64,000 nucleotides of DNA from Candidatus Kuenenia stuttgartensis (GTDB taxonomy: Bacteria; Planctomycetota; Planctomycetia; Planctomycetales; Planctomycetaceae): positions 11,687-75,686 of the forward strand of contig CAMAVB010000004.1 of the NCBI GenBank assembly GCA_945861465.1. The letters run 5' to 3'. This document shows positions 1 through 64,000 of the stretch, in pieces (positions within the stretch are counted from its first letter, which is position 1; the number at the start of each line of letters is the position of its first letter). The notes under the pieces are model-generated. The model did not search any database. It was not told where the DNA came from and worked only from the letters and a program-made list of their open reading frames with translations. The position numbers and the translations under genes were made by a program.

Positions 1-465
1 GGCGTTGAACTGGTCAAGTGGTGGCTTAGCATCAAGGTCAAGACGGGCGATTCGTTCGCCGTGCCGGTCGCGGGTTCAATCGCCGTCGGACGCTTATCGT
101 GCCTGGCTGGCGGTTGCTGTTACGGGACTCCGACGACATTGCCCTGGGCCCTGATCTTTCCGCCTGTCGATCGCCTGCCACGCCATCCGACTCAACTGTA
201 TGAATTCATGTTTCATCTGACGGCTGCAATTGTGCTCACTGCGCTGCAGAAGCGGGGCCTGTTCAGGAATCAGCTGATCAAACTGTATTTCATCGGCTAC
301 TGCGTCTATCGATTCCTGAGCGAATACGTCCGCCCGGAGGCTCGCGATGTGTTTGGACTGACAGCGTATCAGTGGACAGCGGCGGTTTTGGTCCTGCTCT
401 TCTCGTGGTTATGGTGGCGGGATACACTTTCGGACCAGGACAAGCTTCTGCGGTCGATGTCCTGA
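1..465 (+). CDS. lgt: prolipoprotein diacylglyceryl transferase, 5'-partial (continues upstream of window)
   Basis: Frame 1 is open from nt 1. GRLSCLAGGCCYGTPTTLPWALIF...RHPTQLYE matches the conserved Lgt core (G-R-x-G-x-x-x-N-G-C-C-x-G-x-P-T..PW...HPTQLYE), and hydrophobic TM segments follow. Confidence 0.85.
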   Translation, partial: GVELVKWWLSIKVKTGDSFAVPVAGSIAVGRLSCLAGGCCYGTPTTLPWALIFPPVDRLPRHPTQLYEFMFHLTAAIVLTALQKRGLFRNQLIKLYFIGYCVYRFLSEYVRPEARDVFGLTAYQWTAAVLVLLFSWLWWRDTLSDQDKLLRSMS

Positions 466-567
466 CTTGTCACGGAAGGACGATCGTCATGCTGCGGGCT
501 CCACGGCCCTTTGGAAAAATATTTTGACCAATTGTCTCACGTTTCACTACAATGCCCGCCGTGACTA

Positions 568-819
568 ATGATACTCGACAATGATCTGGAATGCTTCGCA
601 AAATTCGTCCAGGATCGCGTAAACAGCGGGTTGCCGCTGGAATCTCCGGAGGAAAGCCTTGCCGAATTCCGCGCTTGGCAAAGCGAACTTGTGACATGAA
701 GAACAGGACTTGATCAATCGCTGAAACAAGCTGCCGCCGGGGAGGCGAAGATTCTTGACAGTGAAGCGATAAAGGCTCGGGTTTTGGAACGAGTCTCCCG
801 CACGGTCGATCATACATGA
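568..819 (+). pseudogene. ParD-like antitoxin with one in-frame TGA (codon 44, nt 697-699)
   Basis: The ATG 568 frame reads MILDNDLECFAKFVQDRVNSGLPLESPEESLAEFRAWQSELVT*RTGLDQSLKQAAAGEAKILDSEAIKARVLERVSRTVDHT. The layout is ParD-family (xxLExFVxxxVxSG...). The terminal TGA overlaps the next ATG (ATGA). Confidence 0.55.
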
Positions 820-1016
820 CAAGCGTAATGTGGACCCCTTGAGCAGAAGCAGAACTGGAAGACATTGCGTTTTACATAGCAGTTCATGATGCCCGTCCGA
901 AAGTCGCGTTGAAGTTGATTGATGAGATTGTCTACGAACCGCTTGACGAAGGCATCATTGTGCATCGCGTGGCTGACGGCACGCAGGACTTTCGCAGGTT
1001 GTTCCGCGATCTCTAA
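816..1016 (+). pseudogene. ParE/RelE-family toxin remnant (frameshifted, internally deleted)
   Basis: ATG 816 gives MTSVMWTP then a stop. The next frame continues AEAELEDIAFYIAVHDARPKVALKLIDEI then VYEPLDEGIIVHRVADGTQDFRRLFRDL*. These are the ParE N-terminal and C-terminal signatures, but the central ~35 aa are missing. Confidence 0.5.
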
Positions 1017-1163
1017 GTCTTTGGACGAGTCTTCGATTCACGGCAATCAAGGATGTCGGGTGACTTTCGCTGCCAGTCTGTCACAATTCCGTGTCTGAAC
1101 GGGCTTCAAAACCCGGTTTTCGAGTTTGACGACGTATTTTAAGACGAACAGCGAGACGAAACC

Positions 1164-2336
1164 GTGATTCGACTGAACGAAGATAAAGCGATCCGCCGCG
1201 TGATGGATCTGATCGGGATTTCCGGAGGCAGCGGCCAGGAACAGGATGTTTCGGCCTGGCTTCAAAAGGCAATGATGGAAGCCGGAGTTCCGGCATCGGC
1301 GATTTCGATTGACACGGCCCACAAGAAGAGTCCTGCTGGCGGCACGACGGGCAACTTGATTGTGAAGCTCAAGGGAACTTTCAAAGGGCCTCGTCGATTG
1401 TTAATGGCGCACATGGACACTGTGCCTCTGTGTGATGGATGTCAGCCCGTTCGTGAAGGAGAGTGGATTCGTCCGAAGTCAAAAGACACCGCGCTCGGAG
1501 GTGACAATCGCGCGGGCTGTGCAGTGGTTCTCACGGCGATTCTGGAAACGCTCAGTCAGGGGCTCGACTATCCGCCACTGACTCTGCTCTTCACGGTCCA
1601 GGAAGAAACCGGGCTGCGGGGGGCTCGGTATCTGAATTCTGGCAAACTTGGCAAGCCGGAGTTGTGCTTCAACTGGGACGGGCGAGATCCCAACAGTCTA
1701 ATCACTGGAGCTGTCGGAGCGAACAATCTGGCGATTCGCATTGAGGGCATCGCCAGTCACGCCGGTGCTCATCCGGAGGACGGAGTCAACGCAGCGGTGG
1801 TGGCATCTATCGCGATAGCGCAGCTGCAGAAAACCGGATGGCATGGACTCGTACGCAAAGGCAGAAGTCGCGGTTCGAGTAATCTCGGAATCATTCATGG
1901 CGGCGATGCGACCAATGTGGTGATGCCGTTGGTGAAAATTCAGGCAGAAGCGCGCAGCCACGACCGTAAGTTCCGACAGCAAATTGTCGATGCCTGGCGC
2001 GATGCCTTCGAAACGGCCGTCAAGAGTGTCTCGAACGCAAATGGGCAATGCGGAACTTTGAAATTTGAAGAAGACGTCCGATACGAAGCGTTCCGGATCG
2101 ACGATAACAGCGAATGCGTGCTGGTGGCAAAATCAGCGTCTGAATCCGTCGGCCTGAAACCCGTTCCTCAGGTCTGCGATGGCGGCCTTGATGCCAACTG
2201 GATGGCCCTGCATGGCTACCCCGCCGTGACGATGGGTTGTGGTCAACACGAAATTCACACGGTGAAGGAACGACTGTTCATCCCGGAGTATCTTGCGGCA
2301 TGCAAAGCAGGACTGGCATTGGCGACGGGAACGTAG
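1164..2336 (+). CDS. M20/M42-type metallopeptidase (PepT-like)
   Basis: 390-aa ORF with MAHMDTVP, GGDNRAGCAV and FTVQEETGLRGA metal-ligand motifs typical of M20/M42 peptidases. Confidence 0.8.
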   Translation: MIRLNEDKAIRRVMDLIGISGGSGQEQDVSAWLQKAMMEAGVPASAISIDTAHKKSPAGGTTGNLIVKLKGTFKGPRRLLMAHMDTVPLCDGCQPVREGEWIRPKSKDTALGGDNRAGCAVVLTAILETLSQGLDYPPLTLLFTVQEETGLRGARYLNSGKLGKPELCFNWDGRDPNSLITGAVGANNLAIRIEGIASHAGAHPEDGVNAAVVASIAIAQLQKTGWHGLVRKGRSRGSSNLGIIHGGDATNVVMPLVKIQAEARSHDRKFRQQIVDAWRDAFETAVKSVSNANGQCGTLKFEEDVRYEAFRIDDNSECVLVAKSASESVGLKPVPQVCDGGLDANWMALHGYPAVTMGCGQHEIHTVKERLFIPEYLAACKAGLALATGT

Positions 2337-2361
2337 GTCGAGAATAATCCCGGCCCCCGCA

Positions 2362-3729
2362 TCAGCCGGCAGGACGTATCTCGTCCAGCGATTCAACCTT
2401 CGGCGTTGGTAGACGGTAAAGGTGTTCCCGGGTGCAGGGCATTCCGGAGACGCCGCGTTTGCCCTGGTTTGTAGCGACGGTTTGATAGAGACGCGCCCCG
2501 CCATCTCCCAGTGCGAACACGCAGCCAGTCAGATACAGTGTCCACATGCGAAACTTCTCAACGCCGACCTGGCGAATCGCCTCTTCCCGGTTGGCCTCAA
2601 GTCGCTGGACCCAGTGACGACAAGTCATGGAATAGTGATCTCGCCAGCCTTCGACGTCATGCACATCAAAGCCCGCCGCCTCCATACACTGAATCATGTG
2701 GCCGAGATGATCGAGTTCGCCGCCAGGAAAGATGTACTTTGCCAATAACCGGCGTTCAGGTGACATGTGGCGAAATTTTTTGTCCGACATCTTGCCGGGA
2801 CGAGTAATTCCGTGATTCAGAAAAAGCCCGCGATCTCGCAGCAGACTTCGGACTTTCGTCATGTACCCGGCCATGTTGTCGATACCAACATGTTCAACCA
2901 TGCCGACACTGGAGATCTTGTCGAACGTGCCTTCAAGGTTTTGATAATCGCAGTACTCGACCGTTACAAGGTCCTGCAGCCCCTGTGTCACGATTTTCTG
3001 TTGCGTCAAGGCCAGCTGTGCTCGGGATAACGTGATTCCGTGAGCCTTGACTCCGTAGTTCTGTGCGGCATAGCAAATCAGAGCGCCCCAGCCGCAGCCG
3101 ATGTCCAGATATTTTTCACCTGGTTGCAGCTGCAGCTTGCGGCAAATCATGTCCAGCTTGTTCAATTGCGCTTGCTCCAATGATTCATTCCAATCATGAA
3201 AATACGCACAGGAGTAGAGCATTTGTTTGTCGAGGAACAGACGGTAAAAGTCGTTGCTGACATCGTAATGAAACTGAATAAAGTCGGAATTCTCTCCGTG
3301 CGCCCGTTTCAATCCAGATTCGTCGCCTCGATACACATGGTCAACGGTCGTTGATTCGCCTGGAGCGGTGAGAAAGGCGGTTGCAAATCTGAACAACAGC
3401 CCAAGTGGAAGGTCTCGACTCTTCTTCCGGCTGTTCTTGACTCGCGCTTTCTCAATCAGAGTCAACAGGTCGGCACCTGCGTATCCGATCGAACCTCTTG
3501 CATACAGTCGCAACAATGTATCGGCAGTCGGCCACCGCAGAAACGCACCAGCAACGCCCGGGCCTGAGATCGAGATTTCCAGACCAGGCTCAACGTTCTC
3601 ACCAAGTGGAATCAGCGAGCCGTCCCACAGGCGGACTGAAACAGCGGTATTCAGACGAGGCCGCAAATAGTCGGCCAGTTCTTTTGCCAGGCGGAGTTGT
3701 TTCTGCTCCCGATACTCTTTGCTGCTCAT
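2362..3729 (-). CDS. cyclopropane-fatty-acyl-phospholipid synthase family SAM methyltransferase
   Basis: LDIGCGWGAL SAM motif, YSCAYF and HYDVSNDFY motifs of the CFA synthase/mycolic acid MT family. Start moved to ATG 3729 (MSSKEYREQ...), preceded by GGAG. The upstream part of the ORF has no family match. Confidence 0.85.
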   Translation of the reverse strand: MSSKEYREQKQLRLAKELADYLRPRLNTAVSVRLWDGSLIPLGENVEPGLEISISGPGVAGAFLRWPTADTLLRLYARGSIGYAGADLLTLIEKARVKNSRKKSRDLPLGLLFRFATAFLTAPGESTTVDHVYRGDESGLKRAHGENSDFIQFHYDVSNDFYRLFLDKQMLYSCAYFHDWNESLEQAQLNKLDMICRKLQLQPGEKYLDIGCGWGALICYAAQNYGVKAHGITLSRAQLALTQQKIVTQGLQDLVTVEYCDYQNLEGTFDKISSVGMVEHVGIDNMAGYMTKVRSLLRDRGLFLNHGITRPGKMSDKKFRHMSPERRLLAKYIFPGGELDHLGHMIQCMEAAGFDVHDVEGWRDHYSMTCRHWVQRLEANREEAIRQVGVEKFRMWTLYLTGCVFALGDGGARLYQTVATNQGKRGVSGMPCTREHLYRLPTPKVESLDEIRPAG

Positions 3730-4133
3730 TTCGAGTGCTCCGTAACGCGAAGTTCTGCATGATTTCGGGACATCCAGAATGATCTGGCCCAGTTTGGAGT
3801 TTGAATCGTGATAGATTATAGTCCGGTAAGTCAACCCGACTTCGCAGTCTATCTGGGCCATTCCTTCTACCAGTCGTGTTTTCGCTCGGTCGCATATTTC
3901 CAAGCGGTAAATCACGCATCAGGCTCAGAAAACAGTCAGCATGAAGTCTAAACTCAGGACTTGCGATCAGCAGCAAATCTGCCGAATGTGGCTTTGAATT
4001 CGTCCGGATGCCGACCGGTTCTTCTCACGGTCGCGCGATGCTTTCGCTGATGCCTGTCAAATCGTTATGCTCCGTGAACTTTAACTGGCGGGACGGACCC
4101 GCCGAGAGCAGTCTCCTGACCCACAGGCTCTCT

Positions 4134-5210
4134 ATGACCAACTCGGCCTTCAAAGTTCATCTTCAAGAAATGCGAACGGTGATTGAGGCTGCGCTGGTGG
4201 AAACACTGGATCGCAGTGAGTGGCCGAACGCCCTGAAATCTGCTGTCGAATACAGTCTGATGGCGGGTGGAAAGCGGTTGCGACCAGTGTTGGTCCTGCT
4301 AGCAAATGAGGTATGCGGCGGCAGGCAGGAAGACGCGATTCCGGCGGCTTGTGCGATCGAAATGGTTCACACGTATTCGCTCATTCATGACGACCTGCCG
4401 TCGATGGATGATGACGACTTTCGCCGTGGCCGACTGACAAGCCATAAAGTATTCGGCGAGGCGCTCGCAATTCTGGCGGGTGACTGCCTGTTGACGCTGG
4501 CGTTTGAGACTATCGCGACGCAAATCACCGGGGCAGGAGAAATCAATGGCCTGCAGATCGCCGAACAGTTGCGAATCCTGGCTTCAGCCGCTGGCGGATC
4601 AGGCATGGTCGGTGGTCAGGTGCTGGATCTGGAAGCAGAACGCGGGGCCTTTGTAAACCTCGAAAATGCTGAAATGCACATACAGCACGCAGAGAAACAC
4701 GGTTGCGAGTCGGGGGCGGCTGCGGTTCAGAAGGCAGTGGATTCTGCGGATTTCCCCAATGTTCACGGCGAAACATCGACCTCTATTCCTGATTTTCGTC
4801 AGAACAATTCCAACCGAACGACAGCGTCTCGCGTAGTACTACTCAGTCAAATCCATAGAATGAAGACCGGGGCGTTGATCGCAGGGGCGCTGGAACTGGG
4901 TGCAGCAACGTCATCGGCAGATGCGGACAGCAGGAATCGCCTTCAACATTTTGGCCATTGCATTGGATTGGCGTTTCAAATTGCTGACGATCTGCTGGAT
5001 GTGACTGGCGACCAAACCAAGCTTGGCAAAAAATCAGGCCGCGATGCAGATCTTGGAAAACTCACGTATCCCGGTTTGCTGGGAATCGAAAGCAGCCGCG
5101 CGAAGGCTGAACAACTGGTGCAGGAAGCATGTGATGCGGTCGCCGACTTTGGTGATCGTAGCCGCTGGCTAAGGGAACTGGCCCGGTTTATGGTGGAACG
5201 AGATCACTAA
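4134..5210 (+). CDS. ispA: polyprenyl (farnesyl/geranylgeranyl) diphosphate synthase with internal insertion
   Basis: FARM IHDDLPSMDDDDFRRG and SARM FQIADDLLD motifs, plus KTGALI. Start set at ATG 4134 (MTNSAFKV...). It sits directly upstream of dxs, as in the classic ispA-dxs arrangement. Confidence 0.85.
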   Translation: MTNSAFKVHLQEMRTVIEAALVETLDRSEWPNALKSAVEYSLMAGGKRLRPVLVLLANEVCGGRQEDAIPAACAIEMVHTYSLIHDDLPSMDDDDFRRGRLTSHKVFGEALAILAGDCLLTLAFETIATQITGAGEINGLQIAEQLRILASAAGGSGMVGGQVLDLEAERGAFVNLENAEMHIQHAEKHGCESGAAAVQKAVDSADFPNVHGETSTSIPDFRQNNSNRTTASRVVLLSQIHRMKTGALIAGALELGAATSSADADSRNRLQHFGHCIGLAFQIADDLLDVTGDQTKLGKKSGRDADLGKLTYPGLLGIESSRAKAEQLVQEACDAVADFGDRSRWLRELARFMVERDH

Positions 5211-5267
5211 GCGGAATGGCGATAGCCCCCGGTAACTGTTTTGGAAAACACAGCAATAGAGACAAGA

Positions 5268-7169
5268 ATGTCATTTGAAATTCTCAGCGGCATCCGATCC
5301 CCGAAAGACCTGAACGCACTGAGCGAGACGGAGCTTGTCCAGTTGTCGGATGACATTCGTGAAGCGTTGCTCACAATTGTGTCCGACCGAGCGGCACACT
5401 TTGCCAGCAATCTGGGCGTAGTTGAACTCTGCATCGCGCTGCATCTGACATTTGATTTTTCAAAGGACCGTCTGATCTGGGACACGGGCCATCAGATTTA
5501 TCCTCACAAGCTGATCACCGGACGTTTTGATCAGTTCTCAAGCATTCGTCGTCGTGGCGGATTGATGGGATACCCGAACCCCGCAGAAAGTGACTACGAT
5601 CTCTTCGTCACCGGCCACGCCGGCAGCAGCGTCTCGACGGTCCTTGGCATGAAAGCGGCTGACGATCTGCTTTTCAAAGACGGTCGAAAATCTGTTGCAG
5701 TCATCGGTGATGGCGCGCTGCCGTCGGGGATTGTCTTTGAAGCCATGAATAACGCTGCCGGTCTCGATAAAGATCTGCTGGTGATTCTGAACGATAACAA
5801 GATGGGCATCTGTCCCCGAGTCGGCGGACTGGCAAGTTATCTGGACAAGGCCAGAATTGCTCCCTTCTACAATGGACTGAAGCGAGATGTCTCCTGGCTG
5901 TTGAATAAAGTACCGCTGGTTGGTGAATCCACTGAGAAGATGCTGGGAGGTTTCAAGGATGCATTGAAATCATTCCTCCACGGCGGGATGTTGTTCGAAG
6001 AAATGGGCTTCCGCTATATCGGCCCGGTCGACGGGCACGACATAAAATCGCTGCGTCGCTATCTGGAACTGGTTCGCGATGTAAAGGGCCCGGTTTTGCT
6101 GCATGTCTTCACCGAAAAAGGCCATGGCTTCGAGCCAGCTTGCAAGGATCCGGTAAAGTTTCATACTCCTTCGCCGTTCAAACGAGATACCGACAATGAA
6201 ATCGTACCGGTCAGGAATTCGTCGGAGATTTCATACACTGAGCTCATGTCTGATGCGATTCAGGCTGCGATGTGCGAAGACGAGCGGGTCTGCGTACTCA
6301 CCGCCGCCATGTGTGCCGGTAACAAGCTGGAACGGATCCGCGACGAATTCCCCGATCGATTCTTCGACACGGGCATCTGCGAGAGCCACGCCGTTGCGTT
6401 TGCCGGGGGCATGGCCAAGTCGGGTATGAAACCGATTGTGGACATCTACAGTACGTTCCTGCAGCGCAGCTTTGACCAGATCTTCCAGGAAGTCGCCCTA
6501 CAGGATCTTCCGGTGGTCTTCTGTCTCGATCGAGCTGGCCTGTGTGGCCCGGACGGCCCGACTCATCACGGTGTGTTTGACAACAGCTATATGCGTATCT
6601 TTCCGAACATGATTGTGACTGCACCTGGTGACGAGCTGGAAATCCGGGCGATGCTGGATTTCGCCCTGGAAAGCACGTCACCAGTCTCGATTCGCTATCC
6701 AAAGACGAAAGCAGTACAAGTCGCGCGCGACGTGGCACCTGTTGAACTGGGAAAGGCTGAAGTCCTGTCATGGGGCCAGGACGGGAATATCCTTTCCTGC
6801 GGCACAATGCTGTCGCAGGCCGTTGCCGCTGCGGAACAACTTCGCAGCGAAGGTCTCAGTGTCGGCGTTGTGAACGCGCGATTCGTCAAACCCGTCGATG
6901 ATGTCGTCATTGCCAAAGCGTCTGCCAAGGGCTTCGTGATCACGATCGAAGAGAACGCTCTCATGGGGGGATTTGGCAGTGCTGTCCTGGAATCTGCCAA
7001 TCGCCAAATGCTCAACACCGAACGTTTCCGCATTCTCGCCATCCCCGACGCATTCGTCGAACACGGCGACCGCGATGAGTTGTTGGCAGAACTCGGCCTG
7101 GATGCCAATGGGCTCGTTCGTGCGGCAAAAGATCTCTGCCGGGACCACGCATCAACCGACGTCCGGTGA
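5268..7169 (+). CDS. dxs: 1-deoxy-D-xylulose-5-phosphate synthase
   Basis: Full-length Dxs architecture: N-terminal LSxxELxxLxxxIR, GHxGSS TPP-binding region, GDGAL..G, and transketolase pyrimidine and C-terminal domains. Start at ATG 5268 (MSFEILSGI). Confidence 0.95.
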   Translation: MSFEILSGIRSPKDLNALSETELVQLSDDIREALLTIVSDRAAHFASNLGVVELCIALHLTFDFSKDRLIWDTGHQIYPHKLITGRFDQFSSIRRRGGLMGYPNPAESDYDLFVTGHAGSSVSTVLGMKAADDLLFKDGRKSVAVIGDGALPSGIVFEAMNNAAGLDKDLLVILNDNKMGICPRVGGLASYLDKARIAPFYNGLKRDVSWLLNKVPLVGESTEKMLGGFKDALKSFLHGGMLFEEMGFRYIGPVDGHDIKSLRRYLELVRDVKGPVLLHVFTEKGHGFEPACKDPVKFHTPSPFKRDTDNEIVPVRNSSEISYTELMSDAIQAAMCEDERVCVLTAAMCAGNKLERIRDEFPDRFFDTGICESHAVAFAGGMAKSGMKPIVDIYSTFLQRSFDQIFQEVALQDLPVVFCLDRAGLCGPDGPTHHGVFDNSYMRIFPNMIVTAPGDELEIRAMLDFALESTSPVSIRYPKTKAVQVARDVAPVELGKAEVLSWGQDGNILSCGTMLSQAVAAAEQLRSEGLSVGVVNARFVKPVDDVVIAKASAKGFVITIEENALMGGFGSAVLESANRQMLNTERFRILAIPDAFVEHGDRDELLAELGLDANGLVRAAKDLCRDHASTDVR

Positions 7170-7385
7170 TGAAGCAGCCGAAGCGGAACCGGGCTGGATA
7201 CATTCGCGGGTCACCTGGCGGGCGGCTTTCCACGCATGCCGAATTGTGAACAATCGTGATTCAATCTGCTCAGCGGTGAAATATCGCCCGTGCTCGCTGG
7301 GCGGCAGTCCGGCCAAAGTCAAAGTCAGCGGAAGAAGGTCAAGGAACTCCTTATATTTCCGCTGAACGTCGCTGGGATCTGCCAT
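7152..7385 (-). CDS. small hypothetical protein
   Basis: 77-aa ORF with an ATG start, co-directional with and 90 nt downstream of the FHA gene. No recognisable motif. It overlaps the 3' end of dxs convergently by 18 nt. Confidence 0.4.
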   Translation of the reverse strand: MADPSDVQRKYKEFLDLLPLTLTLAGLPPSEHGRYFTAEQIESRLFTIRHAWKAARQVTRECIQPGSASAASSPDVG

Positions 7386-7475
7386 GGCGTGTTTCCAGAA
7401 TTGAAGAAGTCAAATGACCGCGAGCCTGGCGAACAATTCGCAAAGCCCGCTGATGAATCATGCAGGATCAACAGC

Positions 7476-8336
7476 TTACCGTCGCCCCCTGTACTGTTTG
7501 ATAATCGCATCCGCAGCACCTGTTGGCTTTTCGGTATCCTTGTGCGATGATCCCGAACTGCCCTTGGCGACGTCAGATTCTTTCGCACCTGTATCTTCGG
7601 GATTTGGCAGGATGACGGCCGGTCCGGCTGCCGCAGAAGCTTCAGGTGCCGCTGGGGGAGCCTGCATTGTTCCTCCCTGCATCGGATAGCCCATTTGCGG
7701 CATCATTTGCGGGTACATCTGCGGGTACATCTGCCCGTAACCTGGCATCATTGGCTGCTGATACGGATACCCGCCGGGGTACATCTGGGGCATCATCTGT
7801 TGATACGGATACTGGTTTGGCATCATCTGAGGCATGTTCAACATCGTAGTGTCGGCGACATTCACCACCGGAACCGGCTGCGTCGGCGCCACCTGATTCT
7901 GAACCGTCGAAGCAACCACCGGCGACAATGCCGGCAATTCGTAGACTGTCTTGTCTGTGAATTGAGTATCTTCGCTGGAGACTGCCGACATTGATGGCAG
8001 CACAGCACTGTCAGATTCGGCAGCAGTGACGCCTGGTCGGATGAAAAGCTCAAATTCCAGGTTGCCGATGACAATTTTGTCGCCTGCGACCAGAACAACG
8101 TCCTTCCGGATGCGTTCGCCGTTCACCAGTGTGCCATTTGTACTGCCCAAGTCTCTCAGTCGGACGGAATAATCGTCCACGCTGAACACACAATGATGGC
8201 GACTGACCATTTCGCTGTTCGGACGCAGTTGGCAATCCTGTTCGCGACCGATCAGGAATTTGCGGCGATTCAACGGAATCACTTGGCCGACGTGTTTGCC
8301 GCCGACAACTCTCAGTTCCGCAGAAACCATTATCAT
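7476..8336 (-). CDS. FHA-domain protein with M/P/Q/Y-rich low-complexity tail
   Basis: N-terminal FHA signature (FLIGREQDCQLR...VSRHHCVF...LRDLGSTNGTLVNGERI). ATG 8336 is preceded by GGAG. Confidence 0.85.
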   Translation of the reverse strand: MIMVSAELRVVGGKHVGQVIPLNRRKFLIGREQDCQLRPNSEMVSRHHCVFSVDDYSVRLRDLGSTNGTLVNGERIRKDVVLVAGDKIVIGNLEFELFIRPGVTAAESDSAVLPSMSAVSSEDTQFTDKTVYELPALSPVVASTVQNQVAPTQPVPVVNVADTTMLNMPQMMPNQYPYQQMMPQMYPGGYPYQQPMMPGYGQMYPQMYPQMMPQMGYPMQGGTMQAPPAAPEASAAAGPAVILPNPEDTGAKESDVAKGSSGSSHKDTEKPTGAADAIIKQYRGRR

Positions 8337-8756
8337 GGTGCTCCGAAGCAATGAATACCGTTCCGAAATGCATGCGAACAGAGGATCTCGGAGTAGTTGA
8401 CAGGTTAAGTTCGCGAATTGAATATCAATTTAACAATCCAGCGTAAGTCTGCCAGCATCAAATACCGTTCACGGGAAACAAATTGCGATTTTTAATCCCT
8501 CGATCGGTCCTGTCCGTTAAAGTCCGCCAGTGTGCGGTCTATCAGCGACGGAACCGTTTGAGCGGAGTCAAACGTTAAAAACACGGCGAAAAGCGAGGGT
8601 TTCAGAAAATCGTATCTGCAGCCGACCTGAGTGCTGCAGCGCGTGTTGCTACAACTTCTTTACTGTCGCGACAATAGACTGGTCAGCCTTTGATGCTGAA
8701 ACGGCCATTCTTCGTCTTCATCAGCTGGATTTCCCGAAGGTCTACGTTAACAAGTT

Positions 8757-9521
8757 TCATCTTATTTCCGACGCAATTGTTGCGGCGAGTGATTGCTCCG
8801 CGTCTGTATAACTTCGAAGATTCATCGAATGGCCGATGGAACTGGCAATCATGCCGGGCAATGATTGCCGGAAATCGGTGTCCGAAAAGTTCGGTTCAAG
8901 TTCTTCGATTCCCGGTATCTGCGGCACCACTCGCGATGCTTTCAGAATGATGCTGCCATGCTGGAGCGTCACACCTTTACGTCGTCGCTGTGCGCTGCCA
9001 ACGATCTTGTTGCCGGATGCATGTACGATATCGTTCGCGTTCTTTCGCAGAAAACAAAGAAACGGTTCAACTGCGATGCCATTGTTGCTGACAGCCTGAT
9101 TGGAACTCATCGCATCGAACTCGCTGCGCAGTTGACATGGCACACCCGCGTTGGACAACAGTTTGATAATCGCCCGATGGACTGTTTGATAAACAGCAGA
9201 CGGATCCGGGCGCGCTGGATGTGAAACCGGCAACACGAGTGAGTAAGTAACCTCCTGATCGTGCAAAATCGCTCCACCACCGCTCAATCGCCGGACGACC
9301 GGGATCCCCGGAAATGGCGATTCCACTGCCGGCCCTGATCCCTGAAAATACCCCAGCGTCACCGTCGGCCCAGACCATTGATAAATGCGGACGACACTCC
9401 GTTCGCGTTCTGCTGCCAACTGGAGCAAAGCGGCATCCATCGACATGTTGAAGACCCCGCTATACGGAATCTCATCGACAATGACATCGACATCAGGAAG
9501 TTCCGTTCTGACACTGGCCAT
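8757..9521 (-). CDS. lipoate-protein ligase / octanoyltransferase family (BPL_LplA_LipB) protein
   Basis: VRIYQWSGPTVTLGYFQ, RRLSGGGAILHD, NDI...GNKIVGSAQRR and LQHGSIIL motifs of the LplA/LipB catalytic domain. Confidence 0.8.
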   Translation of the reverse strand: MASVRTELPDVDVIVDEIPYSGVFNMSMDAALLQLAAERERSVVRIYQWSGPTVTLGYFQGSGPAVESPFPGIPVVRRLSGGGAILHDQEVTYSLVLPVSHPARPDPSAVYQTVHRAIIKLLSNAGVPCQLRSEFDAMSSNQAVSNNGIAVEPFLCFLRKNANDIVHASGNKIVGSAQRRRKGVTLQHGSIILKASRVVPQIPGIEELEPNFSDTDFRQSLPGMIASSIGHSMNLRSYTDAEQSLAATIASEIR

Positions 9522-9550
9522 CTGGGTTACTGATCCTGTAGATTCCGTGC

Positions 9551-9787
9551 ATGACAGACGAAAATGAACGCAACTTCGGACCTCAACCGATCGCCGACCT
9601 CATGCAGCAACTGCAATTGAAGTCACATGATCTCGTTCTGGCATCCACGGAACAACTGACTCACAAGATGGTCGCGCGGGCCATCAAAGGACGACGTCTG
9701 ACCAGTAATAGTAAGGGCATCGTACAGCGGGCGATGAATCAGGCAACCGGCAACGTCTACAAGCAGGTGCAGTTGTTCAATTATTGA
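9551..9787 (+). CDS. small hypothetical protein
   Basis: 78-aa ATG ORF in an otherwise empty interval. No motif recognised. Confidence 0.35.
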   Translation: MTDENERNFGPQPIADLMQQLQLKSHDLVLASTEQLTHKMVARAIKGRRLTSNSKGIVQRAMNQATGNVYKQVQLFNY

Positions 9788-9822
9788 GATACCCACACAG
9801 ATTGTCAGGTCGGAACAATTCG

Positions 9823-10641
9823 TCACGTCCGCAGGAACATGCTCAACTTTGCAAGATCGTCGGTCCCGATGAGATCCACGCCCGCGTCCTTCAACTCTTT
9901 CCAGAGAACAGGATTCTCGGGTGTGGCCCAGAACCGAATTCGGCGGCCTTTGGCATGTGCCCGGCGAACCATGTCATGCAGCTTTTCCCGCTCCGCATCG
10001 GGCATAGTTCCGACGCCACGATAGCGAAAATGGCTCGTCCAGTTATCGCTGATTAATGGCAGCAGCGCCGCCGGTTTGTCGCTGTCGAGATCTACCACTC
10101 TCCCGTCGATTCCAACTCGCCGAGGTTTGGAGTCTTCAATCTCCTGTATCGGTCGATCGCCGCTGATGATGACGGTCACGGCATTCTCGGTGTACACCCC
10201 GTCGTACGTCACGGAAATCAGTGAGGCGTATTGTTTCAGCAGATCGTGGAGCGCCGCATACGCCGCCCCGCCGTTTGTCTTGATGTCAACCAGCAAAGTG
10301 ACCGTCGGGCCGTCCTTGTAAACACGTCCCTGATTTTCGCTGGCAAGCTCCTGCAGCGGCTGAAGATACAGTTTTTCCAGGGTGCGTTCTTTTGAGACAT
10401 CCGCAAAGTTGTGTGCGACCAGTAGCTGCCCTTCGACCAGAAAAACATCCGCCTCGATGCTCGTAAAACCCTGGTCCAGTGCATCCAGCAGCGGTCGAAG
10501 GTGTTCGTAATCGTTATGTGCATGGGCATTCGCCAACGGTGTCGCGGAAGCAGTTGGTTTGTCCGTTGTCTGAGCATTTAACGCAGAGCTGACCAGCAAG
10601 AGCACAACCACGGGGCATACCGACCCAAAAACTCGGATCAT
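9823..10641 (-). CDS. secreted GDPD/PI-PLC-like phosphodiesterase
   Basis: AHAHNDYEH...IEADVFL..GQLLVAH motif of the glycerophosphodiester phosphodiesterase-like (AIM6-type) family. ATG 10641 is preceded by GGAG and gives a signal peptide MIRVFGSVCPVVVLLLVSSALNA. Confidence 0.7.
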   Translation of the reverse strand: MIRVFGSVCPVVVLLLVSSALNAQTTDKPTASATPLANAHAHNDYEHLRPLLDALDQGFTSIEADVFLVEGQLLVAHNFADVSKERTLEKLYLQPLQELASENQGRVYKDGPTVTLLVDIKTNGGAAYAALHDLLKQYASLISVTYDGVYTENAVTVIISGDRPIQEIEDSKPRRVGIDGRVVDLDSDKPAALLPLISDNWTSHFRYRGVGTMPDAEREKLHDMVRRAHAKGRRIRFWATPENPVLWKELKDAGVDLIGTDDLAKLSMFLRT

Positions 10642-10700
10642 CGATTCATTCTCCTCTGCACTGTCTCGGAATCTTGGCGCGGGTTTTGCCCGCAATCCAA

Positions 10701-10840
10701 AGTAGCCGTCACTCTCCGAGTGACGCAATGCGATTCATTTGGCCAGTTCAGACAGGCGTTACTGACGGAGTCACGTCCTGGTTGATCCGCCCTTATCCCA
10801 GCTAATCGCAATTCATCACTCAGAGAGTGATGGCTACTCT
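10701..10840. repeat. inverted pair of 'agtagcc + short hairpin' REP-like units
   Basis: agtagccGTCACTCtccGAGTGACgcaatgc (10701-) and its inverted partner gcaattcATCACTCagaGAGTGATggctact (to 10838). Confidence 0.7.
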
Positions 10841-10997
10841 GTACTCAACCAAGTGCTCTCCTGCTGGTCAGGATAAATCTTCTCAGAATAGCAACACTCT
10901 CAACGTTTGCTGAACAGGGTCAGCAATTTACAAGATTCGCCCAGTCCGGTAAAACCACCACTTGCCGCCTGATATGAGATGTTTAGTTTCGGGGTTC

Positions 10998-11075
10998 TGT
11001 AGGCCGGACCAAGCGGAGCGCCGTTCCGGCACTCCGCGCATCAGCCGGAATGCCCGACGCTCGGTCCGGCCTACA
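10998..11075. repeat. REPIN-like palindrome, family gtaggccggaccaagcg
   Basis: tgtaggccggaccaagcggagcgccgttccggc ... gccggaatgcccgacgctcggtccggcctaca. Same family as 42299-42377. Confidence 0.8.
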
Positions 11076-11121
11076 AACTGATTCAAGAGTTTTTCCGTCA
11101 CCACCGCCGAGCGAGCCACAC

Positions 11122-11991
11122 ATGTCAACCCCCTCAGAAGACCAGTCTCGTCCGGCAACTGTGATCAAAGCCTGGGAAGACTTTGTGGAAGAACAGGTCT
11201 ACCCAGTCCCGGACGCCAAAGCAAAAAGCGATTACCGCAACTACGACGAACCGGCCCGGGACACCGTCCGCGAATTCTATCGCCAGAACCATCGGCATCA
11301 GACGCTCGCCTTTGTCTGCCAGAAACGCGATGAATTCCTGCGGCTCGACCGCCAGCAGATGAGCATCTTTGAAGCTCTGGATTTTCTGAATACACTGGTT
11401 GACGATTCGGACCCCGATATCGACCTCGATCAGCTCCAGCACCTGCTGCAGACCGCTGAATCCATCCGCAAAGACGGACAGGAAGACTGGTTTGTGCTGA
11501 CCGGGCTGATCCATGATCTCGGCAAAGTCCTGTGCCTGTACGGCGAACCACAATGGGCGGTCGTGGGTGACACCTTTCCGGTCGGTTGTCACTTCAGTAA
11601 CCGCATCGTGTTCAGCGAGTTCTTCGCCGAGAACCCAGATCACGCTGATCCGAAACTGAGCCAGCAGCTGGGCGTCTACGAAAGGAATTGTGGTCTGCGT
11701 CAGGTGCTGATGTCATGGGGCCACGATGAATACCTGTATCACGTGATGAAGGATCATCTTCCCGAACCCGCGCTGTACATGATCCGCTATCACTCGTTTT
11801 ACGCCTGGCACCGTGAATGCGAATACGACTGGCTCTGCGACGACCATGACCGTGCGATGCTGCCCTGGGTCCGCAAATTCAATCCGTACGACCTGTACTC
11901 AAAATCGCCGGAACCGCCTGACTGGAACAAACTCCGACCTTACTACGCCGATCTGCTGGGAAAATACCTGCCGGAAAAACTAGCGTTCTGA
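11122..11991 (+). CDS. myo-inositol oxygenase
   Basis: HD-domain MIOX motifs: HDLGKV, WGHDEYLYHVM, RYHSFYAWH, and the C-terminal KYLPEKLAF-type tail. Start at ATG 11122, because the upstream ORF extension runs through a REP. Confidence 0.9.
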   Translation: MSTPSEDQSRPATVIKAWEDFVEEQVYPVPDAKAKSDYRNYDEPARDTVREFYRQNHRHQTLAFVCQKRDEFLRLDRQQMSIFEALDFLNTLVDDSDPDIDLDQLQHLLQTAESIRKDGQEDWFVLTGLIHDLGKVLCLYGEPQWAVVGDTFPVGCHFSNRIVFSEFFAENPDHADPKLSQQLGVYERNCGLRQVLMSWGHDEYLYHVMKDHLPEPALYMIRYHSFYAWHRECEYDWLCDDHDRAMLPWVRKFNPYDLYSKSPEPPDWNKLRPYYADLLGKYLPEKLAF

Positions 11992-12082
11992 AGTGTCGAT
12001 GGTGCGTACAACATGACATCGATTGACGAGTGCGTTATCAAGACCAGACATTGGGGTTGAATTTGCAGGCCCCAATCAAGTG

Positions 12083-13189
12083 TCACGGCTTCATCCGCAG
12101 AATTCGATTGTTGCCCATATCGACGACGTAGAGCCATCCATTCTCCCAGGTCACTCCGTGGGGATGACTGAGCCTGATCCGAGCATCGCCCTGCCCTTTT
12201 CCGAGAATCGTTGTCACTTCGCGCGTCTGCGAATCAATGCGTCGGATGGCAGCGTTTTCGTCGTCGGCGATGTAGACGTTGTCGACATCATCTACGCAGA
12301 GATGTTTGGGTGATCCGAACTGTGAGGTCAGTCCAGGGCCGTCCGCGAATCCTCTCGTCCCGGTTCCTGCGACTGTATGAATGATGCCATCAGGGAACAC
12401 TGCTCGCAGCGCATGGCCACCGCGTTCGAGGATCCAGATAATGCCCTTCGAATCCTGTGCGACTGCTCGTGGATCCACAAGCGGGCTTGCAACGGCAACA
12501 TCACCATCCTTCGGAACACCATTTCTGCCATTTCCGGCAACAGTCGTCACCACGCCGGACTTCAGATCGACAGCACGAATCCGGCGATTGTTCAGATCCG
12601 CAATATGCAGTACATCGTTGGTCGGATTCAGCGTGATGCACATCACAAAATCAAAAGTCGCTGCTGTAGCCGGACCGCCATCGCCGCTGAATCCCTTCTG
12701 ACCCGTCCCTGCGCTGGTGGAAATCACACCGGTCGCCGCATCCACTTTCCGAACACAGTGATTCCAGCTGTCCGCGATATATAGATCACCATTGGGCGTG
12801 ACCGCGCAGTTATGCATGCCGTTAAAAGTTGCGGCTGCCAGCTTTCCGCCGTCTCCCTTGTAACTCTTTGTCCCTTCGCCACCTGCATGACGCAGTTTAC
12901 CGGCCGCATCGAACGTATGGACTCGGCCACCTTCCAGTTCCACAATCCACATGTCACCCTGTGAATTGAAATCGACGCCAAACGGCGACTTCAATGGACT
13001 GTCTTCTGGATTCCAGCTTCCGCCTTCTGCGGCCATCAAGTCGCCCACGACGAATTCTACTTCACCAGCGCTCGCCGTGCCGCGCATCAGGGTTGCCACC
13101 ACCGCGAATAAAACCCACGCGGCAATTCGGTTTCTGTTTCTGGTCATCGTATTCCTCATGAGCGTTCTTTCATTGTGCAATCGAATCAT
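12083..13189 (-). CDS. secreted NHL-repeat beta-propeller protein
   Basis: Repeated G..GFSGDGGPATAA.F / P.GV..D..G.lYIAD units (NHL repeats) and an N-terminal signal-like segment IAAWVLFAVVATLMRGTASA. The exact start among several Met codons is uncertain. Confidence 0.75.
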   Translation of the reverse strand: MIRLHNERTLMRNTMTRNRNRIAAWVLFAVVATLMRGTASAGEVEFVVGDLMAAEGGSWNPEDSPLKSPFGVDFNSQGDMWIVELEGGRVHTFDAAGKLRHAGGEGTKSYKGDGGKLAAATFNGMHNCAVTPNGDLYIADSWNHCVRKVDAATGVISTSAGTGQKGFSGDGGPATAATFDFVMCITLNPTNDVLHIADLNNRRIRAVDLKSGVVTTVAGNGRNGVPKDGDVAVASPLVDPRAVAQDSKGIIWILERGGHALRAVFPDGIIHTVAGTGTRGFADGPGLTSQFGSPKHLCVDDVDNVYIADDENAAIRRIDSQTREVTTILGKGQGDARIRLSHPHGVTWENGWLYVVDMGNNRILRMKP

Positions 13190-13198
13190 TCACTTAAT

Positions 13199-13318
13199 GT
13201 AGCCGTCTCGCTCCGCCGAGACGAGCCCACAAGTGCTCGCGTCGTGATGACTCCGCCATGTTCAAACATCTGTCACGTTGAATCTTGTGGGCTCATCACG
13301 CGGAGCGATGATGGCTAC
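13199..13318. repeat. REPIN-like inverted pair, 'gtagcc' family
   Basis: gtagccGTCTCGctccgccGAGACgagcccacaag ... cttgtgggctCATCACgcggagcGATGATGgctac. Confidence 0.8.
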
Positions 13319-13336
13319 ATCGTTATTGGCTGATCT

Positions 13337-16300
13337 TCAATTATCAGCCAGCCGCAAACTGCGACCGTCCATAACAATTTGCCCATCGAGCAGTACCTGA
13401 GCACACGCAAAATCTTTAACCTTGCAGCCGATCTCTTTTCGCAGCGCTGTTGTGGATACCTTTTCATTGCCCAGTTGCTGCTCTCGCTTCAGGATATTCA
13501 AAATCGTCGCGGCCAATGCCCTCACTTCGTCCGAATCTTCTGATTTGGATGACAACGCCTTCGTTGTCGCTTCGAAATCCGTCGTTGGACTCACGCAGTC
13601 AGGATCGGCCCCTGGAATCACAATCCGCGACGCACCGCCGCTGCGACGTTTTTCCACTCTGATCTGCACCGGAATCGCATCCGTCATTTCGGTCACATGA
13701 GAAATGACGCCCACTTTACGTCCCTGCGCTTCAAGGTGTGTCAGAGCATTCATGGCCATCGTCAGTGTCTCCAGATCCAGGCTTCCAAACCCTTCGTCAA
13801 TAAACAGCGATTCAATTCGCAGCCGATTGGATGTGAGCGATGCCAGGCCCAGTGCCAGCGCCAATGAGACCAGAAACGATTCACCACCAGACAGTGAATG
13901 CACCGAACGCCGTTCTTCTCCCATGTCACAGTCGATGACGATCAGATTCAACGATTCCGGAAGACGTTCCAGGCGATAACGTGCCGACAGCTGAGTCAAC
14001 TGATGATTCGCGTAGCCCAGCAGAACGTCCAGCGTGCGGCGCTGAGCGATCATGCGGAATTTGTCGCCTTCTTTCGAGCCGATCAGTTCGTTTAGTTTGA
14101 GCCACGGTTCAGCGACGGTGAGCCGTTGCGCCAAACGCTGAGTCAACTCAGCGTTCTGATTCCGCTGTCGATCATCGTTCTTAATCTCATCCAGAGCGGC
14201 TTCCTGTACGGTTTTTGCCGCTTCCAGCTCTCCCTTGACTCGCTGCTCGGCCACAAGGATAACAGCTTCATCGTCGGGCACAGGTCGCGTGTCAACGTGT
14301 TGCTGCATCTGCTGCTGGTAAACATCACAGGCGCTGGATGTTGAGGTGACTCGTTCATCCAGGCTCTTGAAGTGCGTGCGTTCAGTCTCGAACCATGCCG
14401 CATCCCGAGCCAGCATTTGATCGACATCGGCGATCGTCAGCTTGCGTGATGAACTTGCGTTGAATGATTCAAGCCAGGCAGTCATCGCGGCTTGCGCGGT
14501 CTGCAAGCCGTCTGCAGTCTGTTCAGCGTTTGTTTTTGTAGATTTGTGTGCTTCTTCCGCAGCTGCCAGAAGTTTTTCAGCAGCGTGTCTTGCTGCCGTG
14601 CGTTCATCCACGGTTTGACCAGCCGTTGTCAGACGTGCCGCAAACTCCTGCTGCACAACATCGACGGCGCGACCATCAAGCAACTGCTGCCGCTGCTGCA
14701 CATGCTTGTCGTGATCGCCGACAGTTGCCGTGTGTTCGATCTCGCAGGCCGTCCGCGCTTGACTCGCCCTGAACATTGCCTCTTCAAGTGGTTCGATCGT
14801 CGCATTTGCTGCCAAAAGGTTGGCTGTGAGCCCGACCAGTTGCTCTTGAATCTCGCCGCAAGATTTCGTGGAGGCCACAAAAGTGTCTCGAAACACTGAA
14901 GCACCAGCGGTCAATTCATCTTTGGCATGTGGCAAAGCGCTGAACAGCCCGCCCAACGCGGCCAACGCATCATGCGATGCTTCGTCTGCCTTCTTCAACG
15001 TCGATTCAGAGACCGCGTGTTTCGCGGCTGTGATACTCGTCTGCCTTTCCAGTACGGTCACTGCGTGCTGACGCGATTGATGTTGTGCCACTATTTTCTC
15101 GACAAGCTCACGTCGCTTTTGAGTCAACTTCGCCGCATCTCGCTGAGCCTTTTCATCCGCCGCAATCTGCTTGAGCGACATTGCCACAGCGTCCAGTTTG
15201 CTTGTTACCACGCCCTGCCGTTCCACTTCCGGCAACGCCAGAACCGTCGCGACTTCCGCATGATCTACAGACGAATACACAGCGCTGTCGATCGTCGCCA
15301 GCAACTTCTGGCGAACCTGCTGCTGTTTGGTAATCTGATCCAGTCTCGACTCCGAACCTGCCACAAGTCGCTGAACTTCGTTGTTCAACTTGTCACGTCG
15401 TATCTCCAGTTCTTTGTAGTGATCTTTGGCAGCCGCAACCGCCGCTGCTTCGAAATCCGGAGCATGATCGCTGTACGGATGCGACTCAGAACCACAAACG
15501 GGACACGGCTGGTGTGGCTGCAATGACAATCGCAAGCGCTTCGCATCATCGTCGACTGCGGCAACGATGCGTTCCAACTGATCGCGCGATACCTGCGCAT
15601 CACGGAAGGCAGCTGGAACATCCACTTCCTGATGCTGATTCAGGGTCGTTGTGTCCTGAGTCTGCTGCGACTCCAGCTCAGCAATTTCCTTTTCGATGGT
15701 CTCAGTTTGATCGCGAAGCTTGACACGTTCGGCCAATTCCTGCTGCAACGTCGTCAGCACGCGCTGCGAAGCGTCCAGCTCAACACGATGCTGAGCCAAC
15801 CGCTCACCATCGAACTTCCGCTCCGCCGTTTCGGCGACGTGAAGTTCAGTTACAGCAGATTCCATCTGTTGCTGAACCTGCAGCAATTCGTCCCGTTTCG
15901 TCTCGAGTTCATGCTGTTCGGTCTGCCGCGTTTCCGTTAGCAACTTCAGCTCGTCGCGAAGCTGAGTGGCCTCAGAACCTGTCGAAATCGCCGTATCCAG
16001 ACGATGATGCCACGTCGCAGCCTCCTTCACAAACGGCAGGTACGCCGTCAGTTTTCCACGCCGCGCTTCCAGAATCTGTTGCTCGTCAAGCACAGCCTGT
16101 TTTCGCCTGACTGCGTCATCATGTTTCCTGGTCGCGTCGTTTACGGCAGCCGTGGCGTTCGTCAGCGCGGCGTGGGAGTTCTTAACTCGCAACTGCAATG
16201 GCTCAAGTTGCGCATCCAGCTCCAATGCACGTTTCAACTGCGGAGCCGCCGCCAACTCTTCTTCCTGCACCAGCTTCAATGCTGCGGTCGCAGTCCTGAC

Positions 16301-17359
16301 GCGATCGGTTGTGGTCTTCAGCGTTTCATTATGAGACTTCAGTGCCGTCTCAGCACTCTCAAACACCGTTCGAGCGGTTGCAACAGCCTTTGCTGCCCGC
16401 ACTTCATCATCCCGCAACCCACGTGCCGCATGACTGACGTTCTCGGTAAGCTTTAACTCCGCGCGCCGATCCGACGCAGCAGCACATAGTTGCACTACCG
16501 CTGTGAACTCCGCCCTTGCCTTCTCAACAGCAGTCAGCAACGTCGCATGTTGGCGAAACCATTCCGCCCGAACTTCGTGTTCCTTCAGGTTGACTTTCAA
16601 CTGTTGGACATTGCTCGTCGCCGACAACAACGCCTCATCCGCTTGCGCCCGAGCTTCATCCGACAAAGCCCGAACTCCCTGCAGTTGAGCTTCCAGAGTC
16701 TCAACCTCTTTCTTTTCGAGCGAATACCGAACAAAAACCGCTCGCGAAATTGCTTCAAAGTGTTCTGTGCCCGTTAACGCCTGCAAAATCTCTGCACGCT
16801 GCTTGTCTGCCGCCTTGAGAAACGTCGCAAAATCGTTCTGAGCCAACAACACGGCTCGCGTGAACTGCTCAAACGTCAGCCCGATCTTTTCTTCGATCGA
16901 CTCCTTGACCAGCTTCTTCTTGCCGCCTGCCTCCACGACTCCGTCGCCACCCGGTGCGATATGGCCGCGATACAACGCCATTTCGACGTCCTGCAGGTTT
17001 CCGTCCGGCTTATTGTGGCTGCGGCGGACACTCCAACGCGCCGTCCATCGCTGTTGATCAACACCAACAAACGCAACTTCGGCGAATCCGTACGCCGTGT
17101 TGAGACGCAGCAGAGTTCGCGTGTCGTATTGCCTTTCGCCCGTCTCCAGCTCCGCCGACTTCTTCGCAACCTGATTCAATCGCGGAGTCTTATCAAACAG
17201 CGCCAGGCATAAGGCATCCAGAAGCGTGCTCTTGCCAGCTCCGGTCGCCCCGCTGATCGAAAACAGCCCGGCGGTTCTGAGCGGGTCTTTTGTGAAATCG
17301 ACAGAATGCGTGCCCGCCAGCGAAGCAATATTGCATAAGGTGATGCGTTCAATTCTCAT
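13337..17359 (-). CDS. sbcC: SbcC-like SMC-type ATPase (1340 aa) with zinc hook and C-terminal extension
   Basis: Walker A GATGAGKST, long coiled coils, zinc hook CPVCG, signature LSGGESFLVSLALALGLA, Walker B LFIDEGFGSLD, H-loop ISHV. The start overlaps the sbcD stop (ATGA). Confidence 0.9.
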   Translation of the reverse strand: MRIERITLCNIASLAGTHSVDFTKDPLRTAGLFSISGATGAGKSTLLDALCLALFDKTPRLNQVAKKSAELETGERQYDTRTLLRLNTAYGFAEVAFVGVDQQRWTARWSVRRSHNKPDGNLQDVEMALYRGHIAPGGDGVVEAGGKKKLVKESIEEKIGLTFEQFTRAVLLAQNDFATFLKAADKQRAEILQALTGTEHFEAISRAVFVRYSLEKKEVETLEAQLQGVRALSDEARAQADEALLSATSNVQQLKVNLKEHEVRAEWFRQHATLLTAVEKARAEFTAVVQLCAAASDRRAELKLTENVSHAARGLRDDEVRAAKAVATARTVFESAETALKSHNETLKTTTDRVRTATAALKLVQEEELAAAPQLKRALELDAQLEPLQLRVKNSHAALTNATAAVNDATRKHDDAVRRKQAVLDEQQILEARRGKLTAYLPFVKEAATWHHRLDTAISTGSEATQLRDELKLLTETRQTEQHELETKRDELLQVQQQMESAVTELHVAETAERKFDGERLAQHRVELDASQRVLTTLQQELAERVKLRDQTETIEKEIAELESQQTQDTTTLNQHQEVDVPAAFRDAQVSRDQLERIVAAVDDDAKRLRLSLQPHQPCPVCGSESHPYSDHAPDFEAAAVAAAKDHYKELEIRRDKLNNEVQRLVAGSESRLDQITKQQQVRQKLLATIDSAVYSSVDHAEVATVLALPEVERQGVVTSKLDAVAMSLKQIAADEKAQRDAAKLTQKRRELVEKIVAQHQSRQHAVTVLERQTSITAAKHAVSESTLKKADEASHDALAALGGLFSALPHAKDELTAGASVFRDTFVASTKSCGEIQEQLVGLTANLLAANATIEPLEEAMFRASQARTACEIEHTATVGDHDKHVQQRQQLLDGRAVDVVQQEFAARLTTAGQTVDERTAARHAAEKLLAAAEEAHKSTKTNAEQTADGLQTAQAAMTAWLESFNASSSRKLTIADVDQMLARDAAWFETERTHFKSLDERVTSTSSACDVYQQQMQQHVDTRPVPDDEAVILVAEQRVKGELEAAKTVQEAALDEIKNDDRQRNQNAELTQRLAQRLTVAEPWLKLNELIGSKEGDKFRMIAQRRTLDVLLGYANHQLTQLSARYRLERLPESLNLIVIDCDMGEERRSVHSLSGGESFLVSLALALGLASLTSNRLRIESLFIDEGFGSLDLETLTMAMNALTHLEAQGRKVGVISHVTEMTDAIPVQIRVEKRRSGGASRIVIPGADPDCVSPTTDFEATTKALSSKSEDSDEVRALAATILNILKREQQLGNEKVSTTALRKEIGCKVKDFACAQVLLDGQIVMDGRSLRLADN

Positions 17360-18612
17360 CAGCCGCGAGCCTCCTGCAGCAGAATCTCGCGGAAGGCTTC
17401 CAGCACACGAGAGTCGGGTTCGCTGCGAAACTTTTCGCGATACGCATCCAGAAAAATATCTTCCGGATCGATCGTCTTCAGGTCTGTCTGGTTAAACGCT
17501 GCTGCGGCCTCGCCGGCTGCAGCATCACGCTCGGCACTTTCCACCTTGATCGACGCCAATCGCAACTGTTTGCCTTCCATTGCGTGTTCGATCCGACGTC
17601 TGCGCAGGGGATCCGGCCCCTCTTCCAGAATCCGTACTTCCACAAACGGATGCTGTTCCTGCGGAAGCGTGTCGTCCAGGCGCACTGATCCCAACAGGCC
17701 AAGGACATCATCGATCACCGCTGCAGCTGTGGCCGGAATTCGCAACATCATTGCGACGCGAGGAATCAGAATTTCCTCGACCGTCGCCAGTCGCGTTTTC
17801 TCGAAGGTCAGCTTCAGCAACTGATGCTGGTATCCGGCTTCCGCGAACGACAATGGAATCGGGCTGCCGCTGTAACGAATCCGTCCGCTGTCGAACTTCT
17901 GAGCACGATGCAGATGCCCCAGAGCCACATACGCGATCTGCGGGTCAAAAATGTCCGGACCAATTGCTTCCGCTCCGCCGATCACCAACCGACGTTCGGA
18001 GTCCCGCGATTCTTCCCCGCCATGCAGATGACAGTGCCCCAGCGCGATCAACGCCGCATCGGGGTTGAGTTCTGCTCGCAGCGTTACTGCTGCCGCCGTG
18101 GTGCGACGATAGAGTTCCCGAATACCGTCCAGATACGGATCGACCGCGTTCTTCACCAGCGGAACATCCGACGGACGCAGAAACGGGACGGCAATGGCGA
18201 TCGCCTGCACGCACCCTGCACGATCCTTCAGTGGCACAAGAAACTTTGCCAGATTGATGTTGCCCGCATCGTCCTGTCCGACCGTGCCGACAACCGAAAT
18301 ATCGAGCGAATCCAGCAATCCAGCCGGAGCTTCGAGACGCGCACCCGCATCGTGATTGCCGGCGGTCAACACGATTTGCAGCCCGGGCAGCGCTGCATGT
18401 GCGTTCGCCAGAAAGTTGTAGAAACGCTTCTGAGCCGCTGCCGACGGATTGATCGTATCGAACACATCCCCCGCGACAATCAAAGCGTCCGGTCGCTGAG
18501 ACTGTAGTTCTGCCAGCAGCCAGTCCAGAAAACAGCGATGCTCGTAGTCTCGATCAAACCCACAAAACGACTGCCCCAGATGCCAGTCTGCCGTGTGAAA
18601 AACTGTCAACAT
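17359..18612 (-). CDS. sbcD: SbcD/Mre11-type nuclease
   Basis: Calcineurin-like phosphoesterase motifs FHTADWHLG, VAGDVFD, GNHD, GHxH. Start at ATG 18612 (MLTVFHTADWHLG). Confidence 0.9.
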   Translation of the reverse strand: MLTVFHTADWHLGQSFCGFDRDYEHRCFLDWLLAELQSQRPDALIVAGDVFDTINPSAAAQKRFYNFLANAHAALPGLQIVLTAGNHDAGARLEAPAGLLDSLDISVVGTVGQDDAGNINLAKFLVPLKDRAGCVQAIAIAVPFLRPSDVPLVKNAVDPYLDGIRELYRRTTAAAVTLRAELNPDAALIALGHCHLHGGEESRDSERRLVIGGAEAIGPDIFDPQIAYVALGHLHRAQKFDSGRIRYSGSPIPLSFAEAGYQHQLLKLTFEKTRLATVEEILIPRVAMMLRIPATAAAVIDDVLGLLGSVRLDDTLPQEQHPFVEVRILEEGPDPLRRRRIEHAMEGKQLRLASIKVESAERDAAAGEAAAAFNQTDLKTIDPEDIFLDAYREKFRSEPDSRVLEAFREILLQEARG

Positions 18613-18661
18613 GGATGTGCCAAATCTGTGATTCCGTGCCAAAGGCAGGTAATGTGGTAGT

Positions 18662-18810
18662 CCAGGGCAACGCCCTGGGATTGCTCCAATGTACTTGATG
18701 GTTTCCGTATTGTAGGGTGGGACCAGCGGCTGATAAGCCGCGCCGGCCCACCGATATCACCAATGCTCATGGTGGGCCGGCGTTCGCGTTGCTCGCTGGT
18801 CCCACCCTAC
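18662..18810. repeat. short hairpin plus nested REPIN-like palindrome (gtagggtgggaccagcg family)
   Basis: ccagggcaacgccctgg, then gtagggtgggaccagcg...gccggcccacc...ggtgggccggc...cgctggtcccaccctac (outer and inner arms). Confidence 0.85.
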
Positions 18811-18831
18811 TTTGCCGCCCTTCCCACCAGG

Positions 18832-21534
18832 TTACATTGCTGGCCTCAACGCCAGTAACTTCGCCAACGCTTCAGCAAACTGCGTCAGCGATTCTTCCGA
18901 CGGAAGATTGATCTTCAGCGACTTCTGACCCTTGTCGTCCGTTTCTGCCGCTTCCGTCAGCTGCTGTCGAAGTTGAGTGACAGTTTCCGTGGACGGCGTT
19001 GTGCCGGAGTCCGGGAGCATCTGGGACAGGAAGCCAAATGCCGCCGTGAGCAACTGACCGCCAGCAGCGGCCATGTTTTCGCGGCGGGCGACGAGACGAG
19101 TCGCTTCCGCTTCCTTCTCACGCTTTTGACTTTCGTCCAGATGACCTTCCGGAAGCGCGCCAAGCAGGATTTCCAGCCTCGCTTTGAGCTGATCCATGCC
19201 ACTTTGTAAATTGACTTCACTGATCTCCGAATCGTAGTCCAGAGCCGCCATCGCCAGTTCTTTCTTCTGGCCAATCGTCGTCAGCAATTGTTCTTCAAGT
19301 GTGTCTTCGGTCACGAGAATGTACACGTTCACCGGTCGCTTCTGCCCCATCCGGTGTGCTCGGGCGATGCGCTGTTCAAGCACGGCGGGATTCCACGGCA
19401 GATCGACATTGATCACCGTATCAGCAGACTGCAGATTGAGTCCCGTGCTGCCGGCGTTGGTTGACAGGAAGACCTTGCACTTCGGATTGTTCTGGAATTC
19501 GTTGACGATCTGCTGGCGCTTATTCTGCGGAACTTTGCCTTCAAGTCGCACAAACGGAACCTTCCGCTTCTTCAGCAATGGCTCGATCAGATCCAGCATG
19601 CGCGTCCATTCCGAGAATACGACTGCTTTGTGATCGCCGTCCACAAAGAGCTGTTCGAAAAGCTCATCCAGCGTTTGTAATTTGGAAGAATATCCCGCAC
19701 CCTGTTTATCGACAAGATATGTGCTGTCCGCCGCCATGCGGCACATCATCATAGCCTGTCGCAGCTTGAGCAGATCCATTTCAGAGATGTACGCTTTGCG
19801 CGTAATGGACGCAATGATCCGCGCGTGCGCCAAGTGCAACGCGCGCTGTTCTTCTGTCGGAGGGATGTGAATGATCTGAGTGTTGCGCGGCGGCAGATCT
19901 TTCATCACCATGTCGCGCGTGCGGCGGAGCAGAATGGGTTTGAGCTGTGTTCGCAGTTCATCCAGATTTTTGTAACCCAGAACGAAACCCTTGTCGTCGG
20001 TGATGCGATAACGATTAAAGAATCGAAAGCCCGGTCCCAGATGCCGACCGTCAACAAACTGCACGACCGAGTACAGTTCGTCCAGTCGGTTTTCCAGCGG
20101 CGTGCCGGACAGTACAAGTGCAAACTGCGACTTCAGACTCTTGACGATGCGCGTCGTTTGAGCCTCCCAGTTTTTGATCCGCTGACCTTCGTCCAGAATA
20201 ATGAGATCCCACTTCGCGGCTTCGATCGGCATAATGTCACGGAGGACTTGTTCGTAGTTGCAGATCGTGAAGAACGCAGGTTCGTTGTACTGCGCGGCTC
20301 GATCTTCGGCTTTCCCCATGACGAGTTGAGATGTTCGAGCGGAGAACTTCTGAATTTCATTTTTCCACTGTGACTTGAGCGAGGTCGGGCAGATCACGAG
20401 AACTCGAGTGATTCCCGCTTCGCGGGCCAGCAATTCCGCAACACCAACGCCTTGAATGGTCTTGCCGAGTCCCATGTCGTCAGCAAGGATTGCCCGCCCT
20501 GCCCCGGCGGCAAACGCAATACCGTCCATTTGGTAAGGCAGCAGTTCAGTTTTCAGCAACGTGGTACGCAGAGCATGCTTCTGTGGATCTTTGCGGATTT
20601 CATCGACCAGATTTTTGATGCGTTGCCGATAAAGTTGTTGCTGAATAAACTCTTCGGCATCCGGATAGACGACGACGGATTCGCCGAGTCCTTCCAGTTT
20701 GTCGATGCGGCGGACGAGGTCGTTGACATCGGAAATATCCACGTTCTGAATCGGGCCAATGATCTTTGCTGTTGATTCACTCGGTCGATCCGGTGTGCCC
20801 AGTCGCAGTGCCAGTTCAATGCCGTATTTTAAGTAGACGCTCGTGTCCTTTTGTTTCGGTTTTTTCTTAAATGCTCCCGGATCAAACCGCCGTCGGATTT
20901 TGAGGAGCGTGTGCAGAATATGCTTGCAGGTTCCGAGCGTGTTACTTCGAAAGTCAGGACATGTGCAGAACGAATCACCGGGTTCTGTACCACGCAGAGC
21001 GACGCGATATGTCTTGCCACTCAGCCTGCTGGTGACAACATAATCCTGCCACGGAGTCTTGCTGACTTTGTCAGTCGCTTCGACGATGAACTTTTCGTCC
21101 TTCGCCCGCTGCGCTCGCTCGCTGAACGCCAGTTCGATGAGTTCCTGTTCACCGAGCGGCTCGACAGCTTCACGTTCGACCGGCGGCTTCGCGAGACCGA
21201 GTGACGATTTGGAATCCATAATCACTGACAATGCCGTACCCAGATGTTCGCAGGGAACATTGCATTTGTCGCAGTTCAGGAGCATCCGTTTGACTTTGTC
21301 CTGCCGCATCGTGATCGTGACGATAACGTCTTCGCCTGGCAGTGAAAGTCGAAACAGATCGCCATCCAGGTAGATCTGTTCGTCCCATTTTGCAATTCCA
21401 ATTTTTCCGCCTGCATACAGCAGTTTCTTGCCCTCAATCGGACCGCCGAGCAGTTCACATGCCTGTGTAAACGTGAGTCGTGAAAGGCGATCTTTCAGCG
21501 TAAGATCTTTAGACTTCTTAACCTGCGTCGCCAT
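18832..21534 (-). CDS. SNF2-family helicase with N-terminal SWIM zinc fingers
   Basis: SWIM motif CTCPDFRSNTLGTCKHILH (plus a degenerate CDKCNVPCEH). SNF2 motifs LADDMGLGKT and DEGQRIKN. Helicase-C motifs GSTGLNLQSADTVINVDLPWNPAVLEQRIARAHRMGQ. Confidence 0.9.
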   Translation of the reverse strand: MATQVKKSKDLTLKDRLSRLTFTQACELLGGPIEGKKLLYAGGKIGIAKWDEQIYLDGDLFRLSLPGEDVIVTITMRQDKVKRMLLNCDKCNVPCEHLGTALSVIMDSKSSLGLAKPPVEREAVEPLGEQELIELAFSERAQRAKDEKFIVEATDKVSKTPWQDYVVTSRLSGKTYRVALRGTEPGDSFCTCPDFRSNTLGTCKHILHTLLKIRRRFDPGAFKKKPKQKDTSVYLKYGIELALRLGTPDRPSESTAKIIGPIQNVDISDVNDLVRRIDKLEGLGESVVVYPDAEEFIQQQLYRQRIKNLVDEIRKDPQKHALRTTLLKTELLPYQMDGIAFAAGAGRAILADDMGLGKTIQGVGVAELLAREAGITRVLVICPTSLKSQWKNEIQKFSARTSQLVMGKAEDRAAQYNEPAFFTICNYEQVLRDIMPIEAAKWDLIILDEGQRIKNWEAQTTRIVKSLKSQFALVLSGTPLENRLDELYSVVQFVDGRHLGPGFRFFNRYRITDDKGFVLGYKNLDELRTQLKPILLRRTRDMVMKDLPPRNTQIIHIPPTEEQRALHLAHARIIASITRKAYISEMDLLKLRQAMMMCRMAADSTYLVDKQGAGYSSKLQTLDELFEQLFVDGDHKAVVFSEWTRMLDLIEPLLKKRKVPFVRLEGKVPQNKRQQIVNEFQNNPKCKVFLSTNAGSTGLNLQSADTVINVDLPWNPAVLEQRIARAHRMGQKRPVNVYILVTEDTLEEQLLTTIGQKKELAMAALDYDSEISEVNLQSGMDQLKARLEILLGALPEGHLDESQKREKEAEATRLVARRENMAAAGGQLLTAAFGFLSQMLPDSGTTPSTETVTQLRQQLTEAAETDDKGQKSLKINLPSEESLTQFAEALAKLLALRPAM

Positions 21535-21654
21535 CGTGTCGCTCCGTCTGTGTGTGCTGCCGGGAAATGTCTTATGTCAAGCCGAAGCAGAACTTTATCG
21601 CAGCGAAGTTCGTTTGGCGAGCGAACAGTGAATCTTGTTTTCCGACGTTGAGTA

Positions 21655-21760
21655 GCAATCCGGCGAGCGGTGTGGCGTCAGCCCACCGATATGGGATTTG
21701 AGATTTCAAATTTCAAATCTGAAATCGCAATGTACCGGCAAGCTGACCCATGCCGCACGC
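21655..21760. repeat. REP-like pair (ggcgagcggtgtggcgtcagcccacc family) around a gatttga/tcaaatc palindrome
   Basis: ggcgagcggtgtggcgtcagcccaccgata ... gatttgagatttcaaatttcaaatctgaaatc ... tgtaccggcaagctgacccatgccgcacgc. Confidence 0.7.
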
Positions 21761-21771
21761 ATCATGTCCGA

Positions 21772-21846
21772 TCATCCAAAGGCACGCAAATAGTAATGTC
21801 GAAGATTGGCTTTTGCGTTTTCAGTGATGACGACGCTGTAGATCAT
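21772..21846 (-). pseudogene. 24-codon ParE/RelE toxin stub
   Basis: ATGA overlap with the ParD stop. It reads MIYSVVITENAKANLRHYYLRAFG*, a typical ParE N-terminus (Y.v.it..A..dL..i..Y), and ends directly before the REP cluster. Confidence 0.5.
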
Positions 21847-22082
21847 GTGTCGCTTCGAATTCCGAATTCGCGACGAAGATCGCGAAATGCTTCGTCCAGT
21901 GGCTGCGTTCTTCCAGCCCCAACGTCATTCAAACCCGCGCGGATGCCAAGGACCGCTTCTTCCTGGTCTCGCAGCATCAGGCCGAGAGCATACTCAATAA
22001 CAGCTTCTTCATCAGGGAAGTTGCCATTAGCCACCTCGCGCTTAACAAACTGTTCAAGTAGCGGAGGTATATTGAGAAGCAT
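21843..22082 (-). CDS. ParD-family antitoxin (orphan)
   Basis: MLLNIPPLLEQFVKREVANGNFPDEEAVIEYALGLM... matches the ParD pattern (s.p..Le.fv...V.sG.y.s.sEvi..aLrll). Confidence 0.7.
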   Translation of the reverse strand: MLLNIPPLLEQFVKREVANGNFPDEEAVIEYALGLMLRDQEEAVLGIRAGLNDVGAGRTQPLDEAFRDLRREFGIRSDT

Positions 22083-22234
22083 TTCATGACTCGTGATTGA
22101 GCGACGCTAAACACCGCACCAGAAGCAAATCGAACCACCGTTCCTGCTACAGCTTAATCCAATGATGATCAATCGGCAATCTGTCACGCTGGAACAACCG
22201 GTCGAATTCTGTTCAGATGTGACAAGGAGCAATT

Positions 22235-22338
22235 CGGCGAGCGGTGTGGCGTGAGCCCACCGGTACAACCGCGATTCCACTGCGGCGGTCGTAGCTCGCA
22301 CGAATTGCAATGTACCGGCGTTGGGGTGACAGTCATGC
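22235..22338. repeat. REP-like pair, ggcgagcggtgtggcg family
   Basis: ggcgagcggtgtggcgtgagcccaccggtaca ... tgtaccggcgttggggtgacagtcatgcg. Confidence 0.7.
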
Positions 22339-22510
22339 GTTTCGAAGTCTAACGTGCTGCGCTCGTTTGGTATCCTTGTCGTCTCAGTTGCAACGTGGCG
22401 TCTCTGTGTCCCACGACTTTCTGCGAAGACGCTGTCGGATGAAGATCGCATTCGAACACGATTTTCGTATAATCGTCGGTGGAGCAAGTTGTCCGGAAGG
22501 AAGAACCAGA

Positions 22511-22717
22511 ATGAAGAAAGTTGAGCTGATTTCAATTGATGGACATCAGGCGTTGACATTGCCTGATGAATTTCGTTTCACAGAGACGACCGTTACTATT
22601 CGGAAGGTAGGCGACGCTTTGATTCTGGAGAGGGTCAAGGCCAATACGTGGCCGACTGATTTTTTCGACGCTATTCACATTGACGACACAGGGTTCATTC
22701 GTCCCTCGCAATTATGA
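22511..22717 (+). CDS. AbrB/MazE/SpoVT-type antitoxin (VapB-like), orphan
   Basis: 68 aa: MKKVELISIDGHQALTLPDEFRFTETTVTIRKVGDALILERV..., a swapped-hairpin antitoxin pattern. ATG 22511 is preceded by GGAAGGA. A possible TATAAT lies at 22468-22473. Confidence 0.65.
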   Translation: MKKVELISIDGHQALTLPDEFRFTETTVTIRKVGDALILERVKANTWPTDFFDAIHIDDTGFIRPSQL

Positions 22718-22848
22718 CTATCGCAGACACATTTGAGGCTCAATCATGCCTACGTGTCTGGTGCTGCGTTTACAGTCATGAATGCAGCTCGCAGTTCGAA
22801 ATGCGTCGTGTTTTCCATAAACTGTCTCTGGTGGTATTGCCACACTGA
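22714..22848 (+). pseudogene. possible truncated toxin ORF coupled to the AbrB-type antitoxin
   Basis: 44-codon ORF whose ATG overlaps the antitoxin stop (ATGA). It terminates 4 nt before the REP at 22853. No PIN or other motif is recognisable, so the call rests on position only. Confidence 0.2.
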
Positions 22849-22852
22849 TCCC

Positions 22853-22924
22853 GGGGAATCTCAGTCGGCGGAGCGACTGAGCTACGTAGGCGACGTCGCT
22901 CCGCCGACTCGCATTCCTGTCAAC
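22853..22924. repeat. REP hairpin family 'gggaatctcagtcggcggagcgac'
   Basis: ggggaatctcAGTCGGCGGAGCGACtgagctacgtaggcgacGTCGCTCCGCCGACTcgcattcctgtcaac. Further copies at 27075, 27425 and 28982. Confidence 0.85.
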
Positions 22925-23091
22925 GAGCTTGCCAAACAACGCCCCGTAGATCATGGAAACACATCCGCCACGTAACTTCTCTGTGCGAGTATGGTGCTTT
23001 TCGTAGATGCTGAATTGCGATTCGAGGTGCTGCACACTGCACCGACTTGGGGATCGTCATGTTTCAAGCCCATCGCTGACGACATTTTTCT

Positions 23092-24171
23092 TCAAGAGGG
23101 GAAAAATCCGTCCCGGACTTTGTAGACCGCCTCCATGTCCAGCTTCTCGCCGTCGAAGATGATCTGCCGGCTCTTCTTGTCCTTCCGGTTCTTGAGGTAA
23201 TGCGTCACGTTCATCCAGCGGATCGTCTCATCACCGCGCATCTCGTCCGTCTGGCGGATGACAAGAAACACGTCCACCGGCTGGCTGATCCAGTATTCGA
23301 GGTGGCGGTCGTTCTTCAAATCGAACACCTCGCGGCCATCGCCTTTGCGGGTGCGGAGGTAGGAATTTCCGCTCTTGAGTTGGATGTAGATCCGCTTCCC
23401 GCTGGCTCGACCGTCGTTGTCCTTGAACTCCACTTCGCCGTCGATGCCGTAGTCGAACATTGTCACCGGGCGGAAGATCTGATTCGCCTCGCCAGCGATG
23501 GCCATCATGTGTCCGATCAGGATTTGCTCCAGCGCCTGCGTGTCGAGTTCGCGCGTGGCCGTCTCTTCCATCGCCAGGATCTTGTGGGCCACGAGATCGC
23601 TTTTGAGCCGTTGCTCAATGAAATCGACGAGTTCGACCTCGGTTCGGCATTTCTGGCAAACGATCGTCGATCGCTTTTCTGCGAGCAGTTCGCGGATGAG
23701 TTCTAGGTCTTTGAAGGGACGACCGCATCCTCTGCACACATAACGCCGGTCGCGCGTCACCTCGCAGGCATACTTGGCAAGGTGGCGATGGGCATACTCG
23801 ATAAAGATCGCCTTCAGTTCGTCGCGGACCTCTCGATCAAAGTACAGGCTGATCGTCGCCTTCCCTTGGCCTTGCTGGTTGTCGATCTTCAGGCCGAGAG
23901 TGCGGCCGGAGAAGGCGAACTCCGCCGCGTTGCGCCACAGTTCGCGGTGCTCGAACTCGTTGCTGTACCACAGCCGCACGACCAGCGTGGTCCACACCGT
24001 CTGCCACTCGCCACTGAACGAGTAGGAGACAAAAATGTCCGGCTCATGCGGGATGTCCTTTTCCCGGCGGTATTGCGAGGGAAAGACCAGGTTCCGTCCC
24101 TGCGGCGTCTCCTCGGCGATGCACAGCGAGTATCGTTGCCGTTGGTGACGCCTCCACTTCAAAAAAGTCAC
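23092..24171 (-). CDS. zinc-ribbon + DUF4365-type (PD-(D/E)xK-like) protein, third gene of the TIR operon
   Basis: CRGCGRPF...CQKCRTEV CxxC pairs. The C-terminal DYGIDGEVEF...RIYIQLKSG fits the DUF4365 restriction-endonuclease-like signature. The N-terminal ~120 aa (LVFPSQY...) loosely resemble the tail of COR-type domains. Only 18 nt separate it from the upstream gene. Confidence 0.7.
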   Translation of the reverse strand: MTFLKWRRHQRQRYSLCIAEETPQGRNLVFPSQYRREKDIPHEPDIFVSYSFSGEWQTVWTTLVVRLWYSNEFEHRELWRNAAEFAFSGRTLGLKIDNQQGQGKATISLYFDREVRDELKAIFIEYAHRHLAKYACEVTRDRRYVCRGCGRPFKDLELIRELLAEKRSTIVCQKCRTEVELVDFIEQRLKSDLVAHKILAMEETATRELDTQALEQILIGHMMAIAGEANQIFRPVTMFDYGIDGEVEFKDNDGRASGKRIYIQLKSGNSYLRTRKGDGREVFDLKNDRHLEYWISQPVDVFLVIRQTDEMRGDETIRWMNVTHYLKNRKDKKSRQIIFDGEKLDMEAVYKVRDGFFPS

Positions 24172-24189
24172 GATTTTTGAGCCGCCAAA

Positions 24190-26166
24190 TCACATCTCCG
24201 CCATAACGCTCTGGAAGTCCTTGTTTGATACGAGATCACACAATTCATGCACCGTGATGACTCTAGGATTTTTCGGTGGCGTCCCGAGCCACAGTTCTGC
24301 TGAGTTAGGGTCAAGGTATTCGGGAGTGGCTACGATGAGAAAGGTTACGCATCCAGAATATTCTCGGCCCGCAGCTCGCATCTGATCAAGCAGGGCATCG
24401 CCTCGACGCTTGGCTTTTCGTATTTGCTTGACCAATTCCATTTGTCGGTTCTGAATTGTATGGAAGTGGCCCACGTGATAATCGGACGTTCGCTGCCAGC
24501 TCTTCATATCCAAGTTTACAAGAAATCCGTGTATCTCGAAGCAGAAATCTACGTCACCACAGTTTGTGTCGCCTTGTAACACATCCTTGTTAGCCGGAAA
24601 CGGAAGATTACTCGGCGTAAGTGAAAGCATCTCGACCAAGGTTGCTCGAACTTGGCTCTCAAAGAGATCACCGCGAGTATTTCCGACTCCTCCGTCTCCT
24701 GCAGTTACTGCGCTCATCAACCCATCCCAAAAATCAGGCCACGCGGTCAAATCATGGACGCATGTGTGTTCGTCTTGCTCGATGAAGAGTATCGGGTTCG
24801 AGAGGCCAACAGGGTTGGGAGTTCCGCTGAACGCCGAAAAGAACCGATGAGCGAGTTCATCGGGCCCTTGTGCACCAAGATGATCAAGTTCAGATGACAC
24901 TGCCATCCTGAATGCTTTCCTTGGGTTTCGCAGTGAACCCCGCTGCAGAACGGCGACCATATGCACCACCGCGCCTCGAAGTAGCGTGGCGTCCGCCGGA
25001 GAACTCAGGGTCAACGCCGGGGCGTCATTCCATTTACCTTCACGCAACCAACCGCATTGTGTATGCCTCTCGATGACAAGCCCCAAGGCGGCCAAGCACA
25101 GTTCGAGCTCTGCTGCGGAGAGATCGAACTTCGCCTTCAATTGCGGATCGAAGTATTGGCCGAGCAAGCGAATCCTCCCCTGCCAGCTCGTATTCGCGAT
25201 TGGATACCAGTTTGGTGACGGGAAAGCGGCGTCTAATTTAGGAACATGTACCGGAAGCGGCATCGAATCCGGCAGGGCGGGTATCACTGACCAAATCCGG
25301 TGTATCTGGTCTGGCACCGGCTCTTTTGGACCGGCAAGAAGGCCGGGCCGCGAGTAGTCCGAAAATTGCATTTGACGGCGAGAATCGTACGCTGCGGCAG
25401 CTCGCTCGATGGACTCGTTTGCTTCGAGGCCAACACTGGGTACGAGTAGGATCCCACTGCCGTCCCAATCATCGAGCGCATCCAACTGTGATTGGCTCAA
25501 TTGCTCAGGAAGCGATCCGATTTTGCGGCCCTTTCCGGCCCAGCGATACCAGTTTTGGGACCAGACAAGCAAATGGCAGGCACCGATGAATCTGCCAAGG
25601 ATCTTCGGTGCGTCGCGTTCAAATGCACTCCATTGCGAGGGGGGCAAGGCAATCGCCGTCATGCCATCTTCCCGAACTCGTTCCCATTGAACGCCATTGG
25701 AATTAACGGCCATTGCACGCATGGTCCGAATTACTTGTGCGATCGTGTTATTGTCATTAGGCAGCAGCAATTGGCAGGCTAAAGCAATTACAGAGTGGGG
25801 CAACGAACTCGTCACTTGAATAGAGAATCGGCAATCCCATTTGCTCAATGCCTTTTCAGCTTCGCTCATTGCTAATCGGACCAGCCGTTCGAGGCGTATC
25901 GTGTCGAACTTGTCGTCGCGTGTCGCATCATCTTTCAGCCAGTCATCCAGGATACGGCTCCATTCGGTGAGAGCGGACTTTCGCAAGTCAAGCAGGCGAG
26001 GGCGGACAATGCGTTCGAGTTGTGTAGCCATCCAGTCCTCTGGAGGTCTTGAACTCGATTCGTCCCCCAACTCCGCTGAGTTCGGCTTGCCGCAACACTT
26101 CTTAAACTTCGATCCACTGCCGCAAGGACATGGAGAATTGCGTCCCGGTTGTTTGCTAGTCGTCAC
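24190..26166 (-). CDS. SEC-C-motif protein with unassigned central region and NERD-like PD-(D/E)xK C-terminus
   Basis: GTG 26166 is preceded by GAGG and gives MTTSKQPGRNSPCPCGSGSKFKKCCGKP (SEC-C metal-binding motif). C-terminus: GDLFESQVRATLVEM ... GDVDFCFEIHGFLVNLDMKSW (D.D...(D/E)xK.W as in NERD nucleases). The longer ORF start at 26418 overlaps the TIR gene and was rejected. Confidence 0.7.
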   Translation of the reverse strand: MTTSKQPGRNSPCPCGSGSKFKKCCGKPNSAELGDESSSRPPEDWMATQLERIVRPRLLDLRKSALTEWSRILDDWLKDDATRDDKFDTIRLERLVRLAMSEAEKALSKWDCRFSIQVTSSLPHSVIALACQLLLPNDNNTIAQVIRTMRAMAVNSNGVQWERVREDGMTAIALPPSQWSAFERDAPKILGRFIGACHLLVWSQNWYRWAGKGRKIGSLPEQLSQSQLDALDDWDGSGILLVPSVGLEANESIERAAAAYDSRRQMQFSDYSRPGLLAGPKEPVPDQIHRIWSVIPALPDSMPLPVHVPKLDAAFPSPNWYPIANTSWQGRIRLLGQYFDPQLKAKFDLSAAELELCLAALGLVIERHTQCGWLREGKWNDAPALTLSSPADATLLRGAVVHMVAVLQRGSLRNPRKAFRMAVSSELDHLGAQGPDELAHRFFSAFSGTPNPVGLSNPILFIEQDEHTCVHDLTAWPDFWDGLMSAVTAGDGGVGNTRGDLFESQVRATLVEMLSLTPSNLPFPANKDVLQGDTNCGDVDFCFEIHGFLVNLDMKSWQRTSDYHVGHFHTIQNRQMELVKQIRKAKRRGDALLDQMRAAGREYSGCVTFLIVATPEYLDPNSAELWLGTPPKNPRVITVHELCDLVSNKDFQSVMAEM

Positions 26167-26194
26167 ATTAACCTCTGGTGTAATCAAAAAATCG

Positions 26195-26632
26195 TTATGG
26201 AAGGGCCCCCTCCGCTTCCTCGCGGAAATCAACGTACTTGTAACGCTGCAGCGTGTCCGGCAGTTTGCAGTCGGCCAGCAGGAGCGGGATGAAGCGGCGG
26301 CCGGCATTGGCGGGGTCGCGATGGATGGCGGTGCTCCGCTCCAGGGCCACCCAGTCCGAGGCGAGCGCCGCGGGCGAGAGGCACAGCAGCAGCACCCGCG
26401 ACTGCTCCAGACCCTCATCCACTTTCAGCGAGATGATGTCCCCCGGCTGGATGACCCACTCATCCAACCACACCGGCAGCCCCGCCCCCTTCAGCCGCTC
26501 CGCCAGCTTGCGGACTTTTGGCTTGTCGTCTTTGTTGTGGCTGAGGAACACATCGAATGCAAAACGAGCGTCTTTCGTTTGGTCATTTTCCCCAGCGTCA
26601 GCCGCCGATTTCTTCGATGCCTGTTTTGCCAT
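26195..26632 (-). CDS. stand-alone TIR-domain protein
   Basis: FDVFLSHNKDDKPKVRKLAERLKGAGLPVWLDEWVIQPGD...VLLLCLSPAALASDWVALE is the TIR_2 pattern, including the W..E position of the catalytic Glu. Start at ATG 26632 (MAKQASKKS). Confidence 0.85.
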   Translation of the reverse strand: MAKQASKKSAADAGENDQTKDARFAFDVFLSHNKDDKPKVRKLAERLKGAGLPVWLDEWVIQPGDIISLKVDEGLEQSRVLLLCLSPAALASDWVALERSTAIHRDPANAGRRFIPLLLADCKLPDTLQRYKYVDFREEAEGALP

Positions 26633-26790
26633 GGCAAGCCACGATCCCCGGAAGCAATGTGGATGCGGCAATCTTCAATCTTGATCGCCTTGAGATTTCA
26701 CAGCGTACCGCTCTTAGGGTCTCCCGGAAAGTCACTATCCGATACGCGAAAAAATTGAAGCGGCGAATGCAGCTCAGGTCCCGTCTCGAT

Positions 26791-27496
26791 TCAGCGCCCG
26801 TGTGCAGACGTGCAACATGAACTCACTGCGACAACTTTGTGATCTTTGCGTTCTTTTGCGGCTAAAATCCTATGGCGGCCTGACATGTCTTGAAATCATG
26901 AATGGGCGCAAGAGATCGCAAAGAGCGCAAAAGGAAACACAGTTTTTCACCACGGAGGACACGGAGGAATCGCGGGGAGACAGATGGCAGGAAAATGGAG
27001 GGCAGGAATATCTGGCACGGAGCCGCGACATGGTGTCCATAAGCTGTCTCTGATGGCATCGCCACGCTGATGCCGGGGAATCTCAGTCGGCGGAGTGATT
27101 GAACTACGTAGGCGATGTCGCTCCGCCGACTCGCATTCCTGTCAGCGCCCGTGTGCAGACTTGCAACATGAACTCACTGCGACAACTTTGCGATCCTTGC
27201 GTTCTTTTGCGGCTAAACCCTGTGGCGGCGTGACATGTCTGGAAATCATGAATGGCCGCAAGAGATCGCAAAGAGCGCAAAAGGAAACACAGTTTTTTAC
27301 CACGGAGGACACGGAGGAATCGCGGGGAGACAGATGGCAGGAAAATGGAGGGCAGGAATATCTGGAGCGGAGTCGAGACATGGTGTCGTTAAGCAGCCCT
27401 GGATGGCATCGCAATGAGGGTACCCGGGAATCTCAGTCGGCGGAGCGACTGAACTACGTAGGCGATGTCGCTCCGCCGACTCGCATTCCTGTCAAC
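26791..27496. repeat. two tandem copies of a ~351-bp composite repeat
   Basis: tcagcgcccgtgtgcagac... recurs at 26791 and 27142. Each copy holds a long hairpin (ttgcgatcYttgcgttcttttgcggc / gccgcaagagatcgcaaagagcgcaaaagg), a ggaggacacggaggaatcgcgggg module, and a gggaatctcagtcggcgg hairpin. Confidence 0.85.
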
Positions 27497-27746
27497 GCAC
27501 ATGGCCAACAACGCCGCGTGGCTGGCCGGCTGTTGAAATCCATGCTGTCCAGCACTGTACCGGAGGGCTCACGCCGCTCCGCTCGCCAGGGTGGTGTTGT
27601 GATGCCTGCGAACGGGATCAGGAAACTGAAGATGATCGACCGCAAGCGTATCGCAACAGTACAGAAGGTAACGCAGGTTTTACTACGGAGAACTTGGCGT
27701 GGGCTTGGCCCGCAACCCAGAATGGAAGAAATGAAAGAAATTCTTA

Positions 27747-27816
27747 ACCACGGATTTCGCGGATTTCACAGATGAACACACTGCGACTTATCCGTGCAAT
27801 CCGCGAAATCCGTGGT
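27747..27816. repeat. 19-bp perfect inverted repeat
   Basis: accacggatttcgcggatt ... aatccgcgaaatccgtggt. Confidence 0.75.
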
Positions 27817-28015
27817 CGAATACAGCGATTGAAAATAAGTCAGCATTTTTCAATTCGATTTCTCCGTGGTCAATCCAGAATATCCGGTTCAAGTCGCGGA
27901 TACCCCCGATTCTTCGTTCGCGGGCAACCAGGTATTTGCAACGGAAGAACTCGACTTTCGACAAGAACGCTGCTAGCATGATCGGATCGTCTGGTTGCTT
28001 TTGCCAGACATTTGA

Positions 28016-28312
28016 ATGATGGGAAAACAAATGCCGACAATGAACATTTCAGTGACAAATGAATTGATCGAAATGGTTAACGGCAAGGTCAATTCGGGGT
28101 TGTATGGAGATGCCAGCGAAGTCATCAACGCGGCATTGCGTCTGATGGATGAGTATGATCAGTCCCAGCACTTTACAATCAGACAGATCGAACAGAAACT
28201 TGGGCGCGGATTGCAGCAGGCGGAAAAGGGTGAGTTCACCGAGCAATCAGTCGGGGACATTGTTGCAGAAGCCAAAGCGTTCAAACTTGCTAACCGTTCG
28301 TCCGCCACATGA
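28016..28312 (+). CDS. ParD-family antitoxin
   Basis: MNISVTNELIEMVNGKVNSGLYGDASEVINAALRLMDE is the canonical ParD N-terminus. The stop overlaps the toxin ATG (ATGA). The true start may be an internal Met (MPTMNISV). Confidence 0.85.
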   Translation: MMGKQMPTMNISVTNELIEMVNGKVNSGLYGDASEVINAALRLMDEYDQSQHFTIRQIEQKLGRGLQQAEKGEFTEQSVGDIVAEAKAFKLANRSSAT

Positions 28313-28644
28313 CCAATTATCGCTTAACGCTTGAAGCCAAAGCAGATTTAATTGAAATCTGGAACTACTCGGATGACCTGTGGGGGTCTGCGCAAGCCGA
28401 CCGATACGTCGAAGGTTTGGAAGTCTGTTTCCGCTCGATGGGAGAACTACCGACGCACGGCTGCGCAGAGTTGCTTCCTGATGCAACTTCCGATTTGTGC
28501 TTTTATCGCTATCAATCCCACTACGTATTCTTTCGAATGGTGTCCGGCACGGTAGAAATTCTGACCATTATTCGCGCCGCACGGCAAGGAATTGTTGAGC
28601 GTTTCTTGTCAGAACATCGATCAAGGCATCCTGATTCTTTGTGA
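28309..28644 (+). CDS. ParE/RelE-family toxin
   Basis: MTNYRLTLEAKADLIEIWNYSDDLWGSAQADRYVEGL...YRYQSHYVFFRMVSGTVEILTIIRAARQ shows the ParE hallmarks (A..DL..I..Y, Y.vfyr......i.il.ii...). Confidence 0.85.
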   Translation: MTNYRLTLEAKADLIEIWNYSDDLWGSAQADRYVEGLEVCFRSMGELPTHGCAELLPDATSDLCFYRYQSHYVFFRMVSGTVEILTIIRAARQGIVERFLSEHRSRHPDSL

Positions 28645-28739
28645 GTCCACTGCAGAAAACATGCTACGACAAATCACAACTTCACGACGTGAATGCCCGG
28701 TGAGCAGTATTGGTACTTTCAATAAAAATTTCACGGGGA

Positions 28740-29017
28740 CAGTTTTGCGATCTTTGCGTTCTTTTGCGGCTAAAACCTGTGGCTCCGTGAGGTGTTCTTG
28801 AACTCATGAATGGCCGCAAGAGAGCGCAAAGAACGCAAAGGGAAACGCAGTTTTTCAGCACGGAGGAAACGGTAGATTCGCAGGAAGACAGATGACAGGA
28901 AAATGGAGGGCAGAAACATTTGGAGCGGAGTTGCGTCATGGAGTTCTTAAACGACCGTTGATGGTTCCGCCATGCGGGTACCGGGGAATCTCAGTCGACG
29001 GAGCGACTGAGCTACGC
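28740..29017. repeat. third, diverged and 3'-truncated copy of the 351-bp composite repeat
   Basis: Same module order as 26791-27496 (ttgcgatctttgcgttcttttgcggc...ggccgcaagagagcgcaaagaacgcaaaggg...ggggaatctcagtcgacggagcgactgagctacg). It ends at the stop codon of the endonuclease-like gene. Confidence 0.8.
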
Positions 29018-29898
29018 TACTTCGCATCAAATAGCCGCATCGGATTGATTTTGAACTGCAGCATGTTTGCGGTCACACGACCATTGTCGCCGCCTTTTCG
29101 CTGCATGGTGATGCCGCCGATTTTCAGGTTGCCGGCTTTCGTGATTTCGACCGGGCCGTCGCTGAAGCACATGATGGCATCTGCGGATGACGTGATCACC
29201 CATTTGGGTTTGTCAGTCGCCTTCAATGTCACCATCATCCAGCCGGCGGCATGAATACCGTCACCGGCGAGCAGGTCGGATACAATCTCATCCTTGTTCG
29301 CCGTGAAGAATTCAACAACGGTCTGCTGAACATCCGGGTCCATCTCATCCAGATACATTCGCCTGCGGTCGCGGCTGGACTCATGTGGCGGCGTCTCACC
29401 GACATAGAGTTTCAATGCCTCAACGACATCGGGCGGCATTTTCCACAATGTTGCATAGGTCGCGAGCCAGCGCTTGTCGATCTGATTAAAGCCGTTCGGA
29501 CTGCTGACGAGCTTGATGGAAATTCTCTCGACGTTTTCGCCGGACTTCGTTCTGACTGTGACTTCGACGTCGGCTTTTTCTCTGTGTGGCTTTGAGGCCG
29601 TGACGTTGTCGATATCCGCAATCTCGTAATTCATCGCGGCCAGCCATGCTTGAGCATCCGCGTCGGACTGCCAGTTGTTGAACTTGTTGCGGATTTCGTC
29701 CTCGTTTCGGAAGCCGTTTTTCGCGGTCTTCGAACCAAGCTCGACTTTTGATGGGTCTGCATCCTGAGCGGGGAGGCTGCAACGAAGCCCGCGTCGGAGA
29801 CACGGGGAACATTCCTGTGCATGCGCAATCAGGCAGGAAGACTGCAATGCCAACAGAAAGATGAGTATTGGTTTCGTGGTCATACTCGTAACTCGCAC
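29017..29898 (-). CDS. HinP1I/MspI-like type II restriction endonuclease homologue with N-terminal signal-like extension
   Basis: VELGSKTAKNGFRNEDEI..., KADVEV...ISIKLVSSPNGFNQIDKRWL (D...S-x-K catalytic-type motif), and TMQRKGGDNGRVTANMLQFKINP. As I remember them, these match blocks of R.HinP1I and more distantly R.MspI. The N-terminus MTTKPILIFLLALQSSCLIAHAQE looks like a signal peptide. Confidence 0.65.
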   Translation of the reverse strand: MRVTSMTTKPILIFLLALQSSCLIAHAQECSPCLRRGLRCSLPAQDADPSKVELGSKTAKNGFRNEDEIRNKFNNWQSDADAQAWLAAMNYEIADIDNVTASKPHREKADVEVTVRTKSGENVERISIKLVSSPNGFNQIDKRWLATYATLWKMPPDVVEALKLYVGETPPHESSRDRRRMYLDEMDPDVQQTVVEFFTANKDEIVSDLLAGDGIHAAGWMMVTLKATDKPKWVITSSADAIMCFSDGPVEITKAGNLKIGGITMQRKGGDNGRVTANMLQFKINPMRLFDAK

Positions 29899-29930
29899 GC
29901 CGGAACTTCGCTGCGCTGCGGTCCGGCCTA

Positions 29931-30536
29931 CTACGCTCGTGCTTTTTCGAAGAGTTCTTCAACGTCCATCCGGAACCCCTTCAGGACTCTTGATACGGCA
30001 TGTTCAGTGCGGCCTGATCGGATCACGTCGCGATACTCACCGTCACGCAGGTGGAGTACTTGAATCGAATCATTGCGAGGATCAATCATCCAGTATTCGG
30101 CAATGCCGGCGGCAGCATAATCGCGACGTTTGTCCACCAGGTCACGATCCGGATCGTCAGGACTGATGACTTCGACAACCAGATCTGCCGTTTCCCAAAA
30201 CTGTTCCTGTCGCCGTTTTGAATTGGCCTTGGAGACAAACAAAACGTCAGGTTCTCGAAAGTGCCGCTCGCTGATTCGAACGCGAGTCGGGGCTGACATG
30301 ACGATTCCAAGACTGGATTGTTCTGCAAATCCATGCAACTGCAGAAACACAAGTCGTGCGATGAACTGATGCAGCAGTGATGGCACTGGCAGAACCTCCA
30401 CATTTCCGTGTACCAATTCCACCATGCGATTGCCGGGGAGCGAAAAATAGTCACCATCCCGCCACTCACCCTGACGCGGAAATAATTCCAGAATCGCCAC
30501 GCTGGCGTCATCGTTGGGCGCGTTGACAATTGACAT
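29931..30536 (-). CDS. Uma2-family (DUF820) endonuclease
   Basis: Y..LP....ELV.G...V.P.P...H, EPDVLFV and DLVVEVISP...RDLV.KRRDYAAAGI.EYW.ID motifs. Start at ATG 30536. Confidence 0.85.
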   Translation of the reverse strand: MSIVNAPNDDASVAILELFPRQGEWRDGDYFSLPGNRMVELVHGNVEVLPVPSLLHQFIARLVFLQLHGFAEQSSLGIVMSAPTRVRISERHFREPDVLFVSKANSKRRQEQFWETADLVVEVISPDDPDRDLVDKRRDYAAAGIAEYWMIDPRNDSIQVLHLRDGEYRDVIRSGRTEHAVSRVLKGFRMDVEELFEKARA

Positions 30537-30704
30537 TGCAAGGACACTTCCACGAAGATGAGTGGCGAATTGACGCCGCATTGAAAAAAGGTCTGACCTC
30601 GGAGTCGAATCGGCTTATCGTACTGCGACCTGACACTGTCGTGAAGTACAAATCGAACAATGTTTGGCGCGGACCTGTGTCCTGGCTGAGTTTCTGGAGC
30701 CCCT

Positions 30705-31724
30705 TTGATGTTGCCAACTGGAAATGTCCCACCATTGACTCCATCCCTCGATCGACGTCAGTTACTCGCGTATGCCGGGTTTGGTGCGGCTATGATGACA
30801 GCGGCTGGATCGACTGCCGTTGCGGCACAGCAGGCTGCGGCGACGGTTGAGCGTCGTCGGTATAACATGAAGAAGTCGATTAACCTCTGGGCTTTTCCGT
30901 ACCCCGCCAAGATGACGCTGCGTCAGTGTCTGCAGCTGGCGAAAGATGCCGGGTTTGACGGAATCGAGCTGAACTACGATCTGGACAGTGATCTGTCTCC
31001 AAAGTCCGGCACGAAGGAGTTCACGGCGATTCGGAAGATGGCCGAAGAAATTGACATCGCCATCAGCGGAGTTTGCTCATTCCTGTTCTGGCCGTATCCG
31101 CTCACCAGCAACGACCCCGCCGAGAGGGCTCGGGGAATGGAACTCGCGGGCCTGATGACTCAGGCGGCTCATGATCTGGGCACGAAGAATCTGCTGGTCG
31201 TGCCAGGTGCCGTCCACATGCCCTGGCGAGCAGATCACGATCCGACTCCGAACGATGTCTGCGACAAACGCGCGAAGGAAGCCATCGCCAAACTTCTGCC
31301 GAATGCGGAGAAACTGGATGTGTCGCTGAATATCGAAAACATCTTCTTCAACGGCTACCTGATGTCGCCGTTCGAAATGTGTGCCTTCGTCGATCATTTC
31401 TCCAGCGAGTGCGTCAACGTCCACTTTGACACTGGCAACATTATGGAGTACCAGTTCCCTGAGCACTGGATCCCGATCCTCGGCAAACGCATCCGCAACG
31501 TGCATCTGAAGGAGTATTCAAAGAAGAGCACCGACCATTCGCTCGAAGCCTTCCGCCCACTGCTCGACGGCACGACCAACTGGCCCGCCGTGATGCAGGC
31601 ATTTGAAGACATCGGCTACGACCGCTATCTGACGTTTGAGTATTTCCATCCGTACCTGCATCACCCCGAGGCATTGATTTACCAAACCGGGGATTCACTG
31701 GATCGGTTGCTGGGGAACAAGTAG
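30705..31724 (+). CDS. TAT-exported sugar phosphate isomerase/epimerase (xylose isomerase-like TIM barrel)
   Basis: Twin-arginine leader LDRRQLLAYAGFGAAMMTAAGST..A. AP-endonuclease-2/TIM-barrel pattern (GFDGIEL, LNIEN, HFDTGN, HLKEY). Confidence 0.75.
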   Translation: MMLPTGNVPPLTPSLDRRQLLAYAGFGAAMMTAAGSTAVAAQQAAATVERRRYNMKKSINLWAFPYPAKMTLRQCLQLAKDAGFDGIELNYDLDSDLSPKSGTKEFTAIRKMAEEIDIAISGVCSFLFWPYPLTSNDPAERARGMELAGLMTQAAHDLGTKNLLVVPGAVHMPWRADHDPTPNDVCDKRAKEAIAKLLPNAEKLDVSLNIENIFFNGYLMSPFEMCAFVDHFSSECVNVHFDTGNIMEYQFPEHWIPILGKRIRNVHLKEYSKKSTDHSLEAFRPLLDGTTNWPAVMQAFEDIGYDRYLTFEYFHPYLHHPEALIYQTGDSLDRLLGNK

Positions 31725-31798
31725 GCGAGCGGCAGGGCGTCAGCCCTCCGAGGTCGGCGCGATAATCTACACGGAGGGCTGACGCCCAGCCGCTCGCC
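31724..31798. repeat. REPIN-like palindrome (ggcgagcggcagggcgtcagccctccg family) between convergent genes
   Basis: ggcgagcggcagggcgtcagccctccg...cggagggctgacgcccagccgctcgcc. Probably also acts as a bidirectional terminator. Confidence 0.8.
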
Positions 31799-31810
31799 GA
31801 CATGCTGAAT

Positions 31811-33274
31811 TCAGCATTCCGGTGCTGACCAGCACAGCACTGGTTTTCTTGCGGCGTTGACTTCGTCGGGGCGGCAGACTGCAGTCGTGTGCGGCGCGCC
31901 TTTGACGAGGTCCGCGGGTTCGCTGCAGATGGTGCGGAGTGCGGTGGCAAAGGAGTCGAGGGTTTCCAGCGACTCGGTTTCCGTGGGCTCAATCATCATG
32001 GCTTCTTCAACGACGAGCGGAAAGTAGACTGTGGGTGCGTGGAAGCCATAATCGAGCAGGCGTTTGGCGATGTCCATGGTGGTGACACCCGTTTGCTCCT
32101 TAATCCTGCGGGCACTGGCGACAAATTCATGCATGCAGCGGTCGCCGTGGGGGACTTCCAGAAAATCCTTCACCTGGCTGAGGAGATAATTGGCGTTGAG
32201 CACTGCGTTTTCGGAGGCTTCCCGCAGGCCCTTGCCACCGAGCGTGCGGATGTAGAAGTAGCCGCGCAAAAGAATGCCGACGTTGCCGAAAAATGTGCGG
32301 ACCTGACCGATGGATTTGGCGGGCGTTGACAGGGAATACCAGTTCTTCGCCGCATCGTACTTCACGACAGGAGCGGGCAGGAACGGCGCGAGGAAATCAC
32401 GCACGGCGATCGGACCGGCTCCGGGGCCACCCGCTCCGTGTGGTCCTGTAAATGTCTTATGAACGTTGTAGTGCATCATGTCGCCGCCGAAGTCGCCGGG
32501 GCGAGTCTTGCCCAGGATCGCGTTCATGTTGGCTCCGTCGATATAGACGAGGCCACCGACGCCGTGCAGCATGTCGGCGACTTTAGCGATGTCGCGTTCA
32601 AAGAGCCCCAGCGTGTTCGGATTGGTCACCATAAAGACCGCAGTTCGATCGTCGAGCTGTGATTTCAGCTCGTCGAGATCGACGAAACCATTGCGGCCTC
32701 CGGCCAGCTGGACACATTCAAACCCTGCCAGCGCGGCACTGGCGGGGTTCGTGCCGTGAGCGCTGGTCGGGAAGAGAACTCGCGTGCGTTTTTCACCGCG
32801 ATCTTTGAAGTAGGCGGCGGCGGTCAGCAGGGCTGTGAATTCTCCCTGGGCTCCAGCGGCTGGATGCAGGGAGATCCCGGGCAGTCCGGAGATTTCGGCG
32901 AGCATGCCCTGCATTTCGAAGAGGATGCTGAGCAGTCCCTGAATCTGATCTTCAGGTTGATACGGATGACTCGTGGCGGCCTGCGGCAGGCGAGCCAGTC
33001 GTTCGTGGCGCTTGGGGTTGTATTTCATCGTGCAGCTGCCAAGCGGATAGAAGTGCGAATCGACGCTCATGTTGAGAGTGGACAGGTTCACGAAGTGCCG
33101 CACGACATCGGGCTCAGCGATTTCCGGCAATGGCAGCAGTTCGGTGGCGAGGTGCTCCGCGTCGATGGCGGGGATTGACGTGACGGGCGGGACGTCGGTT
33201 TCCGGGAAAACAATCGTGCCTCGACCAGCCTTGGACATTTCGAAGAGGAGTTGCGTGGCGGTTTGGTTTCGCAT
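31811..33274 (-). CDS. gcvPB: glycine dehydrogenase (decarboxylating) subunit 2
   Basis: Full-length match to the GcvPB pattern, including the PLP-lysine region HYNVHKTF and the GSCTMKYNP motif. Start at ATG 33274. Confidence 0.95.
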   Translation of the reverse strand: MRNQTATQLLFEMSKAGRGTIVFPETDVPPVTSIPAIDAEHLATELLPLPEIAEPDVVRHFVNLSTLNMSVDSHFYPLGSCTMKYNPKRHERLARLPQAATSHPYQPEDQIQGLLSILFEMQGMLAEISGLPGISLHPAAGAQGEFTALLTAAAYFKDRGEKRTRVLFPTSAHGTNPASAALAGFECVQLAGGRNGFVDLDELKSQLDDRTAVFMVTNPNTLGLFERDIAKVADMLHGVGGLVYIDGANMNAILGKTRPGDFGGDMMHYNVHKTFTGPHGAGGPGAGPIAVRDFLAPFLPAPVVKYDAAKNWYSLSTPAKSIGQVRTFFGNVGILLRGYFYIRTLGGKGLREASENAVLNANYLLSQVKDFLEVPHGDRCMHEFVASARRIKEQTGVTTMDIAKRLLDYGFHAPTVYFPLVVEEAMMIEPTETESLETLDSFATALRTICSEPADLVKGAPHTTAVCRPDEVNAARKPVLCWSAPEC

Positions 33275-33383
33275 GAAAGTGACCTGTTTGTCGCTTGACT
33301 CTCTGAGTCGAGTTATTTGCACGCCAAACTCGTAAGGCACGTTGCAAATGGGGCGTGGTGGGTTGGCTACTCGACTCGGAGAG

Positions 33384-34736
33384 TCAAGTTACTTCTTTCA
33401 GTGCCTTCGCAAAAGCTTCAATCTCGCCGCGCGTGCGTTTTTCTGTCAACGCGACGAGGAAGCAGTTCTGCCAATTGTCGATGTTGGTCATTTGAAAACG
33501 CGCGAGATCAGGGCCGACGTTCATGCCCTTTTCGGCGAGTGCGGTGAGGACTTCGGCGGCTGGTCGTGGTGTCTGCAGCAGGAATTCGCGGAAGAAAGGT
33601 TGTTGGAATTTCAGCGATACGCCCGGAATTTTTGTCAGCAGGTCAGCGGCGTATCGGGCTTTCTGGTGACTGAGTGTCGCCATTTGCTTCAGGCCACGCG
33701 GGCCAACGGTGGCGAGGAAAACTGTTGTCCGCAGCGCAAGCAAACCCTGATTCGTACAAATGTTGCTTGTCGCCTTGTCGCGGCGGATATGTTGTTCGCG
33801 CGCCTGGAGATTCAGAGCAAAACAGTCTCTGCCTTTGCGATCCGTGGTCTTGCCAATCAATCGACCCGGCATCTTGCGGACGTATTCGTTCCGACATGTA
33901 AAGATGCCAAGGAACGGTCCACCGTATTGCAGCGGAGTTCCCAGGGGCTGGCCTTCGGCGACCGCGATGTCAACTCCATAGTCGGCGGGCTTTTTCAGCA
34001 ATCCGGGGCTGACCGCGTCGAAGGCAAGAATCGACAACGCACCGGCTTCATGAGCGATCGCCGTCAGGGCCGCGACGTCTTCGAGACAGCCAAAGAAGTT
34101 GGGATGCTGGATGACGATGGCCGTTGTTTCGGAATCAACAGCTGCTCGGCATGTTTCCGAAGTAATGACGCCGTTTGTGTGTGGCAGCTCAACCAGTTGC
34201 GTACCAAGCCGTGCGAAGTACGTTTCCAGCACCTGCCGGTATTCAGGATGCAGAGTGCCCGCGACAGCAACCTTTTGATGGCGTCCATTGATTCGCATGG
34301 CCATGAACACGGCTTCGCTGACGGCCGTTCCGCCTTCGTAAAGACTGGCATTTGAAACATCCATGCCGGTGAGTTGCGAGATTAATGTCTGATATTCGTA
34401 GAACGCCTGCAGCGTTCCCTGGCTGGCTTCGGCCTGATAAGGCGTATAGGCCGTGTAGAATTCTCCGCGCGATGTGATTTCATCGACAACGGCCGGGATA
34501 AAATGGTCGTAAACTCCGCCACCCAGGAAGCAGGTTTTCAGCGACGTCCCACCCTGCCCCAGTCGTTGTTCCATTTCCTGCTGCAGCGCGAGTTCGGATG
34601 CTGCCGGCGGGAGGTTCAGTTCGCGTTTAAGTTGCAGCTCAGGTGGAATCTGAGCGAACAGATCGTCAACGTGCTGAATCCCGATCGCATGCAGCATGTG
34701 TTGCCGCTGTTTGGGAGTGTCAAAGAGATAGGGCAT
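33384..34736 (-). CDS. gcvPA: glycine dehydrogenase (decarboxylating) subunit 1
   Basis: MPYLFDTPKQRQHML, FLGGGVYDH, YTPYQAEASQGTLQ, TNQGL. Start at ATG 34736. Confidence 0.95.
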   Translation of the reverse strand: MPYLFDTPKQRQHMLHAIGIQHVDDLFAQIPPELQLKRELNLPPAASELALQQEMEQRLGQGGTSLKTCFLGGGVYDHFIPAVVDEITSRGEFYTAYTPYQAEASQGTLQAFYEYQTLISQLTGMDVSNASLYEGGTAVSEAVFMAMRINGRHQKVAVAGTLHPEYRQVLETYFARLGTQLVELPHTNGVITSETCRAAVDSETTAIVIQHPNFFGCLEDVAALTAIAHEAGALSILAFDAVSPGLLKKPADYGVDIAVAEGQPLGTPLQYGGPFLGIFTCRNEYVRKMPGRLIGKTTDRKGRDCFALNLQAREQHIRRDKATSNICTNQGLLALRTTVFLATVGPRGLKQMATLSHQKARYAADLLTKIPGVSLKFQQPFFREFLLQTPRPAAEVLTALAEKGMNVGPDLARFQMTNIDNWQNCFLVALTEKRTRGEIEAFAKALKEVT

Positions 34737-34845
34737 GAAAGGAATGACCAATGAGCAATAAAAAATAACCAATGACCCGGAAACCCGGCGATTCACTGGT
34801 CATTTGGATTTAGACATAGAGATTTTGGCATTGAGATTTGGGTGC

Positions 34846-35232
34846 CTAGTGCGTGGCGTTCTGGCAGTGCTTCAGATACTCAGCATGGCTGAGCAGATGA
34901 TTGACCTGCGATGGGTCTGCCATGCGAAATTTAAGAATCCAGGCTTTGTCGTACGGGCTTTCATTGAGCAGCGTCAAATTGTCGGGAAGAGCTTCGTTGA
35001 TGGCGGTCACTTCGCCCTGAACGGGTGCATAGATTTCGCTGACGGCTTTCACACTTTCGATTTCACCGATTGATTCCCCCGGCGAAAATTTCTTTCCGAC
35101 GGCAGGCAGCGACAGGTACACGATATCCGTCAGCAATTTGACAGCGAAATCTGAAATGCCGACCGTCGCAACGTCTCCATCAACAGCGACCCATTCATGA
35201 GTTTTCGCGAAACGCAGGTGGTCGGGTTTCAT
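34846..35232 (-). CDS. gcvH: glycine cleavage system H protein
   Basis: 128 aa with the lipoyl-lysine motif EIESVKAVSEIYAP and an N-terminal LRFAKTHEW. Confidence 0.95.
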   Translation of the reverse strand: MKPDHLRFAKTHEWVAVDGDVATVGISDFAVKLLTDIVYLSLPAVGKKFSPGESIGEIESVKAVSEIYAPVQGEVTAINEALPDNLTLLNESPYDKAWILKFRMADPSQVNHLLSHAEYLKHCQNATH

Positions 35233-35275
35233 GGTGAACAGCTTTCAAACTAAGAAAAGGCCATTGAGAATTAAA

Positions 35276-35773
35276 CTACTGCGGCGAGTTACCTGGCGGA
35301 ACACGCTTGTCATTTTCGCAGAATTGATTGCCGACTTCACGCTCCAGGTCTGCAATCTTCTGTAAACGTCGCGCGTGGCGACCCTCTTCAAATGGAGTCT
35401 TCAGCCAGATTCGAATGATCTGATCGGAAAGTTGATCGCTCAACTGATCGGCGGACAGGCAAATCACATTCGCGTCATTGTGCATCCGACTATATTCCGC
35501 GGTGACGCTGTCATGGCACGGTGCGGCGCGGACACCAGCGAATTTATTCGCAGCGATACACATGCCGATACCAGTGCCACAGATCAAGATACCGCGCTGC
35601 ATGTGTCCGTTGGAGACCTCACGGGCGACCTGAGCGGCATAGTCCGGATAGTCAACGCTATGCGCTTCAAACGGACCAAAGTCCTGGACGTCGCAATCCA
35701 GACTTTGCAGTAGCTGGGTGAGACGCATCTTCAACTGCACGCCGCGATGATCACTTGCGATGCCGATTTTCAT
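35276..35773 (-). CDS. rpiB: ribose-5-phosphate isomerase B
   Basis: MKIGIASDHRG, ILICGTGIGM.IAANK and HND.N motifs of RpiB/LacAB. Confidence 0.9.
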   Translation of the reverse strand: MKIGIASDHRGVQLKMRLTQLLQSLDCDVQDFGPFEAHSVDYPDYAAQVAREVSNGHMQRGILICGTGIGMCIAANKFAGVRAAPCHDSVTAEYSRMHNDANVICLSADQLSDQLSDQIIRIWLKTPFEEGRHARRLQKIADLEREVGNQFCENDKRVPPGNSPQ

Positions 35774-35779
35774 TTGAGT

Positions 35780-36283
35780 TTACGCATCTTTCCTGAATAG
35801 TTCATCGATCCAAATTCGTAGGTTGTCACGGATCTGCTGTGCACAACAGCGGTATTCATCCAAAGTTCCGCCGATTGGGTCCGCAATATCGGCTCCAGAT
35901 CGATTGAGCATTCGAAATCGGTGAGACAGGTCAGGTCGTGCTTCAAGCAAGGCCAGCCGATGTCGGTCTGTCATCGTGAGTACCAATGTGGATTCTCCCA
36001 GCATAGAAGCCGTAACCTGCTGGCTTAAATGCTGCGACAGATCCAAATCGCTCTCCCGCATGACTTGTACTGCTTCGCGTGTCGCCGGGTCACTTTCGCC
36101 CGCTGCGATTCCCGCAGAAAAGACATCAATCCCACGTTCTCGCAATTCCCAATCCCGGCAGTCAAGTTTTTCAGTCACGAGTTTACGGAACAGAGTCTCA
36201 GCCATTGGACTGCGACATGTGTTACCCGTGCAAACAAACAAAACACGCAGAACAGCGTCTGTCGCTTGACCGCTGTTGGTCAC
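35780..36283 (-). CDS. low-molecular-weight protein tyrosine/arginine phosphatase
   Basis: P-loop VLFVCTGNTCRSPMAE and a C-terminal DPIGG acid motif. Confidence 0.85.
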   Translation of the reverse strand: MTNSGQATDAVLRVLFVCTGNTCRSPMAETLFRKLVTEKLDCRDWELRERGIDVFSAGIAAGESDPATREAVQVMRESDLDLSQHLSQQVTASMLGESTLVLTMTDRHRLALLEARPDLSHRFRMLNRSGADIADPIGGTLDEYRCCAQQIRDNLRIWIDELFRKDA

Positions 36284-36556
36284 GTTGGCTGTCCTTTGTC
36301 AAAAGAATCGAGGATTTGAGTGAAAAAATGCAAGACAGGAACACGGTCAAATCGAATACTTTGTGCGCCCGTTCCCGCGTTTTTGCGGTAGATGATCGCT
36401 GAAAATTTCCAGAATCTCAAGGTGATGGGCCGAATAACTCCCGGAAATCAAAGTAACAAATTCCGTGGCAACTCCATTTTCAGTCTGTGTCCACCAGGGT
36501 AAGATGCAATCGGTCACTCTGGAAATTGCCGTAATAACAACGAAAATGGGGACTGA

Positions 36557-37333
36557 TTGCGTGCAAATCTCGCACTGCATCAGGGTCAGAAACATATAAG
36601 AGAGCTGACAAACGTGAAAGACAGAGTGCAAAGCCTGCATAAAAAAGCGCGCCAGCAACTGAGACGACTGGGAGAATTCCGAGGCATCCGTCGTCAACCG
36701 TTTGGCACATACCAAAAATCTGTGCGGCGGTTGTATGATGGTCGTCGCGGGTCAGTGCTGAAATTCAGCAGCATGATCTCATTGCACGAACCGTTGATGG
36801 GAAGGCTTTTCCAGTCCGGTCGCTTTGACGCTCGACGATTTGATCGAATTCTGGACGTGGGTTCAGGTGCCGGGCAGATTGTTCGTCATTTGCTCGCGAC
36901 CAGTCGCCCCGAAACTGAGGTCGTCGGTTTCGACTTGTCCTGGGAAATGCTCAAGCGAGCCAGAGAACGCCTGCAGTCTGATCGTCCCGTGTTTGTCGCG
37001 GCCGACATGCGGGCTCTGCCCTTTCGGGATAATTCATTCGACTGCGTCACGTGCGGCTACGTGCTCGAGTATCTTCCTGACCCGACAGACGGCCTTCGAG
37101 AATTCGCTCGAGTGCTGCGGCCCGGTGGAATCATTCTATTGCTGGCGACGGAAGATTCATTTTCAGGGTTGCTGACGAGTCACACGTGGAAGTGCCGCAC
37201 ATTCAATCGTGAAGAATTGAAGTCAGCCGCAGAATCGGTTGGGCTGAAGTGGGGCGTAGTTCACTGGTTCACGCGTCTTCACGAAGTGCTGAAACTGGGT
37301 GGCATCCTGGTGGAACTTGAGAAGCCAAAGTAG
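36557..37333 (+). CDS. class I SAM-dependent methyltransferase
   Basis: ILDVGSGAGQ (motif I), DMRALPFRDNSFDCVTCGYVLEYL and LRPGGIILL. The start is uncertain (TTG 36557, or GTG 36614 and others). Confidence 0.7.
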   Translation: MRANLALHQGQKHIRELTNVKDRVQSLHKKARQQLRRLGEFRGIRRQPFGTYQKSVRRLYDGRRGSVLKFSSMISLHEPLMGRLFQSGRFDARRFDRILDVGSGAGQIVRHLLATSRPETEVVGFDLSWEMLKRARERLQSDRPVFVAADMRALPFRDNSFDCVTCGYVLEYLPDPTDGLREFARVLRPGGIILLLATEDSFSGLLTSHTWKCRTFNREELKSAAESVGLKWGVVHWFTRLHEVLKLGGILVELEKPK

Positions 37334-37502
37334 GTCCTTCCTGCCGGGGAGGACTTTCGAGCGAAGCTCGAACCGCCTCGGGGCGCACGTCCGCTCCACG
37401 TCGCCACGTTGCTGTTCAATCACCAGTCCTGGTCGCTGGTCGCAACAAGTTGCGATGTCCTTTCCGGCAGAAAGGACCTACTCAAAATCACTTCAGACGA
37501 CG

Positions 37503-39197
37503 TTATTTCCGCCGCCGAATCCAGCGAATTGGCAGCGTGATTGCCAGCACGATCGCGATGACGATTCCAGTCACGCCGACGCCGCGCAGGATCTTCGAGC
37601 CTTCGATGCCTCGTTCGGCCAGAATCAGCACCGAAGAACCAATGAGCAGTCCTGTAATGACAAGTCCGACCGCGATTGTCCCGCTGGCGTGTTCCAGCGT
37701 ATCATCATTCAGTCGATCTATTCCATGATGTCGCAGGTTGACACTGAATTCACGTCGTCGAATCTGATCAAGCACATCGCGGACTTCATCCGGCAGATCC
37801 TCCATCAGCGACAAGTAGCGCTGAGCACTTTTCAGCAGTCTGTCGCGAGCTGCCGTGAAACCGTATCGGTCGCGGATGAGCTTCTCGAGCTGCGGTCGTC
37901 CATGGGCCACAAGATCAAACATCGGATCGATCTCTCTGGCGGCACCCTGAATCGTCGAGAGTGCTTTGATCAGAAACACCAGATCCGCCGGGCAGCGAAT
38001 ACGATATCGACGCATCAGTGCAAAGAACTCGTTCAGCAATCCGGCCATGTCGAGCGATTCGATAGAGCCGCGTTCGAAGCGTGCAATGAAACTCCACGCA
38101 TCGCGGCGGAACGCGCGATCAAATTTCAGAGTTTTGTCGGCATCGCAGAGCAACATCGTCGCTTCGAGAACTTTGTCCAGATCTGAGTTGATCACCGACA
38201 TCACGAGGGTCGCCAATGACTGCATCGTTTCCCGATCGATCCGCCCGGTCATCCCGCAATCGATGAAACAGACCCCGCCATCGGAAGTGGCGATGATATT
38301 TCCGGGGTGCGGATCGGCGTGGAAAAATCCGTGCTCCAGGCATTGCCGAAACACGGCCTCGGAGCCCTTTTCGACGATCATGCGCCTCTGCTCCGGGGAC
38401 ATCATCGAAAAATCGGTTTCAGACAGCAGCGTGCCCTGCACATGTTCCAGCGTCAGGACTCGTCGTGTGGTGGAAGGCCAGTAAACGATCGGAAAATGAA
38501 CCTTTGGGTCGTCCGCAAAATTCTTGCGAAAGCGATCCGTAGATCGACCCTCATAAAGCAGATCCACTTCGCGCGACAACTCCTGCTGAAACTCGCGCAC
38601 GGTTTCTTTGGGACTATACCCCATCTCGCTGATTCGGTTTTCTGTCAGGCGAGCCAGCTCAGTGAGAATATCGATATCGGACTCGATCACTTCTTCAATG
38701 CCGGGCCTAACGATCTTCAGGACAACATTGGTTCCGTCCTTCAGCACAGCACGATGGACCTGTGCGATCGACGCTGCGGCCAACGGCACCTCGTCGATGG
38801 ACTGAAAATGCTCGTCGAGTTTGTCTCCGAATTCCTCTTCAAGGCGCTTGCGAATTTCGGCATACGGCACGGTCGGACATTTTGAACGCAGGCTTCGCAG
38901 TTCATCGGCAAGCTCCGGTGGCACCAGGTCCGGTCGGGTGCTGAGCACCTGCCCCAGTTTGATAAACGTGCCGCCCAGTTCCTCCAGCGCCTCCCGGACA
39001 CGCACGGCGAACGGTTTAGCAGGTGTGGCGGCTTCTGGTTTTGAACGAAGCAGGATTTCCTGACCGCGTTCGATCATGCGCTCGATGCCGGTGTCCGACA
39101 GGAACTGCCGAAATCCATGCTTCGCCAGGACCGCAATGACTTCGGCCGCACGCTTTGTATTTCGGATGCCACGCCGAATCCCGATGGGATCACTCAC
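37503..39197 (-). CDS. ABC1/UbiB-family atypical kinase with C-terminal TM helices
   Basis: FIKLGQVLSTRPDLVP, AAASIAQVH.A, VLKI.RPGI, HADPHPGNI and IDCGM motifs. Confidence 0.9.
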   Translation of the reverse strand: MSDPIGIRRGIRNTKRAAEVIAVLAKHGFRQFLSDTGIERMIERGQEILLRSKPEAATPAKPFAVRVREALEELGGTFIKLGQVLSTRPDLVPPELADELRSLRSKCPTVPYAEIRKRLEEEFGDKLDEHFQSIDEVPLAAASIAQVHRAVLKDGTNVVLKIVRPGIEEVIESDIDILTELARLTENRISEMGYSPKETVREFQQELSREVDLLYEGRSTDRFRKNFADDPKVHFPIVYWPSTTRRVLTLEHVQGTLLSETDFSMMSPEQRRMIVEKGSEAVFRQCLEHGFFHADPHPGNIIATSDGGVCFIDCGMTGRIDRETMQSLATLVMSVINSDLDKVLEATMLLCDADKTLKFDRAFRRDAWSFIARFERGSIESLDMAGLLNEFFALMRRYRIRCPADLVFLIKALSTIQGAAREIDPMFDLVAHGRPQLEKLIRDRYGFTAARDRLLKSAQRYLSLMEDLPDEVRDVLDQIRRREFSVNLRHHGIDRLNDDTLEHASGTIAVGLVITGLLIGSSVLILAERGIEGSKILRGVGVTGIVIAIVLAITLPIRWIRRRK

Positions 39198-39919
39198 GAC
39201 TTCTTGTCCGCAGTATCATCCCCGTCGGTCCTCTCTTCAGACTTCTTACGACGATCGGGATCGAGCAATTCCGCCGCTCCTGCCAATGCCCCGCTCACAA
39301 AACTCAGCAACGCGCCTGCGGTGAGCTGACTGCCACGCAGCGCCGTGCCTGCGGCTTCACCCGCAGTTTGGATCGGATGTTTTGTCAGCGCTTCCAGCGA
39401 CGAAGCCACGACTGGTTTGGCGGCGGCCATTGCTTGTTCCGCATGCGACTTCGCGTTTTGATACACTGAGCCCGTTTCTGAACTGACGCGCCCCGCGAAG
39501 TACTTCGCGGTATCGACCAAAATCTCTCCGATGTTGCTCAAATCCTTTTTCGCGCGTTCGACGTCTTCGCTCGCAAACTGCTGGCCGCGAGCGGTTGCGT
39601 CCTGCACTGCGTCCTGCGTGGTTTGTGCGACGGACCTGAGCCCCGTTCCGATGCCGTCGATCACATTCTTTACGACGCTTTCGGCTTTTTCTGGCGCGGA
39701 TCGATTGGCAATATCCGATGCTGTCTGCAGCATTCCCTGAATCGCATCACGCGCCGAAGTCACCGGACTCCGCTTACCGCTGAACAGATCGACGACGATC
39801 TGACGAACCTGGTCCGCCGTATCCCGGCCTGATTCGACGGCTTCGCGGATGTCCTCGGACACAGGCCGCGTGGAATCGGCATTACCAGATTCCGATGTTT
39901 CGTGATGATCAATCGTCAT
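39194..39919 (-). CDS. hypothetical alpha-helical (apolipoprotein/YtxH-like) protein
   Basis: 241-aa ORF from ATG 39919. Its stop overlaps the start of the kinase gene. Ala/Gln/Ser-rich amphipathic repeats, no specific motif. Confidence 0.5.
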   Translation of the reverse strand: MTIDHHETSESGNADSTRPVSEDIREAVESGRDTADQVRQIVVDLFSGKRSPVTSARDAIQGMLQTASDIANRSAPEKAESVVKNVIDGIGTGLRSVAQTTQDAVQDATARGQQFASEDVERAKKDLSNIGEILVDTAKYFAGRVSSETGSVYQNAKSHAEQAMAAAKPVVASSLEALTKHPIQTAGEAAGTALRGSQLTAGALLSFVSGALAGAAELLDPDRRKKSEERTDGDDTADKKS

Positions 39920-40200
39920 GGGACAGGGCTTTCGTGAGGATAGGAGGACCGGCGTGAGCTTGCCGCGCTTGCTGGATTCCGTAGGATGGAAATTTATGTC
40001 CGTCGCATGGCCATGAAACGAAATCGAAGCAAGAACAATTGTGCCGCCAAAGTATATTCTCAATGGCAAAGCTCTCTGGCCAAATCTCGGACATGAATGT
40101 CCAAGCTACAGAATCACAGATTCTACCGCTTAGGGCGAACGCAGGCAAACTGCGAGGTCATTTCACCCACCGTCGGCAAAATATTGACGATGCGCAACTT

Positions 40201-40279
40201 GTAGGGTGTGACAAGCAACGCGCAAGCACACCGAATCACAGTCATGGTGTGCCTGCGATGGCGCTTGTCACACCCTACA
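40201..40279. repeat. nested REPIN-like palindrome (gtagggtgtgacaagc family)
   Basis: gtagggtgtgacaagc...gcacacc...ggtgtgc...gcttgtcacaccctac. Confidence 0.85.
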
Positions 40280-40307
40280 AATTCGTAAACTGACCAGCCG
40301 TGTCATT

Positions 40308-40787
40308 TCACTTCGGCAACGCAAAGCTCAGGTGCATTTCCGAGTGTCGCAGATGAAGTGTGGTCCATTCATCGTGAGTCATTTTCCCAAACGCCGGATG
40401 CACGGCCTCCATACGTTCCGTTTTCGTGCGTGCGACGGCACGGCGGAGGTCGTCGAGAGCTTCCTGGAGCGAACTGGCTTCGGGATATGCATCAGCCTCA
40501 GCTGCCTTGGGCAGGTTAATCCCCGGACTCATTTTTTTGGCCTTCAGTACGTGCCCTTTAAAAAGCGGCATAATGAGCCTGATCCACAACGGAGCTTTTG
40601 ACTGAAAGCCATCGATGGAATTATGAATTGTCTGCGACAGATGCTTGATAAGCTTCACCAGAGGCCAGTTACCAATCGTCCGCGTCTTCGGCGACGCCAC
40701 CAGTCTCTCGGCATCTGCCACAAGATCCTCCAGGGTCTGAAACGAAACGTCTCGACGCCCCTGAACCGTCTTTGAATTGACCGACAT
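40308..40787 (-). CDS. DinB-superfamily DUF1569-like protein
   Basis: C-terminal HPAFGKMTHDEWTTLHLRHSEMHLSF resembles the DUF1569/DinB His-triad region. Confidence 0.6.
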   Translation of the reverse strand: MSVNSKTVQGRRDVSFQTLEDLVADAERLVASPKTRTIGNWPLVKLIKHLSQTIHNSIDGFQSKAPLWIRLIMPLFKGHVLKAKKMSPGINLPKAAEADAYPEASSLQEALDDLRRAVARTKTERMEAVHPAFGKMTHDEWTTLHLRHSEMHLSFALPK

Positions 40788-41008
40788 TTTTGAAGTCCTG
40801 TATGAATGAGCTGATTTCGCCGAAACGAATTATCTGCTTCGACGGTGGTAACTGCAATCGACCTTACAGGCTGATCACGAGCAATCGTTCATCATGCTTC
40901 GGAGACCACGCCGGGACTGCTATACTGCTGTTTCCATACCGGTCAGATTCTCAAAGACTTGAGTTTATTGCTGGTGATTGCTGCATCCTTAATTCGGTGG
41001 CTATTCAG

Positions 41009-42283
41009 ATGACACAAGTTTCACACTGGAAAGATCGCCTGGCCGTTGTGGAAGACACCATGCGTTCGATCAGCCAGGAATCCGATCCGCAGGAACTCGT
41101 TCGCAGCTATGGCCAACGCATTCAGCAGTTGATGCCGATTGACCGCAGATTGTCGCTGAGCCGACGAGAGCTGAAGCATCCGGAATTCCGAATTACCCGC
41201 AGCACAACGTGGGAACAGAGCGTCAATCCGTGGTCCGAAAAGAACAAGCTTCCGTTGTTGCGCGGCGGTATCCTCGCGGATGTTTGCTACCGTAACGAAA
41301 CCACATTGATCGATGACTTGCAGGTGCCCGCCACTGATCCGGCATTTGAATATCTTGACGGATTTCGTTCCCTGCTGGCCATCCCGATGTTCGACAACGG
41401 CGAATCGCTGAATGCCGTGATTCTCCTGCAGCGTGAAAAAGCTGCGTTCGATCCCGATCAGATTCCTGACCTTGTCTGGCGGAGCAACCTCTTCGGCCGC
41501 GCGACGGGAACACTGGTCCTGAAGTCGCAGCTCGAAGCGGCTTACAAAGAACTGGATCGCGAGCTGAAGTCCGTGGCACAACTGCAGCATGCTCTGTTAC
41601 CCGCGGAACTGCCGAAGATTCCTCGCCTCGAGATCACCGCCTACTATCAACCTGCCAGCCGCGCGGGAGGAGACTACTATGACTTTTTCGAACTACCCGA
41701 GGGCAAATGGGGTTTCTTCATCGGTGACGTGAGCGGCCATGGAACGCCGGCTGCCGTCATGATGGCCGTGACACACTGCATGGCTCATACGCATCCCGGT
41801 CCTGCAAGCCCACCTGGAGCCGTGCTCGAATATCTCAACCGCCATCTGGCGACGCGATACACCAATCGCATCGAAGCTTTCGTCACCGCATTCTATGGAG
41901 TTTATGATCCTCAGTCACGAAAGCTGGTCTACGCCAGTGCCGGTCACAATCCACCACGCGTCAAGCGTTGCGCCGCAGACGTCGTGATTTCGCTCGACAA
42001 GTCCGGTGGCCTCCCATTGGGGGTTATGGAGGATGCTGAGTACAATGAGTCTTCATTCTATCTGCAGTTTGGCGATCAGATTGTGCTGTATACTGATGGA
42101 ATCACTGAAACGCACAACGCCGCAAATGAGCAATTCGGCGAATCACGGATTGATGATGTTCTTGCAATATGCGGACTCGACTCTGTTGAGCTCATGCACA
42201 ATCTCCTGACCGCCGTCGATGAATTCGCCAACGGCGTCCTACCCCACGACGACCGCACCGTGATCGTCCTGCGCGCGACGTGA
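41009..42283 (+). CDS. GAF + PP2C (SpoIIE/RsbU-type) serine phosphatase
   Basis: AGGDYYDF, FIGDVSGHG, LYTDGITE and DDRTVIVL are PP2C/SpoIIE metal-binding motifs. They are preceded by a GAF-like region. Start at ATG 41009. Confidence 0.85.
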   Translation: MTQVSHWKDRLAVVEDTMRSISQESDPQELVRSYGQRIQQLMPIDRRLSLSRRELKHPEFRITRSTTWEQSVNPWSEKNKLPLLRGGILADVCYRNETTLIDDLQVPATDPAFEYLDGFRSLLAIPMFDNGESLNAVILLQREKAAFDPDQIPDLVWRSNLFGRATGTLVLKSQLEAAYKELDRELKSVAQLQHALLPAELPKIPRLEITAYYQPASRAGGDYYDFFELPEGKWGFFIGDVSGHGTPAAVMMAVTHCMAHTHPGPASPPGAVLEYLNRHLATRYTNRIEAFVTAFYGVYDPQSRKLVYASAGHNPPRVKRCAADVVISLDKSGGLPLGVMEDAEYNESSFYLQFGDQIVLYTDGITETHNAANEQFGESRIDDVLAICGLDSVELMHNLLTAVDEFANGVLPHDDRTVIVLRAT

Positions 42284-42298
42284 AGGTTCGTTTTTGAG

Positions 42299-42377
42299 GT
42301 AGGCCGGACCAAGCGCAGCGCCGTTCCGGCAGGTGTCTGGCAACTGCCGGAACGGCGCTGCGCTTGGTCCGGCCTAC
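42299..42377. repeat. near-perfect 34-bp-arm palindrome (gtaggccggaccaagcg family) between convergent genes
   Basis: gtaggccggaccaagcgcagcgccgttccggcag-gtgtctggcaa-ctgccggaacggcgctgcgcttggtccggcctac. Confidence 0.9.
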
Positions 42378-42428
42378 AGACTCAACCCAAAATCTTAATC
42401 CTGCCGATGCAAAAGCGGCCAGGGGCCA

Positions 42429-43205
42429 TCATTCCCTCCGGCGGACAACAGGTAATAGAATGCGTTCGATTTCGTCCAGATACTCGCTCAGCCCGTTGTT
42501 TGCGCCGCAGCCGCGAAGATGATTCATTGGCGTTGTCGTCCAGCATTCCCTTTCGCGTTCCGCATTCGAATCTGTGAATTGCTTCAGGACACGCTTTGCG
42601 CTGCGAAGATCATTGTCGGGATCGTGCTTCGCCGTAAGTTCCTCGGATCGAGTGAGTGGATTAAAACCGAGTTTCTGCCTTTCAGTTTCCAGCGCTGTTT
42701 CCTCTGCCTGCGTTCTGGCAATGAACCCAGACAACACCCAGCATTCTCGCTTTATGTTTGCCACGCCGATGACAACCGGAAATGCGTCAGGCTGGCGGCA
42801 GTGTTCATGCCTAGCCTGTTCCAGGCCGGCGCGGCGACTCTTGTCCTGATCGGAGTCTCGCATCAGAACTGCCGCTCCAATGTTACCGAAAAGTTGAGTC
42901 AAGACGCGCAACGCACGTCTCGCACTTCGAGCATCAGCAACGCCCTTCTGACCATCAAAGAATCCACGAAGTTTCGGTAGTCGTATTTCGGCAGCCAAGT
43001 CATCTATTTCCGACCATTTCAATCGGCGGCCTTTGTATTCACGAATCCACTCACGCAAAGCATTCAGTGGTGAATCATCGGCTTGCAGATCCTGATTCGG
43101 TTCCCTCTCCAGCCACGAAACAGAATCCGCAAGCACTCGGTCGGCAAGATACGTTGCAATGTCAGCATCCGCGCGATCTTCGTAGACGATACAGATTGAG
43201 GTCAT
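42429..43205 (-). CDS. Toprim-like (DUF4276/DUF4435-like) protein, partner of the upstream ATPase
   Basis: ICIVYEDRADADI (acidic E/D start strand), VLMRDSDQD (DxD) and IKRECWVLSGF (E.W) follow the order of the OLD-type Toprim/DUF4276 motifs. The gap to the ATPase stop is only 6 nt. Confidence 0.6.
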   Translation of the reverse strand: MTSICIVYEDRADADIATYLADRVLADSVSWLEREPNQDLQADDSPLNALREWIREYKGRRLKWSEIDDLAAEIRLPKLRGFFDGQKGVADARSARRALRVLTQLFGNIGAAVLMRDSDQDKSRRAGLEQARHEHCRQPDAFPVVIGVANIKRECWVLSGFIARTQAEETALETERQKLGFNPLTRSEELTAKHDPDNDLRSAKRVLKQFTDSNAERERECWTTTPMNHLRGCGANNGLSEYLDEIERILLPVVRRRE

Positions 43206-43211
43206 TAGTCG

Positions 43212-44342
43212 TCAGACCTTTTCCTCAACGAGCCACTTTTCTCCGAAGAAGCTCCACATCTCCCCGGGTGTCATTTCGTCTTTCCATTTTGAAAAATCCG
43301 GATGATCCGTCAGGAGACCGCAGCGTGAGAATCCGTCCGGACCTATCGCCATCAGCCGCACTTCAGTGGAATCAAGGAAGTCGAGGAAATAGGGGGAGTG
43401 TGACGTCGCAACGATCTGAAGGTCGGGTTGCCGTTTAAGAATCTCTCGCAACATTCCGATCAATTCTCGCTGCGCGTTCGGATGAAGCCCTTTTTCGATG
43501 TCGTCAAGGAGAATTATGCGAGGACTGAACGAACCGTGCAGAACTGTCAATAGGCCAAGAGCAAGAATCGTTCCCTCACTCACATTTGCAGCGGGTATTT
43601 CTTGTCGTTGATCAAAGTCAAATAGTAGTTCGTCCGCAGGATACTCTCGAGCTACTTTTCTGGTTATTGCTTCTTCACCAATCCTGATGATTTCTGACTC
43701 GTCTCGCACAATCTTTACCCGACGAAATCGGATCCTTTGAAAATGTGGAACAATCTGCCGCAAGTTAGATTGGACCACTTCAAATACTTCCGGGCGGCTG
43801 AGAGCGATTGAGGCGACCGTTGAAGCCAATCCCTCTCCATTCGAGACAATATTCGGATACAATTCACTGCTGTACGATGCCGAAGCCAGAATGCGAGGTT
43901 CAAACTGCAGGAACGCGACGGCAGCGATTTCTTTGGAAGCGTTGTTATCTGCTATTCTGTGAACCGGCAAATGCGCTTTCGACCCCCGGGGACTAAGCCA
44001 AGTTTGAGCTTCCCATTGCGAGTTCGGCAGTGACTTTCTCGAAGTCTTTCGTTCCTGCTTCGTTGCAGAGAAATTGAATCCATCTTCGCGGGTAAAGCAA
44101 CTCAGTAGCATGCGTCTCGAACCATCTGAACTGTGCAAGAAGTCGAAACTGTTAGGCCCAGCAAATACGTCCAAGATCTCAATAGGAGTGCGATGGCGAC
44201 TGACGAGCGAAAGATAATTTATTCCCTGAAGTACACTGGTCTTACCCGACGCATTCGGGCCGACAATCACTGTCAGTCGCGAAAGGCTACAACTGAAATC
44301 GCGCAGGCTCTTGAAATTCTGGAATCTGATCTCGGTAATCAT
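43212..44342 (-). CDS. ABC-type (AAA_21/OLD-family-like) ATPase
   Basis: MITEIRFQNFKSL, Walker A GPNASGKTS, Walker B ILLDDIEKGLHP, ATSHSP. Start taken at ATG 44342 (the track gives TTG 44354). Confidence 0.8.
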   Translation of the reverse strand: MITEIRFQNFKSLRDFSCSLSRLTVIVGPNASGKTSVLQGINYLSLVSRHRTPIEILDVFAGPNSFDFLHSSDGSRRMLLSCFTREDGFNFSATKQERKTSRKSLPNSQWEAQTWLSPRGSKAHLPVHRIADNNASKEIAAVAFLQFEPRILASASYSSELYPNIVSNGEGLASTVASIALSRPEVFEVVQSNLRQIVPHFQRIRFRRVKIVRDESEIIRIGEEAITRKVAREYPADELLFDFDQRQEIPAANVSEGTILALGLLTVLHGSFSPRIILLDDIEKGLHPNAQRELIGMLREILKRQPDLQIVATSHSPYFLDFLDSTEVRLMAIGPDGFSRCGLLTDHPDFSKWKDEMTPGEMWSFFGEKWLVEEKV

Positions 44343-44403
44343 GTTCTTGTTCAACCCTTGACCTGAGCGATGTCATCCTGCCATCTGAATCAATCGCCAC
44401 GTC

Positions 44404-45798
44404 TCAAAACTCCGCGTGTCCCGGTGTCCTCGGGAACGGAATCACGTCGCGGATGTTGGTCATGCCGGTGATCAACAGCACGGCGCGTTCCAGGCCAAGG
44501 CCGAAGCCGGAGTGGGGGACGGTTCCGTATTTTCTGAGGTCGGTGTACCACCAGTAGTCGTCCGGGTTCAAATGGCATTCGTGCAGACGATGGATGAGCA
44601 CGTCCAGGCGTTCTTCACGCTGGCTGCCGCCAATGATTTCGCCGACGCCGGGGACGAGCACATCCATGGCTCGCACGGTTTTTTCGTCGTCGTTGCATCG
44701 CATGTAGAACGGTTTCAGCGTGCGCGGATAGTTGAACAGAATCACGGGTTGACCGAAATGTTCTTCGGTGAGGAATCGCTCGTGCTCTGTCTGCAGATCG
44801 CTGCCCCACTCGACAGCGTAGTCGAATTTCCTGCCGCACTTCTGAATGATGTCAATTGCTTCCGTGTAGGGCAGGCGGATGAATTCTTTGCTGCGGATGT
44901 TCTCGAGTTTCGCCAGTACGGTTTTGTCGATGCGTTCATTAAAGAACGCCATGTCATCCGGACATTTTTCGAGGACATCGTTGATCATTGTCTTGATGAA
45001 CGCTTCGGCCAGATCCATATTGTCAGGCAACTCGTAAAAAGGCATTTCCGGTTCGACCATCCAGAATTCCGCCAGATGCCGTGTTGTGTTGCTGTTTTCG
45101 GCTCGGAACGTCGGGCCGAATGTGTAGCAATCGCCAATCGCAGTCGCGTATGTTTCGGCTTCCAGTTGTCCGCTTACAGTGAGTGATGCCGGCTTGCCAA
45201 AGAAGTCCTGTTTCCAGTCGATGGACTCAATCTGCTTTTTCGCCAGCATCGCCAGATCCAGCGTCGTCACCTGGAACATTTCGCCCGCGCCTTCGCAGTC
45301 GCTGGTCGTGATGATCGGTGTGTTAAGGTACAGGAATCCTCGGGTCTGAAAAAAGTTATGGATCGACCAACTGATGCAGTTACGAACACGGGCGACCGCG
45401 CTGAACGTGTTTGTGCGGGGGCGCAGGTGAGCGATCTCACGCAGGAACTCCATGCTGTGTCCCTTCTTCTGCAGCGGATACGTCGTGGCATCGGCGACTC
45501 CCAGTACCGTCAGCGACGACGCATGGAGCTCAATTCGCTGGCCTTTGCCGGGCGAATCCTTGAGTATGCCTTCGATCGCGACACTGGCTCCGGTGGTGAC
45601 GTCTTTGATCGACGTCTCGTATCCTGGCACAGTGTTTTCGACGACGATTTGCAGGTTCTTGAGGCAGCTGCCGTCGTTGAGTTCAATAAACGAGAACCCG
45701 TTTTTGGAGTCGCGGCGTGTCCTCACCCAGCCTTTGGTGATGAGTGAGGTTCCCGGTTGTCCGTCGCGAAGTATGCTGGCGATGCGTGTGAGTGCCAT
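44404..45798 (-). CDS. asnS: asparagine--tRNA ligase
   Basis: [18 protein letters not shown] anticodon-binding N-terminus, and class II motifs FRAENS..TRHL.EFWM.E and [14 protein letters not shown]. Start at ATG 45798 ([10 protein letters not shown]). Confidence 0.95.
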
Positions 45799-45840
45799 AG
45801 ATTTGAGATTTGAGATTTGAGATTTGAGATTTGAGATTTG
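45799..45840. repeat. heptanucleotide tandem repeat (AGATTTG)x6 abutting the asnS start codon
   Basis: Six perfect 7-nt units directly 5' of the asnS ATG; on the gene strand they read (CAAATCT)6-ATG. Confidence 0.9.
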
Positions 45841-45857
45841 AAAATTGGAATTGACGA

Positions 45858-46616
45858 TCATCGTTTTTTGGCGACGGACGTGATAGCTCCGCTGAGTTGC
45901 AGCTTGATGTCGCCGGTACACTTTGCGGCAGCGGGAACGTTGACTCGCAGAAAAAGCAGTCCACTCTTCTTCGGTGTATGTTCCAGACCGGCGTTAACCA
46001 CAAATGGATCTCCGGGCTTTCCGTCAGTGACGACAACGCCAATCAATGCTCCGAACGGACCGACCGAAACATGATCAGCAGCCGGATCTTTCGTCGGCAA
46101 TCCGGTGAGCGGAATGGTTGTCGAGTAGATCATCTTGTATTCACCAGTTGCAGCGAGTCGAAATGCCTTGCCTTCGCTGACTTCGCAGATTGGATTGCCC
46201 CAGCCTTTGGAAACGTCGAGCTCCACCTTTGCTTCATTTTCCTGCATGAGTTCTTCACCGATCCGGTCCATTTCCTGTTTCAGACCCTCCACTTTCGGAT
46301 TAATGTGTTCGACTCGTTTCAGCACGGTCAGTGCTTCTTCTTTCTCACCCTTCTTCAGGTATTCTTTGGCGACTTCCATATATTCCTGGAGCAGCATCTC
46401 TTCAGCCTTGGTCATGCGGATTTCCAGCTGCTGACTGTTGGGGCCGTCTTTATCCTTTTCTTTGTCCTTCTCCTTGTCCTTGCTGCGGCTTCCTTGAGCG
46501 AAGACGGCGGGCGAAGTCAGCAGGACCGAGATGGCTACGCCTGCCGTGATCAGCATCATGATCAACCGTCGCCGCAGCGGAACGGAAGCGTGTGGTGTTT
46601 CAAGTGATGTCGTCAT
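45858..46616 (-). CDS. secreted hypothetical protein with KDKEKD-rich linker
   Basis: Signal-like [25 protein letters not shown], a (KDKE)n stretch, a helical region, and a C-terminal beta-rich domain. No family assigned. Confidence 0.55.
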
Positions 46617-46655
46617 TGAGTTCTCCCAGGAGTCTGTCTGAATACCGGTGTTCTT

Positions 46656-46730
46656 GTGAGCGGCAAGCTAGCCGCCGTTTTTTCAGGTATTTCTGCTGTG
46701 TACACCGGCGGCTAGCGCCTTGCCGCTCAC
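46656..46730. repeat. REP-like palindrome
   Basis: gtgagcggcaagctagccgccg ... cggcggctagcgccttgccgctcac. Confidence 0.8.
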
Positions 46731-47013
46731 GATCGCGGAGTATCGGGACAGACTCCTGATGCGTTGGCGAACATGCATTTGCCTGCACGATGTTGCACGA
46801 TATGTGATCAGGTCTCGCAGGAACATAGTCAATCGCCTGAATTTTTGCCGCATTCGATTGAGTCATGTCGTGTTCGCTGGTCAAAACAAGAATTTGACGC
46901 CAGCATACGCTGTGTTTTTCTCGGCGACTGTCGTCTGTCGATAGTCATGAATTCTGCTGCCTTGCCTGACCACTTCCATATTTGACTCCGATTTCCACTG
47001 GAGGATCTGCCTC

Positions 47014-50000
47014 GTGATCGCGTTTCGTGCGTTGTTCTGCCTGCCGTTTCTTATACTCAACAGTGCCGTTTTGGGTTTTCAGCCAGCGAAACCGATTGCC
47101 TCGACGGCGGTGATCACCGGGGAAACTCCCGGTCACGCCGTGACGATCGAAGCCGACATTAAAGGGGCGAAGAATCTGTATCTCGTTGTCACCGACGGCG
47201 ACAACGGATATGGCAGTGACTGGGCCGACTGGGCCGAGCCAAAACTTATCGGCAGCAAGGGCGAACTCAAACTGACGGACCTCAAATGGAAATCAGCGGC
47301 CTCCGATTGGGGCAATGTGGGCGTCAACGTCAACGTTGACGGCGGTTCATTGCGAATCAATGGCAAGGCGGTGGAATTCGGGATCGGGACTCATGCGAAC
47401 TCGGTGATCCATTTTGAGCTGCCCGAGGGCTATGACAAGTTCGTCGCGAGAGCTGGTCTGGACAATGGCGGCAGCGATCAGGGAATGGGCACCAGTGTGC
47501 AGTTCTACGTTTATACACAAGCGCCGCCTGCTGCCCCCGGATCTCCGACAAACGATCGAACGCCGGAAGGCGCGGTTGCTGGTCTGGATGTTGCAGACGG
47601 GGTCGAATTGAAGCTGTTCGCGGCAGAACCGATGCTGCTCAGCCCGTCGAACATCGACATCGACCATCTCGGACGTATCTGGGTTTGCGAAGTCGTCAAC
47701 TATCGTCGCTTCGCCAACGGCAGCAATCCTGAGCGCGTCGAAGGCGACCGCATCCTGATTCTGGAAGACACCAACGGCGACGGCATGGCCGACAAGGAAA
47801 CCGTCTTCTATCAGGGCCGCGATATCGATTCGGCTCACGGCGTCTGCGTGCTAGGCAATCGAGTCATCGTGTCTGCTGGAGACAGTGTGTTCAGTTTCTA
47901 CGATGACAACGGCGACTCGAAAGCAGATCGCAAGGAAGTTCTGTTCACCGGCATCAAGGGCACTCAACACGATCACGGCATTCACAGCTTTCAGTTCGGC
48001 CCGGATGGTCGGCTATACTTCAACTTCGGCAATGCCGGAGAAGAATTGCACAATCCTGATGGTTCGATCGTCGTTGACGTTGCGGGCAACGAAGTCCGAG
48101 CTGCTCGCAAGCCCTATCAGGAAGGCATGGCGTTCCGCTGTGAACTGGATGGCAGCAAAGTCGATACCCTCGGCTGGAATTTTCGAAACAACTGGGAACT
48201 GTGCGTCGATAGCTTCGGCACGGTCTGGCAGTCCGACAACGATGACGACGGCAACAAAGGCGTACGGATCAACTATGTGATGGAATACGGCAACTACGGC
48301 TACAAGGACGAGATCACTGGAGCCGGCTGGCAGACGCCTCGCACGAATATGGAAGAAGAAATTCCTCGCCGCCACTGGCATCTGAACGATCCTGGCGTGG
48401 TCCCGAATCTGCTGCAGACCGGAGCTGGTTCACCGACCGGCATCCTGATCTACGAAGGCGATCAGCTGCCCGAGCGATTCATCAATCAACTCATTCACTG
48501 CGACGCCGGCCCGAACGTCGTCCGCAGTTACGCCGTGAGCGATGACGGTGCTGGCTACAAGGCCGAGATCAACGATATTCTCAATGGGACTCGCGATCAG
48601 TGGTTCCGTCCGTCCGATGTCTGCGTGGCTCCGGATGGATCTTTGATTGTGGCCGACTGGTATGATCCCGGTGTCGGCGGCCATCGTCAGGGTGACGTCG
48701 ATCGAGGCCGCTTGTTCCGCGTCTCTCTGCCGAGCCAGAAGTATTCGGTGCCGAAGCATGACTTTTCAACAATCGAAGGAGCCGCTGAAGCTCTGAAGAG
48801 TCCTAATAATGCGACTCGCTATCTGGCCTTTACCAAGCTGAAGGAATCCGGCGCTGCGGCTGAAACAGTGTTGGCGAAGATGTTTGAATCCGACCCGAAT
48901 CCACGATTCCGCTCACGAGCCCTCTGGCTGTTGGGTCAGATCGACGGGAAGACTCAGAAGTATCTGGACCTCGCGATTGCAGATAAGGACAAGGACATTC
49001 GGATTGTTGGATTGCGATTGGCTCGCCGAATGAGTATTGACGTCGTTCCGGTCGTTGAAAAGCTGGTGAAGGATCAGTCACCGCAGGTCCGACGTGATTG
49101 TGCACTCGCGTTGCGGCCTTTGAGCGATGGCAATCGAAGTCGGCTCTGGGTTGAGCTTGCCCTGGCAAACACACAGAGCGATCGATGGCTCCTTGAAGCC
49201 GTGGGAATCTCGGCGGATGGACACTGGGATGCCGTGATTGGGCCGTTTCATGATGCGATGCGACAGAAACTCGCCAAGCGAGAACGCTACAGTTATGACG
49301 TGGCATTGGACCTTGTTCGACGAGGCCGAGAGTCATCGCTTCCACAAGAATTCGTCGTGGGGATTCAATCACGAGCCAGAGGTCATCTGAACCAGACTGA
49401 AGCTCAGGTGAATCAGAACCGCGCCGATATCCTGAAGTTTTTCCGGTCGCTTGATTTTCAGCCAGCACCTCAGGCTCAGACTGCAATCACGCAACTCCTG
49501 AAGCAAGCTGCAGTCGATTCCTATGACAAAACGCAGGCGGATCTGATCGTAGGGGAAGCACTTCAGCGGCTGAATCCAGCAGAGTTCAATTCCCCGGAAG
49601 TTAAGGCCGTGCTGCAGTCGACGCTCAAAAAGCTAGAAGGCACTTCTCAGTTTGTTCAGTTGGTCAAGAAGGGCGGATTTGAGGACGCATACCCGGATCT
49701 TCTCAAGATGGCCCAATCAACTGCGTCCCCGCAATTGAGCGTCGAGGCCGTGTCTGCGTTACTTGAGCTCAAGCAGTGGCCTCTGATCGACGACGCGCTG
49801 CGAATCGAAGACACCACCGTGGCAATTGCAACCGCTGACGCACTGGGTAATTCACAGAACGGCGCAATCAGTGGCCTTCTGCTGCCGATTGTAAAGAACG
49901 CAGAAGTGAACATCGATGTCCGCCGAGCTGCGGTCAAAGCCGCTTCGAAGGCTGGCAATGGGGCGATGGAATTGGTGAAGCTTGTTGACGAAAAGACTCT

Positions 50001-50568
50001 TGATCCAGAACTGGAGCAGTCCGTGGCGGCAGCACTGCATAGTTCTCCGCACCGAAATGCTCGTGAGGCAGCTCAGCGATTGTTCCCGCTGCCTCCGTCA
50101 AAGGACAACATGCCGACGTTGCCCATCGGCGAACTTACGAAAATGGCGGGGAATCTGCCCAACGGACGGATGGTGTTCTTCTCAACCGGCACGTGCCACA
50201 AGTGCCACGTCGTGGATGGCATGGGCCGGGAGATCGGGCCGAACCTGACGGAAATCGGCAGCAAACTCAGCCGCGAAGCGATGTTCGAATCCGTGCTCTA
50301 CCCGAGTGCCGGCATTAGCCACAATTTTGAGCTGTGGACGGTCGTGATGGCCTCAGGGACAACGGTCAATGGAATGCTGATCAGCAACACCGACGAAGAA
50401 GTCAGCATCAAAGGCGACGACGCCCTGGTGCGAACCTTCAAAAAATCGGACGTCGAAGAACTGGTCAAGCAAAAGATCAGCATGATGCCCGCTGACCTGC
50501 AGAAGACCATGACGACTCAGGAACTCGCGGACGTCGTGGAGTACATGCAGTCGCTGAAGAAGAAGTAA
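47014..50568 (+). CDS. NPCBM-like + PVC-type heme-binding (membrane-bound dehydrogenase-like) + HEAT + cytochrome c protein
   Basis: N-terminal NPCBM pattern (LYLVVTDGDNGYGSDWADWAEPKL...GIGTHANS...AGLDN), a beta-propeller-like region (DIDHLGRIWVCEV), HEAT-like repeats, and a C-terminal CHKCH heme-c site. Signal peptide present. Confidence 0.8.
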   Translation: MIAFRALFCLPFLILNSAVLGFQPAKPIASTAVITGETPGHAVTIEADIKGAKNLYLVVTDGDNGYGSDWADWAEPKLIGSKGELKLTDLKWKSAASDWGNVGVNVNVDGGSLRINGKAVEFGIGTHANSVIHFELPEGYDKFVARAGLDNGGSDQGMGTSVQFYVYTQAPPAAPGSPTNDRTPEGAVAGLDVADGVELKLFAAEPMLLSPSNIDIDHLGRIWVCEVVNYRRFANGSNPERVEGDRILILEDTNGDGMADKETVFYQGRDIDSAHGVCVLGNRVIVSAGDSVFSFYDDNGDSKADRKEVLFTGIKGTQHDHGIHSFQFGPDGRLYFNFGNAGEELHNPDGSIVVDVAGNEVRAARKPYQEGMAFRCELDGSKVDTLGWNFRNNWELCVDSFGTVWQSDNDDDGNKGVRINYVMEYGNYGYKDEITGAGWQTPRTNMEEEIPRRHWHLNDPGVVPNLLQTGAGSPTGILIYEGDQLPERFINQLIHCDAGPNVVRSYAVSDDGAGYKAEINDILNGTRDQWFRPSDVCVAPDGSLIVADWYDPGVGGHRQGDVDRGRLFRVSLPSQKYSVPKHDFSTIEGAAEALKSPNNATRYLAFTKLKESGAAAETVLAKMFESDPNPRFRSRALWLLGQIDGKTQKYLDLAIADKDKDIRIVGLRLARRMSIDVVPVVEKLVKDQSPQVRRDCALALRPLSDGNRSRLWVELALANTQSDRWLLEAVGISADGHWDAVIGPFHDAMRQKLAKRERYSYDVALDLVRRGRESSLPQEFVVGIQSRARGHLNQTEAQVNQNRADILKFFRSLDFQPAPQAQTAITQLLKQAAVDSYDKTQADLIVGEALQRLNPAEFNSPEVKAVLQSTLKKLEGTSQFVQLVKKGGFEDAYPDLLKMAQSTASPQLSVEAVSALLELKQWPLIDDALRIEDTTVAIATADALGNSQNGAISGLLLPIVKNAEVNIDVRRAAVKAASKAGNGAMELVKLVDEKTLDPELEQSVAAALHSSPHRNAREAAQRLFPLPPSKDNMPTLPIGELTKMAGNLPNGRMVFFSTGTCHKCHVVDGMGREIGPNLTEIGSKLSREAMFESVLYPSAGISHNFELWTVVMASGTTVNGMLISNTDEEVSIKGDDALVRTFKKSDVEELVKQKISMMPADLQKTMTTQELADVVEYMQSLKKK

Positions 50569-50580
50569 AGAATACCCCCC

Positions 50581-50680
50581 GAGCGGTGTCGCGTCAGCCC
50601 ACCGGTACGAATGCGATTTTCGCCTGTGATCGCGTGACAGGAATCGCAGGGTACCGGCAGGTTGACACTTGCAGCTCACC
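50581..50680. repeat. REP-like pair, gagcggtgtcgcgtcagcccaccggta family
   Basis: gagcggtgtcgcgtcagcccaccggtac ... gggtaccggcaggttgacacttgcagctcac. Confidence 0.7.
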
Positions 50681-50700
50681 AGTTGCAGCCAGTATTTCGG

Positions 50701-51597
50701 CTAGCGTCTGACAGCTGGAATGCCTTCTGAAAACGGTTTGCCGATCGGAAACTGCATTCGCTCGCCGGACGTTTCGATGATCACATCCTGATCATGGACT
50801 TCAATCACGCGACCACTCAGGGCAACGGTATCGAAGTCGCTTCCTGCGCCCACCTGAATCGTGCGGCTCGACAATTGTTCGGTGATCCAGACAAGCGGCG
50901 TACCATTGCTGAATGTGATCGCGCTGATGATCGTATGCTGCATTGGGTCGGTGTTGTCGATACCGATACCAAAGATGTTGTCTTTGACAATCGGCTGATA
51001 GTGACTGAACTCTTTCGATGCCAGAAGCTCCGAGGGCGCAGTGTTCAGAGTGTCCCCCTTTCGTCCGACGAGCAGCAGTGTTTCAATGCCCAGCGAAATA
51101 TCAAACTGGCCTGTCGCTCCGATGGGATTGAGCGTCATGCTGGAGATCTGATGCAGATGTCCGGCGTTAGAAAACTGAAACAGAAAGGCATTGAATTCCG
51201 CCAGCGAACCTCGGCAGCGAACGCTGAATGGCATGCTGCGAAACAGCACCTTGTTGTCCTTCGCCTTGCGTGTCGAGGCTGAGCCGGAGTCAACAGTCGC
51301 GTTTCGCAGTTTTGTAGTTCGGATCAGACTCAACAGCCAGCTGCGATACACGGAACGAGTCACTTCCGGGTCCGAAGGCAGCGATTGCTTCATCCAGCCA
51401 TCAATCTGTCTGGCTGCATTGCGAGTTTCTGCCAGAGACGCTTCACGCTTCCTGATGTCAGCCTGCAGCTGTTCGGTTTTTCCACGGCGAAGTTGCAGAG
51501 GGCCCTGAATCATGGTGTTCAGAACCCAGTCGCCCGCCTGAACGACGGCCATGAGTGCGAGCATTGCAAGCAGGATCCGCTGTCGGTTGGGTTTCAT
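50701..51597 (-). CDS. T2SS/T4P assembly-platform protein (GspM/PilO-like N-terminus, PilP-like C-terminus)
   Basis: A single N-terminal TM helix (ILLAMLALMAVV), then a coiled coil, then alpha/beta and beta domains. The ATGA overlap with the upstream gene and its position in the operon support the call. Confidence 0.5.
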   Translation of the reverse strand: MKPNRQRILLAMLALMAVVQAGDWVLNTMIQGPLQLRRGKTEQLQADIRKREASLAETRNAARQIDGWMKQSLPSDPEVTRSVYRSWLLSLIRTTKLRNATVDSGSASTRKAKDNKVLFRSMPFSVRCRGSLAEFNAFLFQFSNAGHLHQISSMTLNPIGATGQFDISLGIETLLLVGRKGDTLNTAPSELLASKEFSHYQPIVKDNIFGIGIDNTDPMQHTIISAITFSNGTPLVWITEQLSSRTIQVGAGSDFDTVALSGRVIEVHDQDVIIETSGERMQFPIGKPFSEGIPAVRR

Positions 51598-53111
51598 TGC
51601 TGCTTCCCCTTTGCATCCGCAGATTGAGCGGGGGATGCATACTGCGATGGTGTTCGTTTTCGAATCGTCAGAGTCGCCTGAAAAGTGGAGACGACCTTGT
51701 TGCCTTCCTGCTGTTCTCGTACACCCGGGATGCGAATGTCGTGATACTTGTCGCGAAGATTGTTCTCCATCTGCGCGATAATCTCCGGAGACGCGCCGAC
51801 ACCTCGAAACGTCGCGACGGCGGTTCCCGGTCCGGCTGACGAAATGGTCAACTGCTGGACGGTCAGGTTTGGCAAAGAAGGAATCCGCTCGGTCAGATCT
51901 CGCAGCTCATCCGGCCAGCTCATGCGATTTTTTTCCCAGGCCGCAACGCTGGCGACAAGGTTCCGTCGTGACTGTGTGTCTTTGACAATCTCATTCAGCT
52001 CATTGAGCCGCGTTACCAGCCGGGCATTCTCTTCGTCAATCTCGTTGAACTGCGACCAGACGTAATAAAATCCTCCGCCGACAAGTAATGAAGCAGCAGC
52101 GACAGCAGCGATGATTTTCTTAATCGGGCTGGTCTGAACAGGAGCACGTCGAGGATTTGTAAAGTCGATCGCGGGCGTCACCGCAGATGCGTCTTCGTAT
52201 GCTGCGGCCAGCAATGGTGCGAAATTACCAGAATTGACGAGGTTGGCAGACGGTTCAGACGAAGTCGGATCGACCAGCAGTGAGTTGGGTCGCACGACAG
52301 CCGCGACAACCTGAAAGTGATCCGACAGCACATGATCAAGTCCGGTCGTTTGTGCTTCATTCCCCACGATGACAACGTGAGCAATCTTTGCGGGCTGGGC
52401 CATCTGGCCACCAGCGGAAATCAACGTTCGCTGAGTTTCGGAACGCAGATACCGGTTGATCTCCAATTGAGGAACATCGGCAGCGAGTCGAATGGTTCGC
52501 GACAGCAACGGAAGTCCATCCGCGCACAACAGGACCTCCGCAACGTCGTCGCCGCGGCTGATGATCAGCGTGGCGGAATCAGAGTTGCCGCTGTTCTTCT
52601 GTTCGATGCGCAACAGTTCCGGAACAAACGTTCGCAGTGGATGAGTACTGACGAGAACTCGATGTGACTTGCAGCCGGACTGAGCCATTAGTTGCCGAAC
52701 AAGCATCAGATCTTCTGCCACCAAAGCCATCGCGCTGATGTTGCGAGTGCCATCCGGGCGTCTGGGATAGGCGATAAAGTCAATCGGCGTCAGATCGGTC
52801 GCACCGGGGATGTCACGCACGGCCATGTTCTGCACGAGGGCGGGCAGTTCCGAATCACTCGCCGGCGGAACGGAGAATGTCGCCGAATCGATGGAACCAC
52901 GGTTCATCAGAATCAGCAGCTTTGATTTGTCGGCCTTGAGTCGCCCCACGAGTTGCTGAACGCCACTGACTAACGCTGCGCTGAGTTCTCCATCGGCGGT
53001 CAGTTCTTCCTGCCCCGCGTCCATGACGCGCATCCGCCCCTGACGATCCGCGTCCGTATGAAGGTATCGCAGCGTGCGAGCATTCCAGTTGATGACAAGA
53101 AGTCGTGGCAT
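51594..53111 (-). CDS. GspL/PilM-PilN-like assembly protein
   Basis: An actin-like N-terminal region, a central TM helix (IIAAVAAASLLVGGGFYYVW), a coiled coil, and a ferredoxin-like C-terminus. The call rests on operon context. Confidence 0.55.
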   Translation of the reverse strand: MPRLLVINWNARTLRYLHTDADRQGRMRVMDAGQEELTADGELSAALVSGVQQLVGRLKADKSKLLILMNRGSIDSATFSVPPASDSELPALVQNMAVRDIPGATDLTPIDFIAYPRRPDGTRNISAMALVAEDLMLVRQLMAQSGCKSHRVLVSTHPLRTFVPELLRIEQKNSGNSDSATLIISRGDDVAEVLLCADGLPLLSRTIRLAADVPQLEINRYLRSETQRTLISAGGQMAQPAKIAHVVIVGNEAQTTGLDHVLSDHFQVVAAVVRPNSLLVDPTSSEPSANLVNSGNFAPLLAAAYEDASAVTPAIDFTNPRRAPVQTSPIKKIIAAVAAASLLVGGGFYYVWSQFNEIDEENARLVTRLNELNEIVKDTQSRRNLVASVAAWEKNRMSWPDELRDLTERIPSLPNLTVQQLTISSAGPGTAVATFRGVGASPEIIAQMENNLRDKYHDIRIPGVREQQEGNKVVSTFQATLTIRKRTPSQYASPAQSADAKGKQQ

Positions 53112-53155
53112 AATGATTCGGCGCTTGTGTGTGAATGAACAATGAATGTGATGCC

Positions 53156-54883
53156 CTATTGAACCCCTGGCAGCAACAACTCCTGTGAATACGGCAATTG
53201 TGAATCCGTCAGTTCGGCCCAGTATAAGCGTCGCGGAGGTGTCGATGCAGCATCGAGAATCAGATTTCGCCGAAGCATCGGACCGCCGATCGCTCGATGA
53301 ACAATTACGTCACTCTGAAACACATCTCCGCCCATGGTGAGTTCCGGAAACACGCGACGAAATGTTGTCGGATCCAGCACGTTGCGAGAAAGCAACCAAG
53401 CCACAGTTCCTGCTTCAATCGGATCTAATGTGGCACGCTGAGTGATGATCTGAGTCACCACTTCCGGTGTCAGCCCCGGAATTGTTCTCAAGACTGTTTC
53501 AGCTGCTGTTTGCAGATTGACCCGACCGGAGACGACTGATTCCGGATTCACAGTCGTCATGTCAAACAAGCCAGCGGCCAGCGTTGCGAAGTCCGGACTG
53601 CTGCTTTGTAATGGACTCTGCACTACGATCAGTCCGGTGGCCGACGAGACCTGCACCGTGGAGTTGATCAGATCGGCCAATGAGGCCACTGGAAACGCGG
53701 CCACCATCGAAGATGCATAGGGAGCAGCAGACGATTCAACTCCTCTTTGGGCTTCCGCCGAAAGCGTCAGGCCGTAAACGCGAGCCAGCAGGATATATCG
53801 AGCCAGATTCTCCGGCAGCACTGCAGTGAGTTGCTGTTCCAGTTCCGCAAGACCGGTCGCGTTCAATGAAATTCTCGGTTGCCCGTGGCTGTTGCGATTG
53901 CGTTCGGCAGAGTGCAGAGTCAGGTGCTGTACCCAGCTCGTTCCTGTAGCCCCGACTGGATTGGAAGAGAGATCGCCGTTTGCATCAATGGATCGAAACT
54001 GCGACTGTGGTGATTGAGCTTCTGTTGACTGCGTTGATTGATCACCTGTGGCACTGTGTCCCATCAAAAGTGGCCGAGTGACTCCTTTCACAAACAGAAG
54101 TTCGCTCAAGTGCTGCGGGACAGCGTTCGCGGCTCGATAAGGTCGATCGAGCGTTTGATAATATTCCGTCTCCGCACCAAATTCGCGTGTTTGATCATCA
54201 GCGTCCAGCCAGTCAAGCAGCGCATCGGCAATGGCTTCGGTCATTCCGGGAAGCTGCATAAACGACATTCGACCCGCGCCGGGACTGGCCTGCTCCCATC
54301 TCATCAACACATTCAAATTCAGCTTCGACGATTCATTCTGCAGCCCAAATCGGAGCACGCTGTTTTGTTCGGGAGTCTGATCAAGCGAGACCACGGAGAA
54401 TCTCCAGCGATCATCGACGAATGCGGGATCTGTGCTCATGGGCTGTTCCATGAGCGGATTCGAGGCGAACGCTGTGGAGGAATTTCCCTGGCCCAACTCC
54501 GCTAGTGGTTCCACCAAATGACCTCGAAACAACGCAGGATTATGGTGCGAACCTCCCAGAAATTTTCGTTCTCGTTCGGACAGAGCACCAAACCAAAGCA
54601 GTGTTGATTCGGCAGATGCCAGCGTTTGCTGAGCCTGGCGCACGCTGCCGTTCAGCCGCGCGGCTTCGTACTCTGTTGACATGGCTGAAAGAAAACCAAA
54701 GCCCGCCAGCGCGACCATCATCACGAGCACCAGCACAACAATCAGCACCACACCCCGCCGCGATTTGTCAGCGAGCGGTTGGGCGTCAGCCCTCCGAGCA
54801 GCCAGATCCGCAACCACACGGAGCTGGGTACGAAGAGAAGTCAACTCGGACGGCTGACGCCCTGCCGCTCGCCGAATTCTCAT
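53156..54883 (-). CDS. gspK: GspK-like minor pseudopilin (start uncertain)
   Basis: KSRRGVVLIVVLVLVMMVALAG matches the GspK N-terminus (RG.AL..VL....). It is followed by FNLN-type and helix-hairpin-helix-like regions. Candidate starts are ATG 54883 (ATGA overlap with the gspJ stop), GTG 54817 and CTG 54805. REP arms lie inside the 5' 115 nt. Confidence 0.7.
   Translation of the reverse strand: MRIRRAAGRQPSELTSLRTQLRVVADLAARRADAQPLADKSRRGVVLIVVLVLVMMVALAGFGFLSAMSTEYEAARLNGSVRQAQQTLASAESTLLWFGALSERERKFLGGSHHNPALFRGHLVEPLAELGQGNSSTAFASNPLMEQPMSTDPAFVDDRWRFSVVSLDQTPEQNSVLRFGLQNESSKLNLNVLMRWEQASPGAGRMSFMQLPGMTEAIADALLDWLDADDQTREFGAETEYYQTLDRPYRAANAVPQHLSELLFVKGVTRPLLMGHSATGDQSTQSTEAQSPQSQFRSIDANGDLSSNPVGATGTSWVQHLTLHSAERNRNSHGQPRISLNATGLAELEQQLTAVLPENLARYILLARVYGLTLSAEAQRGVESSAAPYASSMVAAFPVASLADLINSTVQVSSATGLIVVQSPLQSSSPDFATLAAGLFDMTTVNPESVVSGRVNLQTAAETVLRTIPGLTPEVVTQIITQRATLDPIEAGTVAWLLSRNVLDPTTFRRVFPELTMGGDVFQSDVIVHRAIGGPMLRRNLILDAASTPPRRLYWAELTDSQLPYSQELLLPGVQ
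54768..54874. repeat. REP pair (ggcgagcggcagggcgtcagccctccgag family) inside the gspJ-gspK junction
   Basis: gcgagcggttgggcgtcagccctccgag ... ctcggacggctgacgccctgccgctcgcc. Confidence 0.8.
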
Positions 54884-56187
54884 AACGCAGCCTCCGGTTC
54901 AGAGGCATCACTTCCGGTTCCCGGTTCGGGCATATGGCCGCTGACAGGTTGAAGCAGGATGATCCGTTCGACTTGTCGCGTCTGGATCGTAGCCAGCGGA
55001 TCGGTCGTTGGATCCTCGGTCGTTGCTGGCGGCGAAACGGCGGACGGCGAAGTCGTTGACAGGCTGTCATCAATGGCTTCATCAAGCGGTGAGTCCTGCG
55101 AAGTCGAATCGCCAAAGATCTGTTTTAGTTTCTCCAGATCGGCCGCCGTGACAAGCTGCATCCGAACTCGAATCGCCAGCGGCAGCGACTGCTGTTGTGC
55201 GCTGTTCCAGGTCGATGCCCACGACGAACCGCTGAAGTACTCGAAGCGGCAACTTACGACTTCTGGAATAAGGTCGAACTTCGGCACGTTCTGAACCGGG
55301 CCATCTGAGGCCGGTGTAGCTCCGCCGGATTCCGCCTGCGTATTCGCGGGAGGAAACAGCAGCGTCTCCAAAGTCCTGCGATCGACCGATTCGTCGCTTT
55401 CTGCGACGGAATCTTCACGGGGCGAATCCTGCTGGCTTAGAGCAGTCTGCAGCGTCAGCGATTCCGTTTGAATTCGATAAAGCCCTGCTTGAAGAGCCTG
55501 ATTGCCCGCGATCATTCCAGGAGCCTGAAACTGCCAGATAATGGTTTGATATTCGGAGACCTTCGGAGCAACTCCTTCGACGCTGATCGTGTCTTCAGGC
55601 GAAGCCATCGGCTCAGGTGTTGTGCTGGCAGCGGGAACGCCTGCATCACCCGCAGCGAGTGACGTGTCTGAGGTCATCGGATTGGAGTTGAGAACAGGTG
55701 GGAGTTCTTTTTTCGGCTGCTCAATGGAGAGCTTCATCGACGAACTGTTGCCGATAAGAGAAACCTGGCCGGGGATCGCGATCGTTTCCCCGGATGCTGG
55801 TCCCGCGAAGACTGAGGGCTCGCTCAGGGCTGGCTCTGTGCCAGTGCTGAGTGGATCAACAGCCAATGGATCAACAAGTAGTGCAGGCGGCTCAGCAGAG
55901 AGTGTCGATGATTCGCTCGTGATTCCAGGACTCGGCACAACCCTGGGATTCGTGTCCGGTGCGGAGACGCTTTGCAGATCACTCTCGATCATTTGCAGCA
56001 GTGATCGAATGAGTTGCTGCTCCGTCGCCTGAGCCTGCCCGGCAGTGAGATAGCTGTTGTACATCGACATCATGCCCCAGACGACGGACATCAAAGCCGC
56101 GACCAGGACAGAGGCGATCAGCATTTCGACCAGCGTGTAGCCACGGCGTTTCAGCGGAAGGGTCCGAGTGTCGTGCGCGAGGTTCAC
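54880..56187 (-). CDS. gspJ: GspJ-like minor pseudopilin with long S/T/P-rich insert (start uncertain)
   Basis: Prepilin-type leader and cleavage site LKRRG/YTLVEMLIASVLVAALM. Start provisionally GTG 56187, because the ORF-track extension to 56445 runs through REP hairpins. Confidence 0.65.
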   Translation of the reverse strand: MNLAHDTRTLPLKRRGYTLVEMLIASVLVAALMSVVWGMMSMYNSYLTAGQAQATEQQLIRSLLQMIESDLQSVSAPDTNPRVVPSPGITSESSTLSAEPPALLVDPLAVDPLSTGTEPALSEPSVFAGPASGETIAIPGQVSLIGNSSSMKLSIEQPKKELPPVLNSNPMTSDTSLAAGDAGVPAASTTPEPMASPEDTISVEGVAPKVSEYQTIIWQFQAPGMIAGNQALQAGLYRIQTESLTLQTALSQQDSPREDSVAESDESVDRRTLETLLFPPANTQAESGGATPASDGPVQNVPKFDLIPEVVSCRFEYFSGSSWASTWNSAQQQSLPLAIRVRMQLVTAADLEKLKQIFGDSTSQDSPLDEAIDDSLSTTSPSAVSPPATTEDPTTDPLATIQTRQVERIILLQPVSGHMPEPGTGSDASEPEAAL

Positions 56188-56227
56188 CGAAAGTCGTTGG
56201 TGAGCAGAGATGGCCGCTTCCCGTGAG

Positions 56228-56412
56228 TCCCTTCTCCCCTGAAATCGGGGGAGAAGGTGGCCGACAGGCCGGATGAGGGGGTTGTCTTCAATATCGCCTG
56301 ATTTCTGCACTAGACATGGGGTGTGCCTTCGCATTCGCTCGTCACACCCTACGAAATTCAGCGTTTTCGAGTAGCGTGTGACAAATGATCGAATGCGAAC
56401 GCAGGTACACCG
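56228..56412. repeat. hairpin cccttctcccc/ggggagaagg plus an inverted pair of the gtagggtgtgac family
   Basis: cccttctcccctgaaatcgggggagaagg; then ggtgtgccttcgcattcgctcgtcacaccctac ... gtagcgtgtgacaaatgatcgaatgcgaacgcaggtacacc. Confidence 0.75.
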
Positions 56413-56441
56413 CGTGACGCGGTCTTGAATGATACTCGGCC

Positions 56442-57002
56442 TCACAGCAGGCCTCCTGACTGCATCGTGCCAGGTTGCAGCAAACCCGGTTCATCCATTC
56501 CCGGCATCAACTCATTGAACGCGCCTTCCGGAGGTGGCCCGGAGATCCAGCGAGTCAGCGAGAATCGCAGGGGGCGCGGCAGCGTCTGATCGCCTTGAAG
56601 AACTTCCACGGTCAGGGTCCACATGCCCGGCTGGGAGGCTAGTGGTGCGATGCGTACCGAATGACGCCACTCCGGATTTGTCTCATCAATTGTCGGTTCA
56701 ACGTCTTCCTGCTGAGCCGAAGAAAAAGGATCTTGAGCGTTTATACCATCCGCTGTTTCTTCAATCGGTGCTGGGAGAGGAATCAACGGCATGGATTCGA
56801 CGAGTTCCATCGGTCGCATTCCCAGCAGTAACTCATTCAGCGTTTGTTCGCAAAGTTGCTGAGCTTCAGAATTCAGTCTCGCCTTTTGTGATTGATCACG
56901 TCCCATTCCTGCAAGTCGTGCCAGCACCACAGCGCTGCCCATCAGGATGGCAGTAGCGATGATCACTTCGATCAGCGAGAAACCACGGCGAGTTTTGGGC
57001 AA
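56442..57002 (-). CDS. gspI: GspI-like minor pseudopilin
   Basis: TTG 57002 gives MPKTRRG/FSLIEVIIATAILM, a canonical short prepilin leader plus the methylation motif. Confidence 0.7.
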   Translation of the reverse strand: MPKTRRGFSLIEVIIATAILMGSAVVLARLAGMGRDQSQKARLNSEAQQLCEQTLNELLLGMRPMELVESMPLIPLPAPIEETADGINAQDPFSSAQQEDVEPTIDETNPEWRHSVRIAPLASQPGMWTLTVEVLQGDQTLPRPLRFSLTRWISGPPPEGAFNELMPGMDEPGLLQPGTMQSGGLL

Positions 57003-57032
57003 TGTTCGTAACCCCACGGCAAGTGACTGGAT

Positions 57033-57089
57033 GTCAGCCCTCCGAGTGCATTGTCGTGTGCTCGGAGGGCTGACGCCCTGCCGCTCGCC
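57033..57089. repeat. REP hairpin between gspH and gspI
   Basis: gtcagccctccgag-tgcattgtcgtgtg-ctcggagggctgacgccctgccgctcgcc. Confidence 0.8.
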
Positions 57090-57106
57090 GGAGACTTTGC
57101 ACGATC

Positions 57107-57808
57107 TCATGGCAACGCCTCGGCCATACCCGTCGCGGCAGGTGCTTGCTGCGGGGCGACTCGCATGGGTGCCGCATAACTGGCCGTGGCCGTGAGCCCT
57201 CGCAACGTGATGTCCACTACAAAGTCACGCTGTCCGGCGACTCGAATGGTGACGTCTTGTGTACGACCACTGGGTTGAAATCGAATGGGATCGGACCAGC
57301 GTCGCCGGCTTGTTGTCGATGGCTCAGAAGTGACGGAACCTGATGCGACGGGCAGCACAAACGTAACGCCGGTTGGCAGTCGACCTTCTCGCAGAGTCAG
57401 TGAAATCAGGCCATTGGCAGCCGTGTCATCAATTGGCTGTGTGGGAGCTTCGGCGGATTCGGTGGACAATCCAGCTGGAGTCATCGTTGCCCCGGAAGGA
57501 TCTTCGAGTACCGTGACCATCGCGTTAATCGGGACAGGTGCGCGTTCAATGACGTAGCGGTCACCGGAAATCTCATAGCGGAAAAAGACCTGTGAGCTTT
57601 CTCGAATGGCCAGCGATCGGGCTTTGGCCAACGACGCCTGAAGTTCTTTCGCGGCGCCGGTGAGACGACTTTTGTCCAGAGGCCCACGCATGGACGGAAG
57701 AACAAGCCCCGCCACAGCGGCCAGCACCGCCATCACAATCAGCAACTCCAACAGCGAGAATCCGATGCGGAATTGCGGTTGATTGTGATGGCGCGACGGC
57801 TTGTTCAT
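57107..57808 (-). CDS. gspH: GspH-like pseudopilin
   Basis: MNKPSRHHNQPQFRIG/FSLLELLIVMAVLA prepilin N-terminal cleavage/methylation domain. The size and beta-rich C-terminus fit GspH. Confidence 0.7.
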   Translation of the reverse strand: MNKPSRHHNQPQFRIGFSLLELLIVMAVLAAVAGLVLPSMRGPLDKSRLTGAAKELQASLAKARSLAIRESSQVFFRYEISGDRYVIERAPVPINAMVTVLEDPSGATMTPAGLSTESAEAPTQPIDDTAANGLISLTLREGRLPTGVTFVLPVASGSVTSEPSTTSRRRWSDPIRFQPSGRTQDVTIRVAGQRDFVVDITLRGLTATASYAAPMRVAPQQAPAATGMAEALP

Positions 57809-57913
57809 GGGGGAGCTTGTTTACTTTTGAATCCGTCAATCTGTCAAAGTTGCTGATCGCTCCACGATCAAAACAACTTGCGGACTGGCATTCGATCGCA
57901 AAGGATGCGAAAT

Positions 57914-57953
57914 GGTGGGCTGGCGCTCGCTTTGCTTGCTGGTCCCACCCTGC
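57914..57953. repeat. single unit of the gtagggtgggaccagc family between gspG and gspH
   Basis: ggtgggctggcgctcgctttgcttgctggtcccaccctgc. Confidence 0.7.
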
Positions 57954-57968
57954 GAAATGCACGGACGA

Positions 57969-58547
57969 TTATTCTTTCGAATCAGAACTTGAACCTTCGC
58001 CGTCGCCGGTCCAGCTCACGATATCGTCGTCGGTATTTTCCTGACCGTCAGGACCATAGGACCAGATGTCGGGGACATTGATCTTGTTGTGAGTTGGTGG
58101 ATATTCGTAAGCGTAGGTTTTGCCCCAGGGATCAGCTGGCAGCTTTTCCGTCTTGATGTACGGACCGTCCCAGTTTCCACCGCTTTCGTCGCCGCCGGTG
58201 CTTGCACTATCGGAATCACTGCTGGAGGAATCTTCAGAGGACGAACCACCATCAGTGCCCGGGTTCGAAATCAGAGCGGCCAGCCCTTCTTCTGTCGCCG
58301 GGAACTTATTCATATCAACCGCATAGCGTTCCAGGGCTGACTGAAACATGCCGATCTGAGTTTTGACGGCATTGATATCGGCTTTCTGTTTGCTGCCCAA
58401 CAGGCGAGGACCGATCAAAGAAACCAGCAGCACAAGAATCGCCATCACGATCAGAAGTTCGGTCAGAGTAAAGCCGCTGCGAACGACATTACTCTTTGAA
58501 ATCTGTGATCGTGTCTCTGTCAGGTTTTTCATAATCATCTTCTGCAT
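57969..58547 (-). CDS. gspG: GspG-like major pseudopilin with acidic Ser/Asp-rich insertions
   Basis: ATG 58547 is preceded by AGGAG. SG/FTLTELLIVMAILVLLVSLIGP and the GspG core (KAD...AL..Y..D...FP..EGL.AL, DPWG..Y.Y) are present. Extra GGSSSEDSSSSDSDSASTGGDESGG and a C-terminal GDGEGSSSDSKE are also present. Confidence 0.85.
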   Translation of the reverse strand: MQKMIMKNLTETRSQISKSNVVRSGFTLTELLIVMAILVLLVSLIGPRLLGSKQKADINAVKTQIGMFQSALERYAVDMNKFPATEEGLAALISNPGTDGGSSSEDSSSSDSDSASTGGDESGGNWDGPYIKTEKLPADPWGKTYAYEYPPTHNKINVPDIWSYGPDGQENTDDDIVSWTGDGEGSSSDSKE

Positions 58548-58580
58548 TTTATTCTCCTTGCGAACAAAACAATACCATTG

Positions 58581-58650
58581 GCGGGCGGCAGGGCGTCTGC
58601 CCTCCGAACAGAATTGCCGCACTCGGAGGGCTGACGCCCTGCCGCTCGCC
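58581..58650. repeat. REPIN-like palindrome between gspF and gspG
   Basis: ggcgggcggcagggcgtctgccctccga...tcggagggctgacgccctgccgctcgcc. Confidence 0.85.
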
Positions 58651-58658
58651 AAACGAAA

Positions 58659-59867
58659 CTAACTCATTGAAGTACTCATTTCAAACACCGGCAGCAACAA
58701 TGCCACAATCACAAACAGCACCGCACCGCCCATCACCATCAGCAGAGCCGGTTCGATAAGTCGCACCATGGTGTCCAATTGACGAGCCACCTTTTTGTCG
58801 ATGCCATCAGCCACGTTGCTAAGCACTCGTTCCAGATTATTGGCCTCTTCCGCGATGCTGATCATCGCCATAATGTTGGCGGGAATCAGGCCGCATTTAG
58901 TGAGCGGCGAGGACAGCGATTCTCCGGCAGAAATATTCTCGGCCGCCTTTCTGATCGCCTGGCCCAACACCACGTTGCCGGACGAATCACTGCTGATTTC
59001 CAAAGCTTTCAGCATGGGCACACCGTTTCTCAACAGAGTCCCCAGAATCCTGCAGAATCGCGAGACAGCGCTGTTGAGCACGATTGGCCCGAAGACCGGG
59101 ACCTTCGTTTTGATACTATCAATTTTCTGACGTCCATTCGTCGATGCAGCCCAGCGTCTGAGCAATGTGATCAGACCGACCGCCGCCATGGCTACCAGAA
59201 TCCCAAAGCGGCCCAGAAAATCGCTGAGCCATAGCAGAATGATGGTTGGCGTCGGCAAAGTCCCCTGCCGTTCCAGCGATGCAAACAATTCAGAAAATTT
59301 GGGCACAAAAAACACGATCAAGACCAGCGTTACTGTAAATCCGGCGACTGCCAGAAACGCCGGATATGCCATCGCACCTTTGATCTTGGCGCGAAGTTCT
59401 TCCTGACGTTCAAGGAACTCGGCGGTCTGTTGCAGTGCGGCTTCCAGAAACGCACCTTCAGTCCCCGCGCGGATGATGGAAAGAGTCAGAGCACTGAACA
59501 CGTCGCGATGCGAGCCCATGGCCTCATGGAGTTGTTTGCCGTCGGCGATTCGGCCTCGAACATCCGACAGAACTTCTTTCAGCCGGTCATGCGTGGCCTG
59601 TTGAGCAAGCAGGTCCAGCGCCTGCAGCAGGGGCACTCCATTCGTCAGCAGATCCGACAACTGAGTCAGAGCTGCCGCAAGCAGATCAGCTTTGATCGGA
59701 AGGTTGAACTTCAGCTTGAAAAGTGCTTGCTTCGCCGGAGCCACGGTCATTGGGAACAGCGACCTTTGAGCCAGCATGGCCATGACGTCACTGCGCGAAT
59801 CGGCTGAGATCAGTCCTTTCACGTCCTGACCAGTCATCGTTCTTGCTATGTAACTGAACTCCTGCAC
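58659..59867 (-). CDS. gspF: type II secretion system protein F (GspF/PilC family)
   Basis: Two T2SF repeats (LA.LL..G.PLL.AL..L) and three TM segments. 402 aa is the typical size. Confidence 0.9.
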   Translation of the reverse strand: MQEFSYIARTMTGQDVKGLISADSRSDVMAMLAQRSLFPMTVAPAKQALFKLKFNLPIKADLLAAALTQLSDLLTNGVPLLQALDLLAQQATHDRLKEVLSDVRGRIADGKQLHEAMGSHRDVFSALTLSIIRAGTEGAFLEAALQQTAEFLERQEELRAKIKGAMAYPAFLAVAGFTVTLVLIVFFVPKFSELFASLERQGTLPTPTIILLWLSDFLGRFGILVAMAAVGLITLLRRWAASTNGRQKIDSIKTKVPVFGPIVLNSAVSRFCRILGTLLRNGVPMLKALEISSDSSGNVVLGQAIRKAAENISAGESLSSPLTKCGLIPANIMAMISIAEEANNLERVLSNVADGIDKKVARQLDTMVRLIEPALLMVMGGAVLFVIVALLLPVFEMSTSMS

Positions 59868-59916
59868 TGGCCGCCCTTAACAACCTTCTTAATCTGACTG
59901 TGTGAACGCCCCGACA

Positions 59917-61623
59917 CTACTCTGCCTTGGTCACACGCAACACTTCTTCGATGCTGGTCAGGCCGCAGGCGACTTTCAGCCAGCCGTCCTGACGAAGAGT
60001 TCTCATGCCGCTGGCGATGGCGGCCTTTCGAATTTCGGTGGTACTGCGGCGTTCACTGGCAAGTACCCGAATTTCGTCGTTCGTGACGAGCAGTTCATAG
60101 ATGCCCAGACGTCCCGAGTATCCAGTGCCACGACACTGTCGACATCCCTTTGCTCGGTAGATCGGCTGACCGGAAGTGTAGTCTTCCAGCGGGAAATCTG
60201 CCGGCACTTCCTCTTTTGACGGCATGTAAGCTTCGCGACAGTGCTTGCACAAAGTTCGCACCAGTCTCTGAGCCAAAATTCCTTCGAGCGTGCTGCTGAT
60301 CAGGAAGGGTTCAACACCCATATCAGCCAGACGCATGAAAGAACCGGCCGCATCGTTGGTGTGCAGCGTACTGAAAACCATGTGCCCTGTCAGAGATGCC
60401 TGAACGGCGTTCTCAGCGGTTTCGAAGTCGCGAATTTCTCCGACCAGAACAACATCCGGGTCGTGACGCAGAATGCTCCGCAGACACGCGGCGAACGTCA
60501 GGCCCACTTTATGGTTGACCTGAATCTGATTGATGCCGTCGAGTTGATACTCGATCGGATCTTCTGTCGTGATGATCTTATTGCGTTCGCTTTTGATCTC
60601 AGCCAGCGAACTGTAAAGCGTCGTTGTCTTACCGGAGCCAGTCGGTCCTGTAACCAGCACGATACCGTGAGGCAATCGGATAAGTTCACGGAATCGACTG
60701 CACGTGTCATCTTCCATGCCGACGCCGGACAGCGAAAACTTCATTGCGTCCTTATCGAGAACTCGCATGACGACACCTTCGCCATGCAGCATCGGTATGA
60801 TGGAGACGCGAATATCCACTTCGCGTCCCTGAACTCGCAATTTGATACGACCATCCTGCGGAACTCGCTTTTCAGCGATGTTCAGGCGAGCCATGATTTT
60901 CAAACGGCTCAGGATGGCCGCCTGAAAGCGATTCAGCTCCGCAGGCACTGGTTGATTCTGAAGCACACCGTCGATGCGATAACGAATCTTCATGCCTGAG
61001 GCCTGTGATTCCATGTGGATATCACTGGCGCGGTTGGTCACGGCTTCGGTGAGAATATCATTCACGAGGCGCACTACGGAAGCCTGTTGAGCCATCGCAG
61101 CGGCTTCGGATTCTTCGAAACTGAGGTCCCCAAGGATCTCGATCTCGTCGGAGTTCTCAGCGGCTTGAGCCATCAGGCCATCCAGTGTCTGAGCGCCGAC
61201 ACCGAGATGAGTCTTGATGAGCATGGCTACTTCGTGCGGCAGAGCGAGGTCGGTCATCACAAACATACCGGTCGCGGCCGAAACAGCATCGGCTGCCTGA
61301 ACGTCGAACGGATTGCTGACCACAATTCGGATCGACGACGAGTTGCGGTCGATCGGAAAAATCGCGTGACGATGGATCAGTCGAACCGGAAAATCCTCGA
61401 GAATCGATCGATGGACTGTCACTTTGGACAAGTCCACAACCGTCATGCCCAGAGAACTCGCGATGGACTGCAGGGTTTGCAGATCGTTCGAAAATCCAAA
61501 TTCGCCGGTCACCGCGGACAAGCCATCTGACGTAAACAACCTCTGGACGTGGTCGAGTTCTTCGGCCGTCAGACGGCGCGGAATCTCTCGGTACGCCGAT
61601 GGGCGTTTCAAAATAGTACTCAT
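59917..61623 (-). CDS. gspE: type II secretion ATPase GspE/PilB family
   Basis: Walker A GPTGSGKTTT, Asp box, Walker B VLVGEIRD, His box TGH.VFSTLHTND, and a tetracysteine CKHC...CRQCRGTG. Start at ATG 61623. Confidence 0.95.
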   Translation of the reverse strand: MSTILKRPSAYREIPRRLTAEELDHVQRLFTSDGLSAVTGEFGFSNDLQTLQSIASSLGMTVVDLSKVTVHRSILEDFPVRLIHRHAIFPIDRNSSSIRIVVSNPFDVQAADAVSAATGMFVMTDLALPHEVAMLIKTHLGVGAQTLDGLMAQAAENSDEIEILGDLSFEESEAAAMAQQASVVRLVNDILTEAVTNRASDIHMESQASGMKIRYRIDGVLQNQPVPAELNRFQAAILSRLKIMARLNIAEKRVPQDGRIKLRVQGREVDIRVSIIPMLHGEGVVMRVLDKDAMKFSLSGVGMEDDTCSRFRELIRLPHGIVLVTGPTGSGKTTTLYSSLAEIKSERNKIITTEDPIEYQLDGINQIQVNHKVGLTFAACLRSILRHDPDVVLVGEIRDFETAENAVQASLTGHMVFSTLHTNDAAGSFMRLADMGVEPFLISSTLEGILAQRLVRTLCKHCREAYMPSKEEVPADFPLEDYTSGQPIYRAKGCRQCRGTGYSGRLGIYELLVTNDEIRVLASERRSTTEIRKAAIASGMRTLRQDGWLKVACGLTSIEEVLRVTKAE

Positions 61624-62053
61624 GGGATTGTCCGAATGGTGCCGAGGGTAGGTTGGATTTCGGCGGGAGGGAATTCGGCGGGATGCTGTGCTCAAGTCAT
61701 TGGGCGATCAGCATTTAAGACAGGAACTTTAGGCGAGCGTTGTGGCGGCATCAAGATTGTTGTCCGATGCAGATTCATGCAACGCATCTCCTGCCGGTTC
61801 TCATCCCTATTCTCGGCTTCAGACTCCTGAGAAGCCAGTATTTTTAGCAAACAAAGTGGGTGTTTGCGGGATTGACGCAAATTGCGAAAAGATTGCTCGA
61901 CGGTGGGAAAGATTCGAAAATTGGCAATTTACGGCCCTGTCAGGCGGGAAAAACTGGCCTTGAGCTCGGAACTGCGGCTTCAAGAACAGCGTCATGCCTG
62001 CTTCGACAATGATGGTTGTCGTGAGGACCGTTTACCGCCAATACTGTTCCAAA

Positions 62054-62140
62054 AGTAGCAGGTACACTCGGTGTGCCGTCCGCTGATTGGCAAAAGCTCC
62101 GCTTTTTCCGGGTCGCGGCCCATAAAATGTGCCTACTACT
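62054..62140. repeat. imperfect inverted repeat in the gspD-gspE spacer
   Basis: agtagcaggtacactcggtgtgcc ... gtgcctactact. Confidence 0.5.
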
Positions 62141-62167
62141 TTGCTTCGGTAAACTAAAGACGCCGAA

Positions 62168-64000
62168 TTACTGATCCAGGACATCGTTCAGGACCTGCAT
62201 GACTCGGCGCGAGTTCGTCTTTTTGAGCGGGATGAGAGTGACGCCCCGCGCCCTGTTTGTGGCTGATGTTTCGTCCAGCTGAGTCACGAGTTCAGAAATT
62301 TCATCGATCAAATTCTGTGGGGCTTTAACCACCAGGGAGTTGGTTTCTTCCTGAACCTCGATCGTCAGCAGTGGGGCCGAAGAAGCGGCGTTGATTTGTC
62401 GAAGCACGTTCGCGACGGAGGAATCAATCCCCGTTGGAATTTCGATGGCTCTGCGTGTCCCTCCCGCCGTCAGCTCTGTGCGATAAACACCACGGACCAC
62501 ATCCTCCACCTTTTCAGCATCAGCATGCTTAATTGTGATCACTTCGGTTCGGAAGATGCGTCCCGAATCTGGCAGCTTCTCCGTGTCCAGAATCTCCAGA
62601 AGCTGTTCGATGCGATCTCGATCTGTACGTCCGCCGTAAACGATCAACGCATTCATGCGAGTTTCCGGCACGATCACCACTGAGCCAAACGCGAGCATAC
62701 CGGCTCGACTGTCATAGATCGATTCCAACGTCTCCGCGACTTCCTCAGCGCCTGCGTTTCGTAGTTGATACACCGAGAAGTCTCGATTACGGCTGCCAAC
62801 CGCGCCGCCCGTGCGCGACGAAGAGGTGGCGCGCAGGATCGATTCCAGTTGATCCAGAGCTTCGATGTCGTCGGAGGCAATCGTAATCCGATCAGTGCCT
62901 GGAATAATGACAACCGGTGAAGGCTCGTCCGGAGCAGGAATGTTCGCCGCAGCGTTTGTTGCTTCAGTTGTTGTTTCCGCTGATGCTTTCTCGGCAGCCT
63001 GCGATTCACTCGGTTCTGAAGATGTCGGCGACGTTGCCCCCCCCTCCGGTGGCACGGAGAATTGTCCGTCCGCTTTCGGCTGTGGCTCAGAGGCGGGAGT
63101 TTCCACGCCTGGCCGAAGGACGCGAATAGGGTTTTTGCGAACTCGCGGCCACAAATCCTGAATTCTCTGCAGCGTCGGCTCGATATCGCCCTGAATCGGG
63201 ATGATTCGGAGATTTCGATTGGTCTGAGCTGCCACATCCCCCGTTGGCGACAAGCCGGTTTCACCCATCTTGATCAGCAGCGTGCGGATATCCTGAAGTT
63301 GCTTCTTCGAGCCTCGAACCAGCAACTGCTGCGAATCTTCGTCCGCCTGAATGACGGGATAGTCATCGTCCTTCGTGAAGCTGTCACCATAAAGACCTTC
63401 GATCGCATTTTGAGCCGACGAAGCACTCAGCATGCGAAGCTGAATAACATCCATTTCGCGAGGATCGCTCTCTTCAAATTGTTCCAGTTCACTAATCAGG
63501 GCCTTAATCACAGCGTGCTGATCCGGGCGAGCGACCGCAATCAAAGAACGCGTTTTCGAGTCAAAGGAAACTCGAACGTTATCGGATCGGCGAAACATCG
63601 CGTCGAAGACTTCGACAGTGTTGTCCCCATCGGCCGTTCGGAGAGGATAGGCTTTTGCCGACGGAGCGTTGTCCATCGGCAGTACGCTGGTCATCTGCTC
63701 GACCACCTGTTGAATCGTCTCATGCTGTTTTGGTGTGGCCGTTGCGACTAGCATTTCCTGAGACACATCGGTCACCATGCTGGCGTCCGGGAACAACTTC
63801 GTCAGCACTTCCTGAGCTTCGTCAGCTTCGAAAGGACGCAGACGGTAGCTGCGAGTCTCCAGGCCCTCGGTCGATCCCTGAGATGACATCATCTGCTGCA
63901 CAAGTTCGCGAACAGCCGGCATGTCGTCAGCCGCAGCACTCACAAAAAGCTGCCGACCAATCAGATCAGCCGTGACCTGAGCATTCTTCGGCAAGAGTGG
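62168..64000 (-). CDS. GspD-related protein made of secretin-N-type domain repeats, 5'-partial (N-terminus beyond window end)
   Basis: The frame is open to nt 64000. At least six beta-alpha-beta-beta-alpha units of the secretin N-domain type (Y.L....A.EV...L..L / N.L.V.......I..L...LD). It is the first gene of the gsp operon. No secretin beta-barrel core is recognisable in the visible C-terminal 610 aa. Confidence 0.6.
   Translation of the reverse strand, partial: PLLPKNAQVTADLIGRQLFVSAAADDMPAVRELVQQMMSSQGSTEGLETRSYRLRPFEADEAQEVLTKLFPDASMVTDVSQEMLVATATPKQHETIQQVVEQMTSVLPMDNAPSAKAYPLRTADGDNTVEVFDAMFRRSDNVRVSFDSKTRSLIAVARPDQHAVIKALISELEQFEESDPREMDVIQLRMLSASSAQNAIEGLYGDSFTKDDDYPVIQADEDSQQLLVRGSKKQLQDIRTLLIKMGETGLSPTGDVAAQTNRNLRIIPIQGDIEPTLQRIQDLWPRVRKNPIRVLRPGVETPASEPQPKADGQFSVPPEGGATSPTSSEPSESQAAEKASAETTTEATNAAANIPAPDEPSPVVIIPGTDRITIASDDIEALDQLESILRATSSSRTGGAVGSRNRDFSVYQLRNAGAEEVAETLESIYDSRAGMLAFGSVVIVPETRMNALIVYGGRTDRDRIEQLLEILDTEKLPDSGRIFRTEVITIKHADAEKVEDVVRGVYRTELTAGGTRRAIEIPTGIDSSVANVLRQINAASSAPLLTIEVQEETNSLVVKAPQNLIDEISELVTQLDETSATNRARGVTLIPLKKTNSRRVMQVLNDVLDQ

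Follow-up and report, generated by a model that had tools for sequence, protein, structure and literature searches.

A candidate defence nuclease embedded in the remnants of a TIR-WD40-Roc-DUF4365 gene

The three tightly packed minus-strand ORFs analysed here, encoding a TIR_2 protein, a SEC-C-motif protein (MID) and a zinc-ribbon/DUF4365 protein, probably represent an autonomous candidate defence nuclease, MID, inside the gutted remains of a presumed immune gene with a Roc GTPase; the two remaining arms of this gene would serve mainly as homology handles. The ORFs lie in a window of 64 kb, which is the whole stretch of DNA that was analysed, and a preliminary description had proposed them as an undescribed three-gene defence system. 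MID stands as a good candidate for an undescribed defence protein, but a co-evolved three-component system does not, as the TIR and DUF4365 ORFs are the two ends of one gene.

Results and discussion

Organisation of the locus

As described before, gaps of 28 nt (TIR to MID) and 18 nt (MID to DUF ORF) separate the three ORFs (Table 1), and a convincing internal terminator was sought between them and not found. The TIR stub matched Pfam TIR_2 (PF13676, E=1.2e-29), and its nearest solved structure was that of the NAD+ hydrolase AbTir (E=7e-12). The glutamate of its SDWVALE motif aligned with that of DWTNYE in AbTir, which we take to be the catalytic glutamate of this enzyme, in support of the earlier reading of SDWVALE as the W..E position of NAD-cleaving TIRs. 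MID starts with GTG, preceded by a GAGG Shine-Dalgarno sequence 5 nt upstream, and opens with the SEC-C motif already noticed from the sequence; among PDB entries, this motif matched YchJ and C-terminal peptides of SecA. A mechanically delimited ORF of 742 aa was rejected for MID; it runs into the TIR gene, and the homologs P0002-P0004 align from residue 1 of the shorter protein, including SEC-C. The DUF ORF also starts with GTG, without an obvious Shine-Dalgarno sequence, and consists of a domain without family assignment (aa 14-~140), followed by a Zn ribbon and then by the DUF4365 nuclease domain, the last two as recognised previously; the DUF4365 protein with PDB entry 9qbq was matched with E=9e-5. 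Pfam and PADLOC profile searches gave no P-loop or NTPase family match in any of the three proteins, in agreement with the preliminary description, and the missing NTPase is the deleted Roc GTPase of the gene described below. The surroundings of the locus, with ParDE, an R.HinP1I-like endonuclease, Uma2, a SNF2 helicase and repeats, are defence-island-like, as had been stated. Copies of the dispersed repeat D2 are found on both sides of the locus (79-81% identity among copies in the repeat search) and may represent a generic intergenic repeat.

Table 1. Positions of the features of the locus in the window.
Feature	Position	Strand	Description
TIR stub	26195..26632	(-)	145 aa, ATG start; 5' arm of the disrupted TIR-WD40-Roc-...-DUF4365 gene
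Conserved Glu of the TIR stub	26339-26341		E98 (SDWVALE)
5' junction	26194..26201	(-)	canonical homology stops at ~residue 128, in the linker 3' of the TIR domain
MID (middle/cargo gene)	24190..26166	(-)	658 aa: SEC-C motif, ~430 aa, putative PD-(D/E)xK nuclease domain
SEC-C metal-binding motif	26086..26142	(-)	MID aa 9-27, CPCGSGSKFKKCC; Pfam PF02810, E=1.5e-7
Putative NERD/Can2-like PD-(D/E)xK domain	24217..24849	(-)	MID aa ~440-650
Putative catalytic residues of MID	24658-24660; 24547-24549; 24508-24510; 24502-24504	(-)	E503; D540; D553; K555
3' junction	24131..24132	(-)	canonical homology restarts at residue ~805 (...SLCIAEE...)
C-terminal stub (DUF ORF)	23092..24171	(-)	359 aa; 3' arm of the disrupted gene
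Zn ribbon of the DUF ORF	23635-23736		two CxxC pairs, C146/C149 and C172/C175
DUF4365 nuclease domain	23119-23499		DUF ORF aa 225-351; Pfam PF14280, E=6.8e-22
Dispersed repeat, family D2	22809..22947	.	~139 nt, just downstream of the locus
Related D2 copies	27031-27169; 27381-27519		upstream of the locus

The TIR and DUF4365 ORFs as ends of one gene

Among the 72 MAG loci fetched for comparison, 26 carry an intact single ORF (at least 1,120 aa, typically ~1,150 aa) with the order TIR-WD40-Roc GTPase-unassigned region-Zn ribbon-DUF4365 (Pfam TIR_2, WD40, Roc/Ras and DUF4365), and another 12 are colinear with this canonical gene but interrupted. The TIR stub shares 80-82% amino acid identity with residues 7-128 of the intact canonical proteins and 91-94% nucleotide identity with the TIR arms of two further loci (L017 and L073). 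The DUF ORF corresponds to canonical residues 805-1150, with 77-80% identity to the intact ORFs, and is, across 96% of its length, 60-97% identical to the C-termini of longer proteins. Canonical residues 129-804 had no match anywhere in the window. The 5' junction, placed by tblastn and blastn end points and by sequence comparison with L017, L073 and L018, coincides with the TAA stop of the TIR stub, and the 13 codons upstream of the 3' junction, GTG start included, are non-homologous to the canonical gene. MID takes the place of the ~2 kb of the canonical centre (residues ~129-804, with the WD40 repeats, the Roc GTPase and the greater part of the unassigned region), and Roc, which Pfam detects in the canonical protein of L018 with 1.5e-16, is entirely missing from the window. 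No family was assigned to the ~370 aa after Roc in canonical relatives, and Pfam gave no COR match in canonical proteins, including a WD40-less one from L032.

As only two separate end pieces are present (residues ~7-128 and ~805-1150, as two ORFs in place of a single colinear one), the window holds the remnants of a member of the canonical family and not a member. By homology, the TIR and DUF4365 ORFs are thus the leftover 5' and 3' ends of one large putative immune gene; this host gene is almost certainly disabled in the window, where it survives only as two stubs, and the co-occurrence of the stubs with MID is an artefact of embedding. The preliminary description had named a random juxtaposition of fragments as the outcome that would speak against it, and this is largely what we find for the two outer ORFs, but not for MID. 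The canonical gene spreads by horizontal gene transfer, and several MAGs carry two copies.

Sister loci with other cargo

Eight sister loci from Planctomycetota and Verrucomicrobiota have kept both arms, with the centre replaced by other cargo: GmrSD (L017; PADLOC Orf5, 8e-177), PsyrT and PsyrA (L084; 6e-277 and 2e-130), PDC-M02 A+B (L074; 1e-158), SIR2_2 together with the WD40-less TIR-Roc-DUF4365 gene (L032), TIR-NACHT (L073), an HD protein (L063), TIR-LRR (L075) and a DUF4062 protein (L085). Loci with the C-terminal arm only carry further cargo upstream of that arm, and the cargo lies on the strand of the arms in all ~12 loci. The 5' break points fall at canonical residues 51, 85, 103 and 126-140, the 3' break points at residues 681, 753, 789, 800, 805, 821, 899, 963, 976 and 990-1004, and this variation among loci points to several independent replacement events. 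Judged from these alignments, the replacement recurs in both phyla with varied cargo, several of which are complete known defence systems. MID itself is nested in a defence locus, co-oriented with it, and occupies a slot that otherwise holds GmrSD, PsyrTA, PDC-M02 or SIR2; because related bacteria keep known anti-phage systems in this slot, MID is a good new defence candidate.

MID family and its nuclease domain

Close homologs of MID are rare (eight among 5.8e9 proteins), and the family is small, with 233 representative profile matches. The NERD/PD-(D/E)xK fold guessed earlier for the MID C-terminus gains indirect support from three sides. First, across 50 MID relatives D540 and K555 never vary and E503 shows at least 90% conservation, with D553-M-K555 within the motif, and the putative catalytic residues remain invariant in the family down to 14-20% sequence identity. 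Second, Pfam NERD was matched at the equivalent position by 14 of these 50 relatives, in two cases with more than the gathering score, whereas the window protein itself does not reach Pfam NERD; three relatives matched Card1_endonuc and seven the nuclease domain of PADLOC CARF_PDDEXK. Third, Foldseek with a model of the domain returned Can2 first (prob 0.98, E=3.6e-3), followed by Upx, Cdn1 and Card1, at moderate model confidence (pLDDT 69; Foldseek E ~4e-3, TM 0.34-0.42). MID therefore shows the E...D...(D/E)xK signature of the superfamily, with the NERD match itself coming from its relatives and a model of moderate quality, and a putative NERD/Can2-like PD-(D/E)xK nuclease domain is indirectly supported. 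Of 50 family members, 13 have the SEC-C motif, distant relatives keep the order SEC-C ... NERD, and Pfam and PDB searches gave no family match for the N-terminal ~430 aa.

The conservation of the trio as a system, as implied by the preliminary description, does not hold: MID occurs without the two other genes in at least six unrelated contexts (a cyanobacterial context L001-3, L006, L007/L093, L089, L090/91 and L092), and unrelated complete defence systems occupy the same slot. Three of ~10 distinct MID loci sit inside the TIR-WD40-Roc-DUF4365 host gene. In L005, MID adjoins a TIR fragment of 51 aa and is seemingly interrupted, with gene callers giving products of 396 aa and 183 aa. PADLOC matched nothing in MID beyond the SEC-C motif and the nuclease domains of its relatives, and searches of GTDB genomes, phages, plasmids and viral contigs gave no MID; because of these few matches and absences, the evidence for a place of MID among defence genes is thin.

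Strain comparison and interpretation

Two contigs that were assembled from further samples of this metagenome project (L004 and L088) reproduce the arrangement of the window, and an assembly chimera is therefore unlikely. Between strains, TIR and MID together show 1 nt difference over 2.4 kb (MID: 1-2 substitutions in 2 kb), the C-arm shows 6-27 differences over 1,080 nt, with patches that partly match other alleles, and the flanks differ by 1-2%. Such uneven divergence points to a recent cargo sweep and to recombination within the C-arm. The trio recurs in an orthologous locus (L008/L009), whose upstream flank is 89% identical to that of the window at the nucleotide level, with a MID allele of only 54% identity and a different 3' junction (residue ~1004).

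We infer that MID acts in defence on its own and that the arms are recombination handles. In the window, the gene of a horizontally spread single-gene immune protein has lost ~2 kb of its centre and has the unrelated MID there instead, in the same orientation. The large N-terminal region of MID and its optional SEC-C zinc motif might function in sensing or regulation, and the activated C-terminal nuclease would cut nucleic acid, leading either to direct restriction of the invader or to abortive infection. The two conserved arms would mainly allow the cargo to move between genomes carrying the host gene, and would be patched via recombination with other copies of it. A further and rather doubtful extension would be that the arms of this widely transferred gene are a dedicated platform on which PVC bacteria dock defence cassettes, with the cargo swapped between genomes via the arms and the arms themselves kept by purifying selection as free TIR/DUF4365 effector or guard modules, active next to whichever cargo is present. 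If true, the window would show a single state of a novel type of locus, modular and intragenic, for the exchange of defence genes, and MID would be a new nuclease defence made up of one gene.

Several observations could also be explained by a modular three-part system, an updated form of the proposal in the preliminary description, in which the free TIR and Zn-ribbon-DUF4365 proteins are shared effectors and the middle gene is an interchangeable sensor or partner. The close spacing of intact, co-stranded ORFs without a convincing terminator, the recurrence of the trio in L008/L009 and the conserved glutamate in the TIR stub would fit, as would the existence of stand-alone DUF4365 proteins of ~170 aa as components of the PADLOC candidate PDC-M02. 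The stubs, both intact ORFs, may not be inert: the C-arm dN/dS of 0.12-0.19 against other stubs equals that of intact genes against each other. Moreover, the 3' junctions gather at residues 789-821 and 990-1004, just ahead of the DUF4365 domain, and those of the window, L016, L017 and L063 fall within ~30 codons, which could reflect a retained functional module. However, the genes that take the middle position elsewhere, GmrSD and PsyrTA among them, form complete systems that function by themselves, and MID is partnerless in its other contexts, apart from the TIR fragment in L005. In addition, several arms, those of L071, L074, L076, L079, L080 and L085, are decaying through frameshifts or internal deletions, break points spread widely, the DUF stub lacks a Shine-Dalgarno sequence, and the low dN/dS may also result from divergence that predates the truncation or from gene conversion with intact paralogs as donors. 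We therefore regard such a system as unlikely.

It is more improbable still that MID is a selfish nuclease which, like homing endonucleases or mobile elements, specifically invades the host gene and has no role in defence. Its PD-(D/E)xK domain, the share of its loci found inside this host gene and the near-identity of TIR and MID between strains with more divergent flanks would be expected in this case, but the host centre is replaced rather than interrupted, with break points varying from case to case. As many unrelated cargos share the slot, it is the slot that accounts for the targeting rather than MID, which is missing from the phage, plasmid and viral collections and is accompanied by no terminal repeats, integrase or transposase among the window ORFs or in the repeat search. 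Finally, that all three ORFs are inert, decaying debris is very improbable: two of them are gene fragments and the MID of L005 seems interrupted, but MID in the window is full length and hardly changed between strains, and its family has kept both architecture and catalytic residues.

Comparison with known systems

As the preliminary description had stated, the locus lies outside the named systems, and PADLOC assigned the trio to none of them. Thoeris was rejected, the TIR protein matching ThsB weakly (PADLOC 1.6e-8, partial; Pfam ThsB_TIR 0.11) and its neighbours containing no SIR2, Macro or SLOG, and so were TIR-STAND, Avs and NLR-like systems, with the ancestral Roc deleted and no NTPase family match in the three window proteins. 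The DUF4365 domain is shared with SPARDA and short pAgo systems of the DREN (DUF4365)-APAZ type (PADLOC Aga_REase, 2.6e-11), but the DUF stub covers only the REase part of the Aga_REase-PNTD1-PNTD2 profile (21-128 of 429), and the locus has neither APAZ nor Argonaute. Similarly, it matches M02A of PDC-M02 at profile positions 8-68 of 170 only (1.6e-5, compared to 1e-158 for the true pair in L074), and an M02B partner is lacking (TIR against M02B: 0.044), so that the locus is not PDC-M02; in contrast to both systems, DUF4365 here ends a truncated Roc-GTPase protein.

The putative nuclease domain of MID shares fold class and the E...D...(D/E)xK signature with Can2/Card1, ancillary effectors of type III CRISPR systems, and NERD-type nucleases. 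The likeness to Can2/Card1 is limited to this domain, as MID lacks a CARF domain, lies outside a CRISPR context, carries a SEC-C motif and has N-terminal ~430 aa that match nothing. The host gene, by its Roc/Ras GTPase, WD40 array, TIR and REase-like DUF4365 nuclease as well as the horizontal spread of its ancestral form, resembles the Roc ('AP-GTPase') NLR-like conflict proteins (Kaur et al. 2020, PMC7159879), although the exact TIR-WD40-Roc-...-DUF4365 architecture was not found described there or in the literature searched. The window copy, in contrast, has lost both GTPase and WD40 repeats. For the canonical relatives, with Roc but no COR among their Pfam matches, a place in the Roco proteins (Roc directly followed by COR) would be tentative.

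A close parallel is offered by the published guilt-by-embedding loci, in which defence cargo nested in host defence loci was co-oriented in 96.7% of cases. Cargo in that set lies between the genes of multi-gene systems that stay intact, whereas the host here is a single ORF, not among the named hosts of that paper, whose central ~2 kb were deleted and replaced. In both, unrelated defence genes are nested in a host defence locus in the orientation of the host (~12 of 12 loci here), GmrSD-like genes are frequent cargo, and occupancy of the slot nominates new candidates.

A minus-strand trio of ORFs

Three minus-strand ORFs with gaps of 28 and 18 nt, described preliminarily as a candidate new TIR / SEC-C-NERD-like / DUF4365 defence operon, were confirmed by ORF check and Pfam analysis (see table). 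The first matched TIR_2 (1.2e-29), the middle protein, here called MID, carries a SEC-C motif at aa 9-27 (1.5e-7), and the third ORF matched DUF4365 at aa 225-351 (6.8e-22). A mechanical ORF of 742 aa for MID was rejected, since its extra length merely continues upstream into the TIR sequence. The nearest solved structure to the TIR ORF was the NAD+ hydrolase AbTir (7e-12), and its E98 (SDWVALE) pairs in the alignment with the Glu of AbTir DWTNYE. As had been stated before, no named system fits the trio: PADLOC, NCBIfam and Pfam gave no system-level match for the three proteins, and the PADLOC and NCBIfam matches were domain-level only.

The surroundings of toxin-antitoxin, nuclease and repeat elements were likewise found as described, with ParDE, an R.HinP1I-like endonuclease, Uma2, an SNF2 helicase and dispersed repeats. 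Judged by ORF length, no candidate for a partner methyltransferase adjoins the R.HinP1I-family enzyme. The direct repeats lie to either side of the trio and appear again close to the ParDE genes, and the upstream repeat region is also present in the relative locus L008 (89% identity). Such repeats may be MITE-like, or of a generic kind found between planctomycete genes. The SNF2 helicase and the two large ORFs upstream of it could form another defence-type module.

Features of the window and of sister or relative loci (L numbers; MAGs and metagenome contigs). Arms are the TIR end (5') and the zinc-ribbon-DUF4365 end (3') of the host gene, cargo the genes between them
Source	Position	Strand	Feature	Details
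Window	26195-26632	minus	TIR ORF	145 aa, ATG start
Window	24190-26166	minus	MID	658 aa, GTG start, GAGG upstream
Window	23092-24171	minus	Third (DUF4365) ORF	359 aa, GTG start, Shine-Dalgarno motif not evident
Window	22809-22947, 26791-27519, 28699-29061		Dispersed direct repeats	76, 139, 289 nt; 63-96% identical
Window	28016-28644, 29017-29898, 29931-30581		ParD/ParE toxin-antitoxin pair, R.HinP1I-family restriction endonuclease, Uma2 endonuclease	R.HinP1I family 5e-54
Window	18832-21534		SNF2-family helicase	900 aa, two Cys/His-rich stretches in N-terminal ~200 aa
Window	13337-17359; 17359-18642		Two large ORFs directly upstream of SNF2 helicase, co-oriented	1,340 aa; 427 aa
L018	5589-9068		Intact host gene	TIR_2 12-132; WD40 170-480; Roc/Ras 486-642; DUF4365 1022-1136 (Pfam)
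L021	3787-7284		Intact host gene	
L017			Cargo: GmrSD-type type IV enzyme	PADLOC Orf5 8e-177; Pfam GmrSD_N/C
L084			Cargo: PsyrT + PsyrA	6e-277; 2e-130
L074			Cargo: PDC-M02 A+B	1e-158
L032	5276-9056		TIR arm, then cargo: SIR2_2 gene, then complete WD40-less TIR-Roc-...-DUF4365 gene	882 aa (last gene); Verrucomicrobiaceae
L073			Cargo: in-frame TIR-NACHT fusion	
L063			Cargo: HD-domain protein	
L075			Cargo: TIR-LRR	
L085			Cargo: DUF4062 protein	
L078	4762-8417		HepT + divergent TIR + ParA/MinD-like ATPase	673 aa (ATPase); DUF4365-only arm, Chthoniobacteraceae
L072	3-2425		Radical-SAM protein	DUF4365-only arm, Chthoniobacteraceae
L087	2104-6400		Double-HATPase protein	802 aa; DUF4365-only arm, Chthoniobacteraceae
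L079	3-1220		RhuM	DUF4365-only arm, Chthoniobacteraceae
L016			GmrSD_C remnant with IS element	Upstream of C-terminal arm
L063, L076, L062	5056-5511, 172-993, 334-1506		Inter-arm ORFs	No family match
L004, L088			MID locus	Same locus as that of the window
L008/L009			Orthologous MID locus	Upstream flank 89% nt; TIR 77% aa; MID only 54% aa; DUF4365 arm from residue ~1004
L005			TIR fragment, then apparently interrupted MID	51 aa (TIR)
L001-3			MID alone	Cyanobacterial-type context
L006			MID alone	
L007/L093			MID alone	Divergent ATPase_2 gene nearby
L089, L090/91			MID alone	
L092			MID alone	Adjoins ORF resembling PIN-domain toxin, judged by eye

The flanking ORFs as ends of one host gene

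With the 359-aa protein as query, more than 300 proteins were retrieved, almost all longer than the query and some with Roc/Ras GTPase domains upstream; identity was 60-97% across 96% of the query length, and homology always began at residue 14 of the ORF (...SLCIAEE...). On long contigs TIR_2, WD40 and Ras matches lay directly upstream of the DUF4365 homologues on the same strand. Scanning of GTDB genomes for this larger TIR-WD40-Roc-DUF4365 gene, the host gene, led to 72 loci, 72/72 from MAGs and none from a cultured isolate, with an intact single ORF of 1,120-1,330 aa in 26 and a colinear but interrupted gene in another 12. That the host gene is never intact, as many short TIR or DUF4365 database proteins might suggest, was ruled out by these 26 ORFs of ~1,150 aa. 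A stretch of ~370 aa that separates Roc from the zinc ribbon occupies the COR position of Roco proteins, but no COR model matched it and it is left unassigned.

In the numbering of the ~1,150-aa protein, the intact proteins align with the TIR ORF over residues 7-128 (80-82% identity) and with the 359-aa ORF over residues 805-1150 (77-80%). At the DNA level, both arms match their counterparts in planctomycete MAG loci at 90-94% identity. Residues 129-804 have no match anywhere in the 64-kb window. Host homology stops at ~26194-26201, at the TAA closing the TIR stub, and picks up again at 24131; the ~2.07 kb between these junctions consists almost entirely of the MID gene, with very short flanks. 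Judged from these identities, the two flanking ORFs are the ends of one gene and not two genes, with ~2.0 kb of the host gene replaced, and the proposal of one three-component system is not supported. The preliminary description had correctly seen no P-loop; no NTPase is present among the three proteins because the ancestral Roc GTPase was deleted. An assembly chimera at the conserved arms was ruled out, as L004 (8.6 kb) and L088, contigs assembled from further samples of the metagenome project that gave the window, show the arrangement as well.

The intact host protein shows 70-90% aa identity across Planctomycetota, Verrucomicrobiota, Acidobacteriota, Chlorobiaceae, Gamma- and Betaproteobacteria, Bacteroidota, Geobacteraceae and a Methanotrichaceae MAG, which implies either very recent and very broad horizontal transfer or systematic mis-binning. 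Several MAGs contain two copies, e.g. one intact and one degraded. PADLOC holds no full-length model for the host family, and no description of the TIR-WD40-Roc-DUF4365 architecture or of MID was found in the literature. In the long-read MAG contigs L010/L020 and L015 the host gene is broken into 2-3 ORFs and most neighbours are intact; these split copies may reflect real pseudogenisation or homopolymer frameshift errors, and a split amidohydrolase gene, also in L015, suggests the latter. Residues 14-206 of the 359-aa ORF, an unassigned region, are ~31% identical to segments of plasmid-borne proteins of the cyanobacteria Calothrix and Nostoc, annotated as WD-repeat, NACHT-domain or metallophosphoesterase proteins, and may represent a shared unnamed module of NLR-like proteins.

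The predicted nuclease domain of MID

Across an alignment of 50 sequences of the MID family, with identities as low as 14-20%, the residues D472, D540 and K555 never vary, F502-E503 is at least 90% conserved, and D553-M-K555 completes an E...D...(D/E)xK signature. Pfam NERD matches were obtained for 14/50 relatives (two above gathering score), at aa ~430-570 of the ~600-aa proteins, as well as Card1_endonuc matches for 3/50 and an N-terminal SEC-C motif for 13/50, and PADLOC detected CARF_PDDEXK nuclease-domain matches and nothing else. With an AlphaFold model of the last 227 aa (pLDDT 69, pTM 0.64), the top PDB matches include PD-(D/E)xK nucleases; Can2 ranks first (prob 0.98, E=3.6e-3), ahead of Upx, Cdn1, Card1, R.BspD6I, XisH, McrC and Shedu. 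Nothing useful was obtained with the full-length model against the PDB (best E=0.28, multi-domain pTM 0.50), single-sequence and profile searches of the PDB gave SEC-C peptides, a marginal Can2 match and nothing else, and the N-terminal ~430 aa matched no family. From the conserved residues, the Pfam matches of relatives and the model, the proposed 'NERD-like' C-terminus is supported at moderate strength.

Distribution of MID

Only 8 close homologs of MID were detected among 5.8 billion clustered proteins, and a profile search of 1.84 billion representatives gave 233 family matches at E≤1e-3. MID was found neither in GTDB genomes nor in viral contigs or phage records, a plasmid collection gave one marginal match only, and a metagenome scan with the MID alignment added merely five short loci. 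The trio recurs in L008/L009; in other contexts MID stands alone and therefore does not need the TIR and DUF4365 genes, the co-occurrence being due to the insertion site of MID.

Comparison of the window with L004 and L088 (span 22376-26861) revealed 1 nt difference in the ~2.4 kb of TIR and MID, 6 and 27 nt per 1,080 (0.6-2.5%) in the C-terminal arm, and ~1-2% in the outer flanks. Differences in this arm are patchy, several L088 variants matching the L008 allele or the family consensus. Such a pattern would fit a recent spread of the cargo with recombination within the arm; the patchiness may also be explained by cross-strain read mixing in metagenome assembly.

Cargo in sister loci

Eight MAG loci have kept both arms with the central homology absent, their inter-arm ORFs all lying on the strand of the arms, and loci with the C-terminal arm alone show further cargo upstream of it. 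All replaced loci belong to Planctomycetota or Verrucomicrobiota. The 5' break points were located at residues 51, 85, 103 and 126-140, those at the 3' side at 681, 753, 789, 800, 805, 821, 899, 963, 976 and 990-1004; as they vary among loci, several events must have occurred. Site-specific insertion was ruled out, as the junctions share no motif or repeat and the break points are unequal. The 882-aa gene of L032 represents a naturally shortened form of the host gene, located beside the stub of another copy, and the family-less inter-arm ORFs of L063, L076 and L062 are further defence candidates.

Interpretation of the locus

We consider it probable that MID is an autonomous candidate defence nuclease which sits inside a horizontally spread TIR-WD40-Roc-DUF4365 immune-type gene and has taken the place of its core, the TIR and DUF4365 'genes' being the stubs of that gene. 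The two arms may serve as recombination handles. That stubs and cargo act together as a real modular three-part system seems unlikely. The stubs themselves may or may not be functional. In favour of function, each stub is an uninterrupted ORF, the C-arm has a dN/dS of 0.12-0.19 when stub-bearing loci are compared (0.10-0.21 for intact vs intact), and the 3' break points group at 789-821 and a second time immediately ahead of the DUF4365 domain. Against it, WD40 and GTPase have been lost, no SD precedes the DUF stub, several other arms contain frameshifts or deletions, and self-sufficient systems occur among the cargo. The dN/dS values, equal for stub-to-stub and intact-to-intact pairs, are not decisive for stub function because they would also result if the sequences had diverged before they were truncated, or through gene conversion by intact paralogs. 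A role of MID as a selfish homing-type nuclease is very unlikely, and inert debris as an explanation of the region is scarcely credible.

Tight co-oriented TIR-nuclease-nuclease genes can thus mimic a new multi-gene system when two of them are halves of one gene, and domain-level "operon" calls in defence islands need to be checked against full-length relatives. The SEC-C/NERD-type family (~650 aa, ~230 representative clusters, absent from PADLOC) counts as a candidate single-gene defence by slot occupancy, a logic that has already yielded validated systems. Replacement is recurrent inside one large, undescribed immune-type gene, in both Planctomycetota and Verrucomicrobiota, and if the arms are indeed recombination handles, this gene would offer a compact, easily searchable hotspot for defence-gene mining in poorly cultured phyla.

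Comparison with known systems

Among described phenomena, the nearest is embedding, in which defence systems lie inside Hma, BREX, DISARM or Type I RM loci (bioRxiv 10.1101/2024.01.29.577857). There the cargo is located between intact genes, whereas in loci of the window type it has taken the place of the central part of one ORF. Embedding itself is therefore already known; new are the defence embedding inside a single gene, the candidate family and the undescribed host gene.

What the first reader, a model, noticed from the sequence alone, without database searches (positions are those of the whole stretch)
29017..29898. Orphan HinP1I/MspI-like restriction endonuclease homologue carrying a signal peptide
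The mature part shows blocks that I remember from R.HinP1I: ELGSKTAK.GF.NE, the catalytic-region motif ..KLVS...GFNQIDK.WL, and the C-terminal QRKGGDNGR.TANMLQFKI.P. No DNA methyltransferase gene lies within about 15 kb, and the only MTase seen (36557-37333) is a small-molecule type. There is no in-frame start codon near the point where HinP1I begins. The only available starts add about 50 residues, including MTTKPILIFLLALQSSCLIAHAQE, which looks like a Sec signal peptide. A GCGC-type cutter without a cognate methylase should be toxic in the cytoplasm of a genome this GC-rich. An exported restriction-enzyme-fold DNase (for nutrient acquisition, biofilm DNA turnover, or defence outside the cell) would be an unusual exaptation.
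Basis: partly seen in the sequence, partly recalled or inferred. Interest (0 to 1): 0.65.

Follow-up and report, generated by a model that had tools for sequence, protein, structure and literature searches.

The report
Exported HinP1I-like restriction nuclease without methylase
This gene encodes an intact relative of the GCGC-cutting restriction enzyme HinP1I that carries an export signal and has no partner methylase, and it belongs to a large conserved clade in Planctomycetota and Acidobacteriota that appears to keep a DNA cutter safe by sending it out of the cytoplasm.

Summary
ORF 29017-29898(-) is a full-length R.HinP1I homologue (E 1.8e-62; predicted fold TM 0.88-0.90). The catalytic and GCGC-recognition residues checked are all conserved. 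No canonical start codon avoids the hydrophobic N-terminus. No DNA methyltransferase was found among the ORFs of at least 150 aa scanned across the window.

It is not a one-off orphan. The 120 closest proteins and 79 of 80 genomic loci (one is truncated) carry a Sec-type signal peptide whose sequence varies but whose properties are kept. In an NJ tree these forms make one clade, found in Planctomycetota and Acidobacteriota. The mature domain is under purifying selection (dN/dS 0.13-0.22). In Pyrinomonadaceae the gene sits at a fixed housekeeping locus. No locus has a methylase within 10 kb. Three signal-less relatives each sit next to an m5C methylase.

Best reading: a Sec-exported GCGC endonuclease kept away from the chromosome by compartmentation, not methylation.

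GCGC is strongly depleted in carrier genomes (0.48-0.61 of expectation). A causal link to this enzyme is not shown. The biological role is unresolved: extracellular DNA processing or a barrier to incoming DNA.

The parts
29017..29898 (-). Complete ORF of the HinP1I-like nuclease precursor. The GTG at 29898 is the first possible start. The probable start is the ATG at 29883, giving 288 aa. The stop codon is at 29017-29019.
   Evidence: homologues P0001-P0006 start at the equivalent MTTKPIL
29818..29883 (-). Predicted Sec signal peptide, residues 1-22 from the ATG: MTTK (n-region), PILIFLLALQSSCLI (hydrophobic core), AHA before Q23 (signal peptidase I type site). There is no lipobox and no twin-arginine motif.
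   Evidence: AF2 models a helix at residues 5-22 detached from the domain; dN/dS 0.3-0.8
29749..29817 (-). Linker, residues 23-45. It includes a 17-residue Cys-rich insert (ECSPCLRRGLRCSLPAQ) found only in the window's subclade (P0001-P0012, L001-L004). Predicted disordered and weakly constrained.
   Evidence: pLDDT below 50 for residues 20-56; dN/dS 0.3-1.8
29020..29748 (-). Mature HinP1I-fold nuclease domain, residues 46-288. Catalytic E61, D105, S122 and K124 correspond to HinP1I E18, D62, Q81 and K83. F132, Q134, K137 and K263 correspond to HinP1I F91, Q93, K96 and K223.
   Evidence: dN/dS 0.13-0.22
29931..30581 (-). Uma2-family (PF05685) gene 33-48 nt upstream on the same strand. It is a neighbour only in the window's subclade (order gcvPA-gcvPB-TIM barrel-Uma2-nuclease). 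This is context, not a family-wide partner.

Best explanation
The gene encodes a precursor that is exported through the Sec translocon and cut by signal peptidase I after Ala22 (AHA|Q). This releases a monomeric HinP1I-type endonuclease into the periplasm, from where it may be secreted further. Outside the cytoplasm it would cleave unmethylated double-stranded DNA at GCGC or a very similar site, one strand at a time as HinP1I does. The chromosome never meets the folded enzyme, so no cognate methylase is needed: compartmentation replaces modification. What is shown: the homology, the intact catalytic and recognition residues, purifying selection, clade-wide signal-peptide features, and the absence of a linked methylase. 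What is inferred: export, cleavage of the signal peptide, nuclease activity, GCGC specificity and the biological role. My leaning on the role is first-step fragmentation of extracellular or necromass DNA by polymer-degrading bacteria. That is only slightly favoured over a methylase-free barrier against incoming DNA.
For: Full-length homology and fold. Residues E18, D62, K83, F91, Q93, K96, R222, K223, R229, Q236 and K238 (HinP1I numbering) are invariant in 120 homologues; Q93, K96 and K223 are GCGC-contacting residues according to PMC7026639. Ser at position 81 is the majority state in the whole family, 67 of 94 aligned sequences. The domain has dN/dS 0.13-0.22. Signal peptide: all 120 nearest proteins and all 79 genomic loci with an intact 5' end have a K/R n-region, a hydrophobic core and a small residue at -1. 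The criterion of an uncharged run of at least 12 residues with core hydrophobicity of at least 2.0 is met by 113 of 120 clade members and 0 of 53 signal-less representatives. Position -1 is A/S/G in 100 of 120 and +1 is Q in 66 of 120. Basic residues precede the hydrophobic run and acidic residues follow it, which by the positive-inside rule puts the domain outside. The signal-peptide forms are monophyletic in an NJ tree. No m5C or N4/N6 methylase motif occurs within 10 kb at 80 loci plus the window, and the scan detects all three positive controls. Pfam-annotated contexts of P0101 and P0034 also lack a methylase. Signal-less relatives P0126, P0127 and viral L106 each abut an m5C methylase. 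The gene has a stable position in Pyrinomonadaceae, next to exported hydrolase genes (Peptidase_M14, SpoIID, Peptidase_S41) and miaA-hfq-tmk-holB. GCGC avoidance in carriers is independent of reading frame and is consistent with an active, unmodified-site GCGC cutter made in these cells.
Against: No dedicated signal-peptide predictor and no experimental localisation were available. Activity and specificity are untested. An unlinked GCGC methylase elsewhere in carrier genomes cannot be excluded, because only about 20 kb per genome was examined. All carriers found are metagenome-assembled genomes. A 4-bp-specific, strand-at-a-time cutter is an odd choice for bulk DNA scavenging. GCGC depletion also occurs in two planctomycete replicons of unknown carrier status, so it may have another cause.
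Confidence: 0.75

Rival explanations
1. It is an ordinary cytoplasmic type II restriction enzyme whose cognate GCGC methylase is encoded elsewhere in the genome. The hydrophobic N-terminus would be a membrane tether or have no export function.
For: Unlinked methylases exist in bacteria (general knowledge). Whole genomes could not be searched. GCGC avoidance is also typical of genomes with classical restriction-modification systems.
Against: None of 80 loci in two phyla has a methylase within 10 kb, while all three signal-less relatives examined do. The signal-peptide features are kept across the clade despite sequence turnover. The charge distribution predicts that the domain faces outward. 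There is no m5C-deamination signature: GTGC/GCAC are at 0.88-1.00. Slow, syntenic, vertical evolution is unlike mobile restriction-modification genes.
Confidence: 0.08
2. It is a periplasmic, methylase-free restriction barrier. The exported enzyme cuts incoming foreign DNA (from transformation, conjugation or phage) at GCGC before it reaches the cytoplasm. Carrier genomes and their mobile elements have evolved GCGC avoidance in response. This is a functional sub-case of the best explanation.
For: Recognition residues are invariant. GCGC is the lowest or second-lowest of all 256 tetranucleotides in carrier loci. A Planctomycetaceae phage-plasmid has GCGC at 0.24-0.30 of expectation. The window's copy lies among defence-like genes and toxin-antitoxin modules.
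Against: The carrier status of the phage-plasmid's host is unknown. Injected phage DNA is normally shielded while it crosses the periplasm (general knowledge). The core-like, slowly evolving, syntenic pattern is unlike typical defence genes. No conserved partner gene was found. No viral copies of the signal-peptide form were found.
Confidence: 0.3
3. It is exported but no longer a nuclease, for example a sequence-specific binder of extracellular DNA in a biofilm matrix.
For: Activity is untested. HinP1I Q81 is Ser here.
Against: Ser81 is the commonest state in the family, including in methylase-linked members. All other catalytic residues are invariant under strong purifying selection.
Confidence: 0.05
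4. It is an interbacterial toxin: a nuclease delivered into competitor cells, as the restriction-fold DNase domains of CDI or T6SS effectors are.
For: PD-(D/E)XK nuclease toxins exist (own knowledge, not checked here). A methylase-free GCGC cutter would be lethal inside another cell.
Against: The protein has no delivery or translocation domain. It consists only of a signal peptide, a short linker and the nuclease domain. No conserved adjacent immunity gene exists. No linkage to T6SS, CDI or other delivery genes was seen.
Confidence: 0.04

Closest known systems
R.HinP1I (PDB 1YNM, 2FKC), type IIP monomeric restriction endonuclease cutting G^CGC, Pfam PF11463
   Same: 41% identity over the whole enzyme. 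Same fold (TM 0.88-0.90). Same catalytic E/D/K set, same intercalating Phe and same GCGC-contacting Gln/Lys residues.
   Different: The window protein has a Sec-type signal peptide and linker of about 45 residues. It has no adjacent m5C methylase. Position 81 is Ser, not Gln (a common family variant). It occurs in Planctomycetota and Acidobacteriota as a conserved, syntenic chromosomal gene and not as a mobile restriction-modification pair.
R.MspI (PDB 1SA3), monomeric C^CGG restriction endonuclease
   Same: Same two-domain monomeric architecture; third-best structural match (E 7e-9).
   Different: Only 13% identity. Different recognition sequence. Cytoplasmic and paired with a methylase.
Periplasmic or extracellular non-specific nucleases (E. 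coli EndA, Vibrio Dns/Xds, Shewanella ExeM; PMC6085458 for the roles of such enzymes)
   Same: Same inferred location and general job: cutting DNA outside the cytoplasm, with roles in nutrition, transformation control and biofilm.
   Different: Unrelated folds (beta-beta-alpha-Me, EEP) and no sequence specificity. The window protein matches only PF11463.
[quoted passage not shown]
   Same: A PD-(D/E)XK-superfamily nuclease predicted to be secreted, so export of this fold class has precedent.
   Different: A different family with no restriction-enzyme recognition apparatus. The same survey lists HinP1I/PF11463 only as a proteobacterial type II restriction endonuclease.

Membership tests
R.HinP1I family (Pfam PF11463) | Significant full-length sequence similarity above the curated threshold | tested here: met
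   183 bits against a cut-off of 25; E 1.8e-62 to 1ynm_A over residues 3-246 of 247
R.HinP1I family (Pfam PF11463) | Catalytic residues E18, D62 and (Q/S)81-x-K83 | tested here: met
   E61, D105, S122 and K124 in the window protein; invariant in 120 homologues; Ser81 in 67 of 94 aligned family sequences
R.HinP1I family (Pfam PF11463) | GCGC-recognition residues Q93, K96 and K223 (PMC7026639) and the intercalating Phe | tested here: met
   Q134, K137, K263 and F132; all invariant in 120 homologues. That the intercalating Phe is F91 is from my own knowledge of the HinP1I structure; PMC3025569 states only that a Phe intercalates.
R.HinP1I family (Pfam PF11463) | HinP1I/MspI two-domain fold | tested here: met
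   AF2 model pLDDT mostly 81-98 over residues 57-288; Foldseek top hits 2fkc_A and 1ynm, TM 0.88-0.90, with MspI third
R.HinP1I family (Pfam PF11463) | Mg-dependent cleavage of G^CGC | not testable with these tools
   Needs biochemistry
Type II restriction-modification system | Cognate DNA methyltransferase encoded adjacent to the endonuclease | tested here: not met
   No DNA methylase among the window ORFs scanned. None within 10 kb at 80 loci or in Pfam-annotated contexts. Positive controls were detected.
Type II restriction-modification system | A protecting methylase anywhere in the genome, with GCGC methylated | not testable with these tools
   Only about 20 kb per genome was available. 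Indirect evidence: no GTGC/GCAC excess of the kind m5C decay would give.
Type II restriction-modification system | Cytoplasmic enzyme with no export signal | tested here: not met
   Clade-wide signal-peptide features
Sec-exported proteins cleaved by signal peptidase I | Basic n-region, hydrophobic h-region, small residues at -3/-1, and a non-basic start of the mature protein | tested here: met
   MTTK / PILIFLLALQSSCLI / AHA|QE. 113 of 120 clade members against 0 of 53 signal-less representatives pass the hydrophobic-run criterion. Position -1 is A/S/G in 100 of 120.
Sec-exported proteins cleaved by signal peptidase I | Export confirmed by a trained predictor or by experiment | not testable with these tools
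   SignalP, fusions and proteomics were not available
Bacterial lipoproteins (signal peptidase II) | Lipobox [LVI][ASTVI][GAS]C at the end of the h-region | tested here: not met
   The window has QSSC, with Q at -3. Many clade members have no Cys in the signal peptide at all.
Polymorphic nuclease toxins (CDI, T6SS effectors) | Delivery domain plus an adjacent cognate immunity gene | tested here: not met
   Only a signal peptide, a linker and the nuclease domain are present. No neighbour is conserved across the family.

The most novel reading that the evidence does not exclude
Restriction by compartment instead of by methylation. A conserved clade of true type IIP GCGC endonucleases works in the periplasm or outside the cell of Planctomycetota and Acidobacteriota without any methylase. 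It cuts incoming or environmental DNA, and it has driven genome-wide GCGC avoidance in the carriers and in their mobile elements.
Probability: 0.25. Interest if true: 0.9.

Novelty: new variant of a known kind. Interest (0 to 1): 0.72.

Why it matters
Type II restriction enzymes are understood as cytoplasmic enzymes that are tolerable only with a partner methylase. A large, conserved, vertically inherited clade that keeps the whole catalytic and recognition machinery, swaps the methylase for an export signal and spans two phyla would show a second way of living with a restriction enzyme: spatial separation. It would add a sequence-specific member to the set of bacterial extracellular and periplasmic nucleases. 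It may help explain GCGC avoidance in these genomes. It could bear on why such bacteria are hard to transform, and it offers a methylase-independent source of HinP1I-type enzymes. The searchable literature does not describe exported members of this family.

Tried and rejected
1. Q81->Ser as a sign of inactivation: rejected, because Ser is the majority state in the family.
2. Lipoprotein or Tat export: rejected, because there is no lipobox or twin-arginine motif.
3. GCGC depletion as m5C-deamination decay from a hidden methylase: not supported, because GTGC/GCAC are not in excess.
4. GCGC depletion as a by-product of codon usage: rejected by synonymous-codon shuffles, with depletion in all three codon phases.
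5. A conserved immunity, inhibitor or partner gene: none found across the family.
6. Hfq-anchored sampling to obtain carrier-free Acidobacteriota controls: it reached only Pyrinomonadaceae, and every locus with its upstream region present carried the gene. The carrier against non-carrier comparison therefore remains undone.
7. Plasmid search: found only signal-less Mollicutes homologues.
8. Viral search: found only 3 signal-less relatives at 35-44% identity.
9. The primary HinP1I structure papers (PMC1074309, PMC1363774) are not held. Residue roles were taken from PMC7026639 and from my own knowledge.
10. Two of my own scripts gave wrong mappings and were redone: the hmmalign columns (corrected), and the cleavage-site regex (corrected).

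Full report
**1. The observation**

The window holds a 293-codon ORF at 29017-29898 on the minus strand. Gene callers started the nearest homologues at the equivalent of the ATG at 29883, which gives 288 aa.

The ORF matches Pfam PF11463 (R.HinP1I) at E 5.4e-54. It matches the crystallised enzyme 1YNM at E 1.8e-62 over residues 3-246 of 247, with 41% identity. It matches PADLOC's type II REase model at E 3.8e-74. NCBIfam has no model for it.

An AlphaFold2 model built with a 40-sequence alignment has three parts: a helix at residues 5-22, a disordered stretch at 20-56, and a confident domain from about residue 57. Its best PDB matches are HinP1I (TM 0.88-0.90 normalised to the target), then MspI.

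The only in-frame ATG/GTG/TTG codons before the fold are codons 1, 6, 16 and 18. The next one is an ATG at codon 89, inside the fold.

**2. Is the enzyme intact?**

Using HinP1I numbering from the alignment, E18, D62, K83, F91, Q93, K96, R222, K223, R229, Q236 and K238 are all present in the window protein. All are invariant in the 120 closest homologues. Q93, K96 and K223 are named as GCGC-contacting residues in PMC7026639. A Phe intercalates into the DNA according to PMC3025569. That D62, Q81 and K83 are catalytic is my own knowledge of the HinP1I structure papers, which the library does not hold.

HinP1I Q81 is Ser here. Ser is the commonest state across the family, in 67 of 94 aligned sequences, including methylase-linked members. 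It is therefore not a defect.

Against four orthologues, dN/dS is 0.13-0.22 for the domain, 0.3-0.8 for the signal peptide and 0.3-1.8 for the linker.

**3. The N-terminal extension is a clade-wide signal peptide**

The window protein begins MTTK-PILIFLLALQSSCLI-AHA|QE. This is a basic n-region, a hydrophobic core, and small residues at -3 and -1.

All 120 nearest database proteins (68-98% identity, 261-325 aa) carry an equivalent segment. Its sequence differs freely but its properties are kept, for example MKQLAVVFLFLLLSSGVVAA|QEADAAK. The same holds for all 79 genomic loci whose 5' end is present.

An uncharged run of at least 12 residues with a strongly hydrophobic core is found in 113 of 120 clade members. 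The other seven have 11-residue runs or truncated N-termini. It is found in 0 of 53 signal-less family representatives. Position -1 is A/S/G in 100 of 120 and +1 is Q in 66 of 120.

Basic residues precede the hydrophobic run and acidic residues follow it. By the positive-inside rule this places the domain outside the cytoplasm. There is no lipobox and no twin-arginine motif.

No trained predictor was available, so export remains an inference. It is supported by evolutionary conservation of signal-peptide properties.

The window's subclade additionally has a 17-residue Cys-rich insert just after the predicted cleavage site. The insert is disordered and weakly constrained.

**4. The clade**

Searching representatives clustered at 50% identity gave 485 family clusters. 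The signal-peptide forms collapse into a few of them. Nearly all more distant members (52% identity or less) begin the fold at residues 1-15 and have no hydrophobic N-terminus. Some are fused behind m5C-methylase C-terminal motifs.

In a neighbour-joining tree the signal-peptide forms are monophyletic.

A scan of one genome per species found at least 546 genomes with a relative. The best 80 (55-82% identity) are all metagenome-assembled genomes. They come from Planctomycetota (Planctomycetaceae, Schlesneria, Fuerstiella and others) and from Acidobacteriota (Pyrinomonadaceae, Chloracidobacterium, Blastocatellia).

Viral contigs hold only three relatives, all signal-less. One of the two examined (L106) has an m5C methylase-like ORF directly upstream. 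Plasmids hold only three, all in Mollicutes.

**5. No methylase**

Pfam scans of 45 ORFs of at least 150 aa across the window found no DNA methyltransferase. The two methyltransferases present are a UbiE type next to an ABC1 kinase and a cyclopropane-fatty-acid synthase type.

A motif scan of all ORFs within 10 kb at the 80 loci plus the window found no m5C or N4/N6 methylase. The same scan detects the methylases at all three positive controls. Precomputed Pfam annotation around two more signal-peptide members also shows none.

By contrast, the nearest signal-less representatives, P0126 and P0127, and viral L106 each lie directly next to a PF00145 or m5C-motif methylase.

An unlinked methylase elsewhere in the genome could not be tested.

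**6. Genomic context**

No neighbour is conserved across the clade.

The window's subclade shares the order gcvPA-gcvPB-TIM barrel-Uma2-nuclease.

In Pyrinomonadaceae the gene occupies a fixed site: Peptidase_M14 - DUF5122 - SpoIID (773 aa) - nuclease - (Peptidase_S41) - miaA - hfq - tmk - holB. Every Hfq-anchored locus whose upstream region was present had it.

This is the pattern of a stable, vertically inherited gene among exported hydrolase genes and housekeeping genes. It is not the pattern of a mobile restriction-modification cassette.

**7. GCGC avoidance**

GCGC observed/expected under a maximal-order Markov model:

| Sequence set | GCGC obs/exp |
|---|---|
| Window | 0.59 |
| 38 Planctomycetota carrier loci (466 kb) | 0.61 |
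| 42 Acidobacteriota carrier loci (647 kb) | 0.48 |
| Five Pyrinomonadaceae hfq loci | 0.36 |

GCGC is the lowest or second-lowest of all 256 tetranucleotides, and it ranks 1-3 of 16 palindromes in all 53 loci of at least 10 kb.

Against synonymous-codon shuffles the ratio is 0.53-0.64 (z from -9 to -34) in all three codon phases. It is therefore not a coding artefact. GTGC/GCAC are not in excess, which argues against m5C-deamination decay.

Controls, with the shuffle ratio first and the Markov ratio in brackets:

| Control sequence | Shuffle (Markov) |
|---|---|
| E. coli K-12 | 1.04 (0.83) |
| Granulicella megaplasmid | 0.93 (0.87) |
| Singulisphaera plasmid | 0.61 (0.68) |
| Planctopirus limnophila phage-plasmid pPLIM01 | 0.24 (0.30) |

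The carrier status of the last two hosts is unknown. The avoidance is real and lineage-restricted. It fits long exposure to a GCGC cutter acting on unmodified sites, for example through occasional folding of the precursor in the cytoplasm. The link to this gene is not established.

**8. Mechanism and rivals**

Best supported: Sec export, signal peptidase I cleavage, and a periplasmic or secreted HinP1I-type endonuclease cutting unmethylated GCGC DNA. Compartmentation makes a methylase unnecessary.

The role is open. The core-like, slowly evolving, hydrolase-neighbour pattern leans towards processing of extracellular or necromass DNA. The retained specificity, the GCGC avoidance and the defence-rich surroundings of the window's copy lean towards a barrier to incoming DNA.

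Less likely readings are a cytoplasmic enzyme with an unlinked methylase, an inactive DNA binder, and an interbacterial toxin.

**9. Comparison and novelty**

By sequence, residues and fold it is a member of the HinP1I family. It fails two features of a type II restriction-modification system: a linked methylase and a cytoplasmic location.

Functionally it resembles periplasmic or extracellular nucleases such as EndA, Dns and ExeM, but with an unrelated, sequence-specific fold.

A different PD-(D/E)XK family (PF10107) is already annotated as predicted secreted. The same survey lists HinP1I only as a proteobacterial restriction enzyme. Searches of the held literature found no description of exported HinP1I-family proteins.

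I rate it a new variant of a known kind, of high interest to restriction-modification and extracellular-DNA specialists. Direct evidence for export and activity is still needed.

Noticed in passing
whole window; loci L001-L080, L088-L105: GCGC is the most or second-most depleted of all 256 tetranucleotides in genomes carrying the gene (0.36-0.61 of expectation, in all codon phases, with no GTGC/GCAC excess). E. coli and a Granulicella megaplasmid are near 0.83-1.04. A causal link to the nuclease is not shown.
   Followed up: partly
L103 (NC_014149.1, Planctopirus limnophila pPLIM01): This 37-kb phage-like plasmid (terminase, portal, capsid and tail genes) has GCGC at 0.24-0.30 of expectation, the lowest of all 256 tetranucleotides. 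This points to strong GCGC-directed restriction pressure in a Planctomycetaceae host. Whether that host carries the exported nuclease is unknown.
   Followed up: partly
window 26791-27153, 27142-27503, 28699-29061: There are three direct copies of a repeat element of about 365 nt (63-96% identity). The last two bracket the ParD/ParE toxin-antitoxin pair (28016-28644). The third copy overlaps the 3' end of the nuclease gene. A shared 30-mer occurs only at these three places in the window.
   Followed up: partly
window 53156-63994 (-): A type II secretion gene cluster is present (secretin, GspE ATPase, GspF, GspG, GspH-like, pseudopilins with N-methylation motifs, GspJ- and GspK-like). It could in principle move periplasmic proteins across the outer membrane. 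It lies about 24 kb from the nuclease gene and no link is shown.
   Followed up: no
window 13337-26418 (-): There is a run of defence-like genes: a 1340-aa SMC/SbcC-like ATPase (weak LmuB, DndD and mad3 matches), an SbcD-like phosphoesterase, an SNF2 helicase (ZorD/DpdE/DrmD-like), a DUF4365 protein and a SEC-C-motif protein. No DNA methylase is among them.
   Followed up: partly
window 42429-44354 (-): An AAA_21 ATPase (AriA / HEC-01A / PtuA-like in PADLOC) is followed by a 258-aa protein with no family match. This may be a two-gene defence module.
   Followed up: no
L088-L102 (Pyrinomonadaceae contigs): The nuclease gene lies 13-32 bp downstream of a 773-aa SpoIID-domain gene on the same strand. 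It sits among exported hydrolase genes (Peptidase_M14, Peptidase_S41) and just upstream of miaA-hfq-tmk-holB. Co-transcription with the SpoIID gene is possible.
   Followed up: partly
L055 10001-10804 and downstream; protein P0121: Two clade members are much longer. In L055 (a nanopore-based assembly) the ORF runs on into a GH43 glycoside hydrolase domain. P0121 (559 aa) has about 290 extra C-terminal residues with no Pfam match. These could be real fusions or assembly errors.
   Followed up: partly
Acidobacteriota loci L028-L080, L088-L097: CATG is also strongly depleted (0.70 overall; 0.33 in the Pyrinomonadaceae hfq loci). GATC and TCGA are in excess (1.3-1.5 against codon shuffles). This hints at other site-specific pressures in these genomes.
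   Followed up: no
L001, L002, L003, L010, L011, L021, L027: Record titles assign these metagenome-assembled genomes to 'Candidatus Kuenenia' or 'Chitinophaga'. L001-L003 nevertheless share gene order and 81-82% protein identity with the window and with a Planctomycetaceae genome (L004). The taxonomic labels are probably wrong.
   Followed up: no
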